From contig CAVYTA010000006.1 of the NCBI GenBank assembly GCA_963771355.1, forward strand, positions 2,464,001 through 2,528,000: a stretch of DNA of 64,000 bases. Direction: 5' to 3'. A model generated the notes under the pieces. The model had not been told where the DNA came from. It saw only the letters and a list, made by a program, of their open reading frames with translations, and searched no databases. The first letter of the stretch is position 1, and the number at the start of each line of letters is the position of its first letter. A program made the translations under genes and the position numbers. Shown in pieces: positions 1 to 64,000 of this stretch. This DNA comes from an uncultured Candidatus Rokubacteria bacterium (GTDB lineage Bacteria > Methylomirabilota > Methylomirabilia > Rokubacteriales > CSP1-6).

Positions 1-804
1 GGCGCGGCCGTCGAACTCGTCGAAGACGATGCCCCGCCACCGGAGGCCGGCGAGCTGCTCCGGCTCCACCGTGCTCTCCGCCACGTGCACGCGCATGGCG
101 ATGCTGCTGTCGTTCTGGATCTGGCCGTAGGCGCCGAGCTCCACGCGGTCCGAGAAGCCGGTGACGAGCGAGCCGATCTTGCTCCGGAACGGCAGCGCCG
201 CCAGACCGACGCGCGGGATCACGAAGAAGAGGGCGGTGCTGAAGAGGAACGTGGCGATGGACGCCGCCGCCGCCAGCCCCATGAGCATGCGGGGGCTCGC
301 CCAGGTCGCGCTCCCGCCCGCCACCACGCGGTCCGGCCCGGGGGCCGACTCCACCAGCACGTGCTGGAGCAGCAGGAGCCACGTGGAGATGAGCAAGAAG
401 GCGATGAAGACGCCGAGAAAGCCCACGTCGAACGCCGCCGAGGATGCCGCCACCAGCATGAAGAAGGCGAGGAAGGCCACCACCCGGGCATCACGCCGGG
501 CATCGGCGGTGAAGAGACGCGCGAGGACGAGGAAGAGCAGCAGGTGGACGAGGCCGTCGAGCACGGTCTCCGCGAGATAGAGCAGATCTACCACGGAGGC
601 GGCGGCGGCCACGCCCACCAGCGCCGCGCCCAGGCCGCGCGTGCGGATGCGCGCGCGAATGGCCGCCTGCGCCCAGCTCAGCGCCAGTGCCGCCACCACC
701 ACGGCCATGCCCACCGGCCCGAGCAGCCCGGCGAGGACGAGGGCCACGACCCCGTCGAGCACGAGCAGATAGGTGGCCAAACGCACCGCCAGCGTCAGCG
801 ACAT
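1..804 (-). CDS. DUF3488/transglutaminase-like (TgpA-type) membrane protein, N-terminal part (runs off window)
   Basis: Manual translation from ATG 804 (overlaps DUF58 stop): multiple TM helices then 'VTGFSDRVELG..GQIQ..SSIAMRV..LRWRGIVFD'; classic MoxR-DUF58-TGase triad. Confidence 0.85.
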   Translation of the reverse strand, partial: MSLTLAVRLATYLLVLDGVVALVLAGLLGPVGMAVVVAALALSWAQAAIRARIRTRGLGAALVGVAAAASVVDLLYLAETVLDGLVHLLLFLVLARLFTADARRDARVVAFLAFFMLVAASSAAFDVGFLGVFIAFLLISTWLLLLQHVLVESAPGPDRVVAGGSATWASPRMLMGLAAAASIATFLFSTALFFVIPRVGLAALPFRSKIGSLVTGFSDRVELGAYGQIQNDSSIAMRVHVAESTVEPEQLAGLRWRGIVFDEFDGRA

Positions 805-1802
805 CAGTCGACCCCCACCCGAATCTCGCGGACGCCCGGACGGAGGGGGGGTGCGATCGTTCCGGAGGCGGCGACCACGGGCTCCCAGACCGCCAGGGCG
901 GTCAGCGTGCGGCGCCGCTGAGCGGGCCCGCGCCCGGGGGGCACCCAGAGGCCGCGGCCGGCCAGCTCCACCTGGGCGCCGGCGTGCAGCAGATGCGCGG
1001 CGAGCGAGGCCGCTTCACTGATGGCCTCCTCGAGCCGTGCGGGCGCGCCACCGTCCCCGACCACGATGCGCGTGTCCAGCGTCGTCTCCGCTTCCATCTC
1101 GCGGACCGTCAGCGTTCCCGTCTTGGCGCTGGACTTCCAGTGCACCAGCCGCAGGTCGTCGCCCGCCCGATAGTCGCGGAGATTGTGGAGGTCGCTGCCC
1201 CGCCCCCGCCGCCGGGCGGCCACGGCGCCTCCCCCACTCGGGGAGCGCAGCAGGTGGGTCGGCACCGGCGACAGCGCAGGAAAGACGAGCACCTCCTCCC
1301 GCAGCGTGGGCTGCCCCGCCTTGAGGAAGATGCCGAAGGGGAAGCGCGTGGTGACCCGCAAGCCGCCCAGCCGATGGCGCCCGCGCCGCGGCAGAGTGGC
1401 CTCCCAGGTCACGAGCCGGTCATCCCCCGCCGGGATGCGGGGGAGATAGATGAAGCGGACGGCGCGCCCACCGTCCAGCACCTCCAGCGTGATCGAGTAG
1501 GACGGCACCCAGCGCTTGAGGCTCGTCACGGTGGCCCCGAGCAGCGCGGGCCGGCCCGCGTGTAGCTCCTCGGGGAGCACCGCCGCCAGCTGCAGCCGCC
1601 GGATCACCGCCTCGGAGAGGATCCCGGAGACGACGACCAGGGCGAGGAGCATGGACGAGAGGAGATAGAGGAGATTGTTGCCGGTATTGACCGCGGCCAC
1701 CCCCAGCCCCACCGCCGCGAACAGCGTCCACCAGCCGTCGCGCGTGGGCCAGATCGTCCGGCGCGGGTGCCAGAGGCGGCGGAGCCAGTCGGGAACGCGC
1801 AT
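804..1802 (-). CDS. DUF58 domain protein (MoxR partner)
   Basis: 'AAVNTGNNLLYL', 'TTRFPFGIF', 'LRDYRAGDDLRLVHWKSSAK' motifs. Confidence 0.9.
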   Translation of the reverse strand: MRVPDWLRRLWHPRRTIWPTRDGWWTLFAAVGLGVAAVNTGNNLLYLLSSMLLALVVVSGILSEAVIRRLQLAAVLPEELHAGRPALLGATVTSLKRWVPSYSITLEVLDGGRAVRFIYLPRIPAGDDRLVTWEATLPRRGRHRLGGLRVTTRFPFGIFLKAGQPTLREEVLVFPALSPVPTHLLRSPSGGGAVAARRRGRGSDLHNLRDYRAGDDLRLVHWKSSAKTGTLTVREMEAETTLDTRIVVGDGGAPARLEEAISEAASLAAHLLHAGAQVELAGRGLWVPPGRGPAQRRRTLTALAVWEPVVAASGTIAPPLRPGVREIRVGVD

Positions 1803-1812
1803 GGGGCCCCGC

Positions 1813-2760
1813 TCAGCGCGGGACGGACAGGTCCTGGATCAGCGCGCGGATCACGGCCTCGCTGTGCACCCCGCCGCCGGCGACGCCGGGCGCCGCGCGG
1901 GCGATCACGCGATGGGCCAGCGCGGGCACCGCGAGCGCTTTCACGTCGTCGGGCACGAGGAAGTCGCGCCCGTCGGCGAGGGCGCGGGCCCGCGCCGCGC
2001 GCAGCAGCGCGAGCGAGCCGCGCGGGCTCACCCCGAGCGACAGCAATGGCGACACCCGCGTCGCCGCCACCAGCGCCATGAGATAGTCCAGCACCGAGTC
2101 CTCCGCGCGCACGGCGTCCGTCTCGTCCTGGAGCTCCAGCACCGTGGCGGTGTCGAGCACGGGCTCGAGGAACGAGAGCGCGGCGCCCCCGCCCCCGCGG
2201 AGGATCACCTTCTCGTCCGGCGCGTCGGGATAGCCGATGCGGATGCGCAGGAGAAAGCGGTCGAGCTGCGACTCCGGCAGCGGGAAGGTGCCCTCGTACT
2301 CGTGCGGGTTCTGCGTCGCGAGCACCATGAACGGCTTCGGCAGCGGGTGGGTGGTGTGGTCCAGCGACACCTGCGCCTCGTTCATCGCCTCCAGGAGGCT
2401 CGACTGGGTCTTGGGGGTGGTGCGGTTGATTTCGTCGGCGAGCACGATGTTGGTGAAGAGCGGGCCGGGCTTGAAGACGAAGTCCCCGCGATCGGGCTGG
2501 TAGACCGAGATGCCCAGCACGTCGGAGGGCAGCATGTCCGAGGTGAACTGGATGCGCTGGAAGCCCCCCCCGATGGAGCGGGCGAGGGCGGCGCCCAGCG
2601 TGGTCTTACCCACGCCGGGCACGTCCTCGATGAGGAGATGCCCTCGCGCGAGGAGGCCGATGACGGCGAGCCGGACCACCTCCGGCTTGCCGACGAGGGC
2701 GCGCCCGACGCTCTCCTCGAGCCGGCGGATCCGGTCGGCGGTCCGGGCATCCGCGGCCAT
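1813..2760 (-). CDS. moxR: MoxR-family AAA+ ATPase
   Basis: 'GHLLIEDVPGVGKT', 'RIQFTSDMLPSD', 'LADEINR', 'ATQNPHEYEGTFPLPESQLDRF'. Confidence 0.95.
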   Translation of the reverse strand: MAADARTADRIRRLEESVGRALVGKPEVVRLAVIGLLARGHLLIEDVPGVGKTTLGAALARSIGGGFQRIQFTSDMLPSDVLGISVYQPDRGDFVFKPGPLFTNIVLADEINRTTPKTQSSLLEAMNEAQVSLDHTTHPLPKPFMVLATQNPHEYEGTFPLPESQLDRFLLRIRIGYPDAPDEKVILRGGGGAALSFLEPVLDTATVLELQDETDAVRAEDSVLDYLMALVAATRVSPLLSLGVSPRGSLALLRAARARALADGRDFLVPDDVKALAVPALAHRVIARAAPGVAGGGVHSEAVIRALIQDLSVPR

Positions 2761-2774
2761 CTTGACCGGGCCGC

Positions 2775-3707
2775 TCAGCGGAGCGCCGGCGCCACCTCGG
2801 TGATGAAGCGATCGAGCGTCTTCTTCTTGTCGGCCCCGAGGAAGAAGCTGGGAATGAACAGCATCCCCACCCCCGCGTCGCGCAGGCGACCGAGCGTGTC
2901 CTGGATCTGCGCGCGGCTCCCGGCCAGCACGGTGTCGCGGGCCTTCGCCTCGTCCGCCCCCATGCGCGCCATGTAGACCTTGCGCATCTTCTCGACCTCG
3001 GCGGCGTCCTCGGTCATGGCGAGCACCATGACCGCGGAGCGGAGAATCGTCTTGGGATCGCGGCCCACGGTGGCGCAGTGGCCCTCGAGGATCTTGCCCT
3101 TGGCGGCCAGCGTGTTCGGCCCCCCCCACACGTTCCAGTGGTCGGCGTGCCGGGCGGCGATCTTCAGCGTGACCTTCTCACCACCGCCGCCCACCATCAG
3201 CTCGGGATGGGGCTTCTGCACGGGCTTGGGGTCGTGCGGCGCGTCGTCCAGCGCGTAGTACTTGCCCTTCCACGTGCTCTTCGGCTGGGTCCAGAGCAGC
3301 TTGAGCAGCTGGCAGGCCTCGTCGAGCCGCGCCAGGCGCTCGCCGACCGTGTAGAAGGGGATGTCGTAGGCCTTGTGCTCGTTCTCCTGCCAGCCCGCGC
3401 CCATCCCGCAGATGAGCCGGCCGCCGGAGATGATGTCGATATTGGTGGCCATCTTGGCCAGGACCGCCGGATGGCGGTAGGTGTTGCCGGACACGATGGT
3501 GCCCACGCGAATCCGCCGCGTCTCCGCCGCCAGCGCGGCGAGCACCGTCCAGCACTCCAGGGTGTCGCCGACGCGGTCCTTCGTGTTCGGCATGAAGTGG
3601 TCGGTGACGCAGGCGGCGTCCCAGCCGGTGGTGTCGAGGTGGCGCCAGGTATCGAGGAGCTCGCTCCATGGGGTGCCGCCGAGACCGGAGAATAGCGCGA
3701 ATTTCAT
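2775..3707 (-). CDS. LLM-class (probably F420-dependent) oxidoreductase
   Basis: 'TDHFMP', 'YRHPAVLAKMATNIDIISGGRL..G.GAGW', 'VGGGGEKVTL'. Confidence 0.9.
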   Translation of the reverse strand: MKFALFSGLGGTPWSELLDTWRHLDTTGWDAACVTDHFMPNTKDRVGDTLECWTVLAALAAETRRIRVGTIVSGNTYRHPAVLAKMATNIDIISGGRLICGMGAGWQENEHKAYDIPFYTVGERLARLDEACQLLKLLWTQPKSTWKGKYYALDDAPHDPKPVQKPHPELMVGGGGEKVTLKIAARHADHWNVWGGPNTLAAKGKILEGHCATVGRDPKTILRSAVMVLAMTEDAAEVEKMRKVYMARMGADEAKARDTVLAGSRAQIQDTLGRLRDAGVGMLFIPSFFLGADKKKTLDRFITEVAPALR

Positions 3708-3754
3708 GAGCCCTCCCTGGGGTCCGCTCCGAGCGTACCATATCGGTTCCGGCC

Positions 3755-4735
3755 ATGACCGCGCCCCGTCGGCTTCTCGTCATCCATCCGGGCGCCCTCG
3801 GAGACGTCCTGCAGGCGGTCCCCGCGCTGCGGGCGCTGGGCGGGAACGCGGGCGGGGGCCAGGTGAGCCTCGCCGCCCAGCCGCGGCTGGCACGGCTGCT
3901 CGCGGGCGCGGGCGTGGTGGACGAGGCGCTGTCCTTCGACGCATTGGGGCTGGCCGCGCTCTTTGCGGACGACGATCCCGTGCCTCCGGCGCTGGCTGCG
4001 CGCCTCGGCGGCTTCGACGCCGTCGTCTCCTGGTTCGGCGCGCGCGTTCCGTCCTACGCGGAGCGCCTGACCGCGCTGGTGCCGCGGGTGGTCCTGGCCC
4101 CGCCGGTGCCGCCCGAGGGTGACGCCACGCCGGTCTGGCGGTACCTGCTCGCGACGGTGGCTCCCCTCGGCCCGCTCGATCCGCGGGCGGCGGGGGAGGT
4201 CGGCCCGCTCGCGGCGCCCTTGGCCTTCCCGGAGGAGTGGGCGGTGCAGGGCCGTGCGGCGCTGGCCGCGGTGGGCCTCGGGGACGCGCGGCCGCTCCTC
4301 GTCGTGCATGCCGGCGCCGGGGGCCGGTGGAAACGCTGGCCGGCCGAGCGCTTCGCCGAGGTGGTCGCGCGCGCCGCCGGCGCCGCGGTGCTCCTCCACG
4401 AGGGCCCGGCGGACCGCGAGGCGGTGGACGCGCTGGAGCGCCGCCTGGACGCGCTCGGCGCGGCGGCCGGCCGCGCGCGCCTGATCGCGCCCGCGCTCGA
4501 GCCGCTCGCGGCCGTACTCGCCGGAGCGCGCGCCTATCTCGGCGGCGACTCCGGCATCAGCCATCTGGCCGCCGCCGCGGGCGCGGCCGCCATCATCCTC
4601 TATCCGGCGGCCACCCTGGACCGCTGGGCGCCGTGGAGTCCGCGGGCGCGCCCGCTCCCCGCCTCCGACGACGCCGCCGGCGTGGACCGCGCGGTGGAGG
4701 CGCTCGCCGGCCTCTTCCCCCCGCCGGCCCCTTGA
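3755..4735 (+). CDS. Glycosyltransferase family 9 (ADP-heptose:LPS heptosyltransferase-like)
   Basis: 'HPGALGDV', 'HAGAGGRWKRWP', 'GGDSGISHLAAA' motifs. Confidence 0.85.
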   Translation: MTAPRRLLVIHPGALGDVLQAVPALRALGGNAGGGQVSLAAQPRLARLLAGAGVVDEALSFDALGLAALFADDDPVPPALAARLGGFDAVVSWFGARVPSYAERLTALVPRVVLAPPVPPEGDATPVWRYLLATVAPLGPLDPRAAGEVGPLAAPLAFPEEWAVQGRAALAAVGLGDARPLLVVHAGAGGRWKRWPAERFAEVVARAAGAAVLLHEGPADREAVDALERRLDALGAAAGRARLIAPALEPLAAVLAGARAYLGGDSGISHLAAAAGAAAIILYPAATLDRWAPWSPRARPLPASDDAAGVDRAVEALAGLFPPPAP

Positions 4736-4757
4736 CAGCGCGGGCGCTCACCTCTAT

Positions 4758-5435
4758 ATGGGCCCCATGCCCATGATCGATCTCTCCTTTCCGATCCGGC
4801 CGCACTTCCGCTGGCGCGTCGCGCGCGAGGTGCGCGCCTCGCATGCCGCCGGCGACAACTTCGAGTCGTCCATCATGACCCTGGGCTGTCATGCCTACAC
4901 GCACGTGGACGCGCCCAAGCACTTCCTTCCCGGCGCCCGCCACATCGCGGAGATGCCCGTGGATCAGTGGGTGGGCGAGGCGGCGGTGGTGGATCTCACC
5001 CATCTCGCCGACAACGACGGGGTCACCGCCGCCGATCTCGAGCGACGCGCGGGGCACGTGCGGCCGGGCGACATCGCGCTGCTGCGGACGGACTGGCCGC
5101 GGCGCGTGAGCGTGGACGAGGAGCGCTTCTGGCGCGACGCCCCCTTCACCGCCGCGGACGCCTGCCACTGGCTGGTCGCGCGCGGGGTCAAGGCGGTGGG
5201 CTACGACTATCCGCCCGACTTCTCCGTCCGGACCAGTATCTTCGAGCCGACCCGGAAGGTCCTTCCGGAAGACTGCACGACGCATCACATCTTCTTCCCC
5301 GCCGGGATCACGGTGATCGAGTACCTCACCAACCTGCACCGCATCGGCGCCGCCCGCTGCCGGTTCCTGGCCCTGCCCTTGGCCCTGGACCAGGCCGACG
5401 GCTCTCCCGTCCGGGCGGTGGCCCTGATCGACTGA
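4758..5435 (+). CDS. Cyclase family metal-dependent hydrolase (kynurenine formamidase-like); start may be 4767 or 4773
   Basis: 'HAYTHVDAPKH' motif, 'IEYLTNL', 'DGSPVRAVA'. Confidence 0.9.
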   Translation: MGPMPMIDLSFPIRPHFRWRVAREVRASHAAGDNFESSIMTLGCHAYTHVDAPKHFLPGARHIAEMPVDQWVGEAAVVDLTHLADNDGVTAADLERRAGHVRPGDIALLRTDWPRRVSVDEERFWRDAPFTAADACHWLVARGVKAVGYDYPPDFSVRTSIFEPTRKVLPEDCTTHHIFFPAGITVIEYLTNLHRIGAARCRFLALPLALDQADGSPVRAVALID

Positions 5436-5448
5436 CGGGGCCCGCCCC

Positions 5449-5482
5449 GATCGAGGGTGGCGGCCTGATCGAGGGTGGCGGC
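5449..5482. repeat. Intergenic tandem duplication (GATCGAGGGTGGCGGC x2, 18-bp period)
   Basis: Copies at 5449-5464 and 5467-5482. Confidence 0.8.
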
Positions 5483-5506
5483 TGATGGTCGGGCTCACCG
5501 TCGGCC

Positions 5507-5536
5507 TTGACACCCGCGGGAGCGCCCGCCTATGCT
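5507..5536 (+). promoter_or_regulatory. Sigma70-like promoter for CBS gene
   Basis: TTGACA-N18-TATGCT, 31 nt upstream of ATG 5568. Confidence 0.6.
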
Positions 5537-5567
5537 CCAGCCAATCCCGCCGGGAAGGGGGCAGGCC

Positions 5568-6092
5568 ATGAGCGAGTTCCAGGACGAGTACTCCGAGTCC
5601 CTCGATAGCGACTTCCGCAAGCTCGAAGGGGCCCTGCTGAACGATACGGTGCGACTGCTGGAGCCCAGCGAGCCCCTCATGCTCCCCGGCGAGACCAGCG
5701 TGCAGGAAGCCATCGGGCAGATGGTGGCCCAGCACCGCGCGGCGGTGGTGGTGGTGGACGGCGAGGGGCGGCTCAGCGGCATCTTCACCGAGCGCGATGT
5801 CCTGATCCGGGTCCTCGGCGAGCGCCGCGACCCCGCCCACACCCCTCTGGCCGAGGTGATGACCCCGAACCCCGAGGCCCTCACGCTCCAGGACCGGATC
5901 TGCTTCGCGGTGAACCGGATGAGCACCGCCGGCTTCCGCACCATCCCCCTGGTGGACGGCGAACGGCGCCCGATCGGCATCATCACGGTCAACGACGTGG
6001 TGAAGTGGCTGGCCGAGATCTTCCCCGAGGCCGTCCTCAACCTGCGGCCCGGCGACCGGCTGAAACACCCCTTGCAGGTCGACGCTGGTTAG
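5568..6092 (+). CDS. CBS-domain pair protein
   Basis: 'GIFTERDVL', 'EVMTPNP', 'GIITVNDV'. Confidence 0.88.
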   Translation: MSEFQDEYSESLDSDFRKLEGALLNDTVRLLEPSEPLMLPGETSVQEAIGQMVAQHRAAVVVVDGEGRLSGIFTERDVLIRVLGERRDPAHTPLAEVMTPNPEALTLQDRICFAVNRMSTAGFRTIPLVDGERRPIGIITVNDVVKWLAEIFPEAVLNLRPGDRLKHPLQVDAG

Positions 6093-6211
6093 CCCAGCCT
6101 AAGACCGCGTGAACCCTGAGGCGCCCGGGGGCATTTCGTGTATACTTGCCCGAGTTTGCTGATCCTCAACGTGACAATCGAGCCGCCAAACACCCGCGAA
6201 TAGGGGAAACC

Positions 6212-6946
6212 GTGCTCATACACGCCGTGCTCGTCGTCATCGCCGCGATCCTGGTGACCCAGGCGACCGTCCTCGCCACCACGATCTACCTGCACCGCGC
6301 GCTCGCGCACCGGGCGCTCGTCGTGCACCCGTTGCTGGACTGGCTCTTCCGCGCGGTGCTCTGGCTGAGCACCGGCATGCGGCGGCAGGAGTGGGTGGCG
6401 GTGCACCGCAAGCACCACACCTTCACCGACCGGGAAGGCGATCCGCATAGCCCGCTCCTCTTCGGCTTCTGGAAGGTGCAGCTCTTCAACGTGTACTACT
6501 ACGCGCGCGAGGCGATGGATCCCGACATCGTCCGGAAGTTCGCCCCCGACCTCGTCGAGGACCGCTGGGATCGGTGGGTGTTCTCGTGGGGCTTCACCGG
6601 GCTCTTCCTGGGGACCTCCGTCCTGTGCCTGCTGCTGGGCTTCTGGGCCGGCGTGATCGCCATGGTCTCCCACGGCATCCTCTACGTCTTCGTGCTCTCG
6701 CCTCTCATCAACGGCCTCGGCCACTGGCGGGGCGCCCAGAACTTCATGAACACCGCCTACAACTCACGCGTGCTCGCCTGGTTCACCGGCGGGGAGAGCC
6801 TGCACAACAATCACCACGCGTATCCCCGCTCGCCGAAATTCAGCGTGGGACGTTTCGAGTTCGACCCGGCCTGGGTGTTGATCAAGGTCTTCGCCGCGGT
6901 CAAGCTGGTGGGGATCACCGGCCCGGTGGCGAAGCTCACGCAGTAG
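6212..6946 (+). CDS. Fatty acid (acyl-CoA delta-9 type) desaturase
   Basis: His boxes 'HRALAH', 'HRKHH', 'HNNHH'; GTG start after AGGGG. Confidence 0.92.
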   Translation: MLIHAVLVVIAAILVTQATVLATTIYLHRALAHRALVVHPLLDWLFRAVLWLSTGMRRQEWVAVHRKHHTFTDREGDPHSPLLFGFWKVQLFNVYYYAREAMDPDIVRKFAPDLVEDRWDRWVFSWGFTGLFLGTSVLCLLLGFWAGVIAMVSHGILYVFVLSPLINGLGHWRGAQNFMNTAYNSRVLAWFTGGESLHNNHHAYPRSPKFSVGRFEFDPAWVLIKVFAAVKLVGITGPVAKLTQ

Positions 6947-6975
6947 CCCCCGCCGTCACCGGCGGAGCGGAGCCG

Positions 6976-7266
6976 CTAGGCGGGCGGGACGGCGTCGGGC
7001 GGGACTTCGGTCAGCAGCATCCAGTCGTCGGGGCCCTCGGCGGGGGGCCGTGTGCCCGCCGCCACGCTCACCGTGCGGCCCCGGCTGGGCGAGAACCACT
7101 CCCAGACCCCCGCGGGTGCCGCCGCCTCCTGGGCTTCACCCATCTCGGGGCCCGTCTCGCCGGCGGCCTCGCGATCGGTCTTGCGCTGACGCTTCTCTTC
7201 CTGCTTCGCGCGGCGCATCTGATCCTTGCGGCGGCGCTCGAAGCCATAGTTCTGGCGGGCGCTCAT
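6976..7266 (-). CDS. Hypothetical protein (basic N-terminus)
   Basis: 96-aa ORF with GC3-biased codons filling the gap. Confidence 0.6.
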   Translation of the reverse strand: MSARQNYGFERRRKDQMRRAKQEEKRQRKTDREAAGETGPEMGEAQEAAAPAGVWEWFSPSRGRTVSVAAGTRPPAEGPDDWMLLTEVPPDAVPPA

Positions 7267-7360
7267 AGGGCGGGGGTTACCGGGTACGTGGGCACGCTCA
7301 TCTTTCCGCGAGTGTACACCGAGCGGCCCCGCTTTGCGATGATCATCGCCGCGGCGCCGC

Positions 7361-7789
7361 TCACCCGTCCGCCACCGCGATGGCGCTGATCTCCAGCTTG
7401 CAGCGCGCGTGGGTGGCGAGCCGCGACACCTCCACCGTGGTGGTGGTGGGGAGATGGCCGGCGAGATACTCGGCCCAGACGCGATTGAGATCGTCCTGCT
7501 CGTCCACCGCGGTCAGGTATCGCGTCGCGGACACGAGGTCGCGGAGGGTGCAGCCGGCCGCCTCGAGCGTCTTCTTGAGATTCTCCATGGTGAGCCGCGC
7601 CTGCTCGCGCATGCTGTCGGGCAAGTCGAACTCCTCGTCGCGGTGGGGATGGCTGTGGTACACCGGCGCGGCGGTGACGCCGGAGAGGAAGACCAGCCGC
7701 CCCTGGGCCACGAGGATGCCCGGGGCATAGGGCATGTGCACGTCGGTGCGGCGGTCGCGGTGATGCACGATCTCGATGCGCCTGGCCAT
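7361..7789 (-). CDS. RidA/YjgF/YER057c/UK114 family protein
   Basis: 'LVFLSG', 'EQARLTMENLKKTLEAAG', 'VEVSRL..KLEISAIA'. Confidence 0.88.
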   Translation of the reverse strand: MARRIEIVHHRDRRTDVHMPYAPGILVAQGRLVFLSGVTAAPVYHSHPHRDEEFDLPDSMREQARLTMENLKKTLEAAGCTLRDLVSATRYLTAVDEQDDLNRVWAEYLAGHLPTTTTVEVSRLATHARCKLEISAIAVADG

Positions 7790-7800
7790 GGGGACTCCGC

Positions 7801-8736
7801 TCACTCGAAGATGTTCTCGGGGAGGAAGGCAGAGACGATCCAGTTGGGCGCGTCCACGATCTCGCTGATCTTGAGGTCCACCGCCACGCTGGCGACGATG
7901 TAGGCCTCCTCCCGCGACAGCCCGCGCTCCTCCACCATGTGGTCGATGATGTAGCGCACCGCCTGCTGGGCGGACGCGAAGAGGTCGGGCCCGTGCGCGG
8001 TGGTCGCCACCCACGGCCCGCGGCTGGTGCCCACCCCGATGGGCCCGCGGGTGCGGAAGCGCGGCTCGGGAATTCCGCGCCCGGACAGAAGACCGAACCG
8101 CAGCGTTACCTCGGCGGCCATCTCCACCGCGGTCACGCACACCTCGCCGTCGCCCTGCGCCGCATGCCCGTCGCCCACGCTGAAGAGGGCGCCTTCCACC
8201 CACACCGGCAGGGACAGGGTGGTGCCGGCGGTGAGCTGCTTGATGTCCATGTTCCCGCCGTTCTTCCGCGGCGGCATGGTGCTGTGACCGCCGGGCTCGG
8301 GCAGCGCGGTGCCCATCACGCCGGGGAAGGCCTCGATGGGCACCGCGATCTTCCGACGCGCGTTGCGCGCGAACTTCCCGTCGGAGACGTCCCAGATCTG
8401 CAGATAGGGTTTGGGGAAGTCCGCCTCCGGGAGCAGGCCGCGACCCGGCCGGATGGCGGTCCAGCCGAAGGGCGCGCCCGGCTTCACCTCGAGGATCTCG
8501 ACCACCAGAGTGTCGCCCGGACGCGCGCCCTCCACCCGCACCGGCCCGGTGAGCGGGTGCCCGCGGAACGGTCCCCGGTTGATGACGTCCTCATGGGTGG
8601 AGGTGGCCTTGTAGAAGCCGTCGGCGGCGTCCCGGGTCTCGAAGGACACCGTGTCGCCGGGGGCGATGGTGAGGCGCGGCGGAAGGGAGTTGTTCCACTC
8701 GTAGTGTGCCTGGCTGCGGTCGAGGCGATGGTTCAT
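7801..8736 (-). CDS. Acetamidase/formamidase family protein
   Basis: 'GHPLTGPVRVEGA.PGD', 'PPRKNGGNMD', 'GDGHAAQGDGEVCVTAVE'. Confidence 0.93.
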   Translation of the reverse strand: MNHRLDRSQAHYEWNNSLPPRLTIAPGDTVSFETRDAADGFYKATSTHEDVINRGPFRGHPLTGPVRVEGARPGDTLVVEILEVKPGAPFGWTAIRPGRGLLPEADFPKPYLQIWDVSDGKFARNARRKIAVPIEAFPGVMGTALPEPGGHSTMPPRKNGGNMDIKQLTAGTTLSLPVWVEGALFSVGDGHAAQGDGEVCVTAVEMAAEVTLRFGLLSGRGIPEPRFRTRGPIGVGTSRGPWVATTAHGPDLFASAQQAVRYIIDHMVEERGLSREEAYIVASVAVDLKISEIVDAPNWIVSAFLPENIFE

Positions 8737-11012
8737 GGGCGGGCGAGCTCCTCGCGGACGCGCGCGGGCGTGAACGGCACCGTGCGGAGGCGCACGCCCG
8801 TGGCGTCGAAGACGGCGTTGGCGATGGCGGCGGGGATAGGGCAGGTCGCCGGCTCCCCCGCCCCGAGCGGCGGCTTGTCCCGGCGGTCGATGAGGACGAT
8901 CTCCACCGCGTCGGGCACTTCGGGAAAGGTGAGGATGGGATAGGCGGCCCAGTCGAGGGCGGTGACGCCGGCGGCGTCGAACGTCACCGACTCCTTGAGC
9001 GTGCGGCTGATGGCCTGGAGCACATTGCCCTCGATCTGGTTGCGCACGCCGTCCGGATTGACGATGAAACCGCAGTCGTGGCCTACCGCCACCCGGCGAA
9101 CGCGGATGGCGCCGCTGGCCCGGTCCACCTCGACCTCCACCACGGTGGCCACATAGGCGTGCTCGCCCTCGTACTGGCAATAGGCGATGCCCCGTCCGCG
9201 GGCGTGGGCCGCGGTCCGCGCGCCGGGCGCCGGGGACGGACGCGCCTGCCAGCCGGCCGCGCGCGCCGCCGCCTCGAGCACCGCCACCGCGCGCGGATCG
9301 CCGAGGTGGCGGAGCCGGAAGCCCAGCGGATCGGCGCCGGCCGCCGCCGCCAGCTCGTCCATGAAGGACTCGTTGGCGAAGGTGTTCTGCGGCGCGCCGA
9401 GCCCGCGCAGCGCCGACACCCGCAGCGGCGCCCGATCCAGGGCGTGCACGACCACGCGGTCGGCGCCGAAGGCATAGCCGTGCTGGGCATTGCGCTCGCC
9501 CCCGACGGCGCGCGGCGGCGGCTCGGGCACGCCCATCTCCTCGCCCGCGAGGAGGTTGCCCGAGCGGCCGCCGGGCCGGCGCGAGTGGGTGGGCGTCCAC
9601 ACCTCGTAGTCCCAGGCGGCGACGCTTTGCCGCGCGTCCAGCGCGCCGCGCACACGCATGAGCATGGCGGGTCCCTTGGGCTCGTGGCCGTGCTCGTCGG
9701 CGCGCATCCACTGCAGGCGCACCGGCCGGCCCACCGCGCGCGAGAGCACCGCGGCGTCGGCGGCCGCGTCGTCGGCGCCGTTGTGGCCGTAGCAGCCGGA
9801 CGCTTCCACGAAGATCACCCGGACTCGCTCGGGCGCCAGGCCGAGGAGCCCGGCCAGGGCGCCCCGCAGCTCGAAGACCCCCTGGCTCCCGGTCCAGATC
9901 GTCGCCTCGCTCGCGCGCACGTCGGCGACACCGCAGGAGGGCCCGATGGAGGCATGCAGCTGGAAGGGCCAGCGGTATTCGGCCTCGAGCGCGTCCGTCG
10001 CCCCGCGGAGGGCGCCCTCCACGTCGCCGCGATTGACCAGCACGCGGGTGGTGGCCGGCGCGCGGCGAAGCGCCTCGTGCAGCGCGGCCGCCGCCGGCAG
10101 CCGCCCCCCGCCGCGCCAGGTGACCACGAGCGCGCGCGCGGCGGCGATGGCCTGCTCCTCGCGCTCACAGACGACGCCGACGAAATCTCCCTGGCGGACT
10201 ATCTGGATGAAACCGGGCACCGACCGCGCCGCGGCGTCGTCCACCGCGGCCACGCGCGCCCCCACCGCCTGGGGCCGGATCACGCGGCCGTGCAGCATGC
10301 CCGGCACCCGCACGTCGTGCACGTAGTTCCAGCTCCCCAGGACCTTGTCCGGGATGTCCAGACGCGGCGCCGACGTCCCCACCACCCGATAGGCCTCGCG
10401 GCTCTTGGTCTGGAAGTCACGCGTCACCGGCCGGTTGAAGCGCCGGCCGCCCACCAGCTCCCCGTAGCTCACGCGCCGGGAGGGATCGTGCGCCACGCTC
10501 ACCATGCCATCGCGCGTCACCAGCTGATCGACCGAGGTGGACAGGCGCACCGAAGCGAGAAGGCGCAGCGTGTACCGCGCGTCGGCGGCCGCCTGCCGGA
10601 TGGCCGGCGCCCCCCGCTGCAGCGTCTTGCTGCCGACCGTGCCGCCCTGGTCCGGCGTGCGCGCGGTGTCGCCCTGGACCACGCTCATGCGCGACACCGC
10701 CACGTCCAGCTCCTCGGCGGCGATCTGCGCCAGGGCCGTCGAGACCCCGGTGCCCAGCTCCACCTTGCCGGTGAAGAGCGTGACCTCGCCGTCGGGGGCG
10801 ATCGCGATCCAGGCGTCGATCTGCCCGGGCGGGATCGCCTGGCCGGGCGACGCCGTCTGGCCGGGCAGCATCGGCTGGTCCTCGCCGACGCGAGGCGACT
10901 GTGCGTGCCCGTCGGCCGGGATCGCGAACGCCACCAGGAGCGCGCCCGCCGACTGGAGCAGCGCCCGCCGCGAGATGCCGGCGACCGGGACGTCGGGGGA
11001 GCGCGCGCTCAC
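8733..11012 (-). CDS. Xanthine oxidase-family molybdopterin-binding subunit (IorB/aldehyde oxidoreductase-like) with Tat signal
   Basis: 'SRRALL' Tat motif; 'GKVELGTG', 'SGCYGHNG', 'LRGLGAPQN', 'GAGEP'; GTG start overlaps upstream stop. Confidence 0.92.
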   Translation of the reverse strand: MSARSPDVPVAGISRRALLQSAGALLVAFAIPADGHAQSPRVGEDQPMLPGQTASPGQAIPPGQIDAWIAIAPDGEVTLFTGKVELGTGVSTALAQIAAEELDVAVSRMSVVQGDTARTPDQGGTVGSKTLQRGAPAIRQAAADARYTLRLLASVRLSTSVDQLVTRDGMVSVAHDPSRRVSYGELVGGRRFNRPVTRDFQTKSREAYRVVGTSAPRLDIPDKVLGSWNYVHDVRVPGMLHGRVIRPQAVGARVAAVDDAAARSVPGFIQIVRQGDFVGVVCEREEQAIAAARALVVTWRGGGRLPAAAALHEALRRAPATTRVLVNRGDVEGALRGATDALEAEYRWPFQLHASIGPSCGVADVRASEATIWTGSQGVFELRGALAGLLGLAPERVRVIFVEASGCYGHNGADDAAADAAVLSRAVGRPVRLQWMRADEHGHEPKGPAMLMRVRGALDARQSVAAWDYEVWTPTHSRRPGGRSGNLLAGEEMGVPEPPPRAVGGERNAQHGYAFGADRVVVHALDRAPLRVSALRGLGAPQNTFANESFMDELAAAAGADPLGFRLRHLGDPRAVAVLEAAARAAGWQARPSPAPGARTAAHARGRGIAYCQYEGEHAYVATVVEVEVDRASGAIRVRRVAVGHDCGFIVNPDGVRNQIEGNVLQAISRTLKESVTFDAAGVTALDWAAYPILTFPEVPDAVEIVLIDRRDKPPLGAGEPATCPIPAAIANAVFDATGVRLRTVPFTPARVREELARP

Positions 11013-11464
11013 GAGACCACTCCCGCCGCCTGCCGGATCGCGCGGAGGATGCGCAGGTGCGTGCCGCAGCGGCAGAGATTGCCGGCGAGCGCGCCGCGCA
11101 GCTCGCCCTCGTCGGGCTTCGGGTTCGAGGCGAGGAGCGCCGCCGCGGTCATGATCATGCCGTTGATGCAGAAGCCGCACTGGACGGCCTGGGCGTCGAT
11201 GAAGGCCTGCTGCAACGGATGGGGCTGCGCCGGCGTTCCCAGGCCTTCCAGCGTGGTGACGGCCGCCGACGCCACCGCGGAGACCGGCATGCCGCACGAG
11301 CGCACCGCGCGGCCGTCCACGTGCACGGTGCACGCGCCGCACTGGGAGAGCCCGCAGCCGAAGCGGGGACCGCGGAGGCCCAGCTCGTTACGCAGCACGT
11401 AGAGGAGCGGCGTGTCGGGCGCCGCCGCCACCGGGTGTCGCTTGCCGTTGACCGTGATCTCGAT
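11009..11464 (-). CDS. (2Fe-2S)-binding small subunit (CoxS/IorA-like); start non-canonical or uncertain
   Basis: 'GCGLSQCGACTV', 'QCGFC', 'NLCRCG'; conserved 'ITVNG' lies upstream of the first GTG (11431). Confidence 0.9.
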   Translation of the reverse strand: MEITVNGKRHPVAAAPDTPLLYVLRNELGLRGPRFGCGLSQCGACTVHVDGRAVRSCGMPVSAVASAAVTTLEGLGTPAQPHPLQQAFIDAQAVQCGFCINGMIMTAAALLASNPKPDEGELRGALAGNLCRCGTHLRILRAIRQAAGVVS

Positions 11465-11506
11465 GCCGCGCGTCTCCGCCGAGCCTGAGCCTGGTACCCG
11501 TCGGTC

Positions 11507-12559
11507 CTAGTACCGGTCGATGACGGTGACGCCGACGGTGGCGAAGCTGTCCATCGAGGCCAGCACGCTCCCCGCCTCTTCCAGCGGCACCGTCCGGCTC
11601 ACCAGCTTGCCGGGCGCCAGCTTGCCCGACTGCACCATCTGGAGCATGGCGTCGAACCGCGGCGCCGGCATGCCGTAGGAGCCGATCAGGCTCGCCTCCT
11701 TGAGGACGAGGAGGTCGATGGGGATGGGCACCATGCCCTTCTCCGCCGAGGAGGTGAGCCCGATCTGCAGATGCCGGCCCTGCTTCCGCAGGGACATCAC
11801 CGAGGCCTGGCAGGTGGCGGCCACGCCGAGGGCATCCACCGACACGTGGACACCCCCGCCGGTGAGATCGGCGATGGCCTTGACGGCGTTGTCGGTCCGG
11901 GCGTTCACGGTGGCCACCGCGCCCAGCGACTTGGCCAGGGCGAGCTTGTCGTCCGTGATGTCCACGCCGATCACATTGGCGCCCAGCGCGGTGGCGATCT
12001 GCACCGCCGAGAGCCCGATGCCGCCGCAGCCGTGCACGGCCACCCACTCGCCGGCCCGGACCTGGGCCCGGTCCACGAGGGCGTGGAAGGACGTCATGTA
12101 GCGGCAGCCCATGCTCGCCGCCTCGGTGAAGCCGATGGAGTCCGGCAGCGGCACCAGGTTCACGTCGGCGAAGGGCACACCCACCAGCCGCCCGAACCCG
12201 CCCCAGTAGGCGATGCCCGGTGTCACCCGCATGTCGCAGAGGTGCGGCTGGCCGGCGCGGCAATAGTCGCAGTGGCCCTCGCCCTGGCTGAACGGCACCA
12301 GCACGCGCTGCCCGCGGCGGACGCGCGCGACGCCGTCGCCTACCTCCTCCACTACGCCGCAGAATTCGTGCCCGAGCACATGGGGAAAGTTCAGCTTGAG
12401 GCCGAACCAGCTCCAGTCCCCGACCCAGGCATGCCAGTCGCTGCGACAAATCCCGTTGGCCTCCACGCGGACAACGGCGCCCCCGGGGAAGATCTTCGGA
12501 TCCGGCATCTCGCGTACGGCCAGTGGCTTCCGGATCTCCTCCATCACGGCGGCTTTCAT
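11507..12559 (-). CDS. Zinc-dependent alcohol dehydrogenase (MDR family)
   Basis: 'GICRSD', 'GHEFCG', 'GCGGIG'. Confidence 0.93.
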   Translation of the reverse strand: MKAAVMEEIRKPLAVREMPDPKIFPGGAVVRVEANGICRSDWHAWVGDWSWFGLKLNFPHVLGHEFCGVVEEVGDGVARVRRGQRVLVPFSQGEGHCDYCRAGQPHLCDMRVTPGIAYWGGFGRLVGVPFADVNLVPLPDSIGFTEAASMGCRYMTSFHALVDRAQVRAGEWVAVHGCGGIGLSAVQIATALGANVIGVDITDDKLALAKSLGAVATVNARTDNAVKAIADLTGGGVHVSVDALGVAATCQASVMSLRKQGRHLQIGLTSSAEKGMVPIPIDLLVLKEASLIGSYGMPAPRFDAMLQMVQSGKLAPGKLVSRTVPLEEAGSVLASMDSFATVGVTVIDRY

Positions 12560-12590
12560 GGTGCGGTCTCCCCCGACCGGTAACGGGCGC

Positions 12591-13061
12591 TCAGTCGAGC
12601 CCCCAGGTGAAGACATGAGTGGGCGTCAGCTCGATCATCACGGAGTCGTCATCTCCGAGCGCGGCCTCGAGGGGATACTGCGGGTACTTGGCGTACAGCA
12701 GCCGGCGGATGCGACGGAAGCGGGGCCCGCGCTCGATGAGCGCCGCCGTCCCCTGCACCATCACGCCGCGCAGCGCGTCCCAATCCTCGCTGTAGTGGTC
12801 CACCGTCAACGCGAGCTCCGGGTTGGCGCGCAGGTTCAGCACCTTGCGCCCGTCGGTGCCCGAACCGAAATAGATCTTCCCGCCGTCGAGCACGTGGCAG
12901 ACGGGCACCAGGTGCGGCATTCCCGTGCCGCCGACGGTGGCGATCCGGCACACGCGCTCCCACCGAATGAGCTTGGCGGCGGCCTTGGGCAACCGGACCG
13001 GCTTGAGGGCCCGGGGCCGCGGCGACGCTGGCCGTCGCGTGCGTCGCCGCGTGCGCGCCAT
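12591..13061 (-). CDS. Pyridoxamine 5'-phosphate oxidase-like (PPOX class, possibly F420-binding) protein
   Basis: 'PHLVPVC', 'KVLNLRANP..ALTVDHYSEDW'. Confidence 0.85.
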   Translation of the reverse strand: MARTRRRTRRPASPRPRALKPVRLPKAAAKLIRWERVCRIATVGGTGMPHLVPVCHVLDGGKIYFGSGTDGRKVLNLRANPELALTVDHYSEDWDALRGVMVQGTAALIERGPRFRRIRRLLYAKYPQYPLEAALGDDDSVMIELTPTHVFTWGLD

Positions 13062-13230
13062 CAGGCCGCTCCCCCCGGCTCGCGCATCGCACGCGGTGCC
13101 GTGTAGGCAAGCGGCTCTGAGGGCAGGACGAGGGACGCCTCGTCCAGTCCGGGGGGCCAGTCCACATTCCGGGGTCTCGTCATGGCGGCGGCAGGGGACG
13201 ACGGAATGCTAGGCGTCCCGGCCAGTACTG

Positions 13231-13482
13231 TCAATGCCCGGAGGTCGCGCGCCCTCCGCGCAGCTTGGCGAGGAGACTCCAGAGCGAGACCAGCGCCCAC
13301 ACGCCTTCCAGCAGCACGAAGCCCCACTGCTGCCCGTGCCAGGCGTCCACCGTGAGGACGATCGAGCCCACGAGGTTCGGCCACAGGTATCCGTAGGAGT
13401 CGGGCTTGAGCAGCCGGAACTGCGCGAGCACGAAGGCCACCAGGATGAGGATGGCGCCGGCGATCTGGACGGGTTGGCCCAT
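13231..13482 (-). CDS. Small membrane protein (CBU_0592-like)
   Basis: 'QIAGAILILVAF..Q', 'QWGFVLLEGVWAL'. Confidence 0.75.
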   Translation of the reverse strand: MGQPVQIAGAILILVAFVLAQFRLLKPDSYGYLWPNLVGSIVLTVDAWHGQQWGFVLLEGVWALVSLWSLLAKLRGGRATSGH

Positions 13483-13518
13483 CGGATGCGGGATGCGCTC
13501 AGGATGAGTCGGGTCGGG

Positions 13519-14052
13519 TCATGGTGCTCGGTATCGTCTCACCAGCCAGGCCGCCGTCACCAGGATCGCGAGCGGCAGCCAGATCCACCTGGCCTCACTC
13601 GCGAGCGTTTGCAGGCCGCGCTCGGTGAGGAATCCCCGCCAGAGGGGTGAGACGCGGATCGGACGCCAGGGGAAGAAGTAGCGCGTGTCGTCGAAGGGCG
13701 CGAGGAAGGCCACGCCGGGGCCGCCGTCGGTCAGGGCGTCGAGGATGCCATGCGAGGCCATGGCGATCGCGAGGAGGCCCCAGCACCCGGAGAAACGGAG
13801 GCCGGTCCCTCGATGCGCGAGGGCGGCCACGCCCAGGCTCACCAGGACGGCGGCGGTCAGCGAGTGCGTGAGCCCGCGATGCGCCCAGGGCGAGCCCCAC
13901 GGGATGCCCAGCGGCCAGGCCAGCACATCCAGGTCGGGAAGCATCGCCAGCCCGGCGGCGAGAAACCAGAGACGCCAGGGCAGGCGGTGGAAGCGCGTGA
14001 GCACGCGACCGAGGCCCCAGGCCACCACGGCGTGCGTCATGATGGTGGGCAT
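13519..14052 (-). CDS. YdjM-like membrane metal-dependent hydrolase
   Basis: 'MLPDLD', 'HRGLTHS', 'SHGILDALTDGG.GV', 'RYFFPWRPI.VSP'. Confidence 0.9.
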   Translation of the reverse strand: MPTIMTHAVVAWGLGRVLTRFHRLPWRLWFLAAGLAMLPDLDVLAWPLGIPWGSPWAHRGLTHSLTAAVLVSLGVAALAHRGTGLRFSGCWGLLAIAMASHGILDALTDGGPGVAFLAPFDDTRYFFPWRPIRVSPLWRGFLTERGLQTLASEARWIWLPLAILVTAAWLVRRYRAP

Positions 14053-14082
14053 CGGCGCTAGAATATCAGCCCGGGCCCGACC

Positions 14083-14757
14083 ATGACCCCTTCCGCGACC
14101 TTTACCGCCGAGCTGTGGCGCTCCATCGCGCCGATCTACGCCGCCATCCTCCGCCACCCCTTCGTGGCGGGGCTCACCGACGGCTCGCTCCCGCGGGAGT
14201 CCTTCCAGTTCTATGCCGTCCAGGACGCGCTCTACCTCCGCGACTTCGCCCGGGCGCTCTCGATCGCCGCCGCCCGCGCCCCCCAGGACGACTGGATCAT
14301 CATGTTCAACGAGCACGCGGCGGGTGCGCTGAAGGTGGAGCGAGCGCTGCACGAGGGGTTCTTTGCCGAGTTCGGCCTGTCCTCGGAGGCGGTGGCGGCC
14401 ACGCCGCCGGCCCCCACCAACCTCGCCTATACGAGCTACCTGCTGGCGGTCGCGTACGGTGCGCCGTTTCACGAGAACATGGCCGCGCTGCTCCCCTGCT
14501 ACTGGATCTACTGGGAGGTGGGCAAGGAGCTGGAGCGGCGCGGCTCGCCCGATCCGCTCTTCACGCGCTGGATCGGCACCTACGCCTCGGGCGAGTTCGG
14601 CGCGCTGGTGGAGGCGGTGCTGGCCGCCACCAACGCCATGGCCGCCCGCGTCGGCGAGCCCGAGCGGGACGCGATGCGCCGTCACTTCCTCGCCACCAGC
14701 CGCTACGAGTGGATGTTCTGGGACATGGGCTGGCGGCGCGAGGCCTGGCCCGTCTAG
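14083..14757 (+). CDS. tenA: Thiaminase II / TenA
   Basis: 'HPFV', 'YAVQDALYL', 'LLPCYWIY', 'YEWMFWD'. Confidence 0.92.
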   Translation: MTPSATFTAELWRSIAPIYAAILRHPFVAGLTDGSLPRESFQFYAVQDALYLRDFARALSIAAARAPQDDWIIMFNEHAAGALKVERALHEGFFAEFGLSSEAVAATPPAPTNLAYTSYLLAVAYGAPFHENMAALLPCYWIYWEVGKELERRGSPDPLFTRWIGTYASGEFGALVEAVLAATNAMAARVGEPERDAMRRHFLATSRYEWMFWDMGWRREAWPV

Positions 14758-14770
14758 CGCCCGCGCCCGC

Positions 14771-15313
14771 TCAGAACCGCTGGTGCTCCACGAAGGCCGC
14801 CAGGTCCATGGCGGAATAGAAGACGAGCCGGACGTCGCGCAGGCTCCCGGGAGCGGCCAGGGCCTCGGCGAGCGCGGCGGAGGCGACGGCCGCCGCTTCG
14901 GCGCGCGGGTAACCGAACACCCCGGTGGAGATGGCGGGAAAGGCGAGGGACTCGAAGCTTCGCTCCTGCGCCAGCACGATCGATCGCCGATAGCACGCCG
15001 CCAGGAGATCGGCCTCCTGCCCGGCGTGCCGGCCATAGATCGGCCCCACCGTGTGGATGACGTAGCGCGCGGGAAGTCGCCCCCCCGACGTGAGGGCGAC
15101 CTCGCCGGTGGGAAGACCCGACGGAAAGGTCGTCCGGCGCAGGGCCTGGCACTCGGCGAGGATCTGGGGCCCGCCCTGCGCATGAATGGCGCCGTCCACG
15201 CCGCCGCCGCCGAGCAACGACGAGTTCGCCGCGTTCACGATGGCGTCGACCCGCTCCGCCGTGATGTCGCCGAACTTGGCCGTGACGAGCCCCGCGAGGT
15301 AGGTGTGCGGCAT
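14771..15313 (-). CDS. Macro-domain O-acetyl-ADP-ribose deacetylase (YmdB-like)
   Basis: 'GDIT..VDAIVNAANSSLLGGGGVDGAIH', 'AFPAISTGVFGYP'. Confidence 0.93.
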   Translation of the reverse strand: MPHTYLAGLVTAKFGDITAERVDAIVNAANSSLLGGGGVDGAIHAQGGPQILAECQALRRTTFPSGLPTGEVALTSGGRLPARYVIHTVGPIYGRHAGQEADLLAACYRRSIVLAQERSFESLAFPAISTGVFGYPRAEAAAVASAALAEALAAPGSLRDVRLVFYSAMDLAAFVEHQRF

Positions 15314-15351
15314 GCGCCTACTCGCCCGCGCGAATCTCCAGGGCTAAGCGG

Positions 15352-15801
15352 TCACGACATGGTGGCCAGGTATGCCTGGAGCCGGTCAAAGTTTTCCTCA
15401 TTTGCCTCCGTGATGAAACCCTTCACCTTCACCGCCTCCGCCCCTGAATCGAAGAGCATCGACCAGGTGAGCTCCGTCTTCCCGGAATGCTCCGCAAAGG
15501 TCATCGTCATCCGAAACCCGTGCATGGGGTCCCGGTGCTGAAGCACGATCCGATCCGGCTTCACGACCTCGACGAAGTCTTTCGCGATGTCGTACTCGAC
15601 TCCGTCGGGGCCATGCATCACGAAGCGCCAGGCGCCGCCGGGACACAGATCGAACTCGCGGAACGTGTTGGTAAAGCCCTTTGGCCCCCACCAGTGCACG
15701 AGGTGGTCCGGATTGCTGAACGCCTCGAACACGAGCTCACGCGGGGCGGCGAACACCCGCCGGCTCACGATTTCACCGCGGGCAGCCTCGGTGTCAGCCA
15801 T
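15352..15801 (-). CDS. SRPBCC/AHSA1 family protein
   Basis: 'RVFAAPRELVF', 'WWGPKGFTNT', 'GGAWRFVMHGPDG'. Confidence 0.9.
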   Translation of the reverse strand: MADTEAARGEIVSRRVFAAPRELVFEAFSNPDHLVHWWGPKGFTNTFREFDLCPGGAWRFVMHGPDGVEYDIAKDFVEVVKPDRIVLQHRDPMHGFRMTMTFAEHSGKTELTWSMLFDSGAEAVKVKGFITEANEENFDRLQAYLATMS

Positions 15802-15816
15802 GCGCGCCCGAGCCTT

Positions 15817-16374
15817 TCACAGATTCTGCGGCTTGAACTTCCGGCGGAAGCTGACGGACTTCCCGGAGACCATGAACACGCCACCGCCCCGGTAGTGCAG
15901 CGTGCGCGGGTACTTGGGCGTGACCGGCGCGTGCGCCTTGACCACCTCGAGGATGAAGAACGAATATTTGCGCAGCAGCCGGGCGTCGGCGACCCGGCAT
16001 TCGAGGTTCGCGTGACACTCCGCGATCAGCGGCGCTCGGACCTTGGTGGCGGGGAGGGCGGTGAGTCCGAACTTCGCGAACTTGTCGACGTCGCGACCCG
16101 AGGAGTTCCCGATCCCGACCACCTCGTCGGCCAGGTCCACCGTCGGAATGTTGATCACGCACTCCTTGCTCCGCCGGATCATCTCGTAGCTGTGGTTCTC
16201 GGGCCAGATATAGCATCCGATCAAGGCCGGCGAGAAGCTCATCATCGTGTGCCAGCCCATCGTCATGATATTGGTGCGGCCCTTCCAGGCAGAGCTCACG
16301 AGCACGATCGGCCCTGGCTCGACGAAGCGCCGGATCTCCTCGAGGTCAAAGTTGCGCTTGGTGTACGCCCTCAT
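15817..16374 (-). CDS. Flavin reductase family protein
   Basis: 'EPGPIVLVSS', 'NIMTMGWH', 'APLIAECHANLEC'. Confidence 0.9.
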   Translation of the reverse strand: MRAYTKRNFDLEEIRRFVEPGPIVLVSSAWKGRTNIMTMGWHTMMSFSPALIGCYIWPENHSYEMIRRSKECVINIPTVDLADEVVGIGNSSGRDVDKFAKFGLTALPATKVRAPLIAECHANLECRVADARLLRKYSFFILEVVKAHAPVTPKYPRTLHYRGGGVFMVSGKSVSFRRKFKPQNL

Positions 16375-16392
16375 GGGGCTTCGCACCACATG

Positions 16393-16890
16393 CTACCCCC
16401 CATAGGCCCGCTTCAGCTCCGCGATGTCGAGCTTCTTCATTCGAAGCATTGCTTCCATGGCTCTCCCGGACTTCTCCGAATCGGGATCGGTGATCATCTC
16501 GACCAAGGCCCGGGGGACGACCTGCCAGGACACGCCGTATCGGTCCTTGAGCCAGCCGCACTGCTGGGCCTTGACGTCACCACCCTCGGAGAGCTTCTCC
16601 CAGTAGTAGTCCACTTCCGCCTGCGTCTCGCAATTGACCTGGAACGAGATGGCCTCGTTGAACTTGAACACCGGGCCCCCGTTGAGTGCGGTGAATGCCT
16701 GCCCCTCAAGCTCAAAGGCCACGGTCATGACCGTTCCCGCCGGGCGTCCGTGGACCTCATGTCCCGCTTTTCCGTACCGCGCGACGGTTACGATCTTTGA
16801 ATTCTTGAAGATGCCGGTATAGAACCTGGCGGCCTCTTCGGCTTGATCGTCAAACCACAAGCATGGGGCAATCTTTTGAATGACTTGCAT
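16393..16890 (-). CDS. VOC/PhnB-like (3-dmu-9_3-mt family) protein
   Basis: 'CLWFDDQAEEAA', 'ALNGGP', 'CGWLKDRYGVSWQ'; AGGAGG RBS. Confidence 0.92.
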   Translation of the reverse strand: MQVIQKIAPCLWFDDQAEEAARFYTGIFKNSKIVTVARYGKAGHEVHGRPAGTVMTVAFELEGQAFTALNGGPVFKFNEAISFQVNCETQAEVDYYWEKLSEGGDVKAQQCGWLKDRYGVSWQVVPRALVEMITDPDSEKSGRAMEAMLRMKKLDIAELKRAYGG

Positions 16891-16986
16891 GGTATGCCTC
16901 CTGTTCGGGTTCGGCCTCGGATCGAGGTCTCTACCGCTAGTCGTTCGAGGAAGCAGAGATCGACACATCCAGATCGACGGGCGACC

Positions 16987-17013
16987 CGTCCGCTCGACTT
17001 CGAGTCAGGCGTG
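16987..17013 (-). repeat. Degenerate attC left arm (R''-L'' remnant)
   Basis: Minus strand GCCTGAC-TCGAAG-TCGAGCGGAC overlapping the stop codon; CAGGCGTG here matches the gene's 5' end (17263-17270). Confidence 0.4.
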
Positions 17014-17265
17014 GCCACTGGAGCGACCGCGATCGCGCCGGCGATGCGCAAGCCAGGCGGCGAGGCCGCTCAGCAGGACAAGCCAGGTCACGTACACCAC
17101 CCCGAGCAACCCACCCGCCATGACCCAGAAGCCCGCGTCGGGTGCCTCCGCGTGCGCTTGAAGCAGCAGCCAGCCGATGGGTAGGTAGCGGTCGATGTGA
17201 GGGCCGATCCACGGGGTCAACAAAGCGGCAAGAAGCGCCAGCCACCAACGGTGAACCCGCATCAC
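17005..17265 (-). CDS. Small hypothetical membrane protein (relic cassette)
   Basis: 86 aa, two hydrophobic segments. Confidence 0.6.
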   Translation of the reverse strand: MMRVHRWWLALLAALLTPWIGPHIDRYLPIGWLLLQAHAEAPDAGFWVMAGGLLGVVYVTWLVLLSGLAAWLAHRRRDRGRSSGHA

Positions 17266-17303
17266 GCCTGGTCAGCCGACACCCCGATCCTCAGCTTGCC
17301 GCG

Positions 17304-19121
17304 CTAGGCGCCGTCACGGGGGGCGGGCAGCTCCACGATGGAAGAGGGGCCGTTCCTACGGGGCTCTACCATGAGCCGGCGCGCGTGGAAGGAACCCAGC
17401 GTCGCCCGATGGCCGATGCTGAACATCATCGTATCCGGGAGCCGCTTGCGCATCAGCCGGTAGAGATAGCCCTCCGTCTCCTCGTCCACTGCCGAGGTCG
17501 CCTCGTCGAGAAAGAGCCAGTCGGGCTTCTGAACCAGGGCCCGCGCGAAGGCGATGCGCTGCTGTTCGCCGGGGGAGAGCTGGAGCGCCCAGTGGGCGGA
17601 CTCGTCGAGCCGTCCGCCGAGCTCCGTGAGCCCCACCGCCTCGAGCGCCTCGCGCAGGGTCGTGTCGTCCACCCCGGCCGCCGGCATCGGATAGCTCACC
17701 ACGTCCCGGAGCACGCCGATCGGCAGGTACGGCCGCTGCGGGAGAAAGAGGATTCGGGCGTCCTGCGGGATGTGGATCTCGCCACGCCCGAACGGCCAGA
17801 TGCCGGCGATGGCACGGACGAGTGTGCTCTTGCCCGAGCCCGACGTGCCCCCCAGGAGCACGGTCTCGCCGCGCAAGAGCGAGAGGTTGATGTTCGCCAT
17901 GAGGCGCTGGCCATCGGGTAGATCGAGATCGACCCCCTCGACGGTCAGCTGCGTGGGGCGCCCCTCGGCGAGCCGAACGCCGCTATCGCTCGCCTGCCGG
18001 CGCACGTGCTCGAGCGCACGCTCGAAGTCGGCGAGCCGTTCGACCACGGCACACCACGCCGCGATCTCCTTGTATGACTGCACGAAGAAGCTGAGCGCAT
18101 CCTGGACTTGCTGGAAGGCCTGACTCGTCTGCATGAGGCCGCCGAGCCCGAGCTCGCCTCGGAAGTAGCGGGGTGCCGCGACAATCGACGGGACGATCCA
18201 CGCCCCCAGCCCGTAGCCGGACGTGAAGTAGCTCATCCGCTTCTGCCGACGCATGATGCCCCACCAGTTGCCCACCACATCCTCGAACCGTTGGCGAAAA
18301 CCGCGGAACTCGTCCGTCTCGCCGCGGTAGAGCGCCACACCCTCGGTATTCTCGCGGAAGCGGACGAGGCTGAACCGGAAGTCGGCTTCGTACCGCTGCC
18401 GATCGAAGTTCAACCGGACGAGCGGGCGGCCGAGCCAGTCGGTCAGAAAGGTGCCGAAGAGTGCGTACAGAACGGCCACCCACACCATGTAGCCGGGGAC
18501 GGTGATGGACAATCCGCCCACCGGGACGGTGAACGTTCCGGACAGGCCCCAGAGGATCGCCACGAAGGTCACCAGCGTGACGATCGCGCGCAGGCCTCCG
18601 GTGAACAGTCCGAGGGTGTGGGAGGCGAGGAGGTGCACATCTTCCGCGATCCGCTGGTCCGGGTTATCGGTCTCGCGCGCCACGAGCTGCATCCGATAGT
18701 ACGCGCCATCGGCCAGCCAGGCGCGGAGGTAGCGGTCGGTCAGCCAGCGTCGCCAGCGAATCTCGAGCATCTGGTTGAGATAGACCTGGTAGACGGCAAG
18801 CAGGATGAAGATGCAGATCAGCCAGGTGACGCGGAACAGCTGCCCGCGAAACGCCACCAGATTCTTGTCCTGGAGCGCGGTGTAGAAGGCATTGTTCCAC
18901 TGATTCAAGAGAACCGTGAGGTAGACCATGCCGAGGGTGAGAAGCACGACGGCGAACAGGAGCCCTCGGGCCGCCCACCGGTCATCCGAGAACCAGTACG
19001 GGCGGATCATGGCCCAGGCGCTGGGAAGCGTCCGGCGCAGGCTGATCTTGGTCGGACCCTCAGAGGGCCTGGGGGGAGGGAGGTTAGCCACGAGCCGCCA
19101 CCGGGAAGCCGCCGAAGGCAA
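17304..19121 (-). CDS. Fused ABC transporter permease/ATPase, YddA/ABCD (COG4178)-type; start uncertain
   Basis: 'DNPDQRIAED', 'EADFRFSLVR.REN.E', Walker A 'GTSGSGKS', 'LSPGEQQR', 'LDEATSA'. Confidence 0.92.
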   Translation of the reverse strand: MPSAASRWRLVANLPPPRPSEGPTKISLRRTLPSAWAMIRPYWFSDDRWAARGLLFAVVLLTLGMVYLTVLLNQWNNAFYTALQDKNLVAFRGQLFRVTWLICIFILLAVYQVYLNQMLEIRWRRWLTDRYLRAWLADGAYYRMQLVARETDNPDQRIAEDVHLLASHTLGLFTGGLRAIVTLVTFVAILWGLSGTFTVPVGGLSITVPGYMVWVAVLYALFGTFLTDWLGRPLVRLNFDRQRYEADFRFSLVRFRENTEGVALYRGETDEFRGFRQRFEDVVGNWWGIMRRQKRMSYFTSGYGLGAWIVPSIVAAPRYFRGELGLGGLMQTSQAFQQVQDALSFFVQSYKEIAAWCAVVERLADFERALEHVRRQASDSGVRLAEGRPTQLTVEGVDLDLPDGQRLMANINLSLLRGETVLLGGTSGSGKSTLVRAIAGIWPFGRGEIHIPQDARILFLPQRPYLPIGVLRDVVSYPMPAAGVDDTTLREALEAVGLTELGGRLDESAHWALQLSPGEQQRIAFARALVQKPDWLFLDEATSAVDEETEGYLYRLMRKRLPDTMMFSIGHRATLGSFHARRLMVEPRRNGPSSIVELPAPRDGA

Positions 19122-19327
19122 TAGCTTGAAACCTTAGGTGGCAAGACCCATAGTGAGATCTCACCCAATGATTTTACAGGACTCGCCGGGAAATGAACTG
19201 AGAAGGATGGGCCGGCCGGCGGCGGCGGCGGCGGGGCCACGATCGGGCCTCGACTCCGAGGCCCCATCCAGGCATGCTTATAGACAATCTCCTGACAGTT
19301 CACAGCTAGGCGACGGAGACCTCAGCG

Positions 19328-20185
19328 ATGCGCCAACCGCTACTCGTACTGCTCGGACGCATATGGCGGGAAGCCCCCCACGGGCTGGGCCCGGGTCTGT
19401 CCCTCGTGAGCCTCGCGTTGGTGGTCGTCGGGTGCGCGAGCCCCTCGCTGATGCCGGAGTCCCAGGCGACGGCCATCAAGAATCGCGAACGAGCTCTCGC
19501 GCCTCACGCCAGCGCCATTCACTCCGCCATTGCCCAATCCGGGAATGCGGGCGCCCTGGTCTTTCTCGACGCCGAGGATGGCCGTCTGGTCGTCCTGCCG
19601 GGCGACAGTCCGGCCGATGCCTGGACGCGTCAGACCGCACCGCCGGAGAGCGGGACCGGTCGCGTGTCGGCGCCGCCGGTGCTCACCTACGTACATCGCG
19701 CGGACATACCCAAGGCTCCCGAGACCGTCACCCGGAGCGTTCTCCAGCAAGAAGGGGCCCTGCGGGTGTCCGTGGCCGCTCTCCAGAGCGAGCTCAGCGA
19801 GGCGCACCGGCGCATCGAGGAGCGCTTGGGCCTCGTACAGCGCGAGCTCGCCGAGTCGATCGCAACGGCGAAGCGGGAGGCAGACACCTCGCTGGCCACC
19901 GCGCGCGCGGACCTGCAGAGGGCGTTGAGCTCGTTCTCCGAGGAGCTGGCGGCGGCCCGTAAGTTCATGCTGCAGACGGCCCAGCTCGGCTGGCTCAATC
20001 ACGAGCTGATTGTCGAGAACGCGAACGCGGTACGGAAGGTGGCGACGGCCAGCCAGGAGCTGACCGCGAGCTCGGCAAAGCTCGAAGAGACCATGCGCCT
20101 GCTCTCGGAGACGCTGACCGGGCAGCTCAAGCAGCTGGCGAGACGGCTCGACACCCTTCAGGGCAAGGTCAGTAGCCTCAAGTGA
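19328..20185 (+). CDS. Hypothetical lipoprotein with long C-terminal coiled coil
   Basis: 'LVVVG-C' lipobox-like sequence; heptad-rich C-terminus. Confidence 0.7.
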   Translation: MRQPLLVLLGRIWREAPHGLGPGLSLVSLALVVVGCASPSLMPESQATAIKNRERALAPHASAIHSAIAQSGNAGALVFLDAEDGRLVVLPGDSPADAWTRQTAPPESGTGRVSAPPVLTYVHRADIPKAPETVTRSVLQQEGALRVSVAALQSELSEAHRRIEERLGLVQRELAESIATAKREADTSLATARADLQRALSSFSEELAAARKFMLQTAQLGWLNHELIVENANAVRKVATASQELTASSAKLEETMRLLSETLTGQLKQLARRLDTLQGKVSSLK

Positions 20186-20841
20186 GGTCGGCCATGCACC
20201 ACCGCGACCAGGTGCGAGGACGTCGTCTCCCGCTGCTGGCCGGCCTTCTGCTCTCGCTGATCGCGGCCCCGGACGCGCACGCCGGAGAGTGGGAGACCAT
20301 GCGTGAGAACTACGACAACACGCTCCGGACTCATGCCAAGCGGATCGCCGAGATCGAGGCCAGGGAGCGCGGGGGTCCGGCGGACCAGGAGAAGCGCGCG
20401 GACAAGATCACGAGGGATCGGATCGCCGGAATCAGGGGCTCCCTGAAGGGCGGCGGGAAGGCCCGGAGCCTGGCCGACGCCGCGGGGAGGGCGTCCGGGG
20501 ACCCGAGATCATTGAGCGACGTGGACCAAGAGCAAGGCCAGTACCTCGAGGTCGTCAAGAACGAGTGGCGCGCGGAAGGGGCGGAACGGAGGACGCTCCG
20601 CGAGTCCCTCGCGGCCCTCCCGAAGAACCTCGAGCGCACCAATGCGAGCCTGGCGAGGACGATCGAGGTTGCCGAGGCCACCACCATGCACGTGCCGCAT
20701 TCCGGCGTGCTCGAGAGGGTCGCGGAGATCGAGGGCGAGGCGAAAGAGCGGGCGAAATGGGAGCACGACCGGGCCGCGCGCGAGCGGGAGCGCCAGCAGA
20801 GAGAGCGCGAAGCCGCTGAGCGCGAGCGGGGCGTGCGGTGA
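20182..20841 (+). CDS. Hypothetical secreted helical/coiled-coil protein
   Basis: Signal peptide ending 'AHA'; charged helical body; GTGA overlap with upstream gene. Confidence 0.65.
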   Translation: MRSAMHHRDQVRGRRLPLLAGLLLSLIAAPDAHAGEWETMRENYDNTLRTHAKRIAEIEARERGGPADQEKRADKITRDRIAGIRGSLKGGGKARSLADAAGRASGDPRSLSDVDQEQGQYLEVVKNEWRAEGAERRTLRESLAALPKNLERTNASLARTIEVAEATTMHVPHSGVLERVAEIEGEAKERAKWEHDRAARERERQQREREAAERERGVR

Positions 20842-20845
20842 AGAC

Positions 20846-22759
20846 TTAGAGGTCGAGCTGGCCGCCGACCACCCGCGCGTAGTAGCCCTGCTCGGCGAGG
20901 AGGTCTTCGGGGGCACCCATCTCGGTCAACCGGCCCCCGTCCACGACCAGGATCTTGTCGACCCGCCGGATGGTGGTGAGCCGGTGGGCGACCATCAACG
21001 TCGTGCGACCGCGCATCAGCGCGAAGAGGCTGGCCACGACCTGGGCTTCGCTCTCCACGTCGAGCGCGCTCGTCGGCTCGTCCATCAATAGGATCGGCGC
21101 GTCCTTCAGGAACGCCCGGGCCAGGTTGATCCGCTGCTTCTCTCCGACACTCAAGTGCGCGCCCCCATCCCCGATGACCGTCCGATAGTGCTGGGGTAGC
21201 TTCTGGATGAGCTCGTCGGCCCGGGCGGCGTGCGCGGCGGCCTCGATCTCCTCCATCGTCGCGTCGGGCTTCCCGTAGGAGATGTTCTCGGCCACGGTGG
21301 TGGGCAGGATGATCGGCTCCTGCAAGACCAGGGCGATCTGGGCCCGCAGGTCCTCCAGGCGAAGGTCGCGCAGGTCCACGCCTTCCAGGAGCACGGCACC
21401 GCGCGCGGGGTCGAAGAAGCGCGGCAGCAGGTTCAAGAGCGTCGTCTTGCCGGCGCCGCTCGGACCGATGATGGCCGCCGACGTGCCCGCCAGGAGCTTG
21501 AAGCTGACGTGGTGCAACGCCGGCCGCGAGCTCTCATACGCGAAGGAGACGTCGTCGTAGGCGACGTTGCCGTAGACCGGGAGCGGGGGCCGCGGCGGCC
21601 CGGCACGCCCGCCTCCGGCGGCGGCGAACATGTCGTCGGCCGAGGTGGGGAGCTCCGCCGGTCCGTAGAGGTCCCGGCCCTGGTAGACCCGGCGCGCCTC
21701 CGGGCGGTCCTTCACCTCCTCGGGCGTGTCCAGGATCTCGAACACCCGCCCGGTGCTCGCGCGGGCGCTCGACAGGGTGGCCCCGACCTGCGAGAGTTGA
21801 TGGAGCGGCTCGAAGAGCTGGGCGACGTAGGCAAGAAACACCAGCAGCTCCCCCACCGACAGGTTGGCGTCCAGCACCTGCTGAGCGCCCACCCAGGTCA
21901 CCCCGAGCGTGCACACGCTCAGGATCACCGAGATCGAGCCCCAGTAGAAGACCTCGAGCCCCTGCTGCGCCATCTTGTGCTGGCGCGCCTTTTCGGTGTG
22001 CGCCGTGAAGCGCTGCCGCTCGTGGTCCTCACGCGCATGGCTCTGAATCAGCGGCAGGGCGGTGATCCCCTGGTGGATCAGCGCGTAGACTTTGCCCTCC
22101 GCTTGCTGGGCGGCCGTGCCCCGGATCCGCATCGCCCGTCCGAAGACATTGATCGACAGCACCAGGATCGGTACCGCGACCAGGGCCACCGCGGTGAGGC
22201 GCAAGTTCAGCCGGGCCATCGCCACCGCCATGAACAGGAGCGTGCCGGTGGCGCTGAGGAAGATCAGCAACCCCTGCAGGAACAGGGTTTGAAAAGCGAC
22301 CGTGTCCGTCCCGGCGCGGAAGATGATGTCGCCCGCCTGGGTGCCGTGGTGATAGCGCAGCGAGAGGCGCTGGAGCCAGCCGAACACCTCATCGCGAACC
22401 CGCCGCAAACCCCGGAGGCCCACCCCGATCGAGAGGTACACGTGCCCGGCACAGGCGGCGGCGTGCGCCAGGTGAAGGGCCAGCGACGCCGCCACGATGG
22501 TGGTGAGCATGGCGGGCTGCCCCCAGGACTGCACCCCGTCCGGCAGCCACCCGGGGTACGGCTTGCTGCCGAGGATGTTGTCGACCAGGAGGGCCAGGGG
22601 CCAGGGCTTGAGCAGGTTGAGCCCGATGCTGAGGAGCAATAGACCCAGGGACAGGGAAATTCTTCCAGCATCAGGGCGGAAGTAACCCAGCGCCCGGAGC
22701 AACTGGCGAAAACGTCCAACAGCAGAGCTGATTTCGCGCGTCAAACCGTTGGGATCCAT
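20846..22759 (-). CDS. ABC exporter, fused permease/ATPase (MdlB/MsbA-like)
   Basis: 'LLKPWPL', Walker A 'GPSGAGKT', 'LSVGEKQR', 'MDEPTSALD', 'AHRL'. Confidence 0.93.
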   Translation of the reverse strand: MDPNGLTREISSAVGRFRQLLRALGYFRPDAGRISLSLGLLLLSIGLNLLKPWPLALLVDNILGSKPYPGWLPDGVQSWGQPAMLTTIVAASLALHLAHAAACAGHVYLSIGVGLRGLRRVRDEVFGWLQRLSLRYHHGTQAGDIIFRAGTDTVAFQTLFLQGLLIFLSATGTLLFMAVAMARLNLRLTAVALVAVPILVLSINVFGRAMRIRGTAAQQAEGKVYALIHQGITALPLIQSHAREDHERQRFTAHTEKARQHKMAQQGLEVFYWGSISVILSVCTLGVTWVGAQQVLDANLSVGELLVFLAYVAQLFEPLHQLSQVGATLSSARASTGRVFEILDTPEEVKDRPEARRVYQGRDLYGPAELPTSADDMFAAAGGGRAGPPRPPLPVYGNVAYDDVSFAYESSRPALHHVSFKLLAGTSAAIIGPSGAGKTTLLNLLPRFFDPARGAVLLEGVDLRDLRLEDLRAQIALVLQEPIILPTTVAENISYGKPDATMEEIEAAAHAARADELIQKLPQHYRTVIGDGGAHLSVGEKQRINLARAFLKDAPILLMDEPTSALDVESEAQVVASLFALMRGRTTLMVAHRLTTIRRVDKILVVDGGRLTEMGAPEDLLAEQGYYARVVGGQLDL

Positions 22760-23079
22760 GGAGGCAATTGACTCAAGGCAGCAAGCCACGTGCCACGCCG
22801 CTCGGGCGAATCCGGACCACCGACGAGGCCTTGAAACTTGCCGACTTCTTGGGGCCTGGTCATCGGTCGTCGCGGCGACGGCATCGGGTCACCATGTAAT
22901 TCCTACACAAGCGACCATGTAGGGCGGCCGATCTCGGGGTCCCTGCCCCGTGAGTGAGCACCGCGACCGGACAGCGGCAGCGCGAAGCCCTGGGGGTCCC
23001 CCCCGTTCGCTTCAGACAGGTGAGATCAGTTCTCGAGTCGGATTCAACGGATTTCATGAGCAACTTGGGCCGCTTTCCA

Positions 23080-23150
23080 CGCAAACTTCGGAGCGGTCAT
23101 GCTCGTTCCCATCTGCGCTCATGCTGGGCCGCTCCAGCCATTTCCTAGGT
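23080..23150 (-). repeat. Degenerate attC
   Basis: Minus strand ACCTAGG-AAATGG-CTGGAGCGG...CCGCTCC-GAA-GTTTGCG, overlapping the gene stop. Confidence 0.5.
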
Positions 23151-23471
23151 GGACTCACCCGTCGCACCGACGTCAGAGAAGGATGACACGATTTCGAAGG
23201 GGGCGTGGCCGTCCACATGATAGAGCTTTCCCCCGTCCTTCACGAAACCCGTGAGCAGTCGGCGCAGAAGGCTGGCCGCCAGGCACAATGCCTGAAGCGA
23301 GCTCGCACCGCGAACGTCGGGCAACTTGTCGTAGAGACCCGTGAGAACCACCGGGCAGGCCCATTCGTGAGGGTCGATTGCGTAGGGGCGTCCAATGCCG
23401 GCCCTGACGTCAAACCGATCTCCCTTTGGACGCGACGCAACGAGCTTCTCTTCGGCTATGAGTTTGGCCAT
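23145..23471 (-). CDS. Hypothetical protein (DUF6968-like)
   Basis: 'IGRPY...EWACPV...GASSLQALCLA'; ATG follows upstream stop. Confidence 0.65.
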   Translation of the reverse strand: MAKLIAEEKLVASRPKGDRFDVRAGIGRPYAIDPHEWACPVVLTGLYDKLPDVRGASSLQALCLAASLLRRLLTGFVKDGGKLYHVDGHAPFEIVSSFSDVGATGEST

Positions 23472-23478
23472 CTCTCGA

Positions 23479-24468
23479 CTATTGAACGGTGTAGTCCGCG
23501 CGCTGTAGCAGGGCCGGCGGAATCGTGAGGCCGAGCGCTCGGGCGGTCTTGAGATTGATCGCCAGCTCGAACTTGATCGGCGGCTCCACGGGAAGGTGTG
23601 CGGGGTTCGCGCCACTGAGGATTCGGTGGACGTAGGTGGCGCAACGACGATATAGATCGCGCCGGTCGGTGCCGTACGACATGAGGCCTCCGGCGTCCAC
23701 GAATTCCCTGAGTCCATAGATGGCCGGGAGCCGGCTCATTGCCGCGAAGTCGAGGATCCGCGTCCGGTACGTGAACGTGAAATAGTCTTCCACCGCGATG
23801 AGCGCGTCGATCTGGTCGAAGAGCGCCGTCTCGAACAGCTGTTCGAAAGGCTCGGATCTCTGCAGCTCGAGACGCGTGAGCTTTACTCCCATGGCCCGGG
23901 CTACCCTATCCGTGTCTCTCACGATCAGCGGAGCGGTGAGGTCGCCCGGATTCCAGAGGATGCCGACCCGCGATAGCGCGGGCACCGCCTCCTTAAGGAG
24001 CTGCAATCGCTTGCCGCCCAGCTCAGGCGGGGCCGTGATATACAGCCCGGTGACATTCCCTCCCGGCCGAGCCAGGCTGGCCACGATGCCCTCGAGAGCC
24101 GGGTCGCCACTCGACGCCATGACGATCGGTGTCGTTTGCGTGGCGTGCTTGGCGGCCAGCGTCGCCGGGGTTCCCCGCGTCACGATCACGTCGACCTTGA
24201 GCTGGACCAGCTCGGTCGCGAGGTCCGAGAACCGCTCCGGGCGGCCCTCCGCCGAACGGTACTCGAGCACGAAGGTCTGCCCCTCCACGTACCCGAGTTC
24301 GGCCAGCCCTTGGCGGAACGCGCTGAGGTTCGCCGCGTTCGACGCGACGCCCACGATCTCCAGCACCCCGATGCGGTGAACCTTCCCCGTTGGCTGCGCG
24401 GCGGGGGTGAGCGGCGCGGCCAGAATGAGTACGGCCACAACCAGGCTGAGTGCGGGTAGGCGGTTCAC
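23479..24468 (-). CDS. ABC transporter substrate-binding protein (ABC_sub_bind/PF04392-type)
   Basis: 'FRQGLAELGYVEG', 'SLARPGGNVTG', 'GGLMSYG', 'LPVEPPIKFELAINLKTA'. Confidence 0.92.
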   Translation of the reverse strand: MNRLPALSLVVAVLILAAPLTPAAQPTGKVHRIGVLEIVGVASNAANLSAFRQGLAELGYVEGQTFVLEYRSAEGRPERFSDLATELVQLKVDVIVTRGTPATLAAKHATQTTPIVMASSGDPALEGIVASLARPGGNVTGLYITAPPELGGKRLQLLKEAVPALSRVGILWNPGDLTAPLIVRDTDRVARAMGVKLTRLELQRSEPFEQLFETALFDQIDALIAVEDYFTFTYRTRILDFAAMSRLPAIYGLREFVDAGGLMSYGTDRRDLYRRCATYVHRILSGANPAHLPVEPPIKFELAINLKTARALGLTIPPALLQRADYTVQ

Positions 24469-24983
24469 GGGTCGGCCAGCATCTTCCGGATGCGCTCCAC
24501 CTCTGACGCGGGCATCCGCTTGAACAGCGGTCTCACCGTGTAGTTGCCAACCATCTTCCCGTTTCGCATGTAGACCCAGTCCGAGATGTCGCCCTCGGCA
24601 ATCTCGATCCGATCGCCAAATTTCACACTCCCCACGATATTGGGCTCATTGTCGATCGTGCCCAGTATCTTACCGTCGCGTCGGGCGATGCCCGTGGCCC
24701 AAAAATATTCCGTGCCCCTCTGGTCGGTCACCATGACTTTCAATGCGAAGCTACTATCTCCTTGCGCTGGCTTCTCGAAGACCTGCCAGAAGGCTGGAAG
24801 CGTGCTCCGTGCTTGTGCGATGGCGCCAAGCATCTCTGGATCGTCTGCCTCGATATTCACCATCTTGTTGTGCTCGCGCTCGGAGCAGGCGATCAGGGAT
24901 CCCGCCAGCACTCCCACCAAGAGGACGGAGATAGCCCTGCGACTCATGCGCTGCGGCCAAACGATGGAAGGGTCAGGCGTCAT
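24465..24983 (-). CDS. YegJ/DUF2314 family lipoprotein
   Basis: 'DDPEM..AI..AR.TL', 'GTIDNEP', 'ISDWVY..GKMVGNYT'; 'LIA-C' lipobox. Confidence 0.85.
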   Translation of the reverse strand: MTPDPSIVWPQRMSRRAISVLLVGVLAGSLIACSEREHNKMVNIEADDPEMLGAIAQARSTLPAFWQVFEKPAQGDSSFALKVMVTDQRGTEYFWATGIARRDGKILGTIDNEPNIVGSVKFGDRIEIAEGDISDWVYMRNGKMVGNYTVRPLFKRMPASEVERIRKMLADP

Positions 24984-25594
24984 TTCTCGGTAAGGGCAAG
25001 CTTGGCCCCCAACCCGGCGAAGGCGGCGGCAAAGCCATAGCGCAGCCAGCTTTGCACCCGGGCTGACTCCACCACGAGCCTCTGAAAGGCGTGCGCGACA
25101 AAGCCATAGACGACAAAGACTGTGAACGTCATGGCCATGAAGACTGCGCTCAGAAGAAGGAGCTGCCAGAGAGGTTGGCCGGCAGTGGGATCAACGAACT
25201 GGGGCAGAAAGGCCAAGAAGAAGATGGTCAGCTTGGGGTTCAGGATGTTGAGCAGGACGGCCTTGATGACCAGGCCGGCGGCAGAGGTCTTGGAAAGACC
25301 GCCATCCACCGCAAATGCGGACTGGTCGCGCCAGGTTGCATATGCCACGTAGAACAGGTAGACCACGCCGGCGTACTTGAGGACCTGGAAAGCCAGGGCA
25401 CTGGCATGCATGACCGCCGCCAGGCCCAGCACAGTAGCCATGAGATGAGGAACGATCCCTGCCGTGCACCCGATAGCGGCGTACACGCTGGCCTTTCGAC
25501 CTTGGGCCAGGCCCGTCGACACGGTGTAGATGACGCCCGTCCCAGGAATGAGCACGACCACGAGCGACGTGATGAGGAATTCGAGGCTGATCAT
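24980..25594 (-). CDS. LysE/RhtB family translocator
   Basis: 'IPGTGV', 'NILNPKLTIFFLAFLPQF'. Confidence 0.92.
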   Translation of the reverse strand: MISLEFLITSLVVVLIPGTGVIYTVSTGLAQGRKASVYAAIGCTAGIVPHLMATVLGLAAVMHASALAFQVLKYAGVVYLFYVAYATWRDQSAFAVDGGLSKTSAAGLVIKAVLLNILNPKLTIFFLAFLPQFVDPTAGQPLWQLLLLSAVFMAMTFTVFVVYGFVAHAFQRLVVESARVQSWLRYGFAAAFAGLGAKLALTEK

Positions 25595-25869
25595 GAGTTC
25601 CCCTGCTGATACGGCGCGGCGGAGCGGGGCGCATCAGACAGCTGCTCGTCCAGAGACTGGCGATACCGCAGGCAGCCCCGAAGAAACTCGGGCCATGTAG
25701 GGACCGTCGGCAGGGGGTCGGTCTTCTCGGGCAGGAGGCCCCAGAGCGCCGGGTGATGCCAGCAGAGCGCGTGTCCGGTGCTGTCACGATGCGCTCGGAT
25801 CCCGGCGCGCAACCGCCTCGCCTCGGCAACCAGTTGCTCGCGTGTCATCGCTTCGAGGTCCTCGTCCAC
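25591..25869 (-). CDS. Conserved hypothetical protein
   Basis: 'IRAHRDSTGHALCWHHP.LWGLLPE'; AAGGAG RBS before GTG. Confidence 0.75.
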   Translation of the reverse strand: MDEDLEAMTREQLVAEARRLRAGIRAHRDSTGHALCWHHPALWGLLPEKTDPLPTVPTWPEFLRGCLRYRQSLDEQLSDAPRSAAPYQQGNS

Positions 25870-25892
25870 GATATCTCCTTACCCCCGCGGCG

Positions 25893-25992
25893 AGCTAACG
25901 TTGAAGCTCGCCAGCGTTCCCGCGGCATTCAGCTCGGGCGGTCAGCCGCGCGGCGCTTTGGCCGCGTCGGCTGCACCGGCTTGTTGGACGCC
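25893..25992 (-). repeat. Chimeric/damaged attC
   Basis: Minus strand GTCCAAC-AAGCCGGTGCAGCCGAC...CGGCTGACCG joined to a non-matching right arm GCTTCAAC-GTTAGCT. Confidence 0.7.
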
Positions 25993-26357
25993 CGCCTCGT
26001 TGAACTCGCGCCGAGTTCCTTTTTTAGACGTTCGAAGTAGCGACGCTTGGCCCGTTCGACCACCTTCGGATCGTCGCGGTACCGACGCTTCGGCTTGTCG
26101 GCTCTCTTGGCTTCGACAACTTCAATCGACACTCTATCTCCTACACGGAGACGTTGGCTCCACCACTTCAAGTGCTCCTTGGATTCACTATCAAGCCCAC
26201 TCAGTTCAGCAGTGAGCTCCTCTTCTATGGTCTTGCCATCGCGCCCGTTCTCGGCCTTCCGCCGCACCCACGTGATGATGGCAGACAACACGCCGAAGGC
26301 GCGGACTCCGGCCGTGCATATGTACTCTCCATTGATCGACAGCTTGAAGGCAATCAT
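25929..26357 (-). CDS. Hypothetical cassette protein (ORF reads into its attC)
   Basis: GTTAGAC..GGAG-ATG start; the C-terminus 'SNKPVQPT' is translated attC. Confidence 0.75.
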   Translation of the reverse strand: MIAFKLSINGEYICTAGVRAFGVLSAIITWVRRKAENGRDGKTIEEELTAELSGLDSESKEHLKWWSQRLRVGDRVSIEVVEAKRADKPKRRYRDDPKVVERAKRRYFERLKKELGASSTRRASNKPVQPTRPKRRAADRPS

Positions 26358-26890
26358 CTCCGTACCGATCGGCGTCTAACCCCCTTTGCCGCCGCTGACG
26401 AGCGCCGTTTGTGACGACGCGATGGAACTTCTCTTCTCGGGGCATAGATCGTCGTGGCTATGGTGCCTCCGACATTGGCGACAGCACGAAGAAGTTTCGG
26501 ACTGAGAGAGGTCTCGCAAGGGCCTGCTGTCTTGCCGGGTCCCCGCGGGTACCAGCGGCCGGACCCCACCGGCCGTTCATACAACAGACTCACGAACTCC
26601 CCACCCTCATATCCGACGTTGAAAACACGTGACTCCGCGTGCCTCCACAGTCGACCGGCTCTGGGCGGAAGTGACTCGACCACCTTGAGCAGGGCCCAGA
26701 TCGTCTGTTCCGGCGTCAACGGTCTCACCGACTTTGCTTCGATCCTCGCAAGACACTTCCGCCGAACTTTGCCAACATGGAGGACGAGACTTCGGGGCTC
26801 CACGGCGGCCGCAAATGCGGCGAGATCCTCCCGCGACCACACCTCCAGGTCGACATTGATGAAGTGAGGCCCGCTGAAAGCGAGCCCCCG
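26354..26890 (-). pseudogene. Hypothetical cassette gene with no clear start, reading through an attC remnant
   Basis: Protein-like 'GPHFINVDLEVWSREDL..' begins right after the upstream stop, with no ATG or RBS. Confidence 0.5.
26371..26410 (-). repeat. attC right-arm remnant (R' GTTAGAC at 26374-26380)
   Basis: GTTAGACGCC matches cassette end GTTGGACGCC (25983-25992) at 9/10. Confidence 0.65.
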
Positions 26891-26891
26891 C

Positions 26892-27617
26892 TTAGATATA
26901 GAGGTCCTGAGCACTGTGCCACTCGTGTCCGAGGTTGCGCATGACAAGAGCGCAGTCGAACGCCACGCTTCCTCTCGGAAATCTCGCCTCGTCGGAGAAG
27001 TAAGTGGAATGAACTTCTTCCACTTGGAGAGGCTCCACGCTCCATCCCTGCGTCCGAAGCTCGATCCCGTCGAGCCGGCCCGCATCACTCGTGACGGAAT
27101 AGCCGACGGAGCCGGGCTCAAAGAAAGCAGACGCCTCCGCAAGGGACGAGAAACATGATGAGCTGGGAAGCCCGCCCCCGTCGAGCCTCCCGCGGAGCCT
27201 CACCGACACTTCGCGATCGTCGGACTGCATGCTGAGGTCGATGCCGTCCGAGGCCTCTCGGACGGAGAAACGGGCGCGGTGATGCTCTCCGGGGAAGAGC
27301 CGACCGCCGGCGAAGTGGTTCATGGCCGACCCTGTGTCCCGGCGCGGAATAAAGACCCCCTCCTTCTCGCTGTCCTCCGCCAGCCAACGCACAGCGACCC
27401 GGTGGGCGGCATTCTCACTTGAGAGGCCGAGGAGGGAGGGAACGAATCGGGGGCGGACAGACTCTAGCCGGATCAGACAGATCCCGGCGATGGAATGGCC
27501 CCGATGAAGCTTTGGGCGAAAGCGCGATGGAAGCTGCGTCTGCATGACGACTGGGTCGATCCTGAAATTCACGAGTATGCGTCGCCGAATCACGCCCTGG
27601 ATGACCGGGAGCCGCAT
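26892..27617 (-). CDS. DUF2071-like protein
   Basis: 'IRRRILVNFR.DP', 'GICLIRLE', 'SENAAHR', 'FDCALVMRN'. Confidence 0.8.
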   Translation of the reverse strand: MRLPVIQGVIRRRILVNFRIDPVVMQTQLPSRFRPKLHRGHSIAGICLIRLESVRPRFVPSLLGLSSENAAHRVAVRWLAEDSEKEGVFIPRRDTGSAMNHFAGGRLFPGEHHRARFSVREASDGIDLSMQSDDREVSVRLRGRLDGGGLPSSSCFSSLAEASAFFEPGSVGYSVTSDAGRLDGIELRTQGWSVEPLQVEEVHSTYFSDEARFPRGSVAFDCALVMRNLGHEWHSAQDLYI

Positions 27618-27641
27618 GTTCGCCTGTCCCCATTCTGTGGA

Positions 27642-28040
27642 CTAGCTTTTGGCTGTGGACTTGTTCAGGGCCACGGCGGCGCGAACGAGAGTCTTCAACG
27701 CCTTCTCGTCTATCTTTTCGCCCTCGTGGAAGTCGATGGCCCGCCTTGTGTTCCCGTCAAGACTGGAGTTGAAGAGGCCCGAAGGATCCTTCAGAGCCGC
27801 CCCTTTGGCGAAGGTCATCTTCACGACGGTCTTGTAAGTCTCGCCTGTGCAGATCAATCCGTCGTGCGACCACACCGGAACCCCTCTCCACTTCCACTCC
27901 TCGACGACCTCGGGATCGGCTTCCTTGACTAAGGTGCGGAGCCGGCTGAGCATCTCGCCCCGCCAGTCGCCTAGCTCCTTGATTCTCGCGTCGATCAGCT
28001 GAGAAGGAGACTTGCTGTTCTGCGACCCGCTCTTCTTCAT
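27642..28040 (-). CDS. DUF1801 (YdhG-like) protein
   Basis: 'DWRGEML', 'EEWKWRGVPVW', 'FNSSLDGNTRRAID'. Confidence 0.9.
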   Translation of the reverse strand: MKKSGSQNSKSPSQLIDARIKELGDWRGEMLSRLRTLVKEADPEVVEEWKWRGVPVWSHDGLICTGETYKTVVKMTFAKGAALKDPSGLFNSSLDGNTRRAIDFHEGEKIDEKALKTLVRAAVALNKSTAKS

Positions 28041-28130
28041 GCCCGTTTCTCTTCCTTACTTGCGAGGCTTTGATAAATGGGGGTCACCGCCGCCGTGCCG
28101 ATTTTACGCTCTTATGCGCCATGACCGCAG

Positions 28131-28640
28131 TCAGCCAGTTGACGCCGTCGGCATGAGCATGTTCAGAAAGTCGGAGAGATGGTGGGCCACTAGTCTCCCC
28201 GGGTGCGGCCCGATCTGGTGCTCCGCCGCAATGTTGTCGTGATAGACCTGATACACGGGCGGGTCTTCTTTCTCCAGAGGGATGAAATACGGATCGCCGA
28301 TGCCGTCACCATCAGCTGCGATGCAGACGAACCCGAGAGGGAGAATATCGCACCCCGGCGTGAGTTCGCTTGATTCAACGGCCATGTTGCCCGGGTCGGC
28401 CAGGATAATGTAGCTCCGTCCGTCGAAATCATCCTCGGGCGGATAGGCCTGCCAGAATAGCTCCGCACCGCAGAGCGAGTAGTTCTGGAGCAGAGCGCTC
28501 AGCCACGGAGGAAGGGTCAGTCCAAGGGAAGTTGCAAGTGCAGTGTACTGCTCCTCCGTTGCCATAAACGAGCCAGCGCCAGCAGAGCGAAGCCGTTCAC
28601 ACAACGCATTCGCGGCGGCGTGGAGCGCGGGGCTCATCAT
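28131..28640 (-). CDS. SMI1/KNR4-like protein
   Basis: 'LGLTLPPWL', 'IAADGDG.GDPY', 'VYQVYHD', 'VAHHLSDFL'. Confidence 0.6.
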   Translation of the reverse strand: MMSPALHAAANALCERLRSAGAGSFMATEEQYTALATSLGLTLPPWLSALLQNYSLCGAELFWQAYPPEDDFDGRSYIILADPGNMAVESSELTPGCDILPLGFVCIAADGDGIGDPYFIPLEKEDPPVYQVYHDNIAAEHQIGPHPGRLVAHHLSDFLNMLMPTASTG

Positions 28641-28650
28641 GGCGAGGTCC

Positions 28651-28695
28651 GGCTAATGCCCAAGCTCAGCCGTCGGCTGGAGCACCTTGTTAGCC
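28651..28695 (-). repeat. Shortened attC (45 bp) with mutated R' (ATTAGCC)
   Basis: Minus strand GGCTAAC-AAGGT-GCTCCAGCCG-A-CGGCTGAGC-TTGGGC-ATTAGCC; the TAA is the gene's stop. Confidence 0.8.
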
Positions 28696-29124
28696 GCTGC
28701 CATGTTTGCGTAACACCTCTGCCGACAACCGATCAAGAAGCTGCTCGTTTGCCGGCACTAAGATTCGCTCCATGCGGCGACCAACATCAGGATTCTCGAA
28801 GTCTTGATTCCAACCGACCAGAGTCCCACCATCTGCGGTTGGCTCTAGAGTTACTGTCAGGAGATACCGTGGCTGTGATACGTGGTGAATAACGATCCTC
28901 TTGGGCGGCTCAATCTCCGTAATGACAATTTCATTGGGATAGTTCTTCCCGTCCGGCCCGTGCATCGTGAACGACCATTTCCCGCCTGGCTTAAACTCAT
29001 AAGTCTTGAAGGTATTGGTGAAACCAGCCGGTCCCCACCAAACTGCTAGGCGAGCGTCGTCCTCGAACGCAGCAAAGACACTCGATGGCGGTGCGGCAAT
29101 CTTGCGTGACGCCTGGAAGGTCAT
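28690..29124 (-). CDS. SRPBCC/AHSA1 family protein (cassette)
   Basis: 'WWGPAGFTNT', 'MHGPDGKNYPN'; stop inside R''. Confidence 0.9.
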   Translation of the reverse strand: MTFQASRKIAAPPSSVFAAFEDDARLAVWWGPAGFTNTFKTYEFKPGGKWSFTMHGPDGKNYPNEIVITEIEPPKRIVIHHVSQPRYLLTVTLEPTADGGTLVGWNQDFENPDVGRRMERILVPANEQLLDRLSAEVLRKHGSG

Positions 29125-29164
29125 AGCATTTACGCTCCTGCAACCCGACATGTTGTTCCGCTGA

Positions 29165-29192
29165 AGCGGCAAACGGGCAGGCTGAGCGGCCA
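29165..29192 (-). repeat. attC right-arm remnant (L'-R')
   Basis: Minus strand GCCGCTCAGCCTGCCC-GTTTGCCGCT; 9/10 match to cassette end at 28689-28698. Confidence 0.65.
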
Positions 29193-29602
29193 CGACGGAC
29201 GCCAAGCAGCGGTGAAAAGTGCCCCACTCCCGTTGCCGTGTCCCAAAAGACGATGGGGACGCTGCCGCGAGCGAGGCTGGCGGCAAGCCGTCTCAGACTC
29301 GTTGCCGGCAGTATCGGGACTCCAAGCTCACGGGCCCGACGGTAAAGGCGACGTTCCAACGGGGTTGGCCTGGGATCTCGGTTCGAGTGGAATTGAACTG
29401 AGAGGCCGTGCTCGGCCAGGGCGGTTGCCAGTCCGATCGTGAACACCCCGTGGCGTCGTGTGTACCTGCACGCTTTGATCAGCCTCGCCGCCGACACCCT
29501 CTTCCCGAAGTGTCGGAGCACCGTCTACGCTGCCAGCAAGCCGCAATGGCCATCCGTCGCAAGGAGTTTCCTCGGCGCATCGGCGTAGTCGGGGAACTCC
29601 AT
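29175..29602 (-). pseudogene. Peptidase C39-like cassette gene with internal TAG and 3' truncation
   Basis: 'DGHCGLLAA*TVLRHFG...GHFSPL'; in-frame TAG at 29525-29527. Confidence 0.6.
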
Positions 29603-29613
29603 GTCAGCTATCC

Positions 29614-29679
29614 GCCGAACGCCAGCATCGGCCGTTTGCGGAGCGGAGCGGTGCAAATCGGCTGCATGCCGTGTTGGGT
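29614..29679 (-). repeat. attC (66 bp)
   Basis: Minus strand ACCCAAC-ACG-GCATGCAGCCG...CGGCCGATGC-TGGC-GTTCGGC. Confidence 0.85.
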
Positions 29680-29740
29680 GGCAGTGACGGTCATGAGGAG
29701 TTGAAACGCGATTTGTACTCCATGATGCCAAACGCCAACT

Positions 29741-30310
29741 TCAGCGCGTGATCCTCTTCAGATCGTGGCGCATGATCGGGCGAGATGGCGTACGGCGCGC
29801 AACGATCTTGAAGCCAGCGCGCGCGAACGCCGAGGCTGTGCCCGTGAAAACATTCGAGGTACTTTCCGGTCGCGCCGTGTCAACCGGATAAGCTTCGAGG
29901 GCGGGCGCCTTGGCGCGCTTGGCGGCTTTCACTGCCGCGGTGATCAAGGCCGACCGGACGCCCTGCTTGCGATAACCCCGCCGCACATAAAAGCACGAGA
30001 TAGACCAGACGGGCACTTCATCAATGCGCTCAAAATGTCGCGCGCGATTGAGCCAGCCCAACGCATCGCGGGGCGTGAGCTGGCACCAGCCCACGGCCAG
30101 TTCACCGTCAAAAGCTAGCAAGCCCGGGGGTGGACCACGCTTCACGATCTCCCGAATGGCCGTTCGGTTTTTTGCTCGCGGGCGCTTGTGGTAGGCGCTG
30201 CCGATCCTCCAATACATGCACCAGCAGCCATTACTGGCACCCCCCTTCCCGAACAAGTCTTCAAAAGCAGGCCAGAGATTGGGCGTGAGTGGGCGGATCG
30301 TAAGCTGCAT
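29741..30310 (-). CDS. GNAT family N-acetyltransferase (cassette)
   Basis: 'GCWCMYWR', 'VGWCQLTPR', 'SCFYVRRGYRKQGV', 'LEAYPVD'. Confidence 0.9.
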   Translation of the reverse strand: MQLTIRPLTPNLWPAFEDLFGKGGASNGCWCMYWRIGSAYHKRPRAKNRTAIREIVKRGPPPGLLAFDGELAVGWCQLTPRDALGWLNRARHFERIDEVPVWSISCFYVRRGYRKQGVRSALITAAVKAAKRAKAPALEAYPVDTARPESTSNVFTGTASAFARAGFKIVARRTPSRPIMRHDLKRITR

Positions 30311-30355
30311 ATCGTATTCCTATACCTTTGCTCGGTTGTCAATTTGCGGAGTGCC

Positions 30356-30419
30356 ACCCAACGTCGAGCTAACCGGCGCTGCGGCTGTTTGCAGCGTCCG
30401 GTTAAGCGCCCAGTTAGGC
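30356..30419 (-). repeat. attC (64 bp)
   Basis: Minus strand GCCTAAC...TTAACCGGACGCTGC..GCAGCGCCGGTTAG...GTTGGGT; the TAA is the gene's stop. Confidence 0.9.
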
Positions 30420-30776
30420 GCTCGCTCTTCCAATTAGCCAGCGACACGTTGGCACCAGTATGCCTATCCCGACAGCCTGGTAAACGGGGGTAAAAAGAAC
30501 CGCAATTCCGCCCTGTGGGTCGGGATGGAGAAAAATGACATAGGTGAGGAATAGCAGTCCGCCCACCGTGACAATCGCGACAACCACAACATAAGCGATC
30601 GCCGACGCGCGTTCCTTGGCGAAGAACGTTAGCCCCAACGCAAGGGCTGCATATGGAAGTACAAGCCACACTGTAAAGAATGCCGCTGCACCAAGGCTAT
30701 TGGGCTTCAATACATTTACGAACGCGAGGCTCACCAAAGCGGAGACCGCGAGTATCGCGTAACTGAGAGCCTTCAT
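30414..30776 (-). CDS. Hypothetical 4-TM membrane protein (cassette)
   Basis: Hydrophobic 120 aa; 'HPDPQGGIAVLFTP'; low GC. Confidence 0.8.
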   Translation of the reverse strand: MKALSYAILAVSALVSLAFVNVLKPNSLGAAAFFTVWLVLPYAALALGLTFFAKERASAIAYVVVVAIVTVGGLLFLTYVIFLHPDPQGGIAVLFTPVYQAVGIGILVPTCRWLIGRASA

Positions 30777-30799
30777 AACCTGCCGGCCATCCTATTCGC

Positions 30800-30869
30800 G
30801 CCTAGCGATTTGCGGCTCAGCGGCGAGGGCGGCGAAGCCGACCGAGTCCGCTGCAGCCGCGGGTTAGGC
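30800..30869 (-). repeat. attC (70 bp), R' mutated GTT to GCT
   Basis: Minus strand GCCTAAC-CCGCG-GCTGCAGCGGAC...CCGCTGAGCCGCAAATC-GCTAGGC. Confidence 0.9.
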
Positions 30870-30901
30870 GACTGAAGGCTAAGCTTCACGGAGCGCCGGG
30901 T

Positions 30902-31294
30902 TTACCGCCCCGCTCCAGCCGGCAACCATCGGGCGGCAGCATCGGCGCTATCGTCGGGCCGTGTATTGAAGGCTATTGCCGCACCTGGGGCAGCTTTATG
31001 AACAGCGTTGATGACGGCTTCGAATAGTGCAAGGCCCCGGGGCGGCAGCCGGACTCCGGCTCCGATGACAACACAATCATAGCTCTTAGTAGCTAATTGA
31101 CGCTCAACTGCCGGCCCAGCGGTTTCATTCGGCCGGATGTAGCCAACATCGGCCTCCCATCCGCGTTCAGCGAACTGCTTCAGCGCAACCGCAATGCCGG
31201 CGTGAATCTTCTCGACGGTCATACCTGGCGGCAAGGCAGGGTCGGAGAAATCCACAGTTTCCGGATCGTAGCCGACGAGCAGAATCCTCGTCAT
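30902..31294 (-). CDS. Conserved hypothetical protein (cassette)
   Basis: 'YDCVVIGAGVR', 'IAFNTRPDDS..AAARW'; GAGGGAGG RBS. Confidence 0.85.
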   Translation of the reverse strand: MTRILLVGYDPETVDFSDPALPPGMTVEKIHAGIAVALKQFAERGWEADVGYIRPNETAGPAVERQLATKSYDCVVIGAGVRLPPRGLALFEAVINAVHKAAPGAAIAFNTRPDDSADAAARWLPAGAGR

Positions 31295-31337
31295 GAGCCC
31301 TCCCTCGTTTTGCTGCTGTCTCACTCTAGCGCGGGTC

Positions 31338-31425
31338 GCCTAACGCTAGGTTTCAGGCGCGGCGGATAGCGGGAGCGAGGCACGAGTGGACGCTGTTCGC
31401 CGTCGCCTGCAAACCCTTGTTAGCC
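31338..31425 (-). repeat. attC (88 bp)
   Basis: Minus strand GGCTAAC-AAGG-GTTTGCAGGCGAC...CGCCTGAAACC-TAGC-GTTAGGC. Confidence 0.9.
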
Positions 31426-31517
31426 AGCATGTTGATGCCCAACTTACCCATCGACCATGAAACGCAAACGGCCTGGGGCTTCTGCGACAAACACACGACC
31501 AATGCTTCATCTGATAT

Positions 31518-32198
31518 TCAGTGGCTCCGCAGGCCACCGCCGGTGAGGTGCATGATCACGAACAGCAGGGCCAGGCCGATGGCGTGGATCCCAACCACGT
31601 AAACTCAGCGTGGGGCCCTGGTGGCGGATCCCAGACCCGGCCCCACGTCGGATCCGGGATGGGAGGGCAGGTCAGCCAGCGACACCTTACGCCGCTCGTG
31701 CTGCTTACGCCGCCCGTACGGGGTCATGCCCCACGGCTTGTATACCGCGAGCACCGTTGCCGCGAGCAACACCAGCAGGCCGCCCCCAGCGTGCACCACG
31801 AGGTGAATCCGCTGCGCGCGGAAGTCTGTAGCGGACAATGTGGTCTCTGCCGCTACGCCTGCCATGGCTGTTACTGCCTGCATGTGCCGCAGCAACACCA
31901 TGGTGGCACTCGTGATCAGAAGGAACTTCGCCAAGACCCACCAGTGCCGGAACAAGCCCCACTGAGTTCCCAGTGACTCGACAAGCCCGGCGAGCAGTGT
32001 AGCGAGGCTGAATGGGACGATGATGTACCAGCCGATGAACTCCATCGAGAGGTAGGCGGCACGCACCATCTGAGCACTGTGGCTGGTCAGACCGACGATG
32101 GATAGAGCGAGGTAGGCAACGACCGCGCCGAGCCAGCCGACCGACAAAATGATATGCGCGGTGAGCGCGAACTTGCGAAGACTTGGTGTCATGGTCAT
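31518..32198 (-). CDS. DUF2269-like membrane protein with internal TGA at 31605-31607
   Basis: 'RKFALTAH..SVGWLGA', 'WGLFRHWWV..K', 'YKPWGMT'; frame continues past TGA as 'VYVVGIHAIGLALLFVIMHLTGGGLRSH'. Confidence 0.8.
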
Positions 32199-32208
32199 GC
32201 CTTATGCG

Positions 32209-32295
32209 GGCTAACGCTGCCAGTGAGCGGCGCGGTCTCCGGCCGCTACATCGCCCCTCACCGTTCCCCGCGGCCGCTCGATTGGCTGGTTAGAG
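32209..32295 (-). repeat. attC (87 bp)
   Basis: Minus strand CTCTAAC-CAGCCAATCGAGCGGCCGCGG...CCGCGCCGCTCACTGGCAGC-GTTAGCC. Confidence 0.88.
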
Positions 32296-32313
32296 GTTGC
32301 GATGACGGAGGCG

Positions 32314-33303
32314 CTACTCAATGACATGGTCTGCTAGGGCCAGCAACGAGGGTGGGATCGCGAGGCCGAGCGTCTTTGCGGCCCGAAGGTTGATGACCAG
32401 CTCAAAGTGGATCGGTTGCTCCACGGGGAGTTCAGCGGGCTTGGCGCCCTTCAGGATCCTGTCAACGTAGCTGGCGGCCTGCCGAAACTGTTCCGTCAGC
32501 TTCGGCCCGTATGACAGGAGTCCCCCCGCCTCAACATTCTCACTGCGCTGGAATATGGTTGCGAGTCGGGCCTGCCGGGCCAACTCCGCAATTTGCCGGC
32601 GCTCACTTATGAACAGTGGATCGGGGAGGATCACGACGCCTGCCACGCCAGCACGGGCTATTGCTGCAAAGGCCGATCCCAATTCCTTCGGCTCTCTGAC
32701 CGCGACATGCTGGAGCTGTATCCGCAATGACTCGGCGGCGACCTGGGTATCTCGCCACATGAGCGCAGACCCAGGATTCGTTGTGTTTCGCAAGACGGCG
32801 AGCCGTGTCGCAGCGGGGCGGACCTCCTTGATTAGCTGCAGTAACTTGCCGCTGACATCTCGGGAGACATTGCTGACGCCGGTGACGTTCCCGGCAGGTC
32901 GCGAGAGGCTAGCCACCAGCCCACTCCCGACCGGATCGCCGACAGAGACCATAACGATCGGAATGGTGCGAGTCGCGCGCTTGGCGGCAAGCGTCGCCGG
33001 CGTGGTCCACGCGACGAGAACGTCCACTTTCGAGCGGACGAGATCGGTAGCCAGGCGGTCCAATTCGGGTTCAGCGCCCGCGCTCGATCTCAGCTCCAAG
33101 ACGAGATTCTGTCCCACGGAGTATCCGAGCTCCCGTAACCGCCCTCGCAATGGCTCGACGTGCTGCGCGGCCGCTGTCGCCGGGACCGGGAGGAGTACAC
33201 CGACCCGGTACTCCTGCGCGGCTCGCGGCGCATCGGCCAGGAGCGACGCGGCGAGAATCCCGGCAAGGGCGACGACGATCGTGACGATGGGTCTAACCGT
33301 CAT
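32314..33303 (-). CDS. ABC transporter substrate-binding protein (PF04392-type), cassette 2
   Basis: 'LRELGY', 'GDPVGSGLVASLSRPAGNVTG', 'GGLLSYG', 'LPVEQP..FELVINL'. Confidence 0.92.
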   Translation of the reverse strand: MTVRPIVTIVVALAGILAASLLADAPRAAQEYRVGVLLPVPATAAAQHVEPLRGRLRELGYSVGQNLVLELRSSAGAEPELDRLATDLVRSKVDVLVAWTTPATLAAKRATRTIPIVMVSVGDPVGSGLVASLSRPAGNVTGVSNVSRDVSGKLLQLIKEVRPAATRLAVLRNTTNPGSALMWRDTQVAAESLRIQLQHVAVREPKELGSAFAAIARAGVAGVVILPDPLFISERRQIAELARQARLATIFQRSENVEAGGLLSYGPKLTEQFRQAASYVDRILKGAKPAELPVEQPIHFELVINLRAAKTLGLAIPPSLLALADHVIE

Positions 33304-33348
33304 GACTCGCTTTGGTAGCACTCCAACCGGATGAGGCAATCCATGAAC

Positions 33349-33403
33349 CTCTAACGCACCATTCAGCGGCGGCGGAGCCGTCCGCTGCAATAGGCAGTTG
33401 TCC
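33349..33403 (-). repeat. attC (55 bp)
   Basis: Minus strand GGACAAC-TGCCT-ATTGCAGCGGAC...CCGCTGAAT-GGTGC-GTTAGAG. Confidence 0.85.
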
Positions 33404-33437
33404 GACCGCAGGCAACTGTACGCCCCCTCGTCCGTGA

Positions 33438-34412
33438 TCACTCGATCAGCCGATCAGCGCGCAGGAGCACCGCCGGCGGGAACGTGACGCCTTGAGCTTT
33501 TGCCGTCTTGAGATGAAGGACCAACTCGAAGTGCGTCGGCTGCTCAACGGGGAGCTCGGCTGGGTTTGCGCCTCTCAGGATCTTGTCGATGAAGGTGGCG
33601 CCGGAGCGGTACTGCTCGATCGTGCTGAAGGAGTACGACATCAGGCCGCCTGCGTCCGCAAATTCATTCTGCCCGTACACGGCAACCTGACGCTGGGCGT
33701 TCACCAATTCCACAATACGTCCGCGTTGGGAGACGAAGAACGCGGCTGAGAGGACATAGAGCACGTCTGGCCGCTCGGACTTCAGCACCTTGAAAGCGGC
33801 GATCAGATCCTCCGGTGATCGCGCCTCGATCATCCTCAGGTTCAGTGCGAGTGTCGCCGCCGCCTGCTTCAGAGTGGGAAGCATTCGTACTAGGGGCAGG
33901 TTCGTCGGGTCGTGCAGCAGCGCCACACGCGAGGCCGAGGGGAACACTTCTTTGAGGAGCTGCAATATCTTGATCTGAAACTCCTCCGCCTGATTGCTGA
34001 GCCCGGTCGCATTGGTCCCCGGCCGTCGCAACGCCTTGATGATCCCAATCCCTACCGGATCTGAGACGGCGACGAACACGATCGGGATCGTCGTCGTCGC
34101 CTTGGATGCCGCGAGGGTCGCTTGAGAGCCGGCCGCGAACAAGACATCGGGCCTGAGCGCGACCAGTTCCGCGGCCAGCGCGGACAACCGGTCGAACCGC
34201 CCCTCCGCGAACCGCCGCTCGACCACAAGGTTGTGTCCCTCGCGGTAGCCGAGCTCGGCGAGCGCCCTGAACAGGGCTCGTTGATTCGGCGCATTGACCG
34301 CCGGTGAAGCCGGGACTAGGTAGGCCAGCCGGTGGGGGCGCTGCTCTGCACTCGCCCATGCGGTCATTGCGAACGAGGCTGCGCCCGTCAGAATCTCCCT
34401 GCGCGTGGTCAT
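33438..34412 (-). CDS. ABC transporter substrate-binding protein (PF04392-type), cassette 1
   Basis: 'TRREIL' N-terminus; 'LAELGYREG', 'RPGTNATG', 'GGLMSYS', 'LPVEQPTHFEL'. Confidence 0.92.
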   Translation of the reverse strand: MTTRREILTGAASFAMTAWASAEQRPHRLAYLVPASPAVNAPNQRALFRALAELGYREGHNLVVERRFAEGRFDRLSALAAELVALRPDVLFAAGSQATLAASKATTTIPIVFVAVSDPVGIGIIKALRRPGTNATGLSNQAEEFQIKILQLLKEVFPSASRVALLHDPTNLPLVRMLPTLKQAAATLALNLRMIEARSPEDLIAAFKVLKSERPDVLYVLSAAFFVSQRGRIVELVNAQRQVAVYGQNEFADAGGLMSYSFSTIEQYRSGATFIDKILRGANPAELPVEQPTHFELVLHLKTAKAQGVTFPPAVLLRADRLIE

Positions 34413-34444
34413 ACGACGAGACAAATCTTCATCGGTCGTGGTTC

Positions 34445-34477
34445 GGACAACTAGAATTATCTAGTTCTGTGTAGCGC
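34445..34477 (-). other. Candidate attI recombination site
   Basis: The first cassette starts at GTTGTCC (34451-34445), preceded by AT-rich GAACTAGATAATTCTA rather than an attC hairpin. Confidence 0.65.
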
Positions 34478-34669
34478 TGGGGACGGTGCGGGCGGGGCCC
34501 AGATCGCATGGAGGGGTGAGTTCCCTGCCGGTCGAGGATGGCTGCTCGGGCGCGCAGTTGAGAAGGTGCGGGCGCCGCGGGGCGCCGGGATAGGCAGACC
34601 GGTGTAGCGCGGTGTACGCCGCGGGCTCGGCGGCGGGCGGGAGGGCGGCGCACCGCGGCCGCCACGGGC

Positions 34670-35539
34670 TTAGATCATCTCCGCCTGGGCGCTCATGGCG
34701 ACTGTGCCCGCGGGCGTGACGGCCCAGAGCTCGCAGCCGCGGCCGTCGGCGGTGGGGCGGCCGCGCAGCTCGAAGGGGGCGCCGAGGAAGAGCGGCGCGC
34801 GCGCCTGGGTGGTGTAGGAGCGGAAGGGGCGGCCGGGGTTCGCGTCGCGGGCGAAGTCGATGAGGAGCGTAGAGGTCAGGGGGCCGTGGACCACCAGCTC
34901 CGGGTAACCCTCCACGTCCATCGCCCAGGCGCGGTCGTAGTGGATGCGATGGCTGTTGAACGTCAGCGCAGAGAACCGGAACAGGAGCACGGGGTCGGGC
35001 TCCACGCGGCGACGCCAGGGGACGTCGGTCGGCGCCTCCTCGCGGCGCGGTGCCTGGTTCCGGTCGCCGGCCTTGACCTCCTCGCGGAACACCGTGCGGC
35101 GCTCTTCCTCGATGGCGAGGCCCTCGGGCCCGAAGATGCGGTTGACCACGGTGGCGAAGACGAGGGGGCCGGTGCCGCCCTCCTTCATCGAGATGTCGCG
35201 GAGCTCGGACTCGCGCCGGAGCTGATCGCCCACGCGAAGGGGCCGCTGGAAGAGGAAGCGCTCGCCGGCGAACATGCGGCGCGGGAGCGGCATGGGCGGC
35301 ACCACGCCGGCGTCGCGGGGGCTGCCGTCCGGATGTAGCGCGTCGGGCCCGAAGCGCGGCAGGAAGTACAGGATGTGCCAGCCTGGCGGCAGCGCGTCGC
35401 CCGACGCGAGCTCGGGCCCGGACCGCCCGAAGGTCAGGCGCAGAAGGTTCGCCGGCGCGGCGGTGACGACGTCGCTGGAGACGACGCGCCGTCCGATATG
35501 GGCCTTCAGGCTATCGAGGTCGAGAGCGATCTTGGCCAT
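34670..35539 (-). CDS. MaoC/FAS1-like double hot-dog dehydratase (mesaconyl-C4-CoA hydratase-like)
   Basis: 'LPPGWH', 'PLPRRMFAG', 'LFRFSALTFNSHRIHYD', 'LVVHGPL'. Confidence 0.9.
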   Translation of the reverse strand: MAKIALDLDSLKAHIGRRVVSSDVVTAAPANLLRLTFGRSGPELASGDALPPGWHILYFLPRFGPDALHPDGSPRDAGVVPPMPLPRRMFAGERFLFQRPLRVGDQLRRESELRDISMKEGGTGPLVFATVVNRIFGPEGLAIEEERRTVFREEVKAGDRNQAPRREEAPTDVPWRRRVEPDPVLLFRFSALTFNSHRIHYDRAWAMDVEGYPELVVHGPLTSTLLIDFARDANPGRPFRSYTTQARAPLFLGAPFELRGRPTADGRGCELWAVTPAGTVAMSAQAEMI

Positions 35540-35832
35540 GGGGCGACAGTAGCACGCCGCTCAGGAAAGGCAGGATTCGCGCCAAGCGGGGCCGGGGGCG
35601 CGCTCCGGCCAAGTGTGCGAGAAAGCATGAACTGTCTCAGCACATCTCCGAAGGTCAGGTGGCGTCCACTGCCCCGTCGGCGGGGCAGCAGCCCCCGCGA
35701 GGATGGGGCCGGCGGGGTGAACGTCCGGCGTGACGGGCATTTAGAGCCGATGCCCAGTGGGGGGTGCACAGCGGGGGGCAAAGTGCAGCCTTCGTCCGCT
35801 CCCCGGCCATCGCGATGTCGTATGCTCCCGCC

Positions 35833-36581
35833 ATGGCGCGACGGCCCCGGTTACGGTCCTGCTTGCTGCTGGGACTTGCCGTGACCTTCGCCGTTCCTGC
35901 CTGCGCCACGCTCGAGCGGGCCGGCGCGAATTACTGGGAGCTGTCGAGCGAAGCCTCGGGGCAGGCGCCAGATCCCGCCGCGACGCCGGAGCCGGTGATC
36001 CAGGTCTACGCGGCGCGCACCGTGGGCTGGCGCGGGCTGGTGGGCGTGCACACGTGGATCGTGCTCAAGCCGGCGGAGGCGCCCACCTATACGCGCTACG
36101 AGGTGATGGGCTGGGGCGTCGGATCGGGGCGGCCGGCGATCCGTGTGAACCGCATGGGGCCGGACAACCACTGGTTCGGGAGCCGTCCCGACCGCCTGGT
36201 AGACCGGCGCGGTCCCGAGGTCGGGGCGCTTTGATCGAGAAAGTCGACGCGGCCATCAAGGACTATCCGTATCCTGATCGCTATCGCTCCTGGCCCGGGC
36301 CCAACAGCAATACCTTCCTCGCGCACATCGGCCGCGCGGTGCCGGAGCTGCGGCTGGATCTGCCGTCCACCGCCATCGGCAAGGACTTCTTGCCCAATGG
36401 CGACCTCACCGCGCTGGCGCCGAGCGGTACCGGCGTGCAGGTCTCGCTGTTCGGGCTCGCGGGTCTCCTGGTGGGGGTGGAGGAGGGGCTCGAGGTGAAT
36501 CTCCTCGGGCTCTCCTTCGGCCTCGATCTGAACCGGCCCGCGCTGCGGCTTCCCGTCGCGGGGCGGCTCGGCTTCCCGTGA
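35833..36581 (+). pseudogene. DUF3750 family protein split by a frameshift near 36230
   Basis: Frame 1 'QVYAART.GWRG..GVHTWI..RYEV.GWG' stops at 36234; another frame continues 'LIEKVDAAI..YPY...YRSWPGPNSNTF'. Confidence 0.8.
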
Positions 36582-36596
36582 GGCGCAGCGGGCGGA

Positions 36597-37028
36597 TCAG
36601 GCCTCGGGCGGCACGCGCCGCCTGAACACCTTGGCGAGCGCCTCGGGCGCGAGCCCGAGCTGGACGAAGGCCACGCCGGTATCGGCGTACTCGCGATAGG
36701 CGGCGATCTTGCCGCCCGCGAGATCGAACACGCTCATCCCCTTGAAGCGCACCGGCTTGCCCGCGCTGCGCGGGATCGCGTCGGACACCGTGTAGGAGAA
36801 GCGCCACTCCCCCGCCGCGCGGCGGGCATCCTCCACGACATGGGTGAACTCCCAGCGATAGCCCTTGCCCTCGTGGAACATGCGCTCGAACATCTCCCGC
36901 AGCTTCGCGCGGCCCGCGTGGGGGCCGAAGAAGATGTCGTCGTAGCTCCCGTCCTCGGTGAAGCAGTCGACGAGGGCATCCACGTCCTGGCGGTTGAAGG
37001 CGTCGGCGAAGCGGGTGACGATGCTCAT
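36597..37028 (-). CDS. SnoaL-like/NTF2 family protein
   Basis: 'RFADAFNRQD', 'GKIAAYREY.D'. Confidence 0.85.
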   Translation of the reverse strand: MSIVTRFADAFNRQDVDALVDCFTEDGSYDDIFFGPHAGRAKLREMFERMFHEGKGYRWEFTHVVEDARRAAGEWRFSYTVSDAIPRSAGKPVRFKGMSVFDLAGGKIAAYREYADTGVAFVQLGLAPEALAKVFRRRVPPEA

Positions 37029-37516
37029 GGCTCTCTCCCTAGCAGGCGGGGCACCGCCTTCTCGAGGCAGCGGAGGATCTCGTCGCGGCAGAGGCGAAAG
37101 GCGGTCTCACCCTCGCCGGCGGGATCGGCGATGTCGCCCTCCTCGTCCACGAACTCGCGCAGGGTGACGATGCGCCGGCCCGCCGCCTCCGCGAAGGCGT
37201 CGAGCATGAACTTCTGCTGGACGGTCATGGTGAGGATGAGATCCGCCTCCGCGATGAGGTGCCGGTGGCGCTTGAGGTCGGTGGAGGTCATGTCGTCCTC
37301 CCCCAGGTACACGCCGATCTCCTTCAGCGCCAGCCGCGCGTCCAGGGACGGCAGCATGCCGTCGCGGCAGTAGGTGGCGATGCCGCCCGAGCGGATGCGG
37401 TACGGGTGGCGCGCGTCGCGCTCGGTCAGCATCTTCTCGAGGAGGACCTGGGCCATCACGCTGCGCGCGGTATTGGCGTGGCAGACGACCAGCAGCTTCT
37501 GCTCCCCGTCGATCAT
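37025..37516 (-). CDS. Low-molecular-weight phosphatase/ArsC-fold protein
   Basis: P-loop 'VCHANTARS' (CX5R), 'ADLILTM', 'DIADP'. Confidence 0.88.
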   Translation of the reverse strand: MIDGEQKLLVVCHANTARSVMAQVLLEKMLTERDARHPYRIRSGGIATYCRDGMLPSLDARLALKEIGVYLGEDDMTSTDLKRHRHLIAEADLILTMTVQQKFMLDAFAEAAGRRIVTLREFVDEEGDIADPAGEGETAFRLCRDEILRCLEKAVPRLLGREP

Positions 37517-38568
37517 CCCTTGGTGTCGGGCAGCGGCCGGTAGTACGGGTTCCCCTGCCCCACCCACTCGCCCAGCATGGCGCGGAACTGGGGGCCCATG
37601 GGGTCGATGCCGCGCATGGGCATGGTGCCGCGGCGGATGGTGAAGTCATGCGGGGCCAGCTCGCCGCCGCGGACGAAGTGGCGCTCGGCGGCATCTGCCC
37701 GGCCCTGGCGGTAGAGCCACTCACCCAGCCCGAACTCGGCGCGCGCCTGCTGGTCGGCCTCGCCGGGGAGGGGCTGGAGCTCCCGGGCGGAGGCGCCCGC
37801 GGGCAGAGCCGGCGCCTCGCCCCGCACCCAGGCCCGCAGCGCGCCCAGATGCCGGGCCGACTCGAGCCCGGTGATGTGCTTGAAGGTGTCGGTGCCGAAG
37901 GCCACGTCGTTCGGCCGCACGATGCGGCCGGCCTCGTCGATCCAGAACACGGTCGGCACGTTGACGATGTTGTAGAGATCGGCCAGCACGTGGCCCGTGT
38001 CCACCAGCGAGGGATGGCGCGGGCGCGCCGCCTCGATCCAGGGCCGCGCATCCTCCGGGCTCTTGTCCAGCGCCACCGTGATCACCGTGAAGCCCGCGCC
38101 GCCCAGCTCCTCGAAAAGCGCCTGCCAGACCGGCAGGTCGAGGCGGCACCCTCACCAGGACGCATAGGCGACGAGGAGAACCTTCTTGCCGCGGTGCTCG
38201 CGCAGCGAGTGGAGCCGCCCGTCCAGATCGGGCAGCGTGAAGTCGGGCGCCTCGAGCGCGGCCAGGGCGCGCGCGCGGTCGCTCGCGCCCACGCCGAGAT
38301 AGGCCGCCCGCTCCGCGGGGTCGAGCGCGAGGGGCCGGCCCAGCGCCGCCGCCACGGCGGCCAGGTCCACGCCGTCCGCGCTCTCGAGCGCGGCGCCCGG
38401 CCGTACCGGCACGCAGAGCGCGCCGCGGCAGAGGCCCTCGGGCTTGAGCGTCCAGCCGGTGGCCCGCTCGAGCGCCTCGCGCGTGAGGCGGATGGTGTCG
38501 CCGCTCACGCGCGCGGGCACCGTCGCGGGCTTCCCCTCATCGAGGATGGTGAATGTCGAGTCGGTCAT
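37513..38568 (-). CDS. Probable selenoprotein: TlpA/redoxin-like thiol-disulfide oxidoreductase (Sec139, W-U-G-C), 351 aa
   Basis: 'APDFTLPDLDG...KKVLLVAYASW' then TGA (38152-38154) then in-frame 'GCRLDLPVWQ...VALD...NVPTVFWIDE.G.IV'; SECIS-like hairpin follows. Confidence 0.88.
38121..38137 (-). promoter_or_regulatory. Bacterial SECIS-like hairpin
   Basis: CCTGCC-GGTCT-GGCAGG starting 14 nt after the UGA; the GGUCUG apex resembles the E. coli fdhF SECIS. Confidence 0.75.
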
Positions 38569-38614
38569 GGCGTGGCTCCTGGGCGCCGCGGCTTGGGGCG
38601 CGTCCGGATCGTGG

Positions 38615-39247
38615 TCAGCGCCACGCCCAGACGGGCTGCTCGAAATGATACACGCGCGTCGCGCGCCCGTGCATCGCCACCTCGCGCGTCTGGTAGACCA
38701 CCGCCGCGGTGGGCGCATGGACCAGCGTCTCGAGAATGGGCAGCTGGATGACGGGGCGGTCGCTCTCGGGGATGGAGATGAGCCGGGGGACGTCGGGACG
38801 CTCGAGCTCGTCCCAGGGCACGAGGTGGGCACTCGCCACCTCGGCCGGGTTCGGGACGAGGGGATTGGAGGCGTCCCACCACACCACCACCGGCGTGATG
38901 AGGAAGCCCGAGCGGGTGGGATAGTCGTCGAGGAGGCCCAACACCGCGTCGGGCGCCAGCGTGAGCCCGAGCTCCTCGGACAGCTCCCGCAGCGCCGCCC
39001 GCTCCGGCGTCTCGTCGCGATCCAGGCGCCCGCCGGGCAGCGCCCACTGGCGCGCGTGCGCGCGGAGGCCCGCCGCGCGGCGCGTGATGAGAAAGCACGC
39101 GCGCCCGGCCTCGTCCGGCAGCAGCACCACCGCCACCGCGGCGGGGCGCAGGCCATCGGGCGCGGCGGCGCGGCGCTCGAAGCCGATCAGATGCGCGCTG
39201 GCGCGGGCGCGGAGCGCGTCGTCGAAGCGATGGGGAGCGGCGGCCAC
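38615..39247 (-). CDS. Nudix hydrolase, CoA pyrophosphatase-like
   Basis: 'RAHARQWALPGGRLD..ET...AALRELSEELG'. Confidence 0.9.
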   Translation of the reverse strand: MAAAPHRFDDALRARASAHLIGFERRAAAPDGLRPAAVAVVLLPDEAGRACFLITRRAAGLRAHARQWALPGGRLDRDETPERAALRELSEELGLTLAPDAVLGLLDDYPTRSGFLITPVVVWWDASNPLVPNPAEVASAHLVPWDELERPDVPRLISIPESDRPVIQLPILETLVHAPTAAVVYQTREVAMHGRATRVYHFEQPVWAWR

Positions 39248-39286
39248 TCCTGCACGACACCGCAGATTCGCGGTAGTGTCAAGGTC

Positions 39287-40147
39287 ATGCCCATCAAGCT
39301 CGGCCTCTTCTCGATGAATCAGGACGCCTGCAGCTACCCCGAGACCGCCGCCCGCGTGGCCCGGGCCGCGGAGGCGGCGGGCTTCGAGTCGCTCTGGTGC
39401 GGCGAGCACGTGGTGCTCCCCGATCCGCAGGCGCCACCCTCGCCGATGGCCCCGCGCGATCGCATTCTCGATCCGGTGGTGGCGCTCACCTTCCTCGCCG
39501 CCCATACGAGCCGCCTGCTCCTGGGCACCGGCATCATCATCCTCCCGCAGCGCAATCCTCTGGTCCTCGCCAAGGAGCTGGCCAGCCTCGACGTGCTCTC
39601 GGGCGGCCGCCTGCTCTTCGGCATCGGCGTGGGCTATCTCGAGCCCGAGTTCCGCGCCGTGGGCGCGCCCTATGCGGCGCGCGGCGCCGTCACCGACGAG
39701 TACCTCGAGGCCATGCAGGCGATCTGGAGCCAGGCCGAGCCCGCCTACGCGGGCCGCCATGCCGCCTTCTCCCACGTGCAGGCGCATCCCCAGCCCGTGC
39801 AGCGCCCCTGGCCGCGCGTCATCGTGGGCGGGCGCTCCCCCGCCGCCTTCCGCCGCGCGGTCTCGCGCGCGCATGGCTGGTATGGCTTCGGCCTCGACCC
39901 CGCGGGCGCGGCGACGGCGCTCGCGGGACTGCGGGAGGCGACGAAGCAGGTGGAGCGGCCCGCCGCGCTGGGGCCGCTCGAGATCAGCCTCACGCCCCGC
40001 GGCTGGGGACTCGAGCGCGCGACCGCAGCGGAGTTCGCCGCGCTGGGTGTTCAGCGCCTGGTGGTACGCGCGCCACGCGATCTGGACGCCGCGGGGCTCG
40101 AGACCTTCGTCGGCCGCTGCGGCGAGGATCTCGTCGGCGAGGTGTGA
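39287..40147 (+). CDS. LLM-class F420-dependent oxidoreductase (Rv2161c-like)
   Basis: 'GFESLWCGEHVVLP', 'PQRNPLVLAKELASLDVLSGGRL'. Confidence 0.9.
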   Translation: MPIKLGLFSMNQDACSYPETAARVARAAEAAGFESLWCGEHVVLPDPQAPPSPMAPRDRILDPVVALTFLAAHTSRLLLGTGIIILPQRNPLVLAKELASLDVLSGGRLLFGIGVGYLEPEFRAVGAPYAARGAVTDEYLEAMQAIWSQAEPAYAGRHAAFSHVQAHPQPVQRPWPRVIVGGRSPAAFRRAVSRAHGWYGFGLDPAGAATALAGLREATKQVERPAALGPLEISLTPRGWGLERATAAEFAALGVQRLVVRAPRDLDAAGLETFVGRCGEDLVGEV

Positions 40148-40148
40148 C

Positions 40149-40589
40149 GTGGCCGCCACCTATCGCCTCGGCGCCGCTCGCCGGCTCGCCAATGCGCTGA
40201 TCCGCGCACTCCTGCGCGTCGGCCTGGGCCCGCCGCGCACCTATCTCCTCACCGTGCGCGGCCGCAAGACCGGCCGGCCGCTGTCCACCCCGGTGACGCT
40301 CGTCGAGGCGGAGGGACGGCGCTGGCTCGTCAGCCCCTACGGCGAAGTCGCGTGGGTCCGCAATACGCGGGCGGCGGGGCGCGTCACGCTGGCGCGGGGC
40401 CGACACGCGGAGTCGGTGGCGGTCCGCGAGCTCGCGCCCGCGGAGAGCGCGCCCGTGCTGAAGCGCTATGTCACCGAGGTCCCCATCACGCGGCCGTACT
40501 TCGACGCGCGGCCGGACTCCCCGCTAGCTGCCTTCGTCGCCGAGGCCCCCCGCCACCCTGTGTTCCTGCTCGAGCCCACGACGCGTTGA
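40149..40589 (+). CDS. Deazaflavin-dependent nitroreductase family protein
   Basis: 'LLTVRGRKTG...TPV', 'WVRNTRAAG', 'HPVF'. Confidence 0.85.
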   Translation: MAATYRLGAARRLANALIRALLRVGLGPPRTYLLTVRGRKTGRPLSTPVTLVEAEGRRWLVSPYGEVAWVRNTRAAGRVTLARGRHAESVAVRELAPAESAPVLKRYVTEVPITRPYFDARPDSPLAAFVAEAPRHPVFLLEPTTR

Positions 40590-40615
40590 CCAGCGACGCT
40601 GACATGGTGTAGATT
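40586..40615 (+). promoter_or_regulatory. Sigma70-like promoter (leaderless transcript)
   Basis: TTGACC-N18-TAGATT, 7 nt before ATG 40623. Confidence 0.6.
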
Positions 40616-40622
40616 CCGCGCC

Positions 40623-40859
40623 ATGGCAAAGAAGAAGACGGTCAAGCGCGCAGCGAAGAAGGTTTCGGCGAAGAAGGCCTCGGCGAAGAAGGTCTCGGCC
40701 AAGAAGGTCGCCGCCAAGAAGCCGGCGGCGAAGAAGGCCCCCGCCAAGGCCCAGGCGGCCAAGCCGGCCAGGATGGCGCCGGCCACCCCGGCCCCGACCC
40801 CGTATACGCCCCAGCCCATCTCGGGCATCGGCTGGGCCCCCTTCCGCTACCCCTCGTAG
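40623..40859 (+). CDS. Small Lys/Ala-rich histone H1-like protein
   Basis: AKKxx pentapeptide repeats (six 15-bp units, 40653-40742). Confidence 0.75.
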   Translation: MAKKKTVKRAAKKVSAKKASAKKVSAKKVAAKKPAAKKAPAKAQAAKPARMAPATPAPTPYTPQPISGIGWAPFRYPS

Positions 40860-40867
40860 CCCGCGGC

Positions 40868-41671
40868 GTGCCGAACCCGCTCGCGCTCCATACGTGGACG
40901 CTGGACTCCACGCCGCTCCTGGAGGCGCTGGCGGTGGCCAAGCGCACCGGCTGGGACGCGGTGGAGCTGCGCCGCATCGACTTCATCCGCGCGCGCGAGG
41001 CGGGCAAGACCGATGCGGACGTGTGGAGCTGGGTCAAGGCCTCTGGGCTGACGGTGGCCTGCGTGGGCGTGGAGATGGGTTGGCTGCACGCGGAAGGCTC
41101 AGAGCGGGCGCGGCTCCTCGGGGTATTCGCAGAATCGTGCGCCACGGCCAAGGCCTTCGGCTGTCCGCGCGTGATGAGCGCGGTGGGCCCCGGGCAGGGC
41201 GAGCTGGCCGCCTCCGCCGCCACCGTCCGCGAGGCCGCGGGCATCGCCCAGGCGCTGGGGGTGCGGCTGGCCTTCGAGTTCGCCTATAGCGCCGCCCAGC
41301 TCAACACGCTCGCACGCATGCGCGAGCTGCTGGCGCGAGCGGGGCATCCGGGCGCGGGGCTCCTGCTGGACACCTACCACATCGTGCGTAGCGGGGGCAG
41401 CGCGCGGGATGTCGAGGACGTGGCGCCGTCGGAGATCGTCTACGTGCAGTTCAGTGACGTGCCCAAGGGCGCGCTGGATCCCAAGCAGGCGCTGAACCGG
41501 CTCCCGCCCGGCCAGGGTGTGGTGCCCTTCCGCGAGCTCTTCGGAGCCTTCGTGGCCAAGGGCTACACGGGTCCCTTCAGCTATGAGGCGCCCAATCCCG
41601 CGGCCTGGGCGCGGCCCGCAGACGACGTGGCGCGCGAGGCCCTCGCCGCCAGCCGCGCCGTGCTCGCCTAG
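40868..41671 (+). CDS. Sugar phosphate isomerase/epimerase (AP endonuclease 2 TIM barrel)
   Basis: 'LAFEF', 'LLDTYH', 'VQFSD', 'RLPPGQG', 'SYE'. Confidence 0.85.
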   Translation: MPNPLALHTWTLDSTPLLEALAVAKRTGWDAVELRRIDFIRAREAGKTDADVWSWVKASGLTVACVGVEMGWLHAEGSERARLLGVFAESCATAKAFGCPRVMSAVGPGQGELAASAATVREAAGIAQALGVRLAFEFAYSAAQLNTLARMRELLARAGHPGAGLLLDTYHIVRSGGSARDVEDVAPSEIVYVQFSDVPKGALDPKQALNRLPPGQGVVPFRELFGAFVAKGYTGPFSYEAPNPAAWARPADDVAREALAASRAVLA

Positions 41672-41763
41672 AGCCTCGCGGAAAAACCTGCCGAGCCGAG
41701 CCGCATCCGATCACGTTGCCTTCATTCTTGTGAACGCGAACCCCCTCTAGTACACTCGCCCGC

Positions 41764-42999
41764 ATGCGTGGGCCGAGGCTCCGCAGGCCAGTGGCACGCT
41801 GCCTCGCGATTGTGTTCTGCGCGGGGGTCCTCGGCGGCACTGCTGGCGTCGCGCTGGCCCGCGACGGCGACGAGCTCCGCGGCTACCTGAGCATCCGCGG
41901 GTTTGGCTCGAATCCGGGGACAGAAGTCCACGATTTCTGGGGCGCCGCGCTGGGCGCGAACTTCAATCGCTATCTCGGGGCCGAGCTGTCCGCCGAAGTG
42001 TTCGAGCGCCGGCTCCACGTCGACGGCTTCGACTCGGTGGGCGAGTACGGCATCACGGCTCTGGTGCCCCAGATCCGCCTGCGCTATCCCCTCTTCGGGG
42101 GCCGGCTGACCCCCTATGTCGTGGCGGGCGCGGGGGTCGCCCTCGGCGAGTTCAACGATCGAAAGGCCGGCACTTTCGGCAAGTCCGTGGACGTGGAGAG
42201 CACCATGGCCGTCGGCACGCTGGGCGGCGGGCTCGAGTACTTCATCGCCGATACCGTGGCGGTCGGCGTCGAGGTCAAGTACCTGTTCGCCGGCAGCCAG
42301 GATATCCGCATCGACGGCATATCGCATTCGAATTCGATCGATTCTCTCTTCGCGTCGTTCGGACTCCGGCTGTTCTACCCCGAACGCCCGACGGCACCGC
42401 CGCTCGAGGCGCAGGGGGGTCCGCCACGGCGCCTGTACCTCGTCCTGCACCTGGGAGGCGCGATCGTCACCGACCCGCACATCTCGTCCGAGCTCGAGAG
42501 CCGGCCGGAGCCGCCCGCGATCGGCCCGCTGAACCAGTACTTCGGCGGCGCGTTCGGTCTCGATATCGGCCGGTATTTCGGGGTCGAGCTCGGGTTCGAG
42601 GGGTACGAGACGAACCTGGAGCTGGAGGGCGTCGGCAGCGTGAGCGAGTACGCGGTGTACATGGCCGTGCCGCAGGCGCGGTTCCGCTATCCGCTCCTCG
42701 GCGGGCGGCTCGTCCCCTACCTGCTCGCGGGCGTCGGGGCGGCCAGCGGCGAGATCAATGACCGCAAACCGAAGGGCGAGGGAGTGCAGATCCGCGGGAC
42801 AGGCGGGATCGGCCTGGCGGCAACTGTCGGCGGCGGGCTCGAGTACCTGTTGACCCGGAACGTGGCGCTCGGGGTGGAGAGCAAGTACCTCTACACGCAC
42901 GGGCTCACGCTCAAGCTCGCCGGCGGTACGACACACGACGCCAATCTGGGCACGGTGCTCGTCTCGCTCGGGCTCCGCGTCTATCTCGCCGATTTCTAG
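41764..42999 (+). CDS. Outer-membrane protein with two tandem OmpA/OmpW-like beta-barrel domains
   Basis: Signal peptide; internal duplication 'RYPL.GGRL.PY..AG.G...GE.NDRK'; C-terminal Phe. Confidence 0.75.
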   Translation: MRGPRLRRPVARCLAIVFCAGVLGGTAGVALARDGDELRGYLSIRGFGSNPGTEVHDFWGAALGANFNRYLGAELSAEVFERRLHVDGFDSVGEYGITALVPQIRLRYPLFGGRLTPYVVAGAGVALGEFNDRKAGTFGKSVDVESTMAVGTLGGGLEYFIADTVAVGVEVKYLFAGSQDIRIDGISHSNSIDSLFASFGLRLFYPERPTAPPLEAQGGPPRRLYLVLHLGGAIVTDPHISSELESRPEPPAIGPLNQYFGGAFGLDIGRYFGVELGFEGYETNLELEGVGSVSEYAVYMAVPQARFRYPLLGGRLVPYLLAGVGAASGEINDRKPKGEGVQIRGTGGIGLAATVGGGLEYLLTRNVALGVESKYLYTHGLTLKLAGGTTHDANLGTVLVSLGLRVYLADF

Positions 43000-43052
43000 C
43001 CCGTCCCGCGGGAACCCCTCCGCATGAAGCGCGCGACCCCGGACCGGCTCGG

Positions 43053-44303
43053 GTGCTGAGCCGTCGCGCTCTCCTCGCGGGGGCAGGCGCGACGGCGCTC
43101 GCCGCGCTGGGCGGCGGGCAGCGGCGGGCGGAGGCAGCGCCTCTCCTCGACGACGGGTTGCGCAATCCGTGCCTCGACAGCCGGCTGCCGGAGCGCCTCG
43201 CCCGGCACGAGATCGTTCGAGCGGCCTGGGAAGGCATCGATCCCGCCCGCGTCTGGGACGTGCACGTCCACCTCGTGGGTGACGGCGACTCCGGGCAGGG
43301 GCCGTGGCTTCCCGCGGAGGCGCGGAGTCTCCGGCATCCCGTCGCCTACATCCGGCGGTTGACGCTGATGAACGCCGGGTGCGTGAACCCTCAGGCGGTG
43401 GACCGGAGCTACGTCGATCGTCTGCTCGCGCTTGTCGAGGTGTTCCCGCCGGGCGCCCGGTGCCTGCTGCTCGCCTTCGACTACCACCACGACGCCGACG
43501 GGCGCGCGGTGCCCACGCGCTCGTCGTTCCACGTGCCCGATCAGTACGCCGCCGGGGTGGCGGAGCGCTTTCCGCATCGCTTCGAGTGGGCGGCGAGCAT
43601 TCACCCCTACCGCCGGGATGCGGTGGCAGCCCTGGAAGCGGCGCGGGGCCGGGGAGCGCGGGCGGTGAAGTGGCTGCCCAATTCCATGGGCATCGACCCC
43701 GCCGCTCCGCGCTGCGACGACTTCTATGCGGCGCTCGCGCGGACCGGCACGCCGCTCCTCACCCACGCCGGCCACGAAGGCACCGTCGACGCCGGGGCGG
43801 GCGGGCAGGACCTCGGCAATCCGCTGCGGCTCCGCCGGGCCCTGGACCACGGCGTGCGCGTGATCGTCGCCCACTGCGCTTCGGTGGGGAAGGGTGTGGA
43901 TCTCGACGTGGGGCCGAACGGCCCGCGGGTCGGCAACTTCAGCCTCTTCGCCCGACTCATGGAGGACCCGCGCTACGCGCGGCTCCTGCACGGCGACATC
44001 TCCGCGCTGGTGCAGCGCGACCGCGCCGCCGTCGCTCTTGCCGCCCTCCTGACCCGCGCTGACTGGCACGGTCGCCTCCTCTGGGGCTCCGACTATCCCT
44101 TGCCAGGGGTCATGCCACTGATCAACGTGCACGCCATCGCCGGTCTGGGTCTCCTCGACCCGCGCGAGGTGCCGGTGATCGTGGAGATCCGCCGACACAA
44201 TCCGATCCTTTTCGACTTTGTGCTGAAGCGGCGGCTGGCCGCGGACGGGCGGCGCTTCGCCCCCGGGGTCTTCGAGACGCGTGAATACTTCGTGGCGGCC
44301 TGA
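43053..44303 (+). CDS. Amidohydrolase_2 family protein with Tat signal
   Basis: 'SRRALL', 'DVHVH', 'SIHPYR', 'AHCAS', 'GSDYP'. Confidence 0.88.
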   Translation: MLSRRALLAGAGATALAALGGGQRRAEAAPLLDDGLRNPCLDSRLPERLARHEIVRAAWEGIDPARVWDVHVHLVGDGDSGQGPWLPAEARSLRHPVAYIRRLTLMNAGCVNPQAVDRSYVDRLLALVEVFPPGARCLLLAFDYHHDADGRAVPTRSSFHVPDQYAAGVAERFPHRFEWAASIHPYRRDAVAALEAARGRGARAVKWLPNSMGIDPAAPRCDDFYAALARTGTPLLTHAGHEGTVDAGAGGQDLGNPLRLRRALDHGVRVIVAHCASVGKGVDLDVGPNGPRVGNFSLFARLMEDPRYARLLHGDISALVQRDRAAVALAALLTRADWHGRLLWGSDYPLPGVMPLINVHAIAGLGLLDPREVPVIVEIRRHNPILFDFVLKRRLAADGRRFAPGVFETREYFVAA

Positions 44304-44321
44304 GCCGCACAGGGGGCGGAC

Positions 44322-45431
44322 GTGAGGACGAGAGCGACGGTGGGTGCAATGCTGGGCGCGATGCTGCTCCTCATCGGCGGAGTCGGCGGCGTGGACGCGG
44401 TACCCACCGACGATGCGTACGTGGCCGGCTATGCCACGGCCATCCTGGAGCGCGAGTTTCGCGTTTCGGTGCCGTCCCTGGTGGTGCGCGACGGGGTGAT
44501 CACCTTCGCCGCCGGCGATCTGGCGGGCGCGGACCGGCTCGCGGTGGAGGCCTCTCTGGGACGCATCCGCGGAGTGCGGCGCGTGATCGCACTGAGCGCG
44601 CCCGCCGCCGCGGCCTCGAGCGCCGAGCCAGCCGGGGGAACGTCGGTGGCGGCGGTCACCGAGGCGTCAAGCTTCGAGGTGCTGCCCGCCGGTCTTCTCT
44701 TCCGCCCGCTCATCGCCGATCCACGCTGGCCGGCCTTCGGCACCACGGTCCGCCACTACTTCGACGACCAGCGGTGGACCTCCGTCGCCGCGGTGGCGCT
44801 CGGCGACATGTTGCCGATCGTGCGCGGGCGGATCGGCGAGAGCCTCCAGTGGGAGGCGGGGCTCTTCGCGGCCGTGTGGGGGCTCTTCGACATGGACACG
44901 GAGTCGGGGGACCTCATCAGCATGGACTACGTGGTGGGCGGGTTCGGGAGCCTCCGCCAGGGCCCGTGGTCCGGTATCGCGCGCGTCTTACACCGCAGCA
45001 CGCACCTCGGCGACGAGGAAGTCATAAACCGTGGCACCACCCGGGTGAACTTCAGCTACGAGAGCGCGGACGCCCGCGTCGCCTACGAGCCGTTCGAGTG
45101 GCTTCGCGTCTACGGGGGCGGCGGGTACGTTCTCCGCGTCGAGCCGAAGAACTACGCGCCCTGGAGTCTCACCCTGGGCGGCGAGCTCCGCAGCACCTGG
45201 ACCCTGCCGGGACGTCTGCGGCCGATATTCGGCGTGGACGTCCAGTCGCGCGAGGAGCATAACTGGGAGCCTCAGCTCTCCGTCCGCGCCGGCCTCGAGC
45301 TGGAAAGTGTCGCCGTGCTGGGCCGGCGGATCCAGCTCCTCATCGAGTACTTCAACGGGCACTCGATGGACGGTCAGTTCTACACGCGCGACGTCGAATA
45401 CCTCGGGCTCGGCGTGCACTTCAAGTTCTGA
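44322..45431 (+). CDS. DUF1207-like outer-membrane protein
   Basis: 'LFRPLIADPRWP', 'HRSTHLGDE', 'YFNGHS.DGQFY', C-terminal 'FKF'. Confidence 0.8.
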   Translation: MRTRATVGAMLGAMLLLIGGVGGVDAVPTDDAYVAGYATAILEREFRVSVPSLVVRDGVITFAAGDLAGADRLAVEASLGRIRGVRRVIALSAPAAAASSAEPAGGTSVAAVTEASSFEVLPAGLLFRPLIADPRWPAFGTTVRHYFDDQRWTSVAAVALGDMLPIVRGRIGESLQWEAGLFAAVWGLFDMDTESGDLISMDYVVGGFGSLRQGPWSGIARVLHRSTHLGDEEVINRGTTRVNFSYESADARVAYEPFEWLRVYGGGGYVLRVEPKNYAPWSLTLGGELRSTWTLPGRLRPIFGVDVQSREEHNWEPQLSVRAGLELESVAVLGRRIQLLIEYFNGHSMDGQFYTRDVEYLGLGVHFKF

Positions 45432-45468
45432 GTCGCCGGCGCCGCGCGCTCCCGGCGGGTCACCGCCT

Positions 45469-46554
45469 CTACCGGGGGACCATGCCCGTGAAGCGGGGCA
45501 TGACCTCCTTGGCGAGCAGCTCCATCGAGTGGTGCCAGGCCTTGGGATTCTCGCTGTAGTCGAAGCAGAACACGAGCAGGGTGCCGAAGCCGCCCACTTC
45601 CTCGTAGAGGCGGTTGAGCTTGTCCGACACGGTGGCCGGCGATCCGATGAGCCAGTTGTGCTTGGCGCAGTACTCGGGGGTCACGTCGGAGTCGGGCACC
45701 GCCGGATCGTGCTTCAGGTACTCCGTGAAGCCGAAGGCGGCCAGCAGCGGCAGGAAGTACTCGGTCATCATGCGGCCCATCATGCCGCCCGCCGAGAGGC
45801 GCAGCGCCTCCGCATCGGTATCGGCCACGAAGACCTCGCGGACCATCCGCCAGTCCGAACGCTTGGGGGTGCGCTTGCTCCGCGCCGCGCCCTCCTCCAC
45901 CGCGTCCCAGTGGCTCGACACGTACCCCGGGTTCAGGTTGAGGCTCATCGGCCAGAACCCGCGCTCGCCCGCCAGCTTGAGCGTGTCCGAGCCCTTGCTG
46001 AGCCCGGCGACGCCAATCGGCGGGTGCGGCTTCTGGAAGGGAAAGATGTGCGGCCGGAGCGTGCCGAACATCGTGCCGGTCTTGGTGACGTGCCAGAACT
46101 TCCCCTTGTAGTCGAACTCGGGCTCGTCGCTCCAGAGGCGCAGGATGATGTCGAGCGCCTCGCGCGTCATCTCCCGGTTCTGCCCCGACATGCCGTCCAC
46201 GTTGAACAGCGACCAGTCGCTCGGCAGCCCGCTGGCGGCCACCCCGAAGTTGAGCCGACCCTGGGCGAGATGGTCGAGCATGGCCACCCGATTGGCCAGC
46301 TCGGCCGGGTGGTGGTACGGCATCAGGAAGCCGCCGGGCCCGATGCGCATGCGCTTGGTCTGCATCAGCGCCTGGGCCACCAGCAGGTCCGGCGAGGGAT
46401 GCGGCTCCCAGGGCGCGGTGTGGTGCTCGCCGATCCAGGCCTCGCTGAAGCCCAGCTCGTCCGCCCAGCGGAGCTGCTGGAGATCCCACTGGTGCCCGTC
46501 GAAGAGCTTCCGCTCCGGCGGGTGTGAGGGCATGGTGAAGAGACCATAGTCCAT
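45469..46554 (-). CDS. LLM-class flavin-dependent monooxygenase
   Basis: 'FTMPSHPPE', 'EAWIGEHH', 'YHHPAELANRVAMLDHL'. Confidence 0.92.
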   Translation of the reverse strand: MDYGLFTMPSHPPERKLFDGHQWDLQQLRWADELGFSEAWIGEHHTAPWEPHPSPDLLVAQALMQTKRMRIGPGGFLMPYHHPAELANRVAMLDHLAQGRLNFGVAASGLPSDWSLFNVDGMSGQNREMTREALDIILRLWSDEPEFDYKGKFWHVTKTGTMFGTLRPHIFPFQKPHPPIGVAGLSKGSDTLKLAGERGFWPMSLNLNPGYVSSHWDAVEEGAARSKRTPKRSDWRMVREVFVADTDAEALRLSAGGMMGRMMTEYFLPLLAAFGFTEYLKHDPAVPDSDVTPEYCAKHNWLIGSPATVSDKLNRLYEEVGGFGTLLVFCFDYSENPKAWHHSMELLAKEVMPRFTGMVPR

Positions 46555-46599
46555 GGCGTGCCTCCTCGTGCTCAGGGAAAGCGCGGCCGCCGTCGCTTG

Positions 46600-46953
46600 C
46601 TAGCGCGCGGCCAGCAGCTCCACCTCGAAGATCAGGGTCGCGCCGGGCGGAATGACGCCGCCGGCGCCCCGGTCGCCATAGCCCAGCGCGGCCGGAATGA
46701 TGAGCTTCCGCTTCCCTCCCACCTTCATGGTCCCCACGCCCTCGTCCCAGCCCTTGATGACCTGGCCGCGCCCGATAGGAAACTCCAGCGGCTGGCCGCG
46801 ATCCACCGAGGAGTCGAACTTCTTGCCGCTCTCGAGCCAGCCGGTATAGTGCACGCTGACCGTCTGACCCGGCGTGGGGGTGGCGCCTTTGCCCTCGGCC
46901 AGCTCGACATAGCCGAGCCCGGAGGCGGTGCGAATGACGTTCTCGTCGGCCAC
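46600..46953 (-). CDS. FKBP-type peptidyl-prolyl isomerase
   Basis: 'VHYTGWL..GKKFDSS.DR', 'VIKGWDEG', '[14 protein letters not shown]'. Confidence 0.95.
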
Positions 46954-46967
46954 GGCAGCTGCCCCCC

Positions 46968-47294
46968 CTACTGCATCGGCGAGTAGACGGTGGGCTTGAG
47001 AATCTGCGCCGTGAGGCGGGCGACCAGCGGGCCGTTCTTCTCGGTCTCCGCGAACTTGGCCAGACGCTCCTTGTCGGTGAAGAACCCCGCCCACTTCTTC
47101 TCCCGGTCGGCCAGGCTGTCGTAGGCGAGGATGTAGAGGAGCTGGTCGGACGAGCCGCCGAGCTCATTGGTCCAGAAGCCGACGACCTGGATATTGTGCT
47201 TCTTGAAGAAGTCCATGGTGATCTCGGCAAAGCGGCGGTTGAGGTCAGGCAGACGGCCCGGCATGGCATGATAGGTGCGGAGCTCGTAGATCAT
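46968..47294 (-). CDS. NIPSNAP family protein
   Basis: 'IYELRTY', 'LKPTVYSP'. Confidence 0.92.
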
Positions 47295-47444
47295 GGCTGG
47301 CGGCGCCTCCATTGGCGTGGGCCCCGGCGCGGGGCCCGGCGTGGGTTGGTGAAGCGAGCGATCACCGGGCGACTCTAGGCGCGCGTCTGACCGCTGTCAA
47401 GGCGCCGGTTGCCACCTCGCTTCAGACGCAGTATTGTTCCGCGC

Positions 47445-48482
47445 ATGACGCCACCCCGATACGTGACCCTGCCGGAGATCCGCGAGGCCGCCCGCCAGAA
47501 GCTTCCCCGGGATGCGTGGAATTTTGGCGACGGCGCCGCCGAGACCGAGACCACGCTGCGCCGGAACCGCGAGCACCTGGACCGGCTGGCCATCCGCCAG
47601 TCGGTGCTGGTGGACGTGCGCAAGATCGATCTCTCCACCACCTTCCTGGGCAAGCCGCTGACCTGGCCGGTAGCGGTGGCGCCCATGGGCGGGCTCATCC
47701 TCTTCCACCCCGAGGGCGACTGCGAGATGGCGCGCGGCTGCGCGCAGGGCGATACGCTGCAGTTCCTCTCCGGCGCCACCGGCTGGCCGGTGGAGGACGT
47801 GGCGCGGGCGGCGGCGGGGCCGAAGGCGTTCCAGCTCTATCACCACGGGGATCGCGGGTGGGTGGGCGAGCTCATGCAGCGGGTGGAGGCCTCGGGCTAC
47901 AACTCGGTGACCTTGACGGTGGACGTGCAGTGGTACGGGCGCCGCGAGCGCGACATCTTCAACCGCTTCGTGCCGCGCGAGGCCATGTCCAAGGCCCCCA
48001 ACCCGCGGGGGCCGGACCAGACCTACCAGGCGCGCCTCACCTGGGACGACGTGGAGTGGCTGCGGAAGACCGTCCGCCTGCCCATCGGGGTGAAGGGCAT
48101 CATGACGCCCGACGACGCGCGGCGCGCGGTCGAGCGCGGGGTGGAGATCATCTGGGTGTCGAACCACGGGGGCCGGCAGCTCGACCACACGCAGAGCACC
48201 ATCGACGCCCTGCCGCCCATCGTGGATGCAGTGGCGGGGGCGGCCACCGTGATGGTGGACGGCGGCTTCTGCCGTGGCACCGACGTGGCCAAGGCCCTCG
48301 CGCGCGGCGCCAGCCTCGTGGCCATCGGCCGCACCGCGCTCTGGGGCCTCGCCGCCGACGGCGCCGCCGGCGTCGCGCGCGTGATGGAGATTCTCCGGGA
48401 GGAGCTCTCCACCACCCTCGCGCTGTCCGGTCAGACGAGCGTCAAGGGCCTCAAATCAGACTACGTGTTCCGGGTCGACTGA
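47445..48482 (+). CDS. FMN-dependent alpha-hydroxy acid oxidase/dehydrogenase
   Basis: 'LTVD', 'VKGI', 'SNHGGRQLD', 'DGG..GTDV.KALA.GA'. Confidence 0.93.
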   Translation: MTPPRYVTLPEIREAARQKLPRDAWNFGDGAAETETTLRRNREHLDRLAIRQSVLVDVRKIDLSTTFLGKPLTWPVAVAPMGGLILFHPEGDCEMARGCAQGDTLQFLSGATGWPVEDVARAAAGPKAFQLYHHGDRGWVGELMQRVEASGYNSVTLTVDVQWYGRRERDIFNRFVPREAMSKAPNPRGPDQTYQARLTWDDVEWLRKTVRLPIGVKGIMTPDDARRAVERGVEIIWVSNHGGRQLDHTQSTIDALPPIVDAVAGAATVMVDGGFCRGTDVAKALARGASLVAIGRTALWGLAADGAAGVARVMEILREELSTTLALSGQTSVKGLKSDYVFRVD

Positions 48483-48517
48483 CACGCGGTGTCGACTGAC
48501 TCCCGCCGTCGATCGAG

Positions 48518-48655
48518 CTACTTCGTCACCTTGTCCACGGCCTTATCGACCTTCTCCCCGGCCTTCTCCATGGGGCCCTTCTCGCACCCCACGACCCCGA
48601 GCGCCGTCACCAGTGTGACCACGGTCGCGAGCGCGCGCACCCGGGGCAGCCTCAT
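48518..48655 (-). CDS. Small lipoprotein (45 aa)
   Basis: 'LGVVG-C-EKGPMEKAGEKVDKAV'; ATG overlaps upstream TAA. Confidence 0.75.
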   Translation of the reverse strand: MRLPRVRALATVVTLVTALGVVGCEKGPMEKAGEKVDKAVDKVTK

Positions 48656-48729
48656 TACCTGAGCCCGAGGAAGCCGAGGATCGCGACGATCACCACGACG
48701 ACGCCGATGATGTAGAAGATATTGCTCAT
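48655..48729 (-). CDS. 24-aa single-TM small protein
   Basis: MSNIFYIIGVVVVIVAILGFLGLR with AGGAGG RBS. Confidence 0.7.
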   Translation of the reverse strand: MSNIFYIIGVVVVIVAILGFLGLR

Positions 48730-48892
48730 GGCTGTGTCCTCCTGACGGGGGGCTACTGCAACTCGCGTTCCGGGAGCGGGCGGGCAGGCCGAGCACGGAA
48801 CTGGCCGACTTTTCAGCACTCTTCTCGAGCCCGTGGTTTCCCGCCTGATCGCGACCGAGTAAGAATGGGCCGGTGAGAAGTATCGGCGCGGC

Positions 48893-49783
48893 TCAGCGGC
48901 CCGTTTCCCGCTGCTCCAGCGCGGTGTGGACGACGAGCGCGGCCAGGATGATGGCGCCGCCGACCAGGGCTGCGGGCGCGGGCGTTTCCCCGAGGGCCAG
49001 CCACACCCACACCGGGCCGAGCACGCTCTCGAGCACGGCGATGAGCGAAGCGTCCGCGACGGGGATGAGACGCGCCCCCGCCGTGAAGAGCACGAGGCCG
49101 AATCCGAGCTGGGCCGCGCCGAAGAGCGCGAGCAGGGCAAGGTCGGCGGGCCCGGCCTCGAGCGGCCTGGCCGGGTGCCACGCGAAGAGGGCGGAGAAGA
49201 CGCTGGCCAGCCCCGCCGCCGCCGTCATCCGCACCTCGCGATGCCGCCGGACGATCACCGTGGCGGCGGCGAAGGCGATGGCGGTGACCAGCGCGAGGAG
49301 GTCGCCGCCGATCGAGCCCGCGCCCCACGAGTGCGAGGCCATCACGGTGGCGCCCGCCAGCGCCGCCGCCATGGCGAGCCAGCTCCGGCGCCGCACGCGC
49401 TCGCCCAGCCACGCCCAGCCCAGGAGCGCCGCGATGAAGGGCGAGGTGCTCTGGATGATGAGAGTGTTCGCCACCGTCGTCCGCGCCAGCGCGTTGATGA
49501 AGCACGTGGAGGCGGTGGCGAAGCAGACCGCCATCGCCACGCCCGGCCAGCCCATGCCCCAACCAATCCGATGGAGCCGCGCCCAGCCCGCGCCGCGCTC
49601 CTGGAAGACGGTGACACCGAGCAGGAACGCGGCCGCGAAGATGGAGCGCCAGAACACCGTGGTCCAGGTGTCGGTGGCCACCAGCCGCGCCAGCAGTCCC
49701 CCCAGGCTCCAGCAGAGGGCCGCCGCCGCGACGAGAACGACGCCGCGCGAGCGCTCAGCCGCCGAGGCGGCCGTAGAGGACAT
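48893..49783 (-). CDS. DMT/EamA family transporter
   Basis: About 10 TM segments; 'WSLGGL', 'LGER', 'LGPVWVWL..GE.P'. Confidence 0.9.
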   Translation of the reverse strand: MSSTAASAAERSRGVVLVAAAALCWSLGGLLARLVATDTWTTVFWRSIFAAAFLLGVTVFQERGAGWARLHRIGWGMGWPGVAMAVCFATASTCFINALARTTVANTLIIQSTSPFIAALLGWAWLGERVRRRSWLAMAAALAGATVMASHSWGAGSIGGDLLALVTAIAFAAATVIVRRHREVRMTAAAGLASVFSALFAWHPARPLEAGPADLALLALFGAAQLGFGLVLFTAGARLIPVADASLIAVLESVLGPVWVWLALGETPAPAALVGGAIILAALVVHTALEQRETGR

Positions 49784-50111
49784 GCCGCCGGTTCTTGGTG
49801 TACTGACGCACCTGGCCCGGCCAGCGCCCCTCCTCCACGGCGCGCGCCCACGCGTCGGACACCAGGACCTCGGGGCTCTCGATCTCGTAAAGCGCGCCGT
49901 ACCGTGGCTCGTTCTCGATCACGATCCGCTTGCGCTCGCCGCCGATGGACAGCGTGAGCTCTTCCGTCTTGAAGCGCGCCACCGCGATCACGCCGGGCAC
50001 TTTCAGGAGATTGGGCACGTGCTCGGTGTCGTACACCTCGTTGAAGAGGGCTTCCTTGGCGGGCTCCACGTCCATGGACGCGCTGAAGACATACCGGCTC
50101 TTGATGGGCAT
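49755..50111 (-). CDS. Hypothetical dimeric alpha-beta barrel (EthD/DUF4286-like) protein
   Basis: 'FNEVYDTEHVPNLLKVPG', 'YGALYEIES'. Confidence 0.7.
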   Translation of the reverse strand: MPIKSRYVFSASMDVEPAKEALFNEVYDTEHVPNLLKVPGVIAVARFKTEELTLSIGGERKRIVIENEPRYGALYEIESPEVLVSDAWARAVEEGRWPGQVRQYTKNRRHVLYGRLGG

Positions 50112-50434
50112 CAGCGGGCTCCTCCGGGTGCGGGGGTGGGGGTCTTGAGCTCGATCTCCACGAAGACGAACTCGAAGGCGTTCGCGTTGCGCACGTCGTG
50201 CTCGGCGCCGGCCGGCCGGTAGTAGGCCTGGCCGATGACGAGATCGCCGCTGGCGTCGCCGGCGGCGGCGGTGAGCGCGAGCCGCCCCGTCGTCATCGGC
50301 ACCACCACGTAGGGATACTCGTGACGGTGATGGCCCGTGGCCGCGCCGGGCGCGAAGCGCCACTCGGTGACACGCACCATCTCGTTGTCCACCTGAACGG
50401 TCGGCACCGCGCGCGGATCGATGGGTTTGGACAT
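50111..50434 (-). CDS. Cupin domain protein
   Basis: 'TGHHRHEYPYVVVP', 'GAEHDVRN', 'FVEIELK'. Confidence 0.88.
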   Translation of the reverse strand: MSKPIDPRAVPTVQVDNEMVRVTEWRFAPGAATGHHRHEYPYVVVPMTTGRLALTAAAGDASGDLVIGQAYYRPAGAEHDVRNANAFEFVFVEIELKTPTPAPGGAR

Positions 50435-50481
50435 GGGCGGAAGCCTAGCACACGCCTGCCGCGCAGGGGTATGCTGCCGCC

Positions 50482-51225
50482 ATGGTCACCACGGTCGTGA
50501 CACGCGCGGGTCTGGCCCTCGCGCTGGCCAGCGCGCTGACGCTGGCGCTCGCCGGCCTCGGGCACCGGTGGAGCTGGTGGGGCGTGGCCGCGAGCTTCAG
50601 CGTTTTGCGCATAGCGGGCTTCGCCGCCGCGGGCGTGGCGGTGCTCGCCCTCGTCGGCATCGGCCTCGCTGCGGTGGGACGCCGCTGGCCCGCCCTCGTC
50701 ATCGCGGTGGTGGCGCTCGTCTTGGCGCTGACGGTGGTGTGGGTCCCCCGCAATCTCCAGGCGATGGCGCGAAGCGTGCCGCCCATCCACGACATCAGCA
50801 CCGACACCGAGAACCCGCCCGCCTTCGTGGCGGTCGCGGAGCGCCGGCGCGGCGCGCCGAATCCCGCTGCCTATGACGGTCCCGAGGTCGCCGCCCAGCA
50901 GAAGAAGGGCTATCCCGACCTCGGCCCGCTGACTCTCCCCGCGCCACCGGATCGCGCCTTAGCCGCCGCGGAGGCGGCCGCGCGGAAGCTTGGCTGGGAG
51001 ATCGTCGCCGTCGTGCCCGCCGAGGGCCGGCTCGAGGCCACCGCCACCACGCCCTGGTTCGGCTTCAAGGACGACGTGGTGGTCCGCCTCACGCCCGCGG
51101 GCACCGGCAGCCGTGTGGACGTGCGCTCCAAGTCGCGCGTGGGGCGCAGCGATCTCGGCGCCAACGCCAAGCGGATCCGCGCCTTCCTCGCCGAGCTGTC
51201 CGCCCGTCTGTCGACAGCCGCCTGA
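50482..51225 (+). CDS. DUF1499 domain membrane protein
   Basis: 'PPIHDISTD', 'FGFKDDVVVR', 'DVRSKSRVGRSDLGAN..RI'. Confidence 0.92.
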   Translation: MVTTVVTRAGLALALASALTLALAGLGHRWSWWGVAASFSVLRIAGFAAAGVAVLALVGIGLAAVGRRWPALVIAVVALVLALTVVWVPRNLQAMARSVPPIHDISTDTENPPAFVAVAERRRGAPNPAAYDGPEVAAQQKKGYPDLGPLTLPAPPDRALAAAEAAARKLGWEIVAVVPAEGRLEATATTPWFGFKDDVVVRLTPAGTGSRVDVRSKSRVGRSDLGANAKRIRAFLAELSARLSTAA

Positions 51226-51229
51226 GCCG

Positions 51230-51988
51230 CTACTCCACCCCCGTCGCCGCGAACACCGCGCGTGACGCGGGCGTGGAGATGTGGCGGACGAAGGCCGCCG
51301 CCGGCCCGGGCGCCGCGCTCTTCGTGAGGACGGCCGCCACGTAGGTGGTGTGGTTCTGAATGGGCGCGGGCAGCGGTCCCACGAGCCGGATCCCCTTCGC
51401 CTCGTAGGGGCGGATCTCGGTCACGGGCCCGATGCCGATCTCGTAGCCCCGGCCGCGGATCACGTGCTCCATCACCGTGGTGCCGTCGGGATAGCGCGTG
51501 GTCTTCGCGGCCACCGCCTCGGCGATGCCCAGGCGGTCCAGTACCCGCTCGAAATAGGTGCCGGTGGACGCGCGGTTGAAGACCAGCGACTCGCAGTCCA
51601 GCAGAGCCTGGCGCAGGGCCTCCGGTGTCGCGACGTCGGGCACGCGCGCCCCCGCGCGCACCACCACCGCCACGCCGACCTTGCCCACCGTCTCGCGCGG
51701 GCTGTCCACGAGGGCGCCGGCGCGGGCGAGGGCCTCCATCACCGGCACGGGGGCGATGAGCACGTCGGGGGTCTCCCCCGCCTCGACGCGCCGGCGCAGG
51801 AGATTGGGCACCGCCACCGTGAGTCGCACCGCATGCCCCGACTCGCGCCGGAAGGCCTCGATGAGCGGCCCGAGCCCCGCCTCCATCGCGCCCGCGCTGT
51901 ACACCGAGAGCTCGGCGGCGGCGCCGATGGCCGGCGCGGCGAGCCATCCGAGCCAGAGCGCCAGGATCAGGCCGCGGCGGCGCCTCAC
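51230..51988 (-). CDS. Molybdate/ModA-like substrate-binding protein
   Basis: Signal peptide; 'SAGAM', 'ASTGTYF', 'LVGPLP..IQNHTTY'. Confidence 0.8.
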   Translation of the reverse strand: MRRRRGLILALWLGWLAAPAIGAAAELSVYSAGAMEAGLGPLIEAFRRESGHAVRLTVAVPNLLRRRVEAGETPDVLIAPVPVMEALARAGALVDSPRETVGKVGVAVVVRAGARVPDVATPEALRQALLDCESLVFNRASTGTYFERVLDRLGIAEAVAAKTTRYPDGTTVMEHVIRGRGYEIGIGPVTEIRPYEAKGIRLVGPLPAPIQNHTTYVAAVLTKSAAPGPAAAFVRHISTPASRAVFAATGVE

Positions 51989-52869
51989 GGCTTGCCGATC
52001 ACGCGCAGCACGGCGGTGTAGTAGTGCTCCGCGTAACCGGCGGCGGCGGTGCGCTCCATGAGGCGCTTGGTGGTCTCCGCCTGTTCCAGGGTAATGCCCG
52101 CTGACTCGGCCAACCCCAGCGCGTACGCCAGGTCCTTGATGATGTAGCTCGTGGGGAAGGCGCCCTCGGTCGGGTGGCGATCGGGAAGCAGCGACTTCAT
52201 GCCGTGATTGCGGAGCACGAAGCTGTCGGCGGAGCCCTTGGTGAGGGTCTCCAGCAGCACGCCGGGATCCACCGCGCCCGAGGCCCGCGCCACCACGAGG
52301 GCCTCCGCCAGGGCGACGACCGTCTGCGCCACCACCATGTTGTTCATGAGCTTCACCGCCTGCCCTGCGCCGACGGCGCCGCAGTGGGTGATCTCGGCGC
52401 CCATGCAGGCCAGATAGGGCCGGAGCCGCGCGAAGAGGGCGGGGTCGCCGCCGACCATGATGCTGAGCGTGCCGTCGCGCGCGGCCTGGGCGGTGCGCGC
52501 CACCGGCGCGTCGGCGAACTGCGCGCCGCGCGCCGCGAAGGCGGCGGCCAGCTCGCGCGCGAGCGCCACCGGACAGGTGCTCATGTCCACCACCGTCTGG
52601 CCCGGCCGAACCATCGAGGCGAGCCCGCCCGCACCCAGGCACACCGCCCGCACCTGCGGCTCGCCGGGGAGGCAGAGAAAGATGATCTCCGCGCGCGCGA
52701 CCAGGTCGGCCGTCGACGGCGCCGCCGTCACGCCGTCCCGGCCCAGCGCCTCCAGCGGGCCCGGCCGCGTGTCGTGCGCCACGACCGCCGCGCCGGACTT
52801 CTTCGCGAGGTTGCGGCACATCGCTTCCCCCATCACCCCCAGCCCGATGAATCCCAGCGTGGTTGCCAT
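51985..52869 (-). CDS. 3-hydroxyisobutyrate dehydrogenase-family NAD(P)-dependent oxidoreductase
   Basis: 'GFIGLGVMG', 'DMST', 'DAPVAR', 'KLMNN'. Confidence 0.92.
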   Translation of the reverse strand: MATTLGFIGLGVMGEAMCRNLAKKSGAAVVAHDTRPGPLEALGRDGVTAAPSTADLVARAEIIFLCLPGEPQVRAVCLGAGGLASMVRPGQTVVDMSTCPVALARELAAAFAARGAQFADAPVARTAQAARDGTLSIMVGGDPALFARLRPYLACMGAEITHCGAVGAGQAVKLMNNMVVAQTVVALAEALVVARASGAVDPGVLLETLTKGSADSFVLRNHGMKSLLPDRHPTEGAFPTSYIIKDLAYALGLAESAGITLEQAETTKRLMERTAAAGYAEHYYTAVLRVIGKP

Positions 52870-52879
52870 CGCTCCTCCT

Positions 52880-53395
52880 CTATCGCCAGACCCAGCCGGC
52901 GAGCCCGGCCGCCAGCACCACCGCGACGGGCGGCACCGGCCGTAGCGCGAGCGCGATCGCCGCCGCCGCCGCGACGGCCCCGGTGAACGGATCGTGAATG
53001 GCCGAGCGCGCGAGCGTGTAGACCCCGCCCGCCATGAGCCCGATGCCGATGGGGGCCAGAGTACGCTCCGCCGCCATCGCCCAGGGGCGTCCCCGCACCC
53101 GGCGCCAGCGCTGCGCGACCACCGCGGTGACGATGGCGGGCGGCACGAACATGGCGAAGGCCGCGAGGAGCCCGCCCGCGAGGCCGTGGGCCCGATAGCC
53201 GATGAAGGCGGCCACTTTCATGTTGGGCCCCGGTGTGAGCTGGGCCAGCGTGTAGCCGTCCAGGAACTCGCGCGCGGAGAGCCAGTGGTGCACGGTCACC
53301 GTCTGGCGCTCCAGCTCGGGGATGATGCCCAGCCCGCCGCCGATGCAGAGAAAGGACAGCCAGAGAAAGGTCCACGCCAGGCGCAGGAGGTCCAT
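52880..53395 (-). CDS. Short-chain chromate transporter subunit
   Basis: 'IGGG', 'AQLTPGPN'. Confidence 0.88.
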   Translation of the reverse strand: MDLLRLAWTFLWLSFLCIGGGLGIIPELERQTVTVHHWLSAREFLDGYTLAQLTPGPNMKVAAFIGYRAHGLAGGLLAAFAMFVPPAIVTAVVAQRWRRVRGRPWAMAAERTLAPIGIGLMAGGVYTLARSAIHDPFTGAVAAAAAIALALRPVPPVAVVLAAGLAGWVWR

Positions 53396-53958
53396 CAGGC
53401 GCCGCCCCGGGGCGTGAGGGCGTCGGAGGCCCGGGGCCGGTGGAGCCAGAGACCGACCGCGCTGGCGGCGGCGATGACCCACACCGTGGGCAGGCCGAGC
53501 GGGCCGACCGCGACCGCGGTGGCGGCGGCGAGGAGCACCGCCAGGCGCCCGCGTAATCCGGCGCGGATGATGCGCGTGGACATGACCGCGACGAGCCCGA
53601 CCACCGCCGCGCCCATCCCCTGCATCGCCGAGCCCGCCCCCGCGGTGAAGCCGCCGCGCAGGTAGATGGCAGCGAGGGCGAGGAGGATGACGACGCCGGG
53701 CAGGACGAGGGCGACGAGCGCGCAGGCGGCGCCCGCGAACCCCGCGAGACGAAACCCCAGCGCCACCGCCAGATTGGAGAAGTTGGGCCCGGGGAGGATC
53801 TGGCTGATGGCGAGGTCCTGGAGGAACTCCTCGTCGCTCAGCCAGCGCCGGCGGGTCACGAGCGCGTCGTGGAAGTAGGCGCTGCGGCCGCCGCCCAGGC
53901 TGGCGAGGCCCACCCAGGCGAAGACCGCGGTGAGCCGCCCGAGCCCCGGGCGCGTCAC
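53395..53958 (-). CDS. Short-chain chromate transporter subunit
   Basis: 'SLGGG', 'WLSDEEF', 'SQILPGPN'. Confidence 0.88.
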   Translation of the reverse strand: MTRPGLGRLTAVFAWVGLASLGGGRSAYFHDALVTRRRWLSDEEFLQDLAISQILPGPNFSNLAVALGFRLAGFAGAACALVALVLPGVVILLALAAIYLRGGFTAGAGSAMQGMGAAVVGLVAVMSTRIIRAGLRGRLAVLLAAATAVAVGPLGLPTVWVIAAASAVGLWLHRPRASDALTPRGGA

Positions 53959-55022
53959 CCGCCGGCGTCCAGGCTCACCGGTCCCCAGAACACCGGCTCG
54001 GGGGTGAGGCGGACGCCGAAGCGGTCGGCCACGCCGTCGCGCACCCGGCGCGCGAAACCGGCCACGTCGCCGGCGCGCGCGCCGTCGTGGCAGACGATGG
54101 CGAGCGTATGCCGCGTGGAGAGCCCCACCGGACCCGCGCGCTCGCCGCGGCGGAAGCCGGCTCGCTCGATGAGCCAGGCCGCCGAGAGCTTCACGCGCCC
54201 GTCCGGCTCGGGCCAGCGCGGCATGCCCGCCTCGGCGCCGACGAGCGCCTCCACGCGCGCCACGTCCGCGGCGGCCAGCACCGGGTTCACGAAGAAGGAG
54301 CCGCAGGAGCGCCGGTTCGGGTCGCCGGGGTCGAGCACCATGGACTTGGCCCGGCGGATCTCGATCACGCTCTGGCGCACGTCCGCGAGCGTGGGGGCGG
54401 CGAGGCCGCGGCCTTCCAGGTGCCGCGTCAGCTCGGCATAGCGCACCGTGGGCGCCCCGCCGGGACGCAGGCGATAGGTCACCGCAAGGACGACGAAGCG
54501 CTCGGGCTCGGCGCTACGGAACAGGCTGTCGCGATAGCCGAATCGGCACTCCGCGGCGGACAGCGTGACCACGCGCCGGCTCGCGCGATCCACCGCGCGG
54601 AGCCCGGTGACGGTCTGGCTCACGTCCTGACCGTAGGCGCCCACGTTCTGTATGGGCGTGGCGCCCACCAGCCCGGGGATACCCGACAGGCACTCGAGCC
54701 CGGCCCACCCCCGCGAAACCGCGTGGTCCACGAGCTCGTCCCAGGGCTCGCCCGCCGCGGCGGTGAGCTCCACCGCACCCGCGGCCTCCCGCGCCTCTCG
54801 GCCCCGGAGCGCGACCTGGATCACCAGCGCCTCGAGGCCTTCGTCGGCGACCACCACGTTGGAGCCGCCCCCGAGCACGCGGACCGACACGCCGCGGGCG
54901 GCCGCCCAGTCCAGCGCGTCGACGATCTCCGCCTCCTGGCGCGCCTTCACGAACCAGCGCGCGGGCCCACCCACACCGAGCGTGGTCCGCGAGGCGAGAG
55001 AGACCCGCTCGAGCACGGCCAT
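53955..55022 (-). CDS. murB: UDP-N-acetylenolpyruvoylglucosamine reductase
   Basis: 'LGGGSN', 'GIPGLVGATPIQNVGAYG', 'FGYRDS', 'GSFFVNP', 'L.PEP'. Confidence 0.95.
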   Translation of the reverse strand: MAVLERVSLASRTTLGVGGPARWFVKARQEAEIVDALDWAAARGVSVRVLGGGSNVVVADEGLEALVIQVALRGREAREAAGAVELTAAAGEPWDELVDHAVSRGWAGLECLSGIPGLVGATPIQNVGAYGQDVSQTVTGLRAVDRASRRVVTLSAAECRFGYRDSLFRSAEPERFVVLAVTYRLRPGGAPTVRYAELTRHLEGRGLAAPTLADVRQSVIEIRRAKSMVLDPGDPNRRSCGSFFVNPVLAAADVARVEALVGAEAGMPRWPEPDGRVKLSAAWLIERAGFRRGERAGPVGLSTRHTLAIVCHDGARAGDVAGFARRVRDGVADRFGVRLTPEPVFWGPVSLDAGG

Positions 55023-55088
55023 CGTCTCCATTCTATCTTGACAGCGGCCGAGCCCGCGTGGCTCGCTAGGCCCCCAGGAGGCCTCACC

Positions 55089-56093
55089 ATGCGATTCGGA
55101 ATCGGGCTGTCGGTGCAGCACCGGCCGGAGGAGCCGCAGCCCCGGCGGTTCGCGGAGCACCTCGAGCAGGTGCGGCTGGCGCGCCAGGTCGGCTTCGCGT
55201 CCATCTGGGCGAGCCAGCACTATCTCTCGGATCCCTTCACGTATTTCCAGCCCATCCCGACCCTGGCCCGCGTCGCCGCCGAGGCCCCCGGCATGACGCT
55301 CGGCACCGGCGTCATCCTCTTGCCGCTCCATCATCCCGTCGAGCTGGCCGAGCAGCTCGCCACGCTGGACGTCATCACCGACGGCCACTTGATCGTCGGG
55401 CTGGGCCTGGGCTATCGCGACGCCGAGACCCTCGCGCTCGGGCTGGACCCGAAGGACCGGGTGGGACGCCTGGTGGAAGGCCTGGAGGTGCTCGAGCGCG
55501 TGTGGTCGGGCGAGCCCGTGGACTACGAGGGCAAGCACTTCCGCCTTCACAATGTCCGCCTGTCGATGCCCCCGGTGCAGCGCCCGCGCCCGCCCATCTG
55601 GCTCGCCGCCAACGGCGACGTGGGCGTGAAGCGGGCGGCGCGGCTCGCCGACACCTGGCTGATCAACCCGCACACCGCGCTGCCCACCCTCGAGCGCCAG
55701 CTCGCGCTCTTCCACGCCGCTCGCCGGGACGCCGGTCGCGCGCCCGCCGCAGAGGTGCCGCTGATCCGCGAGTGCTACGTGGCGGAGAGCGCGGCCACCG
55801 CCTTCGAGGAGGTGCGCCCCTACCTCGAGCCCAAGTACCAGGCGTATCGGCAGTGGGAGCAGGAAAAGGCGCTGCCGGAGGGCGAGACCTGGAGCTCGGC
55901 CTTCGCGGAGCTTGCCCGGGACCGCTTCATCATCGGCGATCCCGTGCGGGTGCGCGAGGAGATCGCGCGCTATCGCGAACGGCTGGGCGTCACCTCGATG
56001 ATGTTCCGCCTCCAGTGGCCGGGGCTGGACCAGGCCCGCGTGCTCCGCTCCATCCGGCTCTTCGGCGAGCAGGTCCTGCCCCACTTCTCCTGA
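55089..56093 (+). CDS. LLM-class flavin-dependent oxidoreductase
   Basis: 'SQHYL', 'LHHPVELAEQLATLD', 'PVQRPRPPIW'. Confidence 0.9.
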   Translation: MRFGIGLSVQHRPEEPQPRRFAEHLEQVRLARQVGFASIWASQHYLSDPFTYFQPIPTLARVAAEAPGMTLGTGVILLPLHHPVELAEQLATLDVITDGHLIVGLGLGYRDAETLALGLDPKDRVGRLVEGLEVLERVWSGEPVDYEGKHFRLHNVRLSMPPVQRPRPPIWLAANGDVGVKRAARLADTWLINPHTALPTLERQLALFHAARRDAGRAPAAEVPLIRECYVAESAATAFEEVRPYLEPKYQAYRQWEQEKALPEGETWSSAFAELARDRFIIGDPVRVREEIARYRERLGVTSMMFRLQWPGLDQARVLRSIRLFGEQVLPHFS

Positions 56094-56108
56094 TCGAAGG
56101 GCTCCGCC

Positions 56109-57194
56109 TCAGGGGAAGTCGAGAATCTCCACCCAGTTCGGGTTCTGGCCCATCGGATACTCCTTCAGCTTGGTCAGCTTGCCGCTCTCCGGATCGATGC
56201 GATAGCTCGAGAGCGCGTGAGAGAGCTGGCCGACCGCGAGTAGATAGCGTCCGGTGGAGTCGATATTGAAGCCGCGCGGCTGCTTCTCCGTGGCCACGCT
56301 CCCGATGGCGGTGAGCGTGCCGTCCGACGGATTCACCCGGAAGCCGGCCAAGGTGCTCGACGTCCGCTCCGAGCCGTAGAGGAAGCGGCCGTCGGGCGTC
56401 ACGTGAAGGTCCGCCGCCGACGGCTTGCCCTGGAAGTCCGGCGGGAGCGCGCTCACGCTCTGCTTCTGCTTGAGCTGGCCCCGGGCGGCATCGTAGTCGA
56501 ACACGTAGACGAAGCCGTCCAGCTCCCCGATGAGATAGACGATGCGGCCATTGGGATGGAACACGAAGTGGCGCGGGCCGGCTTTTTCCTTCACGCTCAC
56601 CGACGGCGGGCTGGCCGGCGCGAGCTGGCCGGTGGTGGGATCGAGGTCGAACTGGTTGACCTTGTCGTTCCCCAGCGTGGGGACGAGCACGTGCCGGTTC
56701 CCGGCGTCGACGAGAATGGCGTGCGCGTTCGGATGATCGGGCAGGATCTGCTGGGCCGGCTGCACCGTCCCCGGCGGTCCGATGGGGCTCACGGTGACCT
56801 TGTGCCCCGGATACGAGGCGCCGAGCAGGTAGCGCCCGGTACGATCGGTGGAGATATACGCCATGCTGTCGGGCAAGGGCCCGCTGGCGAGGTGCTTGAG
56901 CCGGCCGCTCGCGGGATCGATGGCGAAGCCGGCCACGATCTTCGGCTCGCCGCGCGTCCCCACGTAGAGGATGCGGCGATCCGGGCTCACCGCCATCGGC
57001 GTCGAGTTACCGGGCTTGGTGATGCCGGGGATGCCGACCTTCTCCACCACGGTGAGGTCGCCGCTCGGCCGGTCGAGCGCGAGCACCCACACCTCGTTGC
57101 TCTCGGCATTGCCGACATAGACGAAGGTGGCGGCGGGGGCTGGCGTTGCGGTCATGGTGACGGCCATGAGGACGGCGAGAAAGATTCCACGCAT
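56109..57194 (-). CDS. Beta-propeller lactonase (6-phosphogluconolactonase/Pgl family), secreted
   Basis: 'GPRHFVFHP', 'AADLHVTPDGRFLYGSER', 'PRGFNID'. Confidence 0.88.
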   Translation of the reverse strand: MRGIFLAVLMAVTMTATPAPAATFVYVGNAESNEVWVLALDRPSGDLTVVEKVGIPGITKPGNSTPMAVSPDRRILYVGTRGEPKIVAGFAIDPASGRLKHLASGPLPDSMAYISTDRTGRYLLGASYPGHKVTVSPIGPPGTVQPAQQILPDHPNAHAILVDAGNRHVLVPTLGNDKVNQFDLDPTTGQLAPASPPSVSVKEKAGPRHFVFHPNGRIVYLIGELDGFVYVFDYDAARGQLKQKQSVSALPPDFQGKPSAADLHVTPDGRFLYGSERTSSTLAGFRVNPSDGTLTAIGSVATEKQPRGFNIDSTGRYLLAVGQLSHALSSYRIDPESGKLTKLKEYPMGQNPNWVEILDFP

Positions 57195-57217
57195 GGGGCC
57201 CTCCTCTGAATGCTGTG

Positions 57218-58384
57218 CTAGACCACCTTGTCCGCGCGCAGCGTCTTGATCTCGTCCGCGGAGAATCCGAGCTCGCCCAGGATCTCGTCCGTGTGCTCGC
57301 CGGGATCCGGCGAGTGGAGACGCACGGACGCGGGCGTCCGCGACAGTGTGACCGGGGGCGCCTGCACGCGCACCTCGCCCAGCGCCGGATGCTTCACCGG
57401 CACCGCCATCTGGAGATGCTGCACCTGTTCGTTCTCGAACATCTCCTTCACGTCCAGGATGGGGCCGGACGGCACGCCCTTGGCGTTGAGAAGCTCCACC
57501 CAGTCCGCGCTGGTGCGCGACACGAAGGCCTTCTCCAGCTCCACCGCCAGCGCCTTGCGATTCTTGGAACGGTCGGGCGCGGACTTGAAGCGCGGGTCGT
57601 TCAGGAGCGGCTCCGTGCCCAGCGCCTCGCAGAGGCGGCGGAACATGTTCTGCCCGGAGGCGGCGATATTGATGTGGCCGTCCTTGGTGCGGAAGACGCC
57701 GGTGGGGATGGCGGTGGGGTGATCGTTACCGGCCTGGGGCGGGATCTCGCCTGCGATGAGCCAGCGCGCGGCCTGGAAGTCCAGCATGGTCATCATGGCC
57801 TGCAGCAGCGAGGTGTGCACCCACTGGCCCTTGCCCGAGCGCTCCCGCTCCAGCAGCGCCACCAGGATGCCCTGCGCCAGGAAGATGCCCGCGGTGAGAT
57901 CGGCTACCGGGATGCCCACGCGCACCGGTCCCTGGCCGGGCAGGCCGGTGATGGACATGAGCCCGCCCATGCCCTGGGCGATCTGGTCGTAGCCGGGGCG
58001 GTCGCGATAGGGCCCCGTCTGGCCGAAGCCCGAGATGCTGCCGTAGACGAGCCGGGGGTTGAGCTTGCTCAGCGTGTCGTAGTCGATGCCCAGGCGCGTC
58101 TTGACGTCGGGGCGGAAGTTCTCGACCACCACGTCGGCCTTGGCGATCAGACGCTTGAGGATGTCGATACCCTTGGGGGACTTCAGATCGAGCGTGAGCG
58201 ACCGCTTGTTGCGGTGGAGATTCTGGCTGTCGAAGCCGCGGCGGGGAAAGTCGCCCTCCACGTCCTCGCGCGCGGAGATCTGGATGACGCGCGCCCCCAT
58301 GTCCGCGAGCTGGCGGACGGCGGTGGGGCCGGAGCGGGCGCGGGTGAGGTCGATCACGGTATAGGGCGAGAGCGGCAGCGTCAT
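57218..58384 (-). CDS. CoA-transferase family III (CaiB/BaiF)
   Basis: 'HRNKRSLTLDLK', 'ENFRP', 'SISGFGQTGPY', 'GEHTDEIL'. Confidence 0.95.
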   Translation of the reverse strand: MTLPLSPYTVIDLTRARSGPTAVRQLADMGARVIQISAREDVEGDFPRRGFDSQNLHRNKRSLTLDLKSPKGIDILKRLIAKADVVVENFRPDVKTRLGIDYDTLSKLNPRLVYGSISGFGQTGPYRDRPGYDQIAQGMGGLMSITGLPGQGPVRVGIPVADLTAGIFLAQGILVALLERERSGKGQWVHTSLLQAMMTMLDFQAARWLIAGEIPPQAGNDHPTAIPTGVFRTKDGHINIAASGQNMFRRLCEALGTEPLLNDPRFKSAPDRSKNRKALAVELEKAFVSRTSADWVELLNAKGVPSGPILDVKEMFENEQVQHLQMAVPVKHPALGEVRVQAPPVTLSRTPASVRLHSPDPGEHTDEILGELGFSADEIKTLRADKVV

Positions 58385-59277
58385 TTCCGGGCTCCTTGAT
58401 CGGGAGGAAGGATGGCCGAGCCGGACACCGACCGGGGATTCCGCAGCGGCCAGCGGCCGGCATCCACCGCGGTGAGGAAATCGAGCACGCCGCGATTGAA
58501 GGCGTCGGGCTCTTCGAGATTGATGGCGTGCCCGGTCCTGGGCAGCACCAGCAGCCCCGAGGACCGGATCTTCCGCTTGAGGTACAGCGCCGGCTCCAGG
58601 CACGGCTCGTCCTCGTCGCCGGTCATGATGAGCGTCGGCACCTCCAGCCGCTCCAGCTCGCGCTCGAGCTCGTACACCGACGGTCGCGTCATCTGCACGC
58701 CCTGCATGGTCAGCGCGTGCCCGCGCGCGGACTGGGCCACGAACTGGTCGTACAGCTCCTGCCAGCCCTTGGGGTCCTTGTCCATGAGCTGCACCCGCGT
58801 GGGGCCCTTGGTGTAGAAGTCCGCCACCGCCACGATGCCGTCGTCGAGGAAGCGCCGCGCCGTCTCCTCGACGTCTTTCTGGAAGCGCGCCCGCTCACCG
58901 GGCACGCTGCCATAGCCCGCGCCGGCGACGACGAGGGACCGGGCGCGTTCGGGATGGCGAATTCCGAAGTGGAGCGTGGCATAGCCGCCCATGGACAGCC
59001 CGCAGATATGCGCCCGATCGATGCCCAGCGCGTCGAGCATGCCCCGGATGTCCTCCACCGCCTGGTCCTGGGAATAGGCGGCGGGGGTCTCGGGCACGTC
59101 GGAGGGCGGATACCCGCGGGCGTTGTAGGCGATCGTGCGGTAGCGGCGGGCGAAGAACCTCACCTGTAGATGCCAGCTCTGATAGTCACCGGCGAACTCG
59201 TGGACGAAGACGAGGGGGACTCCCGCCCCGAACTCTTCGTAGAAGAGGCCGATACCGTTGACGCGCGCGGTGGGCAT
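58381..59277 (-). CDS. Alpha/beta hydrolase
   Basis: 'HEFAGD', 'GLSMGG', 'GHAINLEEP'. Confidence 0.92.
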   Translation of the reverse strand: MPTARVNGIGLFYEEFGAGVPLVFVHEFAGDYQSWHLQVRFFARRYRTIAYNARGYPPSDVPETPAAYSQDQAVEDIRGMLDALGIDRAHICGLSMGGYATLHFGIRHPERARSLVVAGAGYGSVPGERARFQKDVEETARRFLDDGIVAVADFYTKGPTRVQLMDKDPKGWQELYDQFVAQSARGHALTMQGVQMTRPSVYELERELERLEVPTLIMTGDEDEPCLEPALYLKRKIRSSGLLVLPRTGHAINLEEPDAFNRGVLDFLTAVDAGRWPLRNPRSVSGSAILPPDQGARK

Positions 59278-59329
59278 GCGAGCCGCAGTGTACTCCAGCG
59301 CGCCGATGGGCTCAACGCCCGGCGCCCCG

Positions 59330-60466
59330 TCAGCCCGCGGGCGTGTCCGGCCGCAGGAGCGCCCGCATCGCCGCCGCCAGGGCGGCGACGTGCACGGTGA
59401 TGCACGTGAGATGCGCGCCGGGCACCAGCACCGCCCGGCGCTGCGGCACCGCCTGGCGCCACCAGCGGTCGGAGCCCCGCCGAAGGCGCTCGGGCTCCGC
59501 CTCCGGCCACAGGATGTCGACGGGCCCTCGGTACGCGCCGGGCCGGTAGGCGCGCATCACGGGACGATACGCCTCGAACACGGCCGTCCGTCCCGACGCC
59601 GAGGTCGCGCCACGCGCGGCCCGACGAGCAGATGGCGCAGCCTTCGCCGCCAGCCCCGCGCGACGCGCGAGCGCCCGGAGCACGGCGGCCGCGCGGGCGC
59701 GCCCGTCCAGGCGACCCAGCGCACGCAGGCGCGCCTGGTAGTACCAGCCGAGCTCCTCGAGCCGCCCGAGCGGGCCTCCGGAGGACGGCGTCTCCGCCGC
59801 CGGCAGCACCGGCGCGACGAGCACCAGCCGCTCCACACGCTCGCCCTGCGCCTCGAGCAGCCGCGCCATCTCGAAGGTGACGTGGGCGCCGTGACAGAAC
59901 CCGCCGAGCCAGTAGGGGCCTTGCGGCCGCAGCGCGCGGAGCATCTCGAGGTGGGACACCGCCATGGCCTCGATGTTGGGCGGCAGGGGTCGGCCGTCCG
60001 CGCCATGCGAGGGCAACGCGTAGAAGGGCTGATCCCCGCCGAGATGCCCGGCGAGGCGCAGGCAGTAGAAGCCGCCGCCGTTCACATCCCCGTGGGCGAA
60101 GAAGAAGGGCACGACGCCGCCCGCGGCGGAGTCGGCGTCGAGGTTGCGCGCGACGATCACCCGGGGGCGGCTGGGCCCCGCCGCCTGCTTGAGGAGCTCG
60201 GCGAGGCGCTCCACGGTGAGGTCCAGGCTCAACGCCTCCCCGGGCAGGCGCTGGCCGCACGCCTTCTCCACGCGGTCGACCATGCCCGCCGCGAGCGTGG
60301 CGTCACCGCCGAGAGCGGCGAAGGACTGGCTCACGCCGATGGGCCGGCGGCCGAGCACGTCCTCCCAGATGCGGGCAAGGATGATCTGCAGGGGATCGCG
60401 CGGCCGCACGAGAGGCCCGTCGCCGGCGTGCTCCGAGGGCCTGGCCGCGGGGTCGCCCGGAGTCAT
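59330..60466 (-). CDS. Carrier-protein-like domain fused to NRPS/PKS-type thioesterase
   Basis: 'LARIWEDVLG..PIGV..SFAALGGDAT', 'GPYWLGGFCHGA', 'VPGAH'. Confidence 0.85.
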   Translation of the reverse strand: MTPGDPAARPSEHAGDGPLVRPRDPLQIILARIWEDVLGRRPIGVSQSFAALGGDATLAAGMVDRVEKACGQRLPGEALSLDLTVERLAELLKQAAGPSRPRVIVARNLDADSAAGGVVPFFFAHGDVNGGGFYCLRLAGHLGGDQPFYALPSHGADGRPLPPNIEAMAVSHLEMLRALRPQGPYWLGGFCHGAHVTFEMARLLEAQGERVERLVLVAPVLPAAETPSSGGPLGRLEELGWYYQARLRALGRLDGRARAAAVLRALARRAGLAAKAAPSARRAARGATSASGRTAVFEAYRPVMRAYRPGAYRGPVDILWPEAEPERLRRGSDRWWRQAVPQRRAVLVPGAHLTCITVHVAALAAAMRALLRPDTPAG

Positions 60467-60729
60467 GTCCCCGCGATGCGGGCGCTGATGCACGCGGCGA
60501 AGCTTCCGACCGTGAGCAGCGGCGCCTCGTCGAAGTCCCGCGTGGGATCGAACTCCACGCCGAACTCGGTCTCGGCCGCGACGATCAGCTCGAGCAGCGC
60601 CACCGAGTCGAGCCAGAAGCCGCCCTCACGGAGGGGAGTCTCCGGGCCGGCGTCCGGCGGCGTCCGGTCCGCGCCGGCCGTCTGGGCGCAGAGAGCAAGG
60701 AGGCGCCCGAGCACCGGGTCGCCCGTCAT
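60463..60729 (-). CDS. Stand-alone acyl carrier protein
   Basis: 'WLDSVALLELI...ETEFGVEF'; ATGA overlaps on both sides. Confidence 0.8.
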   Translation of the reverse strand: MTGDPVLGRLLALCAQTAGADRTPPDAGPETPLREGGFWLDSVALLELIVAAETEFGVEFDPTRDFDEAPLLTVGSFAACISARIAGT

Positions 60730-61667
60730 CGCCGCCCCTCGCCCGCCGCCCTTTCCGCCGCCATCACTTCGTGTGCGTAGGCGGTGTTGACCAGGGCGCC
60801 GTACGGATGCGCGCGCTGGATGAAGCGCCCCGCGAGGAGGATCTCCTGAAGGTAGGCATAGCCGCCGCGCCGTAGCAGCGGATCTCGGGACCAGGTGTGC
60901 TGGCGCATGAAGCGCGCGGCCGCCCGACCGAGCAGGCCCGTCTCGACCGTCGGGAAGGCCGGCGCCACCACCCGCGCGACGTCGGCCGCCTCGCTTCCGG
61001 CCAGCCAGCGCTGGGTGCGGTACACGGCCCGGACGAAGCGGCGGACGAGCTCGGGCTCGCGCGCCAGGAGCTCCGGCGTGGCCATGTAGGAGGTGAAGGG
61101 CACGGGGCCGGTGGCCTCGCCCATGGACACCGCCACGTGGGCCACACCATCGGCCACCAGCTCCTCCACCGCGGGCTGGGTGGTCTCGAGGAAGTCGCCC
61201 TCGCCGGCGCGGAAGGCGGCGATCGCGTCGGCCAGGGGCCGGTCGCGCTCGATGCGCACGCGGGCGGGATCGACGGCGGCGCGCCGCAGGACGGTCAGCA
61301 GGCACTGCCACGGCGTGGGCGCCTCCGCGAACCCGATCACCGTCTTGCCGATGAGATCCCGGAACGTGAAGCGTGGCATCGGCCGGCGGGCCAGGAGGAA
61401 GAAGCCGCTCCGGCTGCACACCTCCGCGAAGTGCGTGACCACCTGGCCGGTGCGATCGGCCAGCTCGAAGCTTCGCATGAGCCCGCCCAGGCAGATCTCG
61501 ATCTCCCCATCGAGCAGCGCCTGCATGGTCCCGCGCGGATAGGCCGCCGCGGGCGCCACGGTCACGTCGAGGCCCTCCTCCGCGAAGTGCCCGAGCGCGA
61601 CGCCGGCGACGAGCGGCGCGTAGAAGGGGGTGGGGAAGGGCATCGGCACGGTGACGGCGCGGGCCAT
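60726..61667 (-). CDS. NitT/TauT (NMT1/THI5-like) substrate-binding protein
   Basis: 'FYAPL..G.FAEEGLDV', 'DLIGKTV', 'GPVPFTSY'. Confidence 0.85.
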   Translation of the reverse strand: MARAVTVPMPFPTPFYAPLVAGVALGHFAEEGLDVTVAPAAAYPRGTMQALLDGEIEICLGGLMRSFELADRTGQVVTHFAEVCSRSGFFLLARRPMPRFTFRDLIGKTVIGFAEAPTPWQCLLTVLRRAAVDPARVRIERDRPLADAIAAFRAGEGDFLETTQPAVEELVADGVAHVAVSMGEATGPVPFTSYMATPELLAREPELVRRFVRAVYRTQRWLAGSEAADVARVVAPAFPTVETGLLGRAAARFMRQHTWSRDPLLRRGGYAYLQEILLAGRFIQRAHPYGALVNTAYAHEVMAAERAAGEGRR

Positions 61668-61675
61668 GGACGCTC

Positions 61676-62528
61676 CTACTGCACGCGGAGGCGCGGGTCG
61701 AGGAGGTCGCGCAGGCCGTCGCCCAGAAGATTCAGGCTGAGCCCGGCGAGGGTGAGGGCGACGCCGGGGCAGAGGCTCACCCAGAAGGCCTCGCGGATGA
61801 CGTTCTTCCCGCTGGCGATGACATTCCCCCAGGACGGGACGTAGGGCGGCACGCCCACCCCGAGAAAGCCCAGGATGGCCTCGGCGAGGATCGCGTAGGC
61901 GAAGATGAAGCTCCCCTGCACCAGCAGCGGGCCCACGCAGTTCGGCAGGATGTGGCGGAAGGCGATGGTGAGGTCGCGCCGGCCGAGCGCGCGCGCGGCC
62001 TGGATGTAGTCGAGGTCGCGGATGCCGAGCACCGTGCTGCGGATGAGAATGGCGGTGCGCGGCATGTAGACGATGGACAGCGCGAGGATGACGTTCCACA
62101 CTCCCGGGCCCCGCGCGGCCATCAGCGCGATGGCGAGAAGGATGGCGGGAAAGGCCATCATCCCGTCCATGATCCGCATCACCACCGTCTCGAGCCGCCG
62201 GTTGAAGCCGGCCACCAGGCCCACCGCCACGCCGCCCAGCGAAGTCAGGAGCATGGTGGTCACCCCCACCAGGAGCGAGACGCGGCTGCCGTGCACGATC
62301 AGGCTGTAGACGTCGCGCCCGAACTCGTCGGTGCCGAGGAAGTGCTCCGCCCCCGGCGGCCGCAGCCGGCTCCCCGGCACGAGGCGGGTGGGATTGTGGG
62401 TGGAGATGAGATCGGCCAGGAAGGCGGCCAGCACGAAGACGAGCAGGATGGAGGCCCCCGTGACGACGTTGGGATGTCGCGCCATCCGGCGCAGCGTCCC
62501 CCAGCCCGTGCGCGCGCTCGCCTGCGGC

Positions 62529-62536
<8 letters not shown>
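61676..62536 (-). CDS. Peptide/nickel ABC transporter permease (DppC-like)
   Basis: 'LGTDEFGRD', 'RHILPN', 'NLLGDGLRD.LDPR'. Confidence 0.95.
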
Positions 62537-63473
<937 letters not shown>

Positions 63474-63521
63474 TGGCGAAGGGCGGGGCCGCCGCGGGGC
63501 GACCCCACCCGCATCAGCGCA

Positions 63522-64000
63522 CTACTTCTCGAGCCACACGTTGTAGAAACGGAGCCGCTCGTTGCTCTCGTCGAAGCCCTTGACGGCATTCCGCGCGGCC
63601 CTGAGCCCGAAGAGGTCGCCGTAGCGGATCACCGGGACTTTCTCGTAGAACAGACGGGTCTGCTGCTCCCACAGCGTCATGCGGCGCTTCGGGTCGGTCT
63701 CGCGCGCGAGCTCGGCGGCGATGCCCAGCATGGTCTCGTCATTGTTCCAGCCCGGCCAGGCCGGCGAGAGGTAGACGTGGTGAGTGGGGTCGTAGGCGCT
63801 GCCGATGCCGGTGGTGAAGGCGTCGTACTCCTTCGGGTTGTTCCGCCGCTTCACCAGGGTCGCCCAGTCCACCACCTGGAGATCGATGTTGAAGCCCACG
63901 TCCTCGAGCTGCTGCTTGGTGAGCAGCGCGAAGTCGTACATCCACTTGTACTCCTGGGTGGTCATGAAGCGGATCGGCTCCTTCTTGTAGCCGGCCTCCT
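63522..64000 (-). CDS. Peptide ABC transporter substrate-binding protein (family 5), C-terminal part
   Basis: 'QQLEDVGFNIDLQVVDWATL', 'YNVWLEK'; directly upstream of the permeases. Confidence 0.88.
   Translation of the reverse strand, partial: EAGYKKEPIRFMTTQEYKWMYDFALLTKQQLEDVGFNIDLQVVDWATLVKRRNNPKEYDAFTTGIGSAYDPTHHVYLSPAWPGWNNDETMLGIAAELARETDPKRRMTLWEQQTRLFYEKVPVIRYGDLFGLRAARNAVKGFDESNERLRFYNVWLEK

Follow-up and report, generated by a model that had tools for sequence, protein, structure and literature searches.

The window, the whole 64-kb stretch of DNA analysed here, carries on its minus strand an attI-headed CALIN whose attI platform matches the intI-linked platform of a congener (G002) and which was probably loaded in trans, an activity that we infer from sequence. 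The source genome (G000) is that of a soil bacterium, Candidatus Rokubacteria judging by its congener. Loading in trans is likely because its assembly holds four platforms and no intact integrase gene. Furthermore, the first cassette at this integrase-less site differs among close relatives, and gene capture at such sites therefore likely continues with an enzyme from elsewhere. The locus is organised as follows:

34670..35539, minus strand: MaoC/FAS1-like dehydratase gene (PF13452), upstream flank; orthologues in 7/7 congeners; co-oriented with the array
34451..34625, minus strand: attI platform, about 175 bp; its homologue in G002 is the DNA separating the intI stop codon from attI
34444..34466, minus strand: attI core, from sequence; top strand ...AACTAGATAATTCTAG^TTGTCC
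33355..34450, minus strand: cassette 1, ABC substrate-binding protein (ORF 33438-34424; PF04392); attC 33349-33403, a covariance-model hit
32215..33354, minus strand: cassette 2, ABC substrate-binding protein (ORF ends 32314; PF04392); attC 32209-32295; core match 10/10
31344..32214, minus strand: cassette 3, 197-aa hydrophobic protein of no known family (31605-32198); attC 31338-31425
30806..31343, minus strand: cassette 4, hypothetical protein (ORF ends 30902); attC 30800-30869
30362..30805, minus strand: cassette 5, 120-aa hydrophobic protein (30414-30776); attC 30356-30419; core match 8/10
29620..30361, minus strand: cassette 6, GNAT acetyltransferase (29741-30310; PF00583); attC 29614-29679
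29174..29619, minus strand: cassette 7, damaged; attC reduced to its R' half (29168-29190)
28657..29173, minus strand: cassette 8, AHSA1/SRPBCC protein (PF08327); shortened attC 28651-28695, R' ATT
26381..28656, minus strand: older cargo without intact attC, namely an SMI1/KNR4 protein (28131-28640), DUF1801 (27642-28040) and hypothetical genes; R' half site at 26373-26380
25927..26380, minus strand: cassette with a 142-aa ORF (25929-26357); attC 25927-25989 (E 1.4e-5, fold z -4.1), R' degenerate GCT
23145..25899, minus strand: distal cargo behind an R' remnant at 25890-25899, namely a small ORF, LysE, DUF2314, an ABC substrate-binding protein and a DUF6968-like gene
15340..22930, no strand assigned: tail, not cassette-like, namely an ABC transporter block (17300-22930) and three small genes

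In good agreement with the earlier note, which had described an integrase-less chromosomal integron array in a probably uncultured lineage, the seven attC hairpins that it listed (those of cassettes 1-6 and 8) all lie on the minus strand at the coordinates it gave. We derived a covariance model solely from the intI-linked array of G002 (12 attC sites); it matched all seven and an eighth, 25927-25989, missing from that list (E 1e-8 to 3.2e-4, filters off); the next-best match in the 64 kb was the opposite strand of one of the eight, at E 0.06. Our rule-based attC scanner, which gave 0 hits scoring at least 18 in 1 Mb of shuffled genome, placed five of the eight sites at 21-22.5 and 28651-28695 at 15.5, and missed 30800-30869 and 29614-29679. 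Bottom-strand folding yielded z-scores of -3.0 to -4.1 for five sites and of -1.6, -1.9 and -0.8 for the remaining three. The matches claimed between the 5' core of a cassette and its own R'' box also hold: beyond the GTT, 51/56 positions agree across eight cassettes, including a previously unlisted one (30362-30805), and this own-R'' pairing is the best among all 40320 permutations (mean 29.3 of 56 positions). The cassettes show the G^TT crossover point and a 5' core complementary to their own R''.

The attC sites show the expected anatomy (R''-5 nt-L''...L'-R' with an extrahelical base, all on one strand and downstream of co-oriented ORFs), intact for the first six cassettes and decayed further on; below 29700 there are half sites at 29168-29174, 26373-26380 and 25890-25899. 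The GC content is 0.618 in 23080-34450 versus 0.715-0.721 in the flanks. The extent originally proposed, 23080..34477, does contain the array, but the attI element reaches about 34625 and the stretch differing from congeners runs to about 15340. The distal part of this stretch, the tail, has counterparts in G002 and G003, where it sits in the tail of the 'home' integron, and in five other congeners, where it occupies an unrelated core locus. With eight covariance-model hits and no integron integrase gene nearby, the array is a CALIN. The absence of a tyrosine recombinase gene is likewise confirmed, as the window has no PF00589 and no TIGR02249 match (the genome has 11 PF00589 matches); it also has no Rfam match and no tRNA.

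The attI core consists of an L box (TAGATAA), a 5-nt spacer (TTCTA) and an R box (GTTGTCC), with the crossover between 34451 and 34450, and homology among relatives ends exactly at this G^TT. The platform carries two GCTACAC boxes (34602-34608, 34469-34475) and one GCCTATC box in inverted orientation (34589-34595), all predicted accessory integrase sites; attI1 is described as having two upstream direct repeats (PMC4792948). The same core, with a ~180-bp upstream platform, stands ~195 bp past the intI stop codon in G002, and an attI-like site lies 146-219 bp past the stop codon in 11/16 of the relatives' intI loci with a readable 3' end. The window site combines homology to a site beside the cognate intI and a position at the array head with an L box, a 5-nt spacer, an R box and repeated upstream boxes. 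The candidate attI, which the earlier note had put forward, is by these homologies real; its recombination with attC is suggested solely by the variable first cassettes. In Rokubacteria integrons intI points toward attI, in a tandem, Treponema-like orientation, and since it is transcribed in this direction the whole platform lies outside the intI gene. We found no sigma-70-like promoter at 34300-34800, and the conserved, -10-like TATCCT/TATTCT hexamer of other platforms is altered in the window. At the dehydratase locus, conservation of the core exceeds that of the remaining platform only modestly (24-27/28 vs 100-123/~137).

The 27-nt core occurs at four places in G000 with 0-2 mismatches, each with an upstream platform, and a platform profile leaving out the core returns four hits in this genome at E<=2e-23, the next being at 0.26. 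Behind the four platforms lie 14/15 genome-wide attC hits (among 150 candidates scored). Two platforms carry intI scraps: a 19-residue C-terminal scrap on contig C4 (95%), which is the sole match of the cognate IntI query in G000, and a 55-nt scrap at 1.21 Mb on contig C6. In G002 the orthologue of the C4 locus (92% over 1.6 kb) retains intI. A genome-wide IntI HMM search found no intact intI in the assembly (8 contigs, completeness 99.77%), the best TIGR02249 score being 82 bits versus a cut-off of 265. At the window locus no intI adjoins attI, nor does any lie between the dehydratase gene and the platform. The array had been proposed to have either lost intI or been served in trans; these are not alternatives here, as loss is seen directly at two other G000 loci and cassette change after the loss is suggested by relatives. 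An integron-driven expansion of ABC substrate-binding genes was considered and rejected, with an attC behind just 5/41 PF04392 matches examined (of 49 listed), all in attI arrays.

We compared the dehydratase locus, the MaoC-flanked site, among relatives and found that cassette content differs rather than being identical. Five genomes or contigs without intI carry four different first cassettes joined at the exact G^TT. The platform directly follows the dehydratase gene in G000, G002, G003 (the same as L096) and L093, with four different first cassettes; the junction is common to G000, G003, L093 and L096, with three different first cassettes among them. L093 and L096 show 97% identity across 1882 bp spanning flank and platform; cassette 2 is common to both and cassette 1 is different in each. 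The junction of G002 is shorter than that of the other genomes, making a second intI loss possible there; in its assembly both intI and the dehydratase gene are frameshifted. Several arrays at this locus have collapsed attCs. Full-length IntI of 326-327 aa, 83-95% identical to the local remnant, is present in the population.

Cassette 1 is, over its whole length, 86.7% identical to the first cassette that follows an orphan attI in G141, which belongs to a different genus of the same family, and cassette 2 of the C4 array is 96% identical to the first cassette at another orphan attI. In run X4, a single 143-bp contig joins a cassette-1 variant, at the exact crossover, to 27 letters identical to an attC of the C6 1.21-Mb array of G000. 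Judged by sequence, cassettes do move between loci. Cassette 3 has a 95% match over 317 bp in G159, cassette 4 a 78% homologue in the intI-linked array of G002, and 28119-28644 (the SMI1/KNR4 region) is 94% identical in G003. The earlier suggestion that diverse attCs imply many donors is not supported: the attCs fit the model of one congener's integron and other cassette genes have 94-95% identical matches in relatives, which, together with the cassette 1 match, points to attCs and cassettes belonging to a shared lineage pool within the order. The attC at 30800-30869 has R' GCT in the window and GTT in two other runs. The one joint seen between attI and a downstream attC, in X9/X10 (30811 to 34462, one study), was rejected as a clean excision; it lies off the R-box crossover and destroys the attI core, and is therefore an ordinary deletion. 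X10 and X14 also have loose ends at the crossover; these lie on short contigs and are not assignable to this locus.

Close relatives have platforms at no fewer than 12 chromosomal loci, in which intI is complete, reduced to scraps of many different lengths, or absent; where intI is absent the first cassette varies, and cassettes join at the exact G^TT. A second attI type has 66 sites in 41/183 genomes of the order. Next to these, intI is intact in 4 cases, near-full in 3, scraps in 21 and absent in 33 (5 have too little upstream DNA); 54/61 assessable sites are without a near-full intI, and a platform of at least 190 bp is retained at 45/58. Among the 41 relatives, 36 have attC sites and 9 have IntI above the cut-off. 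The first cassette is most often an orphan ABC substrate-binding gene (21/82 sites). These counts come mostly from fragmented MAGs, with attI patterns derived from already seen sites. In viral contigs the attI pattern had 0 matches and no cognate IntI was closer than about 61% over full length. Comparison of empty and filled sites at ten other loci revealed no shared junction signature, and we rejected the movement of platforms as IntI-made circles cut at attG, with left ends at -46 to -856 and GTT/GAT not enriched there (13/58 vs 10.1).

We propose that an integron copy would reach a new locus, where intI is then deleted and the platform retained. IntI from elsewhere, whether encoded at another locus in that period or brought by a passing element, could then recombine folded attC bottom strands with the orphan attI, so that new cassettes would enter at the head and older ones decay distally. 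The G000 array would stay frozen until an IntI enzyme arrives.

It is unlikely, in our estimate, that each array has simply been static since losing its own intI, with first-cassette differences that predate separate losses or arose when an intI-less flank spread onto different arrays by homologous recombination. The many different end points of intI decay, the decayed distal attCs and one population without the attI core would fit such a history, as would the account that Xanthomonas strains sharing an intI lesion usually have identical arrays (10.1101/2025.06.18.660453). It sits poorly, however, with one junction shared by four genomes or contigs bearing three first cassettes, two of the four being 97% identical in flank, and with pieces of the C4 array recurring at 92-95% in the dehydratase-locus arrays of L093, L096 and G003, above the 85-88% of their flanks. 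We consider it quite improbable that the array is a satellite of a resident complete integron whose intact intI resides in an assembly gap or unassembled replicon. Although the assembly is in eight contigs and other genomes of the order (e.g. G100 and G182) have one intI and several orphan heads, its completeness is high, the counterpart of the congener's intI locus is present in the assembly with the deletion visible, no attC cluster lies within 6 kb of any of the 16 contig ends, and viral contigs hold no close IntI (best about 61%).

IntI is described as inserting cassettes at GWT sites across genomes (10.1101/2022.09.11.507474), but cassettes landing at a chance GTT (attG) beside a coincidental palindrome would hardly explain a 27-nt core found at four G000 places, each with a platform, and also beside the intI of G002; the window site shares far more than GWT, and its homology to the intI-linked site refutes a SALIN/attG insertion, leaving this origin with a negligible probability. 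We regard loading by XerC/D at a dif-like site as extremely improbable too: the plus strand reads 11-6-11 with a TTAT arm and the genome has two Xer-like recombinases, but C6:993563, close to where the GC skew turns, offers a better dif candidate, one arm of the window site is a variable cassette end rather than the second of two conserved 11-bp arms, and TTAT is not kept in the G002 sites. Moreover, the cassettes end in attC hairpins with extrahelical bases, reported to require IntI-specific insertion (PMC4792948).

A broader and doubtful extension of loading in trans is that most Rokubacteria genomes keep several integrase-less platforms as standing capture ports, the integrase being a passing shared good. 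An IS91-like element that mimics a cassette would seed the platforms: after landing at attI, it would copy the platform together with a variable intI scrap through rolling-circle read-through beyond its 5' end, and its later excision, in the manner of a cassette, would leave a clean orphan attI behind. The IS91-like element terminates in an attC-like hairpin and its end lies at the exact crossover in 27/29 sites (18 attI-like, 9 attC). CAAG/GAAC is weakly enriched at orphan left ends (11/58 vs 5.0 expected, p about 0.008, as one of three motifs tried at non-independent sites). Speaking against this, G000 holds no such element, and none follows a platform of the type seen in the window.

CALINs outnumber complete integrons. 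They are usually seen as dead ends or cassette donors because attI cannot be searched for. If many CALINs have live attI platforms accepting cassettes in trans, capture capacity would be set by docking sites rather than by the integrase, and integrase-based surveys would undercount it. The in-trans question is open to direct testing with what the analysis provides for this abundant, uncultured order of soil bacteria: two families of attI, a cognate integrase and natural pairs of sites. Our search of the open-access literature, supplements excluded, found no description of Rokubacteria integrons or multi-locus orphan attI, and a single published case of an orphan attI heading an array, in a Shewanella prophage.

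As in the published account of CALINs (PMC4889954), the array bears two or more attC sites, with no intI nearby. That account defines CALINs regardless of attI, which is not searchable in most integrons, names intI loss among four listed origins and proposes exchange with integrons elsewhere. There cassettes are proposed to leave CALINs, whereas our comparison suggests entry, and here a full attI platform is kept, four per genome. The CALIN of Shewanella prophage M16-3 (PMC9892861) likewise starts with attI, but is an isolated case, described next to a complete integron within one prophage; here the arrays are chromosomal, at many loci and order-wide, with no intact intI in the assembly. SALIN/attG insertions also place cassettes outside a complete integron, but attG sites are described as sharing only GWT (10.1101/2022.09.11.507474), while the window head is a homologue of an integron's own attI. 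In Xanthomonas (10.1101/2025.06.18.660453), the frequent intI truncation, the several CALIN loci and the mention of in-trans mobilisation resemble our findings; there intI stays at one locus, inactivation accompanies stable arrays and, in the available text, attI heads are not reported for secondary CALINs. Treponema-type integrons (PMC3607928) share intI transcription toward attI, with intI and cassettes co-oriented, and in T. phagedenis intI is lost while attCs remain. However, these are described as one syntenic locus per genome, taken as static after the loss; here the loci number at least 12 in close relatives and the attI sequence is different.

The short minus-strand genes at 23080-34450 have a GC content of 0.618 (0.715-0.721 outside), and all seven attC sites that the earlier note had placed among them were matched by a covariance model, itself built solely from the intI-linked array (12 attCs) of a congener, G002. 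The same model matched an eighth site, at 25927-25989, absent from that note. The claim that the 5' core of each cassette repeats its own R'' box also holds: 51 of 56 informative positions agree over eight cassettes, the best of 40320 permutations. Counting from attI outward, attCs are whole in cassettes one to six and shortened or halved in those farther from the head (attI core plus the platform upstream of it), a decay gradient that cassette entry at the head would predict. The array includes orphan ABC substrate-binding genes (PF04392):

33438-34424, minus strand, orphan ABC substrate-binding gene
32314-33303, minus strand, orphan ABC substrate-binding gene
23479-24468, minus strand, orphan ABC substrate-binding gene

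Such a gene is the first cassette at 21 of 82 attI sites. The source genome (G000, in which the window is C6:2464001-2528000) has 49 PF04392 matches, with an attC behind only five of the 41 examined; many others lie in tandem, the stop codon of one touching the start of the next. Other cargo includes an SMI1/KNR4 immunity-family gene at 28131-28640 (94% identical to the copy in the relative G003), and at 26877-26879 contigs of metagenome runs X1 and X9 have 83 extra letters, possibly an attC lost in G000. Making up the array tail (15340-22930) are an ABC-transporter block of 5.6 kb (17300-22930) and small genes beside it. In G002 and G003 the home integron, where G002 keeps intI, has these genes in its tail instead, and in five other congeners they occupy a core locus whose G000 orthologue is C6:447.5-448.5 kb. 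Core genes have moved twice into array tails.

IntI recombines the folded bottom strands of attCs with attI at G^TT. In the window, the attI top strand reads GCTACACAGAACTAGATAATTCTAG^TT, with the crossover at 34451/34450. The candidate attI proposed earlier proved real, its core being homologous (one mismatch in 18) to a site approximately 195 bp downstream of the stop codon of the G002 intI, which points toward that core. Homology to the G002 counterpart extends over the platform, which covers ~175 bp on the upstream side of the core (34451-34625) and in which GCTACAC boxes are repeated. Of the relatives' intI loci, 16 can be read at the 3' end, and 11 of these have an attI-like site 146-219 bp past the intI stop; the tandem orientation, known from Treponema (PMC3607928), is thus usual in the Rokubacteria order. 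This orientation puts the whole platform outside intI, which could therefore be deleted leaving the platform untouched.

The core is present at four places in G000 (C4:240800, C6:1214301, the window and C8:125059; 0-2 mismatches in 27), compared with one match in a shuffled genome at a loose threshold. A platform profile lacking the core returned the same four places and no other, and 14 of 15 genome-wide attC matches (150 candidates scored) sit behind these heads; the single outside match, C5:1000227-1000280, is near a contig end rich in pieces of substrate-binding genes. What remains of intI is 19 C-terminal residues at C4, which share 95% identity with a cognate IntI, and 55 nt at 1.21 Mb on C6. 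The intI-bearing locus of G002 and the C4 locus are orthologous (92% over 1.6 kb); two metagenome contigs of this locus retain 234 and 44 IntI residues, and metagenomes hold full-length cognate integrases of 326-327 residues. In the G002 assembly intI is frameshifted, as is the dehydratase gene, so the intI of G002 may not be intact. Platforms appear to have been replaced and copied: those of the home locus in G002 and of C4 in G000 are 59% identical despite the 92% identical flank, and C4 and C8 platforms of G000 are 84% identical. Judged by eye, a tRNA-like gene adjoins the platform locus of two further contigs (L081 and L094, orthologous to G000:C3:37417), and a tRNA-like scrap lies upstream of the C8 platform (C8:125260 region).

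Next to the array, the MaoC/FAS1-like dehydratase gene (34670-35539, minus strand) is followed by a platform in G000, G002, G003 and the contigs L093 and L096 (L096 being 99.6% identical to G003), and by other genes in five other congeners. All five platform-bearing sequences lack intI at this locus; G000, G003, L093 and L096 have a common junction, and that of G002 is shorter. Four kinds of first cassette are found here, every one beginning at G^TT. Across 1882 bp spanning flank and platform, L093 and L096 have 97% identity; cassette 1 is not the same in the two, cassette 2 is, and this is the trace that attI-directed integration after intI loss would leave. Cassette 2 at C4 of G000 is the first cassette at another orphan attI, i.e. 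one without intact intI alongside (96% identical), and in another genus an orphan attI of a second type has cassette 1 of the window in first position (86.7% identity over 1.1 kb). In a single short contig of run X4, a variant of window cassette 1 follows an attC arm, 27 letters of which are identical to one in the 1.21-Mb array of G000.

The genomes of genus and order are relatives, most of them in fragments, and the search patterns derive from sites already seen; the following counts are therefore descriptive rather than a test. The core pattern occurs in six of eight genomes of the genus and IntI in one of the eight, and full intI is absent from all 12 metagenome loci (16 in all) with at least 1.1 kb upstream. 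Platforms of the window type occupy at least 12 different loci, as mapped on G000. The second attI type has 66 sites in 41 of the order's 183 genomes (no matches with the backward pattern as control): intI is intact at four, near-full at three, reduced to scraps at 21 and missing at 33, with five lacking assessable upstream sequence. For 39 of these sites a downstream attC was within reach, and at 38 of them the first core agrees with the R'' of that attC at seven or more of ten positions. At least 190 bp of homology to the intI-linked platform is retained in 45 of 58 sites, and in 24 it ends around the intI stop, at -190 to -240. IntI exceeds the cut-off in 67 of the 183 genomes.

The anatomy and homology of the heads, their multiplicity, the decay of intI and the variable first cassette are observations, and loading of the array in trans after intI loss is, in our judgement, their probable explanation: intI would have been lost, attI kept, and IntI acting in trans would add cassettes at the orphan attI. 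We consider it unlikely that the array is a frozen relic, given the change of first cassette between L093 and L096. Counting against attI-directed turnover is the sole attI-attC joint among the metagenome contigs compared: in runs X9 and X10, from one study, the platform is joined to cassette 5 (30811 to 34462) with four cassettes and the attI core gone, and this joint, whose R' is a canonical GTT, is out of register. An intI hidden in an assembly gap is more doubtful still; the G000 assembly (5.53 Mb, 8 contigs) is 99.77% complete, and a genome search for IntI gave none at the family cut-off (best 82 bits versus 265). An attG origin, set beside the homology of the core to the site downstream of the G002 intI, is very improbable, and we give as little credence to Xer. 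A likely dif site (C6:993563-993590) is located not far from the turn in GC skew; a broken tyrosine recombinase (985865-986346) is close by. Loading in trans agrees with the outline of the earlier interpretation, an integron that had lost intI or is served in trans; the suggestion of many donors found no support.

As for how platforms spread, a candidate is an element combining a tyrosine recombinase with an IS91-type transposase. In 27 of 29 sites from 22 genomes (loci L244-L272; L273 is G012:C11:81361 onward) it begins precisely at the crossover, and its other end is an attC-like hairpin with further cassettes beyond. IS91 elements have terIS at the 5' end and a CAAG/GAAC terminus, and read-through past the 5' end of this element could carry the platform to new places. 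No copy is found in G000, and we regard the element as a weak lead to the platform vehicle.

By the definition of PMC4889954, the window array is a CALIN and not a complete integron; that work names intI loss among the origins of CALINs and raises exchange in trans as a speculation. A Xanthomonas study (10.1101/2025.06.18.660453) describes CALINs as mobilisable in trans, yet finds arrays stable once intI is inactivated. Like the one CALIN with its own attI described in a Shewanella prophage (PMC9892861), the window array is headed by its own attI. The open-access literature, main texts without supplements, yielded no account of Rokubacteria integrons or multi-locus orphan attI. To these systems the present analysis adds a genome in which four heads coexist with no intact intI, evidence at strain level that cassettes have changed behind an attI lacking an integrase gene, and a tally across the order of attI sites and the state of their intI.

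Follow-up and report, generated by a model that had tools for sequence, protein, structure and literature searches.

An attI-headed cassette array without an adjacent integrase gene

The window analyzed here is a 64,000-nucleotide stretch of an uncultured Candidatus Rokubacteria genome (G000; 5.5 Mb, 70% GC, 8 contigs, 99.8% complete). Between approximately 23000 and 34000 of the window, GC content is lowered to 0.58-0.64. We found a cassette array here, all features of which, together with the gene flanking its attI, lie on the minus strand. The attI core occupies 34445..34475, with the crossover expected between 34451 and 34450, and is preceded by a leader (34452..34669) that corresponds to the spacer between intI and attI, retained after the loss of intI. 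Next to it lies a dehydratase-like gene (34670..35539), which marks the orthologous attI locus in two relatives, G002 and G003. Cassette 1 extends from 34450 to 33355 and carries a gene for a protein of 324 aa (33438-34412), with a twin-arginine-like leader as judged by eye, followed by attC1 (33349-33403). Cassette 2 extends from 33354 to 32215, with a gene for 329 aa (32314-33303), whose leader, also judged by eye, is Sec-like and has no lipobox, and attC2 (32209-32295). Both proteins belong to PF04392 (profile E-values of 1e-42 and 7e-47) and share approximately 40% identity; PF04392 scores in the window were 147-160 bits against a gathering cut-off of 25.9.

Cassettes 3-6 (29614..32214) contain three ORFs without Pfam match and one GNAT gene, and their attC sites lie at 31338-31425, 30800-30869, 30356-30419 and 29614-29679. 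An older part of the array (25893..29613; AHSA1, SMI1/KNR4, DUF1801 and DUF2071) has degenerate attC sites at 28651-28695 and near 25893-25989. It is followed by a tail without attC (23145..25869), comprising a 92-aa ORF, LysE, DUF2314, a third PF04392 gene and then DUF6968, in which the first four are joined by overlapping stop and start codons; families typical of cassettes are packed here by stop/start overlap with no attC between them. The third PF04392 gene (23479-24468; E-value 7e-45) overlaps the DUF2314 stop with its start codon and has no attC on either side, and its closest relative (78% identity) lies about 6.5 kb beyond the last attC of a G002 array. The initial annotation had placed this paralog deeper in the array, which holds for its location in the tail, but it is not a cassette at present. 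Pfam annotation revealed no permease or ATPase gene inside the array, as had been stated for the cassette genes. Two fused ABC half-transporter genes, one of them SbmA/BacA-like, are located near the array tail (17304-22789). No Rfam match was found in the window, and the segment between 15340 and attI is missing from G002.

The attC sites of cassettes 1 and 2 were recognized by a two-arm scanner, by a covariance model and by matching cassette ends; they show R''/L''/L'/R' boxes, extrahelical bases and a hairpin on the bottom strand. The scanner, which was trained on 11 attC sites that do not follow PF04392 genes and calibrated on the reversed genome, gave 37.5 for each of the two sites against a maximum of 29.1 in the reversed-genome null, and 7 sites in the window array scored at least 30. 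The covariance model (R2), built from 29 sites, returned E-values of 2e-6 for attC1 and 6.5e-7 for attC2; in its 29-row training alignment 91.6% of the cells pair, with 82 two-sided changes compared with 30 in shuffles. Folding alone gave a weak signal (z of -1.1 for attC1, for which the folded stretch was 11 nt too long, and -1.3 for attC2). For both cassettes, the upstream site's R' core and the R'' of the attC that belongs to the cassette are reverse complements over 7/7 positions, and such agreement was also observed for cassettes 3, 4 and 6 (7/7) and cassette 5 (6/7). The two attI-proximal PF04392 genes are therefore confirmed as real integron cassettes with exact ends behind a real attI, in agreement with the earlier proposal.

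The attI core occurs four times in G000 and six times in four relatives (150 relatives searched), and a reversed control pattern had no match. The copies in G000 (C4:240800, C6:1214301, approximately 34449 of the window, and C8:125033) lie at unrelated loci, and the one at C4:240800 is preceded by an 18-codon remnant of the 3' end of intI. In G002, which belongs to the same genus, the core lies downstream of a co-oriented intI; the identity of attI is verified by homology to this site, which also rules out that the palindrome is a dif-like site. A profile search with TIGR02249 found no integron integrase over the cut-off in G000, whose main integrase-profile matches were read as XerC/XerD-like proteins and one phage-type recombinase. 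At the window locus attI is thus present, and the adjacent intI of a complete integron is missing. Among 101 genomes of the order, 37 have an intI over the cut-off; at 37 intI loci, attC sites were found downstream on the same strand in 24 cases and in divergent orientation in none.

The leader could be aligned at eight loci: the window, the three other G000 loci and four in G002 and G003, including one behind intI. Its repeated boxes may represent a cassette promoter; a scan for sigma-70 promoters and terminators over 33200-34800 found none. Heads consisting of attI and leader number four in G000, which has no intI, and three in G002, one of them with intI. A further attI-like core in G002 (L031:13640) lies within a large array, directly after a PF04392 gene.

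Cassette turnover and enrichment of PF04392 genes

The same dehydratase gene adjoins attI in the sister species G000, G002 and G003, and the first cassettes at this orthologous attI differ among the three. In G002 it is followed by a different PF04392 cassette (40% identical), with synteny returning about 4.7 kb further on, and in G003 by stretches 93-94% identical to cassettes of the C4 array of G000. In addition, one cassette is common to G002 and G024, which belong to different genera. A contig from soil run X9 (depth 9, at least 255 bases on each side of the joint) connects 30811 to 34462 and omits cassettes 1-4, and other X9 contigs cover the PF04392 cassettes at a depth of about 5. The joint lies 5-11 bases off the expected crossovers (30806 and 34451), and identity on the attI side amounts to no more than about 90%; this is consistent with recombination between att sites but is not proof of it.

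G000 encodes 34 full-length PF04392 genes, five of which end within 150 bp of an attC, compared with 15 of the approximately 4,960 other genes preceding an attC (odds ratio 57, p = 1.5e-7; the gene total of about 4,996 comes from a rough gene caller). The family makes up 0.7% of the genes in this genome, whereas it accounts for 5 of the 20 attC-bounded genes. Nineteen of the 20 attC sites scoring at least 30 lie within four arrays, and the arrays outside the window hold three further PF04392 cassettes. Outside the four arrays, a lone attC (C5:1000227-1000280) lies beside PF04392 fragments near a contig end.

A similar picture was obtained for the order, where attC sites are present in 56 of 61 genomes. 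At 30 loci, selected in 30 genomes solely for their attC score, a PF04392 gene precedes 6 of the 57 attC sites that have at least 300 bp of upstream sequence, and 8 of the 30 loci hold a PF04392 gene; related genomes in this set are not independent. Among the 150 attC candidates scored in each of four well-assembled relatives, PF04392 genes stand directly before attC for 4 of 30 family matches in G002 (plus a frameshifted one), 2 of 35 in G006, 4 of 53 in G034 and none of 20 in G036. Overall, this arrangement was seen in 19 genomes of the order, often with two or three such cassettes in succession. A GTDB junction scan listed at least 120 loci, most of them chance matches, of which 31 had an attC and 5 a PF04392 gene; among the loci listed, PF04392 cassettes were found in three genomes of Betaproteobacteria, of which one has a weak attC and one is frameshifted, and two Rokubacteria records were left out of the 19-genome count. 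With an approximately 57-fold enrichment in G000 and 6/57 order-wide, the cassettes of the window are not isolated captures, the outcome that the initial annotation had named as fatal to its idea.

In the same scan, many records of Xanthobacteraceae and other Alphaproteobacteria repeatedly matched the junction pattern over 41 bases, although attC and PF04392 were both absent; the matching stretch is probably conserved coding sequence.

These counts bear on the possibility that the cassette genes are passive passengers, that is, that an abundant, compact and recombinogenic family was copied into cassettes without any selection for sensing. Several cassette copies are indeed frameshifted or fragments, cassette copies do not cluster on the family tree, and other copies sit within unrelated operons, for example after Top6B. 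A preference for the first position, hinted at by the integrase-less attI sites (2/4 in G000; 2/3 in G002, including the intI-linked one), was dismissed on the basis of 3/28 at intact integrons. On the other hand, the majority of cassette copies are intact and keep a conserved scaffold, consecutive PF04392 cassettes recur, and the family is overrepresented before attC both in G000 and across the order, so that we consider mere passenger status improbable.

With more than one attC site and no intI nearby, the window array is an attI-headed CALIN, the class of integrase-less cassette arrays outlined by Cury et al. (2016; PMC4889954). It resembles the arrays described in that source in these respects as well as in its low GC content and its small genes of typical cassette families. 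It differs from them in that attI and its leader are retained, with four such attI sites in a genome that has no intI, that sister species differ in the cassettes found at the orthologous attI, and that a single family contributes a quarter of the attC-bounded genes.

Protein fold, transport and dCache receptors

The AF2 model of the cassette 1 protein (pLDDT 91) has a class I binding-protein fold and matches 3LKV (VC_1101), 3LFT (SP1069) and 6HNI (CD0873) with TM scores of 0.82-0.86, the highest being for 3LKV (0.86); the three proteins bind Phe, Trp and Tyr (PMC10443332, PMC6816091). In an alignment of 92 proteins, the scaffold is conserved and the loops of the cleft are hypervariable. The columns that map to Ala246 and Tyr262, the specificity residues of VC_1101 (PMC6816091), rank 2nd and 17th of 301 in variability, and entropy was 2.99 bits in the pocket and 1.78 bits elsewhere, a descriptive comparison only, with positions picked post hoc. 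TrpX proteins linked to transporters share the conserved surface, which taken alone is therefore no indication of a receptor. In comparison with VC_1101, SP1069 and CD0873 as presented in these sources, the two-lobed class I fold and the conserved scaffold motifs are alike, whereas no cognate permease or ATPase genes were found here, the pocket columns are hypervariable and there are tens of copies per genome.

This fold, shared with transport proteins, raises the possibility that cassette proteins serve as transport modules which feed diverse solutes in trans to one of the genome's other ABC permeases, LivHM-type or similar. Such permeases could be borrowed, as G000 has 71 matches to PF02653, all of other permease types, and the canonical operon does exist nearby in phylogeny: the single query used to search for a cognate permease, a canonical TrpY-type permease from a Salinivibrio operon, matched in 5 of 14 genomes of a sister family, where that operon is present. 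However, it had no match in G000, in any of 46 genomes of the same family or in 5 further cassette-bearing genomes, some of them small and probably incomplete. No importer permease was found among the 50 of 86 neighboring ORFs scanned around 25 non-array copies, and the proteins scored 107-146 bits with the TrpX equivalog NF041285, far below its cut-off of 390. A role in transport is thus unlikely.

The neighbor scan revealed one convergent SbmA-type ABC gene and three PF04392 copies that abut histidine kinase genes, one of which in G000 is coupled to a dCache_1-HAMP-GAF kinase. This receptor subfamily is present in 52 of 61 genomes with one to four matches each, and a PF04392 gene lies directly upstream of the receptor at all 14 of the 14 best loci. 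At the next 16 loci, which represent a second receptor type and several of which are cut by contig ends, PF04392 neighbors were found in 2 cases. G000 has receptors at C6:310196 and C6:1255499. For the second of them (C6:1255499), the 14 kb of sequence examined contain no PF04392 gene, and genes for a response regulator and a REC-cyclase come after it; the model of its periplasmic portion has a dCache fold (Z about 20, rmsd 2.5-3.0). Beyond the order, a PF04392 gene overlaps a dCache-HAMP-cyclase gene in Rhizobium, with 33% identity of the N-terminal sensor region of the cyclase to the receptor (E-value 7e-54), and the same pair was observed in Diaphorobacter and in a Burkholderiales genome that also carries a PF04392 cassette.

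The coupling was seen for the PF04392 family rather than for the cassette copies themselves. Receptor-coupled copies of the order form a clade of their own (11 rows, support 98), apart from the clade with nearly all cassette copies, and only the coupled genes of Rhizobium and Burkholderiales, the latter on a long branch, fall within the cassette-rich clade. Moreover, adjacency of genes for a binding protein and a kinase need not mean function, and adjacent pairs with no detectable interaction have been described (PMC11113362). The initial annotation had suggested a shared transporter or sensor; because no cognate permease was found with the single query and a dCache family is gene-coupled to PF04392 in three lineages, the evidence favors the sensor.

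Taken together, our preferred reading, to which we assign a probability of roughly 60%, is that the cassette PF04392 proteins act as swappable sensing subunits of shared dCache-HAMP receptors and not in transport. The array would have been loaded by an integrase that is encoded elsewhere or has since been lost, and expression of the cassettes would be driven by the attI leader. The products, which belong to an expanded clade of PF04392 and are predicted to be class I binding proteins of the periplasm, would take different ligands and dock on the same one or two dCache-HAMP receptors, in G000 a GAF histidine kinase with response-regulator and cyclase genes after it. A more far-reaching version can be offered only tentatively: in soil Rokubacteria, tens of proteins with hypervariable pockets may compete for one or two conserved dCache receptors with a kinase-cyclase relay, and several attI arrays lacking intI may serve as slots for expression into which new sensor cassettes, exchanged among genera and phyla, are loaded in trans, so that integrons feed a reprogrammable chemical-sensing system.

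Binding proteins that stimulate dCache-like receptors are known from LuxP/LuxQ, HptA/HptS, ChvE/VirA and NspS/MbaA (PMC8050422), and the arrangement at the coupled loci of the PF04392 family is similar in that the gene for a predicted periplasmic binding protein lies beside that for a dCache-HAMP kinase or cyclase. It differs from those described in that review by having tens of putative binding proteins per one to four receptors, part of them on cassettes; PF04392 does not appear in the main text of the review. YfiR, which is reported to be structurally similar to 3LFT and 3LKV and regulates a membrane cyclase via its periplasmic domain (PMC4655355), consists of one small domain and acts as a dedicated repressor, unlike the many-copy, two-lobed putative ligand binders of PF04392. 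Enrichment of signal peptides among cassettes (PMC10661359) and rhizosphere cassettes assigned to 'transport and metabolism' (PMC11089894) have been described. The available portions of the literature on integrons in connection with Rokubacteria, PF04392, COG2984 or Methylomirabilota yielded no PF04392 cassettes and no pairing with dCache receptors; the initial annotation likewise knew of no such report. The main texts of three cassette surveys do not contain 'ABC', although PF04392 may occur in their supplementary Pfam lists.

If the sensing interpretation is true, one sensory family would constitute about one tenth of the sampled cassettes, and integrons would tune perception in an abundant uncultured soil lineage through a many-to-one design of binding proteins and receptor. 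To our knowledge, no function is known for the majority of integron cassettes, and those with a known function mostly carry genes for resistance or defence. Our results also offer a testable purpose for tens of orphan genes annotated as 'ABC transporter substrate-binding protein' in Rokubacteria and rhizobia, name a candidate receptor, and point to a natural library of putative ligand-binding modules built on one scaffold.

Cassette, solitary and tandem copies in the family

PF04392 is a family that we take to be highly expanded as orphans in some soil bacteria, including Rokubacteria, and the initial annotation had proposed integron capture and shuffling as the driver. The shuffling part of this proposal is supported by the enrichment, the turnover at orthologous attI and the hypervariable cleft. 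As for the expansion itself, it is very unlikely that integrons made most of it and that solitary and tandem copies are former cassettes which lost their attC: the third paralog and its G002 relative do lie in or past array tails with no attC, and several cassette copies pair, with strong support, with solitary or tandem copies as their sisters, but 29 of 34 copies in G000 have no attC, G036 has 20 matches with none before an attC, no attC match was obtained on a Bradyrhizobium plasmid that carries 12 matches to the family, and 13 of the 34 copies fall into a tandem class that has its own junction. Thus, integrons are one trafficking route for a minority of the family and not the main source of its size, and the idea of a swappable library survives in this weaker form.

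The phylogenetic comparison of cassette and non-cassette copies revealed no separate cassette lineage. On two quick trees, one with 90 rows and one with 73, cassette copies were dispersed, and a single clade for the five cassette copies of G000 was rejected in a 34-row AU test (p-AU 9e-11). PF04392 genes move between cassette, solitary and tandem pools, and the trees are too poorly rooted to give a direction.

The tandem copies are a separate class, larger than the cassette class. Two to five PF04392 genes are arranged head to tail with a conserved 22-base stop/start junction, which was found at 14 sites in G000. Such arrays lie at C7:714530-717455, C7:777162-779137 and C8:134-2100 in G000, and in relatives at L045-L048 of G034, L052-L054 of G006, and L051, L055 and L056 of G036. 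Solitary copies retain the junction as well, flanked on one side or on both by what is left of a neighbor that has been lost. Copies thus seem to be gained and lost by a second route, independent of integrons.

Four PF04392 genes or tandem arrays in G000 (C8:2100-2285, C7:712900, C7:717460 and C6:989120) are preceded by one and the same short ORF end (about 60 aa) with a Cys-rich start. Finally, 60 longer PF04392 forms were found among the best 7,994 candidates scored, most of them consisting of two fused PF04392 units. None of these 60 contains a permease or histidine kinase domain, and five carry a Ser/Thr kinase domain. The Ser/Thr kinase-PF04392 fusions P0047 and P0056-P0059, which are 750-790 aa in length, come from metagenomes.

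Follow-up and report, generated by a model that had tools for sequence, protein, structure and literature searches.

The closest described relatives of the gene analysed here are redoxins carrying a U-G-C motif, in which U is selenocysteine (Sec). The accessible text of Zhang & Gladyshev 2008 (PMC2398784) describes a 'Prx-like (UGC-containing)' family assigned to pfam00578, with 46 selenoproteins that were commoner in non-marine samples. As far as their available parts go, reviews from 2022 and 2026 also include this family, which the 2022 review ranks as predicted and not experimentally verified. The 2026 review, in its accessible portion, reports 63 predicted selenoprotein genes for one Methylomirabilota MAG, so Sec use in this lineage was already known. 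The NCBIfam collection holds a related model, NF041054 (WAxxUGC_long, ResA-like WAxxUGC motif-containing protein), and the motif WAxxUGC is absent from the available text of the Haft & Gwadz preprint. No functional study of the UGC family was found in a literature search that left most subscription papers outside its reach; the papers that it gave on UGC-containing selenoproteins were all surveys or reviews, and nothing relevant to selenoproteins of Rokubacteria was found in the literature searched.

The window, which is the whole stretch of 64,000 nucleotides analysed from an uncultured Candidatus Rokubacteria bacterium, very probably contains one such gene, in which an in-frame UGA is recoded as Sec. 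Its product, 351 residues long and predicted to adopt a thioredoxin fold, likely acts in the cytoplasm as a selenol/thiol-disulfide oxidoreductase.

Gene structure and protein domains

The gene maps to positions 37513..38568 of the minus strand and comprises 351 codons, of which codon 139 would encode Sec; its homologs are continuous across the internal TGA. The original prediction had located the gene correctly and left the strand unstated; 37513-38568 makes no sense when translated on the plus strand. Read on the minus strand, the gene starts with the ATG at 38568, ends with the TGA at 37515-37513 and has a single internal TGA (38154-38152). A putative ribosome binding site, AGGAG, was read from the sequence 7 nt upstream of the ATG (38576..38580, minus strand). 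As predicted, two apparent ORFs are joined across the TGA at 38152..38154 (minus strand), the codon of the putative Sec139, at the active site YASW-U-GCRLDLP. The translation around it is KVLLVAYASW-U-GCRLDLPVWQ, and the expected UxC spacing was found as W138-U139-G140-C141. Cys141 (38146..38148, minus strand) is encoded by a Cys codon in 103/103 homologs; allowing for a gap of one residue, it lines up with the second Cys of CGPC. The splitting of such genes by standard callers, also anticipated, is real: broken halves account for 61 of the 150 top cluster representatives, with 18 stopping exactly at W138 and 43 starting past the TGA.

When read through the TGA, residues 106-223 match the Pfam families AhpC-TSA (61.8 bits, cut-off 26) and Redoxin (45.7 bits). 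The AlphaFold2 model (pLDDT 90.9) has a thioredoxin fold with a TlpA-type insertion, its best structural matches being TlpA, ResA and DsbE, and in the alignment U-G-C corresponds to the CxxC motif with a single-residue gap. This TlpA/ResA-type domain spans approximately residues 105-250 (37819..38256, minus strand) and contains an invariant N-x-P-T (N203, P205, T206). It is followed by a helical, TPR-like region at approximately residues 260-345 (37534..37791, minus strand). The helices of the predicted C-terminus are indeed present in the model, but its TPR assignment is weak, the TPR Pfam matches being under cut-off (TPR_2 E 0.012, 16.1 vs 27 bits). No signal peptide was apparent by eye in the N-terminal sequence.

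The N-terminal domain (residues 1-104; 38257..38568, minus strand) includes the GLCRGALCVP segment noted in the prediction, whose cysteines C47 and C52 are placed on a predicted beta-hairpin. A PDB sequence search with this domain gave no match at E<=1, Pfam gave no family for the window's copy and only single-member weak matches among 66 homologs, and a Foldseek search yielded no match at E<=0.001. Usher N-terminal domains came closest in Foldseek (FimD, E 0.14, TM 0.44) and can be regarded as a lead only. The C47/C52 pair is present in 93/103 homologs; it is missing from the Rokubacteria-type orthologs L020-L024, L061, L070, L073, L082 and L063, mostly through a clean deletion of ~40 residues. 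Since 10 of the 103 homologs lack the pair, it can be regarded as an accessory element, and the orthologs without it offer natural controls for the role of the N-terminal domain.

Evidence for selenocysteine decoding

The four genes of the Sec machinery, proposed as a check of the prediction, were all found in the host genome (99.8% complete), each above its curated cut-off: selA (C7:113232-114392), selB (C7:114503-116386), selC (C7:111447-111540) and selD (C4:225335-226252). The selC, selA and selB genes are clustered on one strand (G000:C7:111447-116386), and selD is located elsewhere, with no internal stop in its matched part. ARAGORN called 62 tRNAs, among them one tRNA-Sec, which was confirmed by Rfam RF01852 (69.1 bits) and is the only one with a UCA anticodon. 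The TGA triplet is otherwise the main stop of this genome (2409/4136 long coding-like frames), so UGA has not been reassigned across the genome.

Homologs were examined at 110 loci. Of these, 41 related genomes supplied 29, taken from their 30 best after a C-terminal fragment (L038) had been left out; one is the host genome's own paralog, and the other 80 ranked highest among 564 matches in a species-level genome collection. Dropping seven duplicates gave 103 distinct genes. The titles of the homolog records include Rokubacteria/Methylomirabilota, Chloroflexota, Actinomycetota, Myxococcota and Binatia. In the column of codon 139, where the prediction expected Cys or Sec, 98/103 genes have TGA and 5/103 have TGC or TGT. 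At the protein level, WCGC was found in 18/18 full-length proteins among 120 listed homologs, and C-x-C in 67/76 cluster representatives spanning the site, with C-G-C in 61 of those 67. The presence of the Sec machinery in the genome, together with the exchange of TGA and Cys at the homologous codon, supports the reading of a hidden selenoprotein, and on these sequence grounds the UGA is very likely decoded as Sec.

The two alleles also differ in the genomes that carry them. A selB gene (E<=1e-60) was detected in 48/50 genomes with the TGA allele and in 1/5 genomes with the Cys allele, the latter being five genes in approximately two lineages, and selA among the Cys-allele genomes showed the same 1/5. 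The 50 TGA-form genomes were chosen among 75 TGA loci, of which 22 Rokubacteria-type loci and three others were not used. Because the genomes are related and their completeness is not given, this co-occurrence is taken as support and not as a formal test. The one Cys-codon allele whose genome has selA and selB (L081:2452-3480) retains an intact hairpin with the GU apex described below, and probably represents a recent Sec-to-Cys change. The remaining four Cys genes form one tree branch, in which both the GU apex and selA/selB have been lost.

Two further observations were made among the homologs. One record titled with an archaeal genus (L045) contains a gene 91% identical to that of the window, with a GC3 of 0.95, which is probably a labelling error. 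Eleven Chloroflexota-titled loci, mostly Tepidiformaceae/Dehalococcoidia (L090, L093-L095, L097, L099-L103 and L105), contain a tandem pair of TGA-containing copies, with one copy ~1.1-1.2 kb upstream of the match.

The predicted hairpin, CCTGCC-GGTCT-GGCAGG, has the position and sequence claimed for it (38121..38137, minus strand, read from 38137 to 38121): it begins 14 nt past the TGA, with a 6-bp stem, the 5-nt loop GGUCU and a GU apex 20 nt past the UGA. The accessible text of PMC13188914 gives a bacterial SECIS model with a loop of 3-9 nt, a stem of 4-16 bp, a G within the first two loop positions, a distance of 16-37 nt from the UGA and an MFE <= -7.5. The hairpin agrees with this consensus in loop, stem and spacing, and in energy (-14.7 kcal/mol for a 36-nt piece). 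According to the available part of PMC8659212, the apical bases conserved in the E. coli fdhF SECIS are G23 and U24. The hairpin energy is ordinary for DNA with 70% GC, and the stem is mostly spelled by the conserved residues D-L-P-x-W-Q. Compared with shuffled sequences, the 36-nt piece was not above chance (z -1.66, 14/200 shuffles as good) and three longer pieces showed no excess folding energy (z -0.45, 0.09 and 0.14); folding energy, which was not significant in any of the four pieces, was therefore dropped as support. A functional role for the hairpin is suggested instead by its conservation and covariation.

The pair flanking the apex (38131 with 38128) is Watson-Crick in 96/98 TGA genes, being G-C in 64, C-G in 31, A-U in one and unpaired in two, and the swaps between G-C and C-G occur at synonymous sites in many lineages. 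The Pro codon and the codon that follows it read CCG-GTC in 63 of these genes, CCC-GTG in 29, CCC-GGG in two, CCG-GGC in one and CCA-GGT in one, with two mismatched. The third bases of Pro-Val codon pairs were complementary in 92/94 cases at the hairpin, vs 44/114 elsewhere in the same genes; genome-wide the figure was ~30% (1866/6178, counting G-C and C-G only). Among 94 distinct rows, 31 double changes were counted, vs a shuffled mean of 9.9 (0/500) and 0-2 in slid controls, and all 31 fall at the apex-flanking pair alone. Five of the seven stem pairs are invariant and, as they never vary, uninformative by themselves; one pair covaries, and the outer pair is broken in 11/94 rows. On a quick IQ-TREE protein tree with the hairpin codons masked, the C-G state requires 13 changes, of which five or more are forced by well-supported branches, indicating that the swap is recurrent. 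All 98 TGA genes spell the stem Leu as CTG, vs a CTG share of 40% elsewhere in those genes; so do all five Cys genes. Across the genome, a hairpin of the same shape follows 323/118,203 TGA triplets and 7/2725 likely true TGA stops, the search pattern for this background having been derived from the hairpin at 38121..38137 itself.

Eight further in-frame TGAs were observed in coding-like frames of the same genome: C6:1824098 (-), C6:246854 (-), C6:2320178 (-), C6:238416 (+), C6:274454 (+), C6:1251416 (-), C5:32287 (+) and C1:160098 (+). They lie at redox-type motifs, in this order W-U-T-T-C, T-P-G-U, W-U-P-K-C, C-T-U, three C-x-x-U and N-I-U-T, and 6/8 have a hairpin with the same apex. These sites likely correspond to more selenoproteins.

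Neighbourhood, probable chemistry and alternative readings

The gene lies in a same-strand run composed of a Nudix hydrolase gene, the selenoprotein gene, an LMWPc-family gene and a SnoaL-like gene. The LMWPc-family gene (37025-37516, minus strand) overlaps the selenoprotein stop codon by 4 nt with its start, and its product has an unusual P-loop, C-H-A-N-T-A/C-R-S, conserved in 28 related loci. Among 32 close orthologs, the Nudix gene is nearby in 25/32 and the LMWPc gene in 27/32, and both are absent from loci of other phyla (0/58), a pattern that fits shared ancestry. No neighbour shared across phyla was found that could serve as a pathway clue, and a short-chain-dehydrogenase-like neighbour (32 loci, named by eye) was set aside as too generic to indicate function. 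Near-identical short contigs were present in four rRNA-depleted rhizosphere RNA runs from one study, at a depth of ~2-6 and with the neighbouring genes similarly covered. No RNA piece among those listed had 31 letters on both sides of the TGA, and these contigs were not counted as transcription evidence.

In the mechanism that we favour, SelB carrying Sec-tRNA-Sec would bind the GU apex of the hairpin and deliver Sec at the UGA; when selenium is lacking, the ribosome would terminate at this codon, leaving a fragment of 138 residues. Judged from the fold, the chemistry is somewhat more probably that of a disulfide reductase or isomerase than any other. U139 would stand where CxxC redoxins have their attacking Cys, U-G-C being C-G-P-C minus one residue, and its selenolate would attack a disulfide or an oxidised Cys of a protein substrate. 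C141 would then act as the resolving thiol, freeing the substrate via an Se-S bond, and the protein could be re-reduced by the thioredoxin reductase system encoded in the genome, where a TrxR was detected above cut-off. Partner choice probably depends on the helical C-terminal part. Woycechowsky and Raines reportedly described, in 2003, a CGC thioredoxin variant with disulfide-isomerase activity.

The same selenoprotein might be mainly a peroxidase, similar to peroxiredoxins or glutathione peroxidases, in which peroxide would oxidise U139 and either C141 or the N-terminal Cys pair would resolve it. Its A-S-W-U-G resembles the glutathione peroxidase motif A-S-x-U-G, the best Pfam match is AhpC-TSA, and a weak GSHPx match covers residues 110-164 (E 0.0013). 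However, GSHPx (18.8 vs 27 bits) and BCP (18.5 vs 140 bits) are both under cut-off, and the catalytic motifs of peroxiredoxins (PxxxTxxC) and glutathione peroxidases (Sec-Gln-Trp-Asn) were not seen. This reading is unlikely, even though 'Prx-like' is the name chosen by the 2008 authors in the accessible text (PMC2398784). A bacilliredoxin- or glutaredoxin-like activity, with U-G-C stripping a small thiol off S-thiolated proteins by a one-thiol mechanism, is quite unlikely. The precedent lies in BrxA and BrxB, which have a thioredoxin fold with CGC and reduce S-bacillithiolated proteins, according to the available part of PMC5444506. Against it, the 99.8% complete genome has no bshC match (a control search found bshC in 3/14 genomes) and no gshB over cut-off, and Brx/UPF0403 is absent among the listed Pfam, NCBIfam and structure matches.

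The close linkage to the LMWPc-family gene, within 2.5 kb of the TGA in those 27 Rokubacteria-type orthologs, could mean that the selenoprotein is the dedicated reductant of this LMW-phosphatase/arsenate-reductase-fold neighbour, or that it handles metals or metalloids through its Sec and three Cys. Thioredoxin-coupled ArsC enzymes share the LMW-phosphatase fold, and the neighbour weakly matches the ArsC-type model NF010053. The neighbour is missing, however, at 58/58 loci of other phyla and at 13/13 more distant copies (flanks of 1.5-5 kb), and 1-2 kb separates the two genes in most loci, making such a role decidedly improbable. A self-contained four-chalcogen relay, in which the N-terminal domain would pass electrons from C47/C52 to a compressed U-G-C centre, dedicated in Rokubacteria to the translationally coupled neighbour, is very improbable; if true, it would place phosphatase signalling or the handling of arsenic under a selenium-dependent redox switch. 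A true stop at the TGA, as in two separate genes, a pseudogene or a misassembly, is extremely improbable, as is a general reading of UGA as Trp or Cys in this organism. A GTG-started ORF of 190 codons does lie downstream of the TGA, and databases carry both halves as separate proteins. But a break here would cut a thioredoxin fold at its active site, and the TGA is kept across phyla, alternating with Cys only; stop usage and the tRNA set described above argue against general reassignment.

Comparison with known families

Of the known families, TlpA, ResA and DsbE (PDB 3gl3, 2f9s) share the thioredoxin fold with TlpA-type insertion found in the model of the window protein. They differ in having C-x-x-C where this protein has the one-residue-shorter U-G-C with extra N- and C-terminal domains and no apparent membrane anchor or signal peptide, and the NCBIfam models of ResA, TlpA and DsbE scored far under cut-off on it. 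The bacilliredoxins BrxA/BrxB (YphP/YqiW, UPF0403) combine a thioredoxin fold with a CGC active site in the accessible text of PMC5444506, vs U-G-C here; no UPF0403 sequence match is listed for the window protein, and its host is without a bshC match.

The best NCBIfam match by far is NF041054 (E 9.8e-78, residues 27-316), with 261.9 bits against a cut-off of 300 when C is scored in place of U; seven Cys-form homologs likewise remain under this cut-off (211-275 bits). The window protein shares the three-part architecture of this family, but differs in its motif, Y-A-S-W-U-G-C, and in its C-terminal part. The paralog in the same genome (L039, G000:C6:406679-407755, plus strand) is 43% identical, with a different C-terminal part. 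It has its own TGA (C6:407084) and the hairpin apex C-GU-G, and passes the model with 300.2 bits. The window protein looks like a member of a sister subgroup of the NF041054 proteins. Annotation is corrected for genes that callers cut at the active site, in a subgroup that is also under the NCBIfam cut-off able to rescue it, in a UGC family widespread among soil and sediment bacteria. The G-C/C-G swaps flanking the GU apex provide a clean natural test of SelB recognition, and the alleles with Sec, with Cys and a SECIS, and with Cys and no SECIS form a ready series for Sec-to-Cys loss.

The 2008 family is the nearest in kind, sharing the pfam00578 domain and the UGC motif with the window protein in the part of the survey available. 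By eye, the accessible entries of its Dataset S1 show S-W-U-G-C-x-x-D-L/V-P-x-W-Q, the N-terminal GLC...C and a helical C-terminal part, as here, and include evident homologs of all three domains with both C-terminal types. Those members are marine/aquatic reads, whereas the window protein belongs to a genome that is closest, among named organisms, to Ca. Rokubacteria/Methylomirabilota; the comparison revealed no difference in kind. The recoded gene is thus very likely a real, well-supported selenoprotein gene of a family known since 2008 and represented by an NCBIfam model, and not a new kind of system, to which the present analysis adds the covariation of the apex pair, Cys alleles tied to the loss of the Sec machinery, and a subgroup below the NF041054 cut-off.
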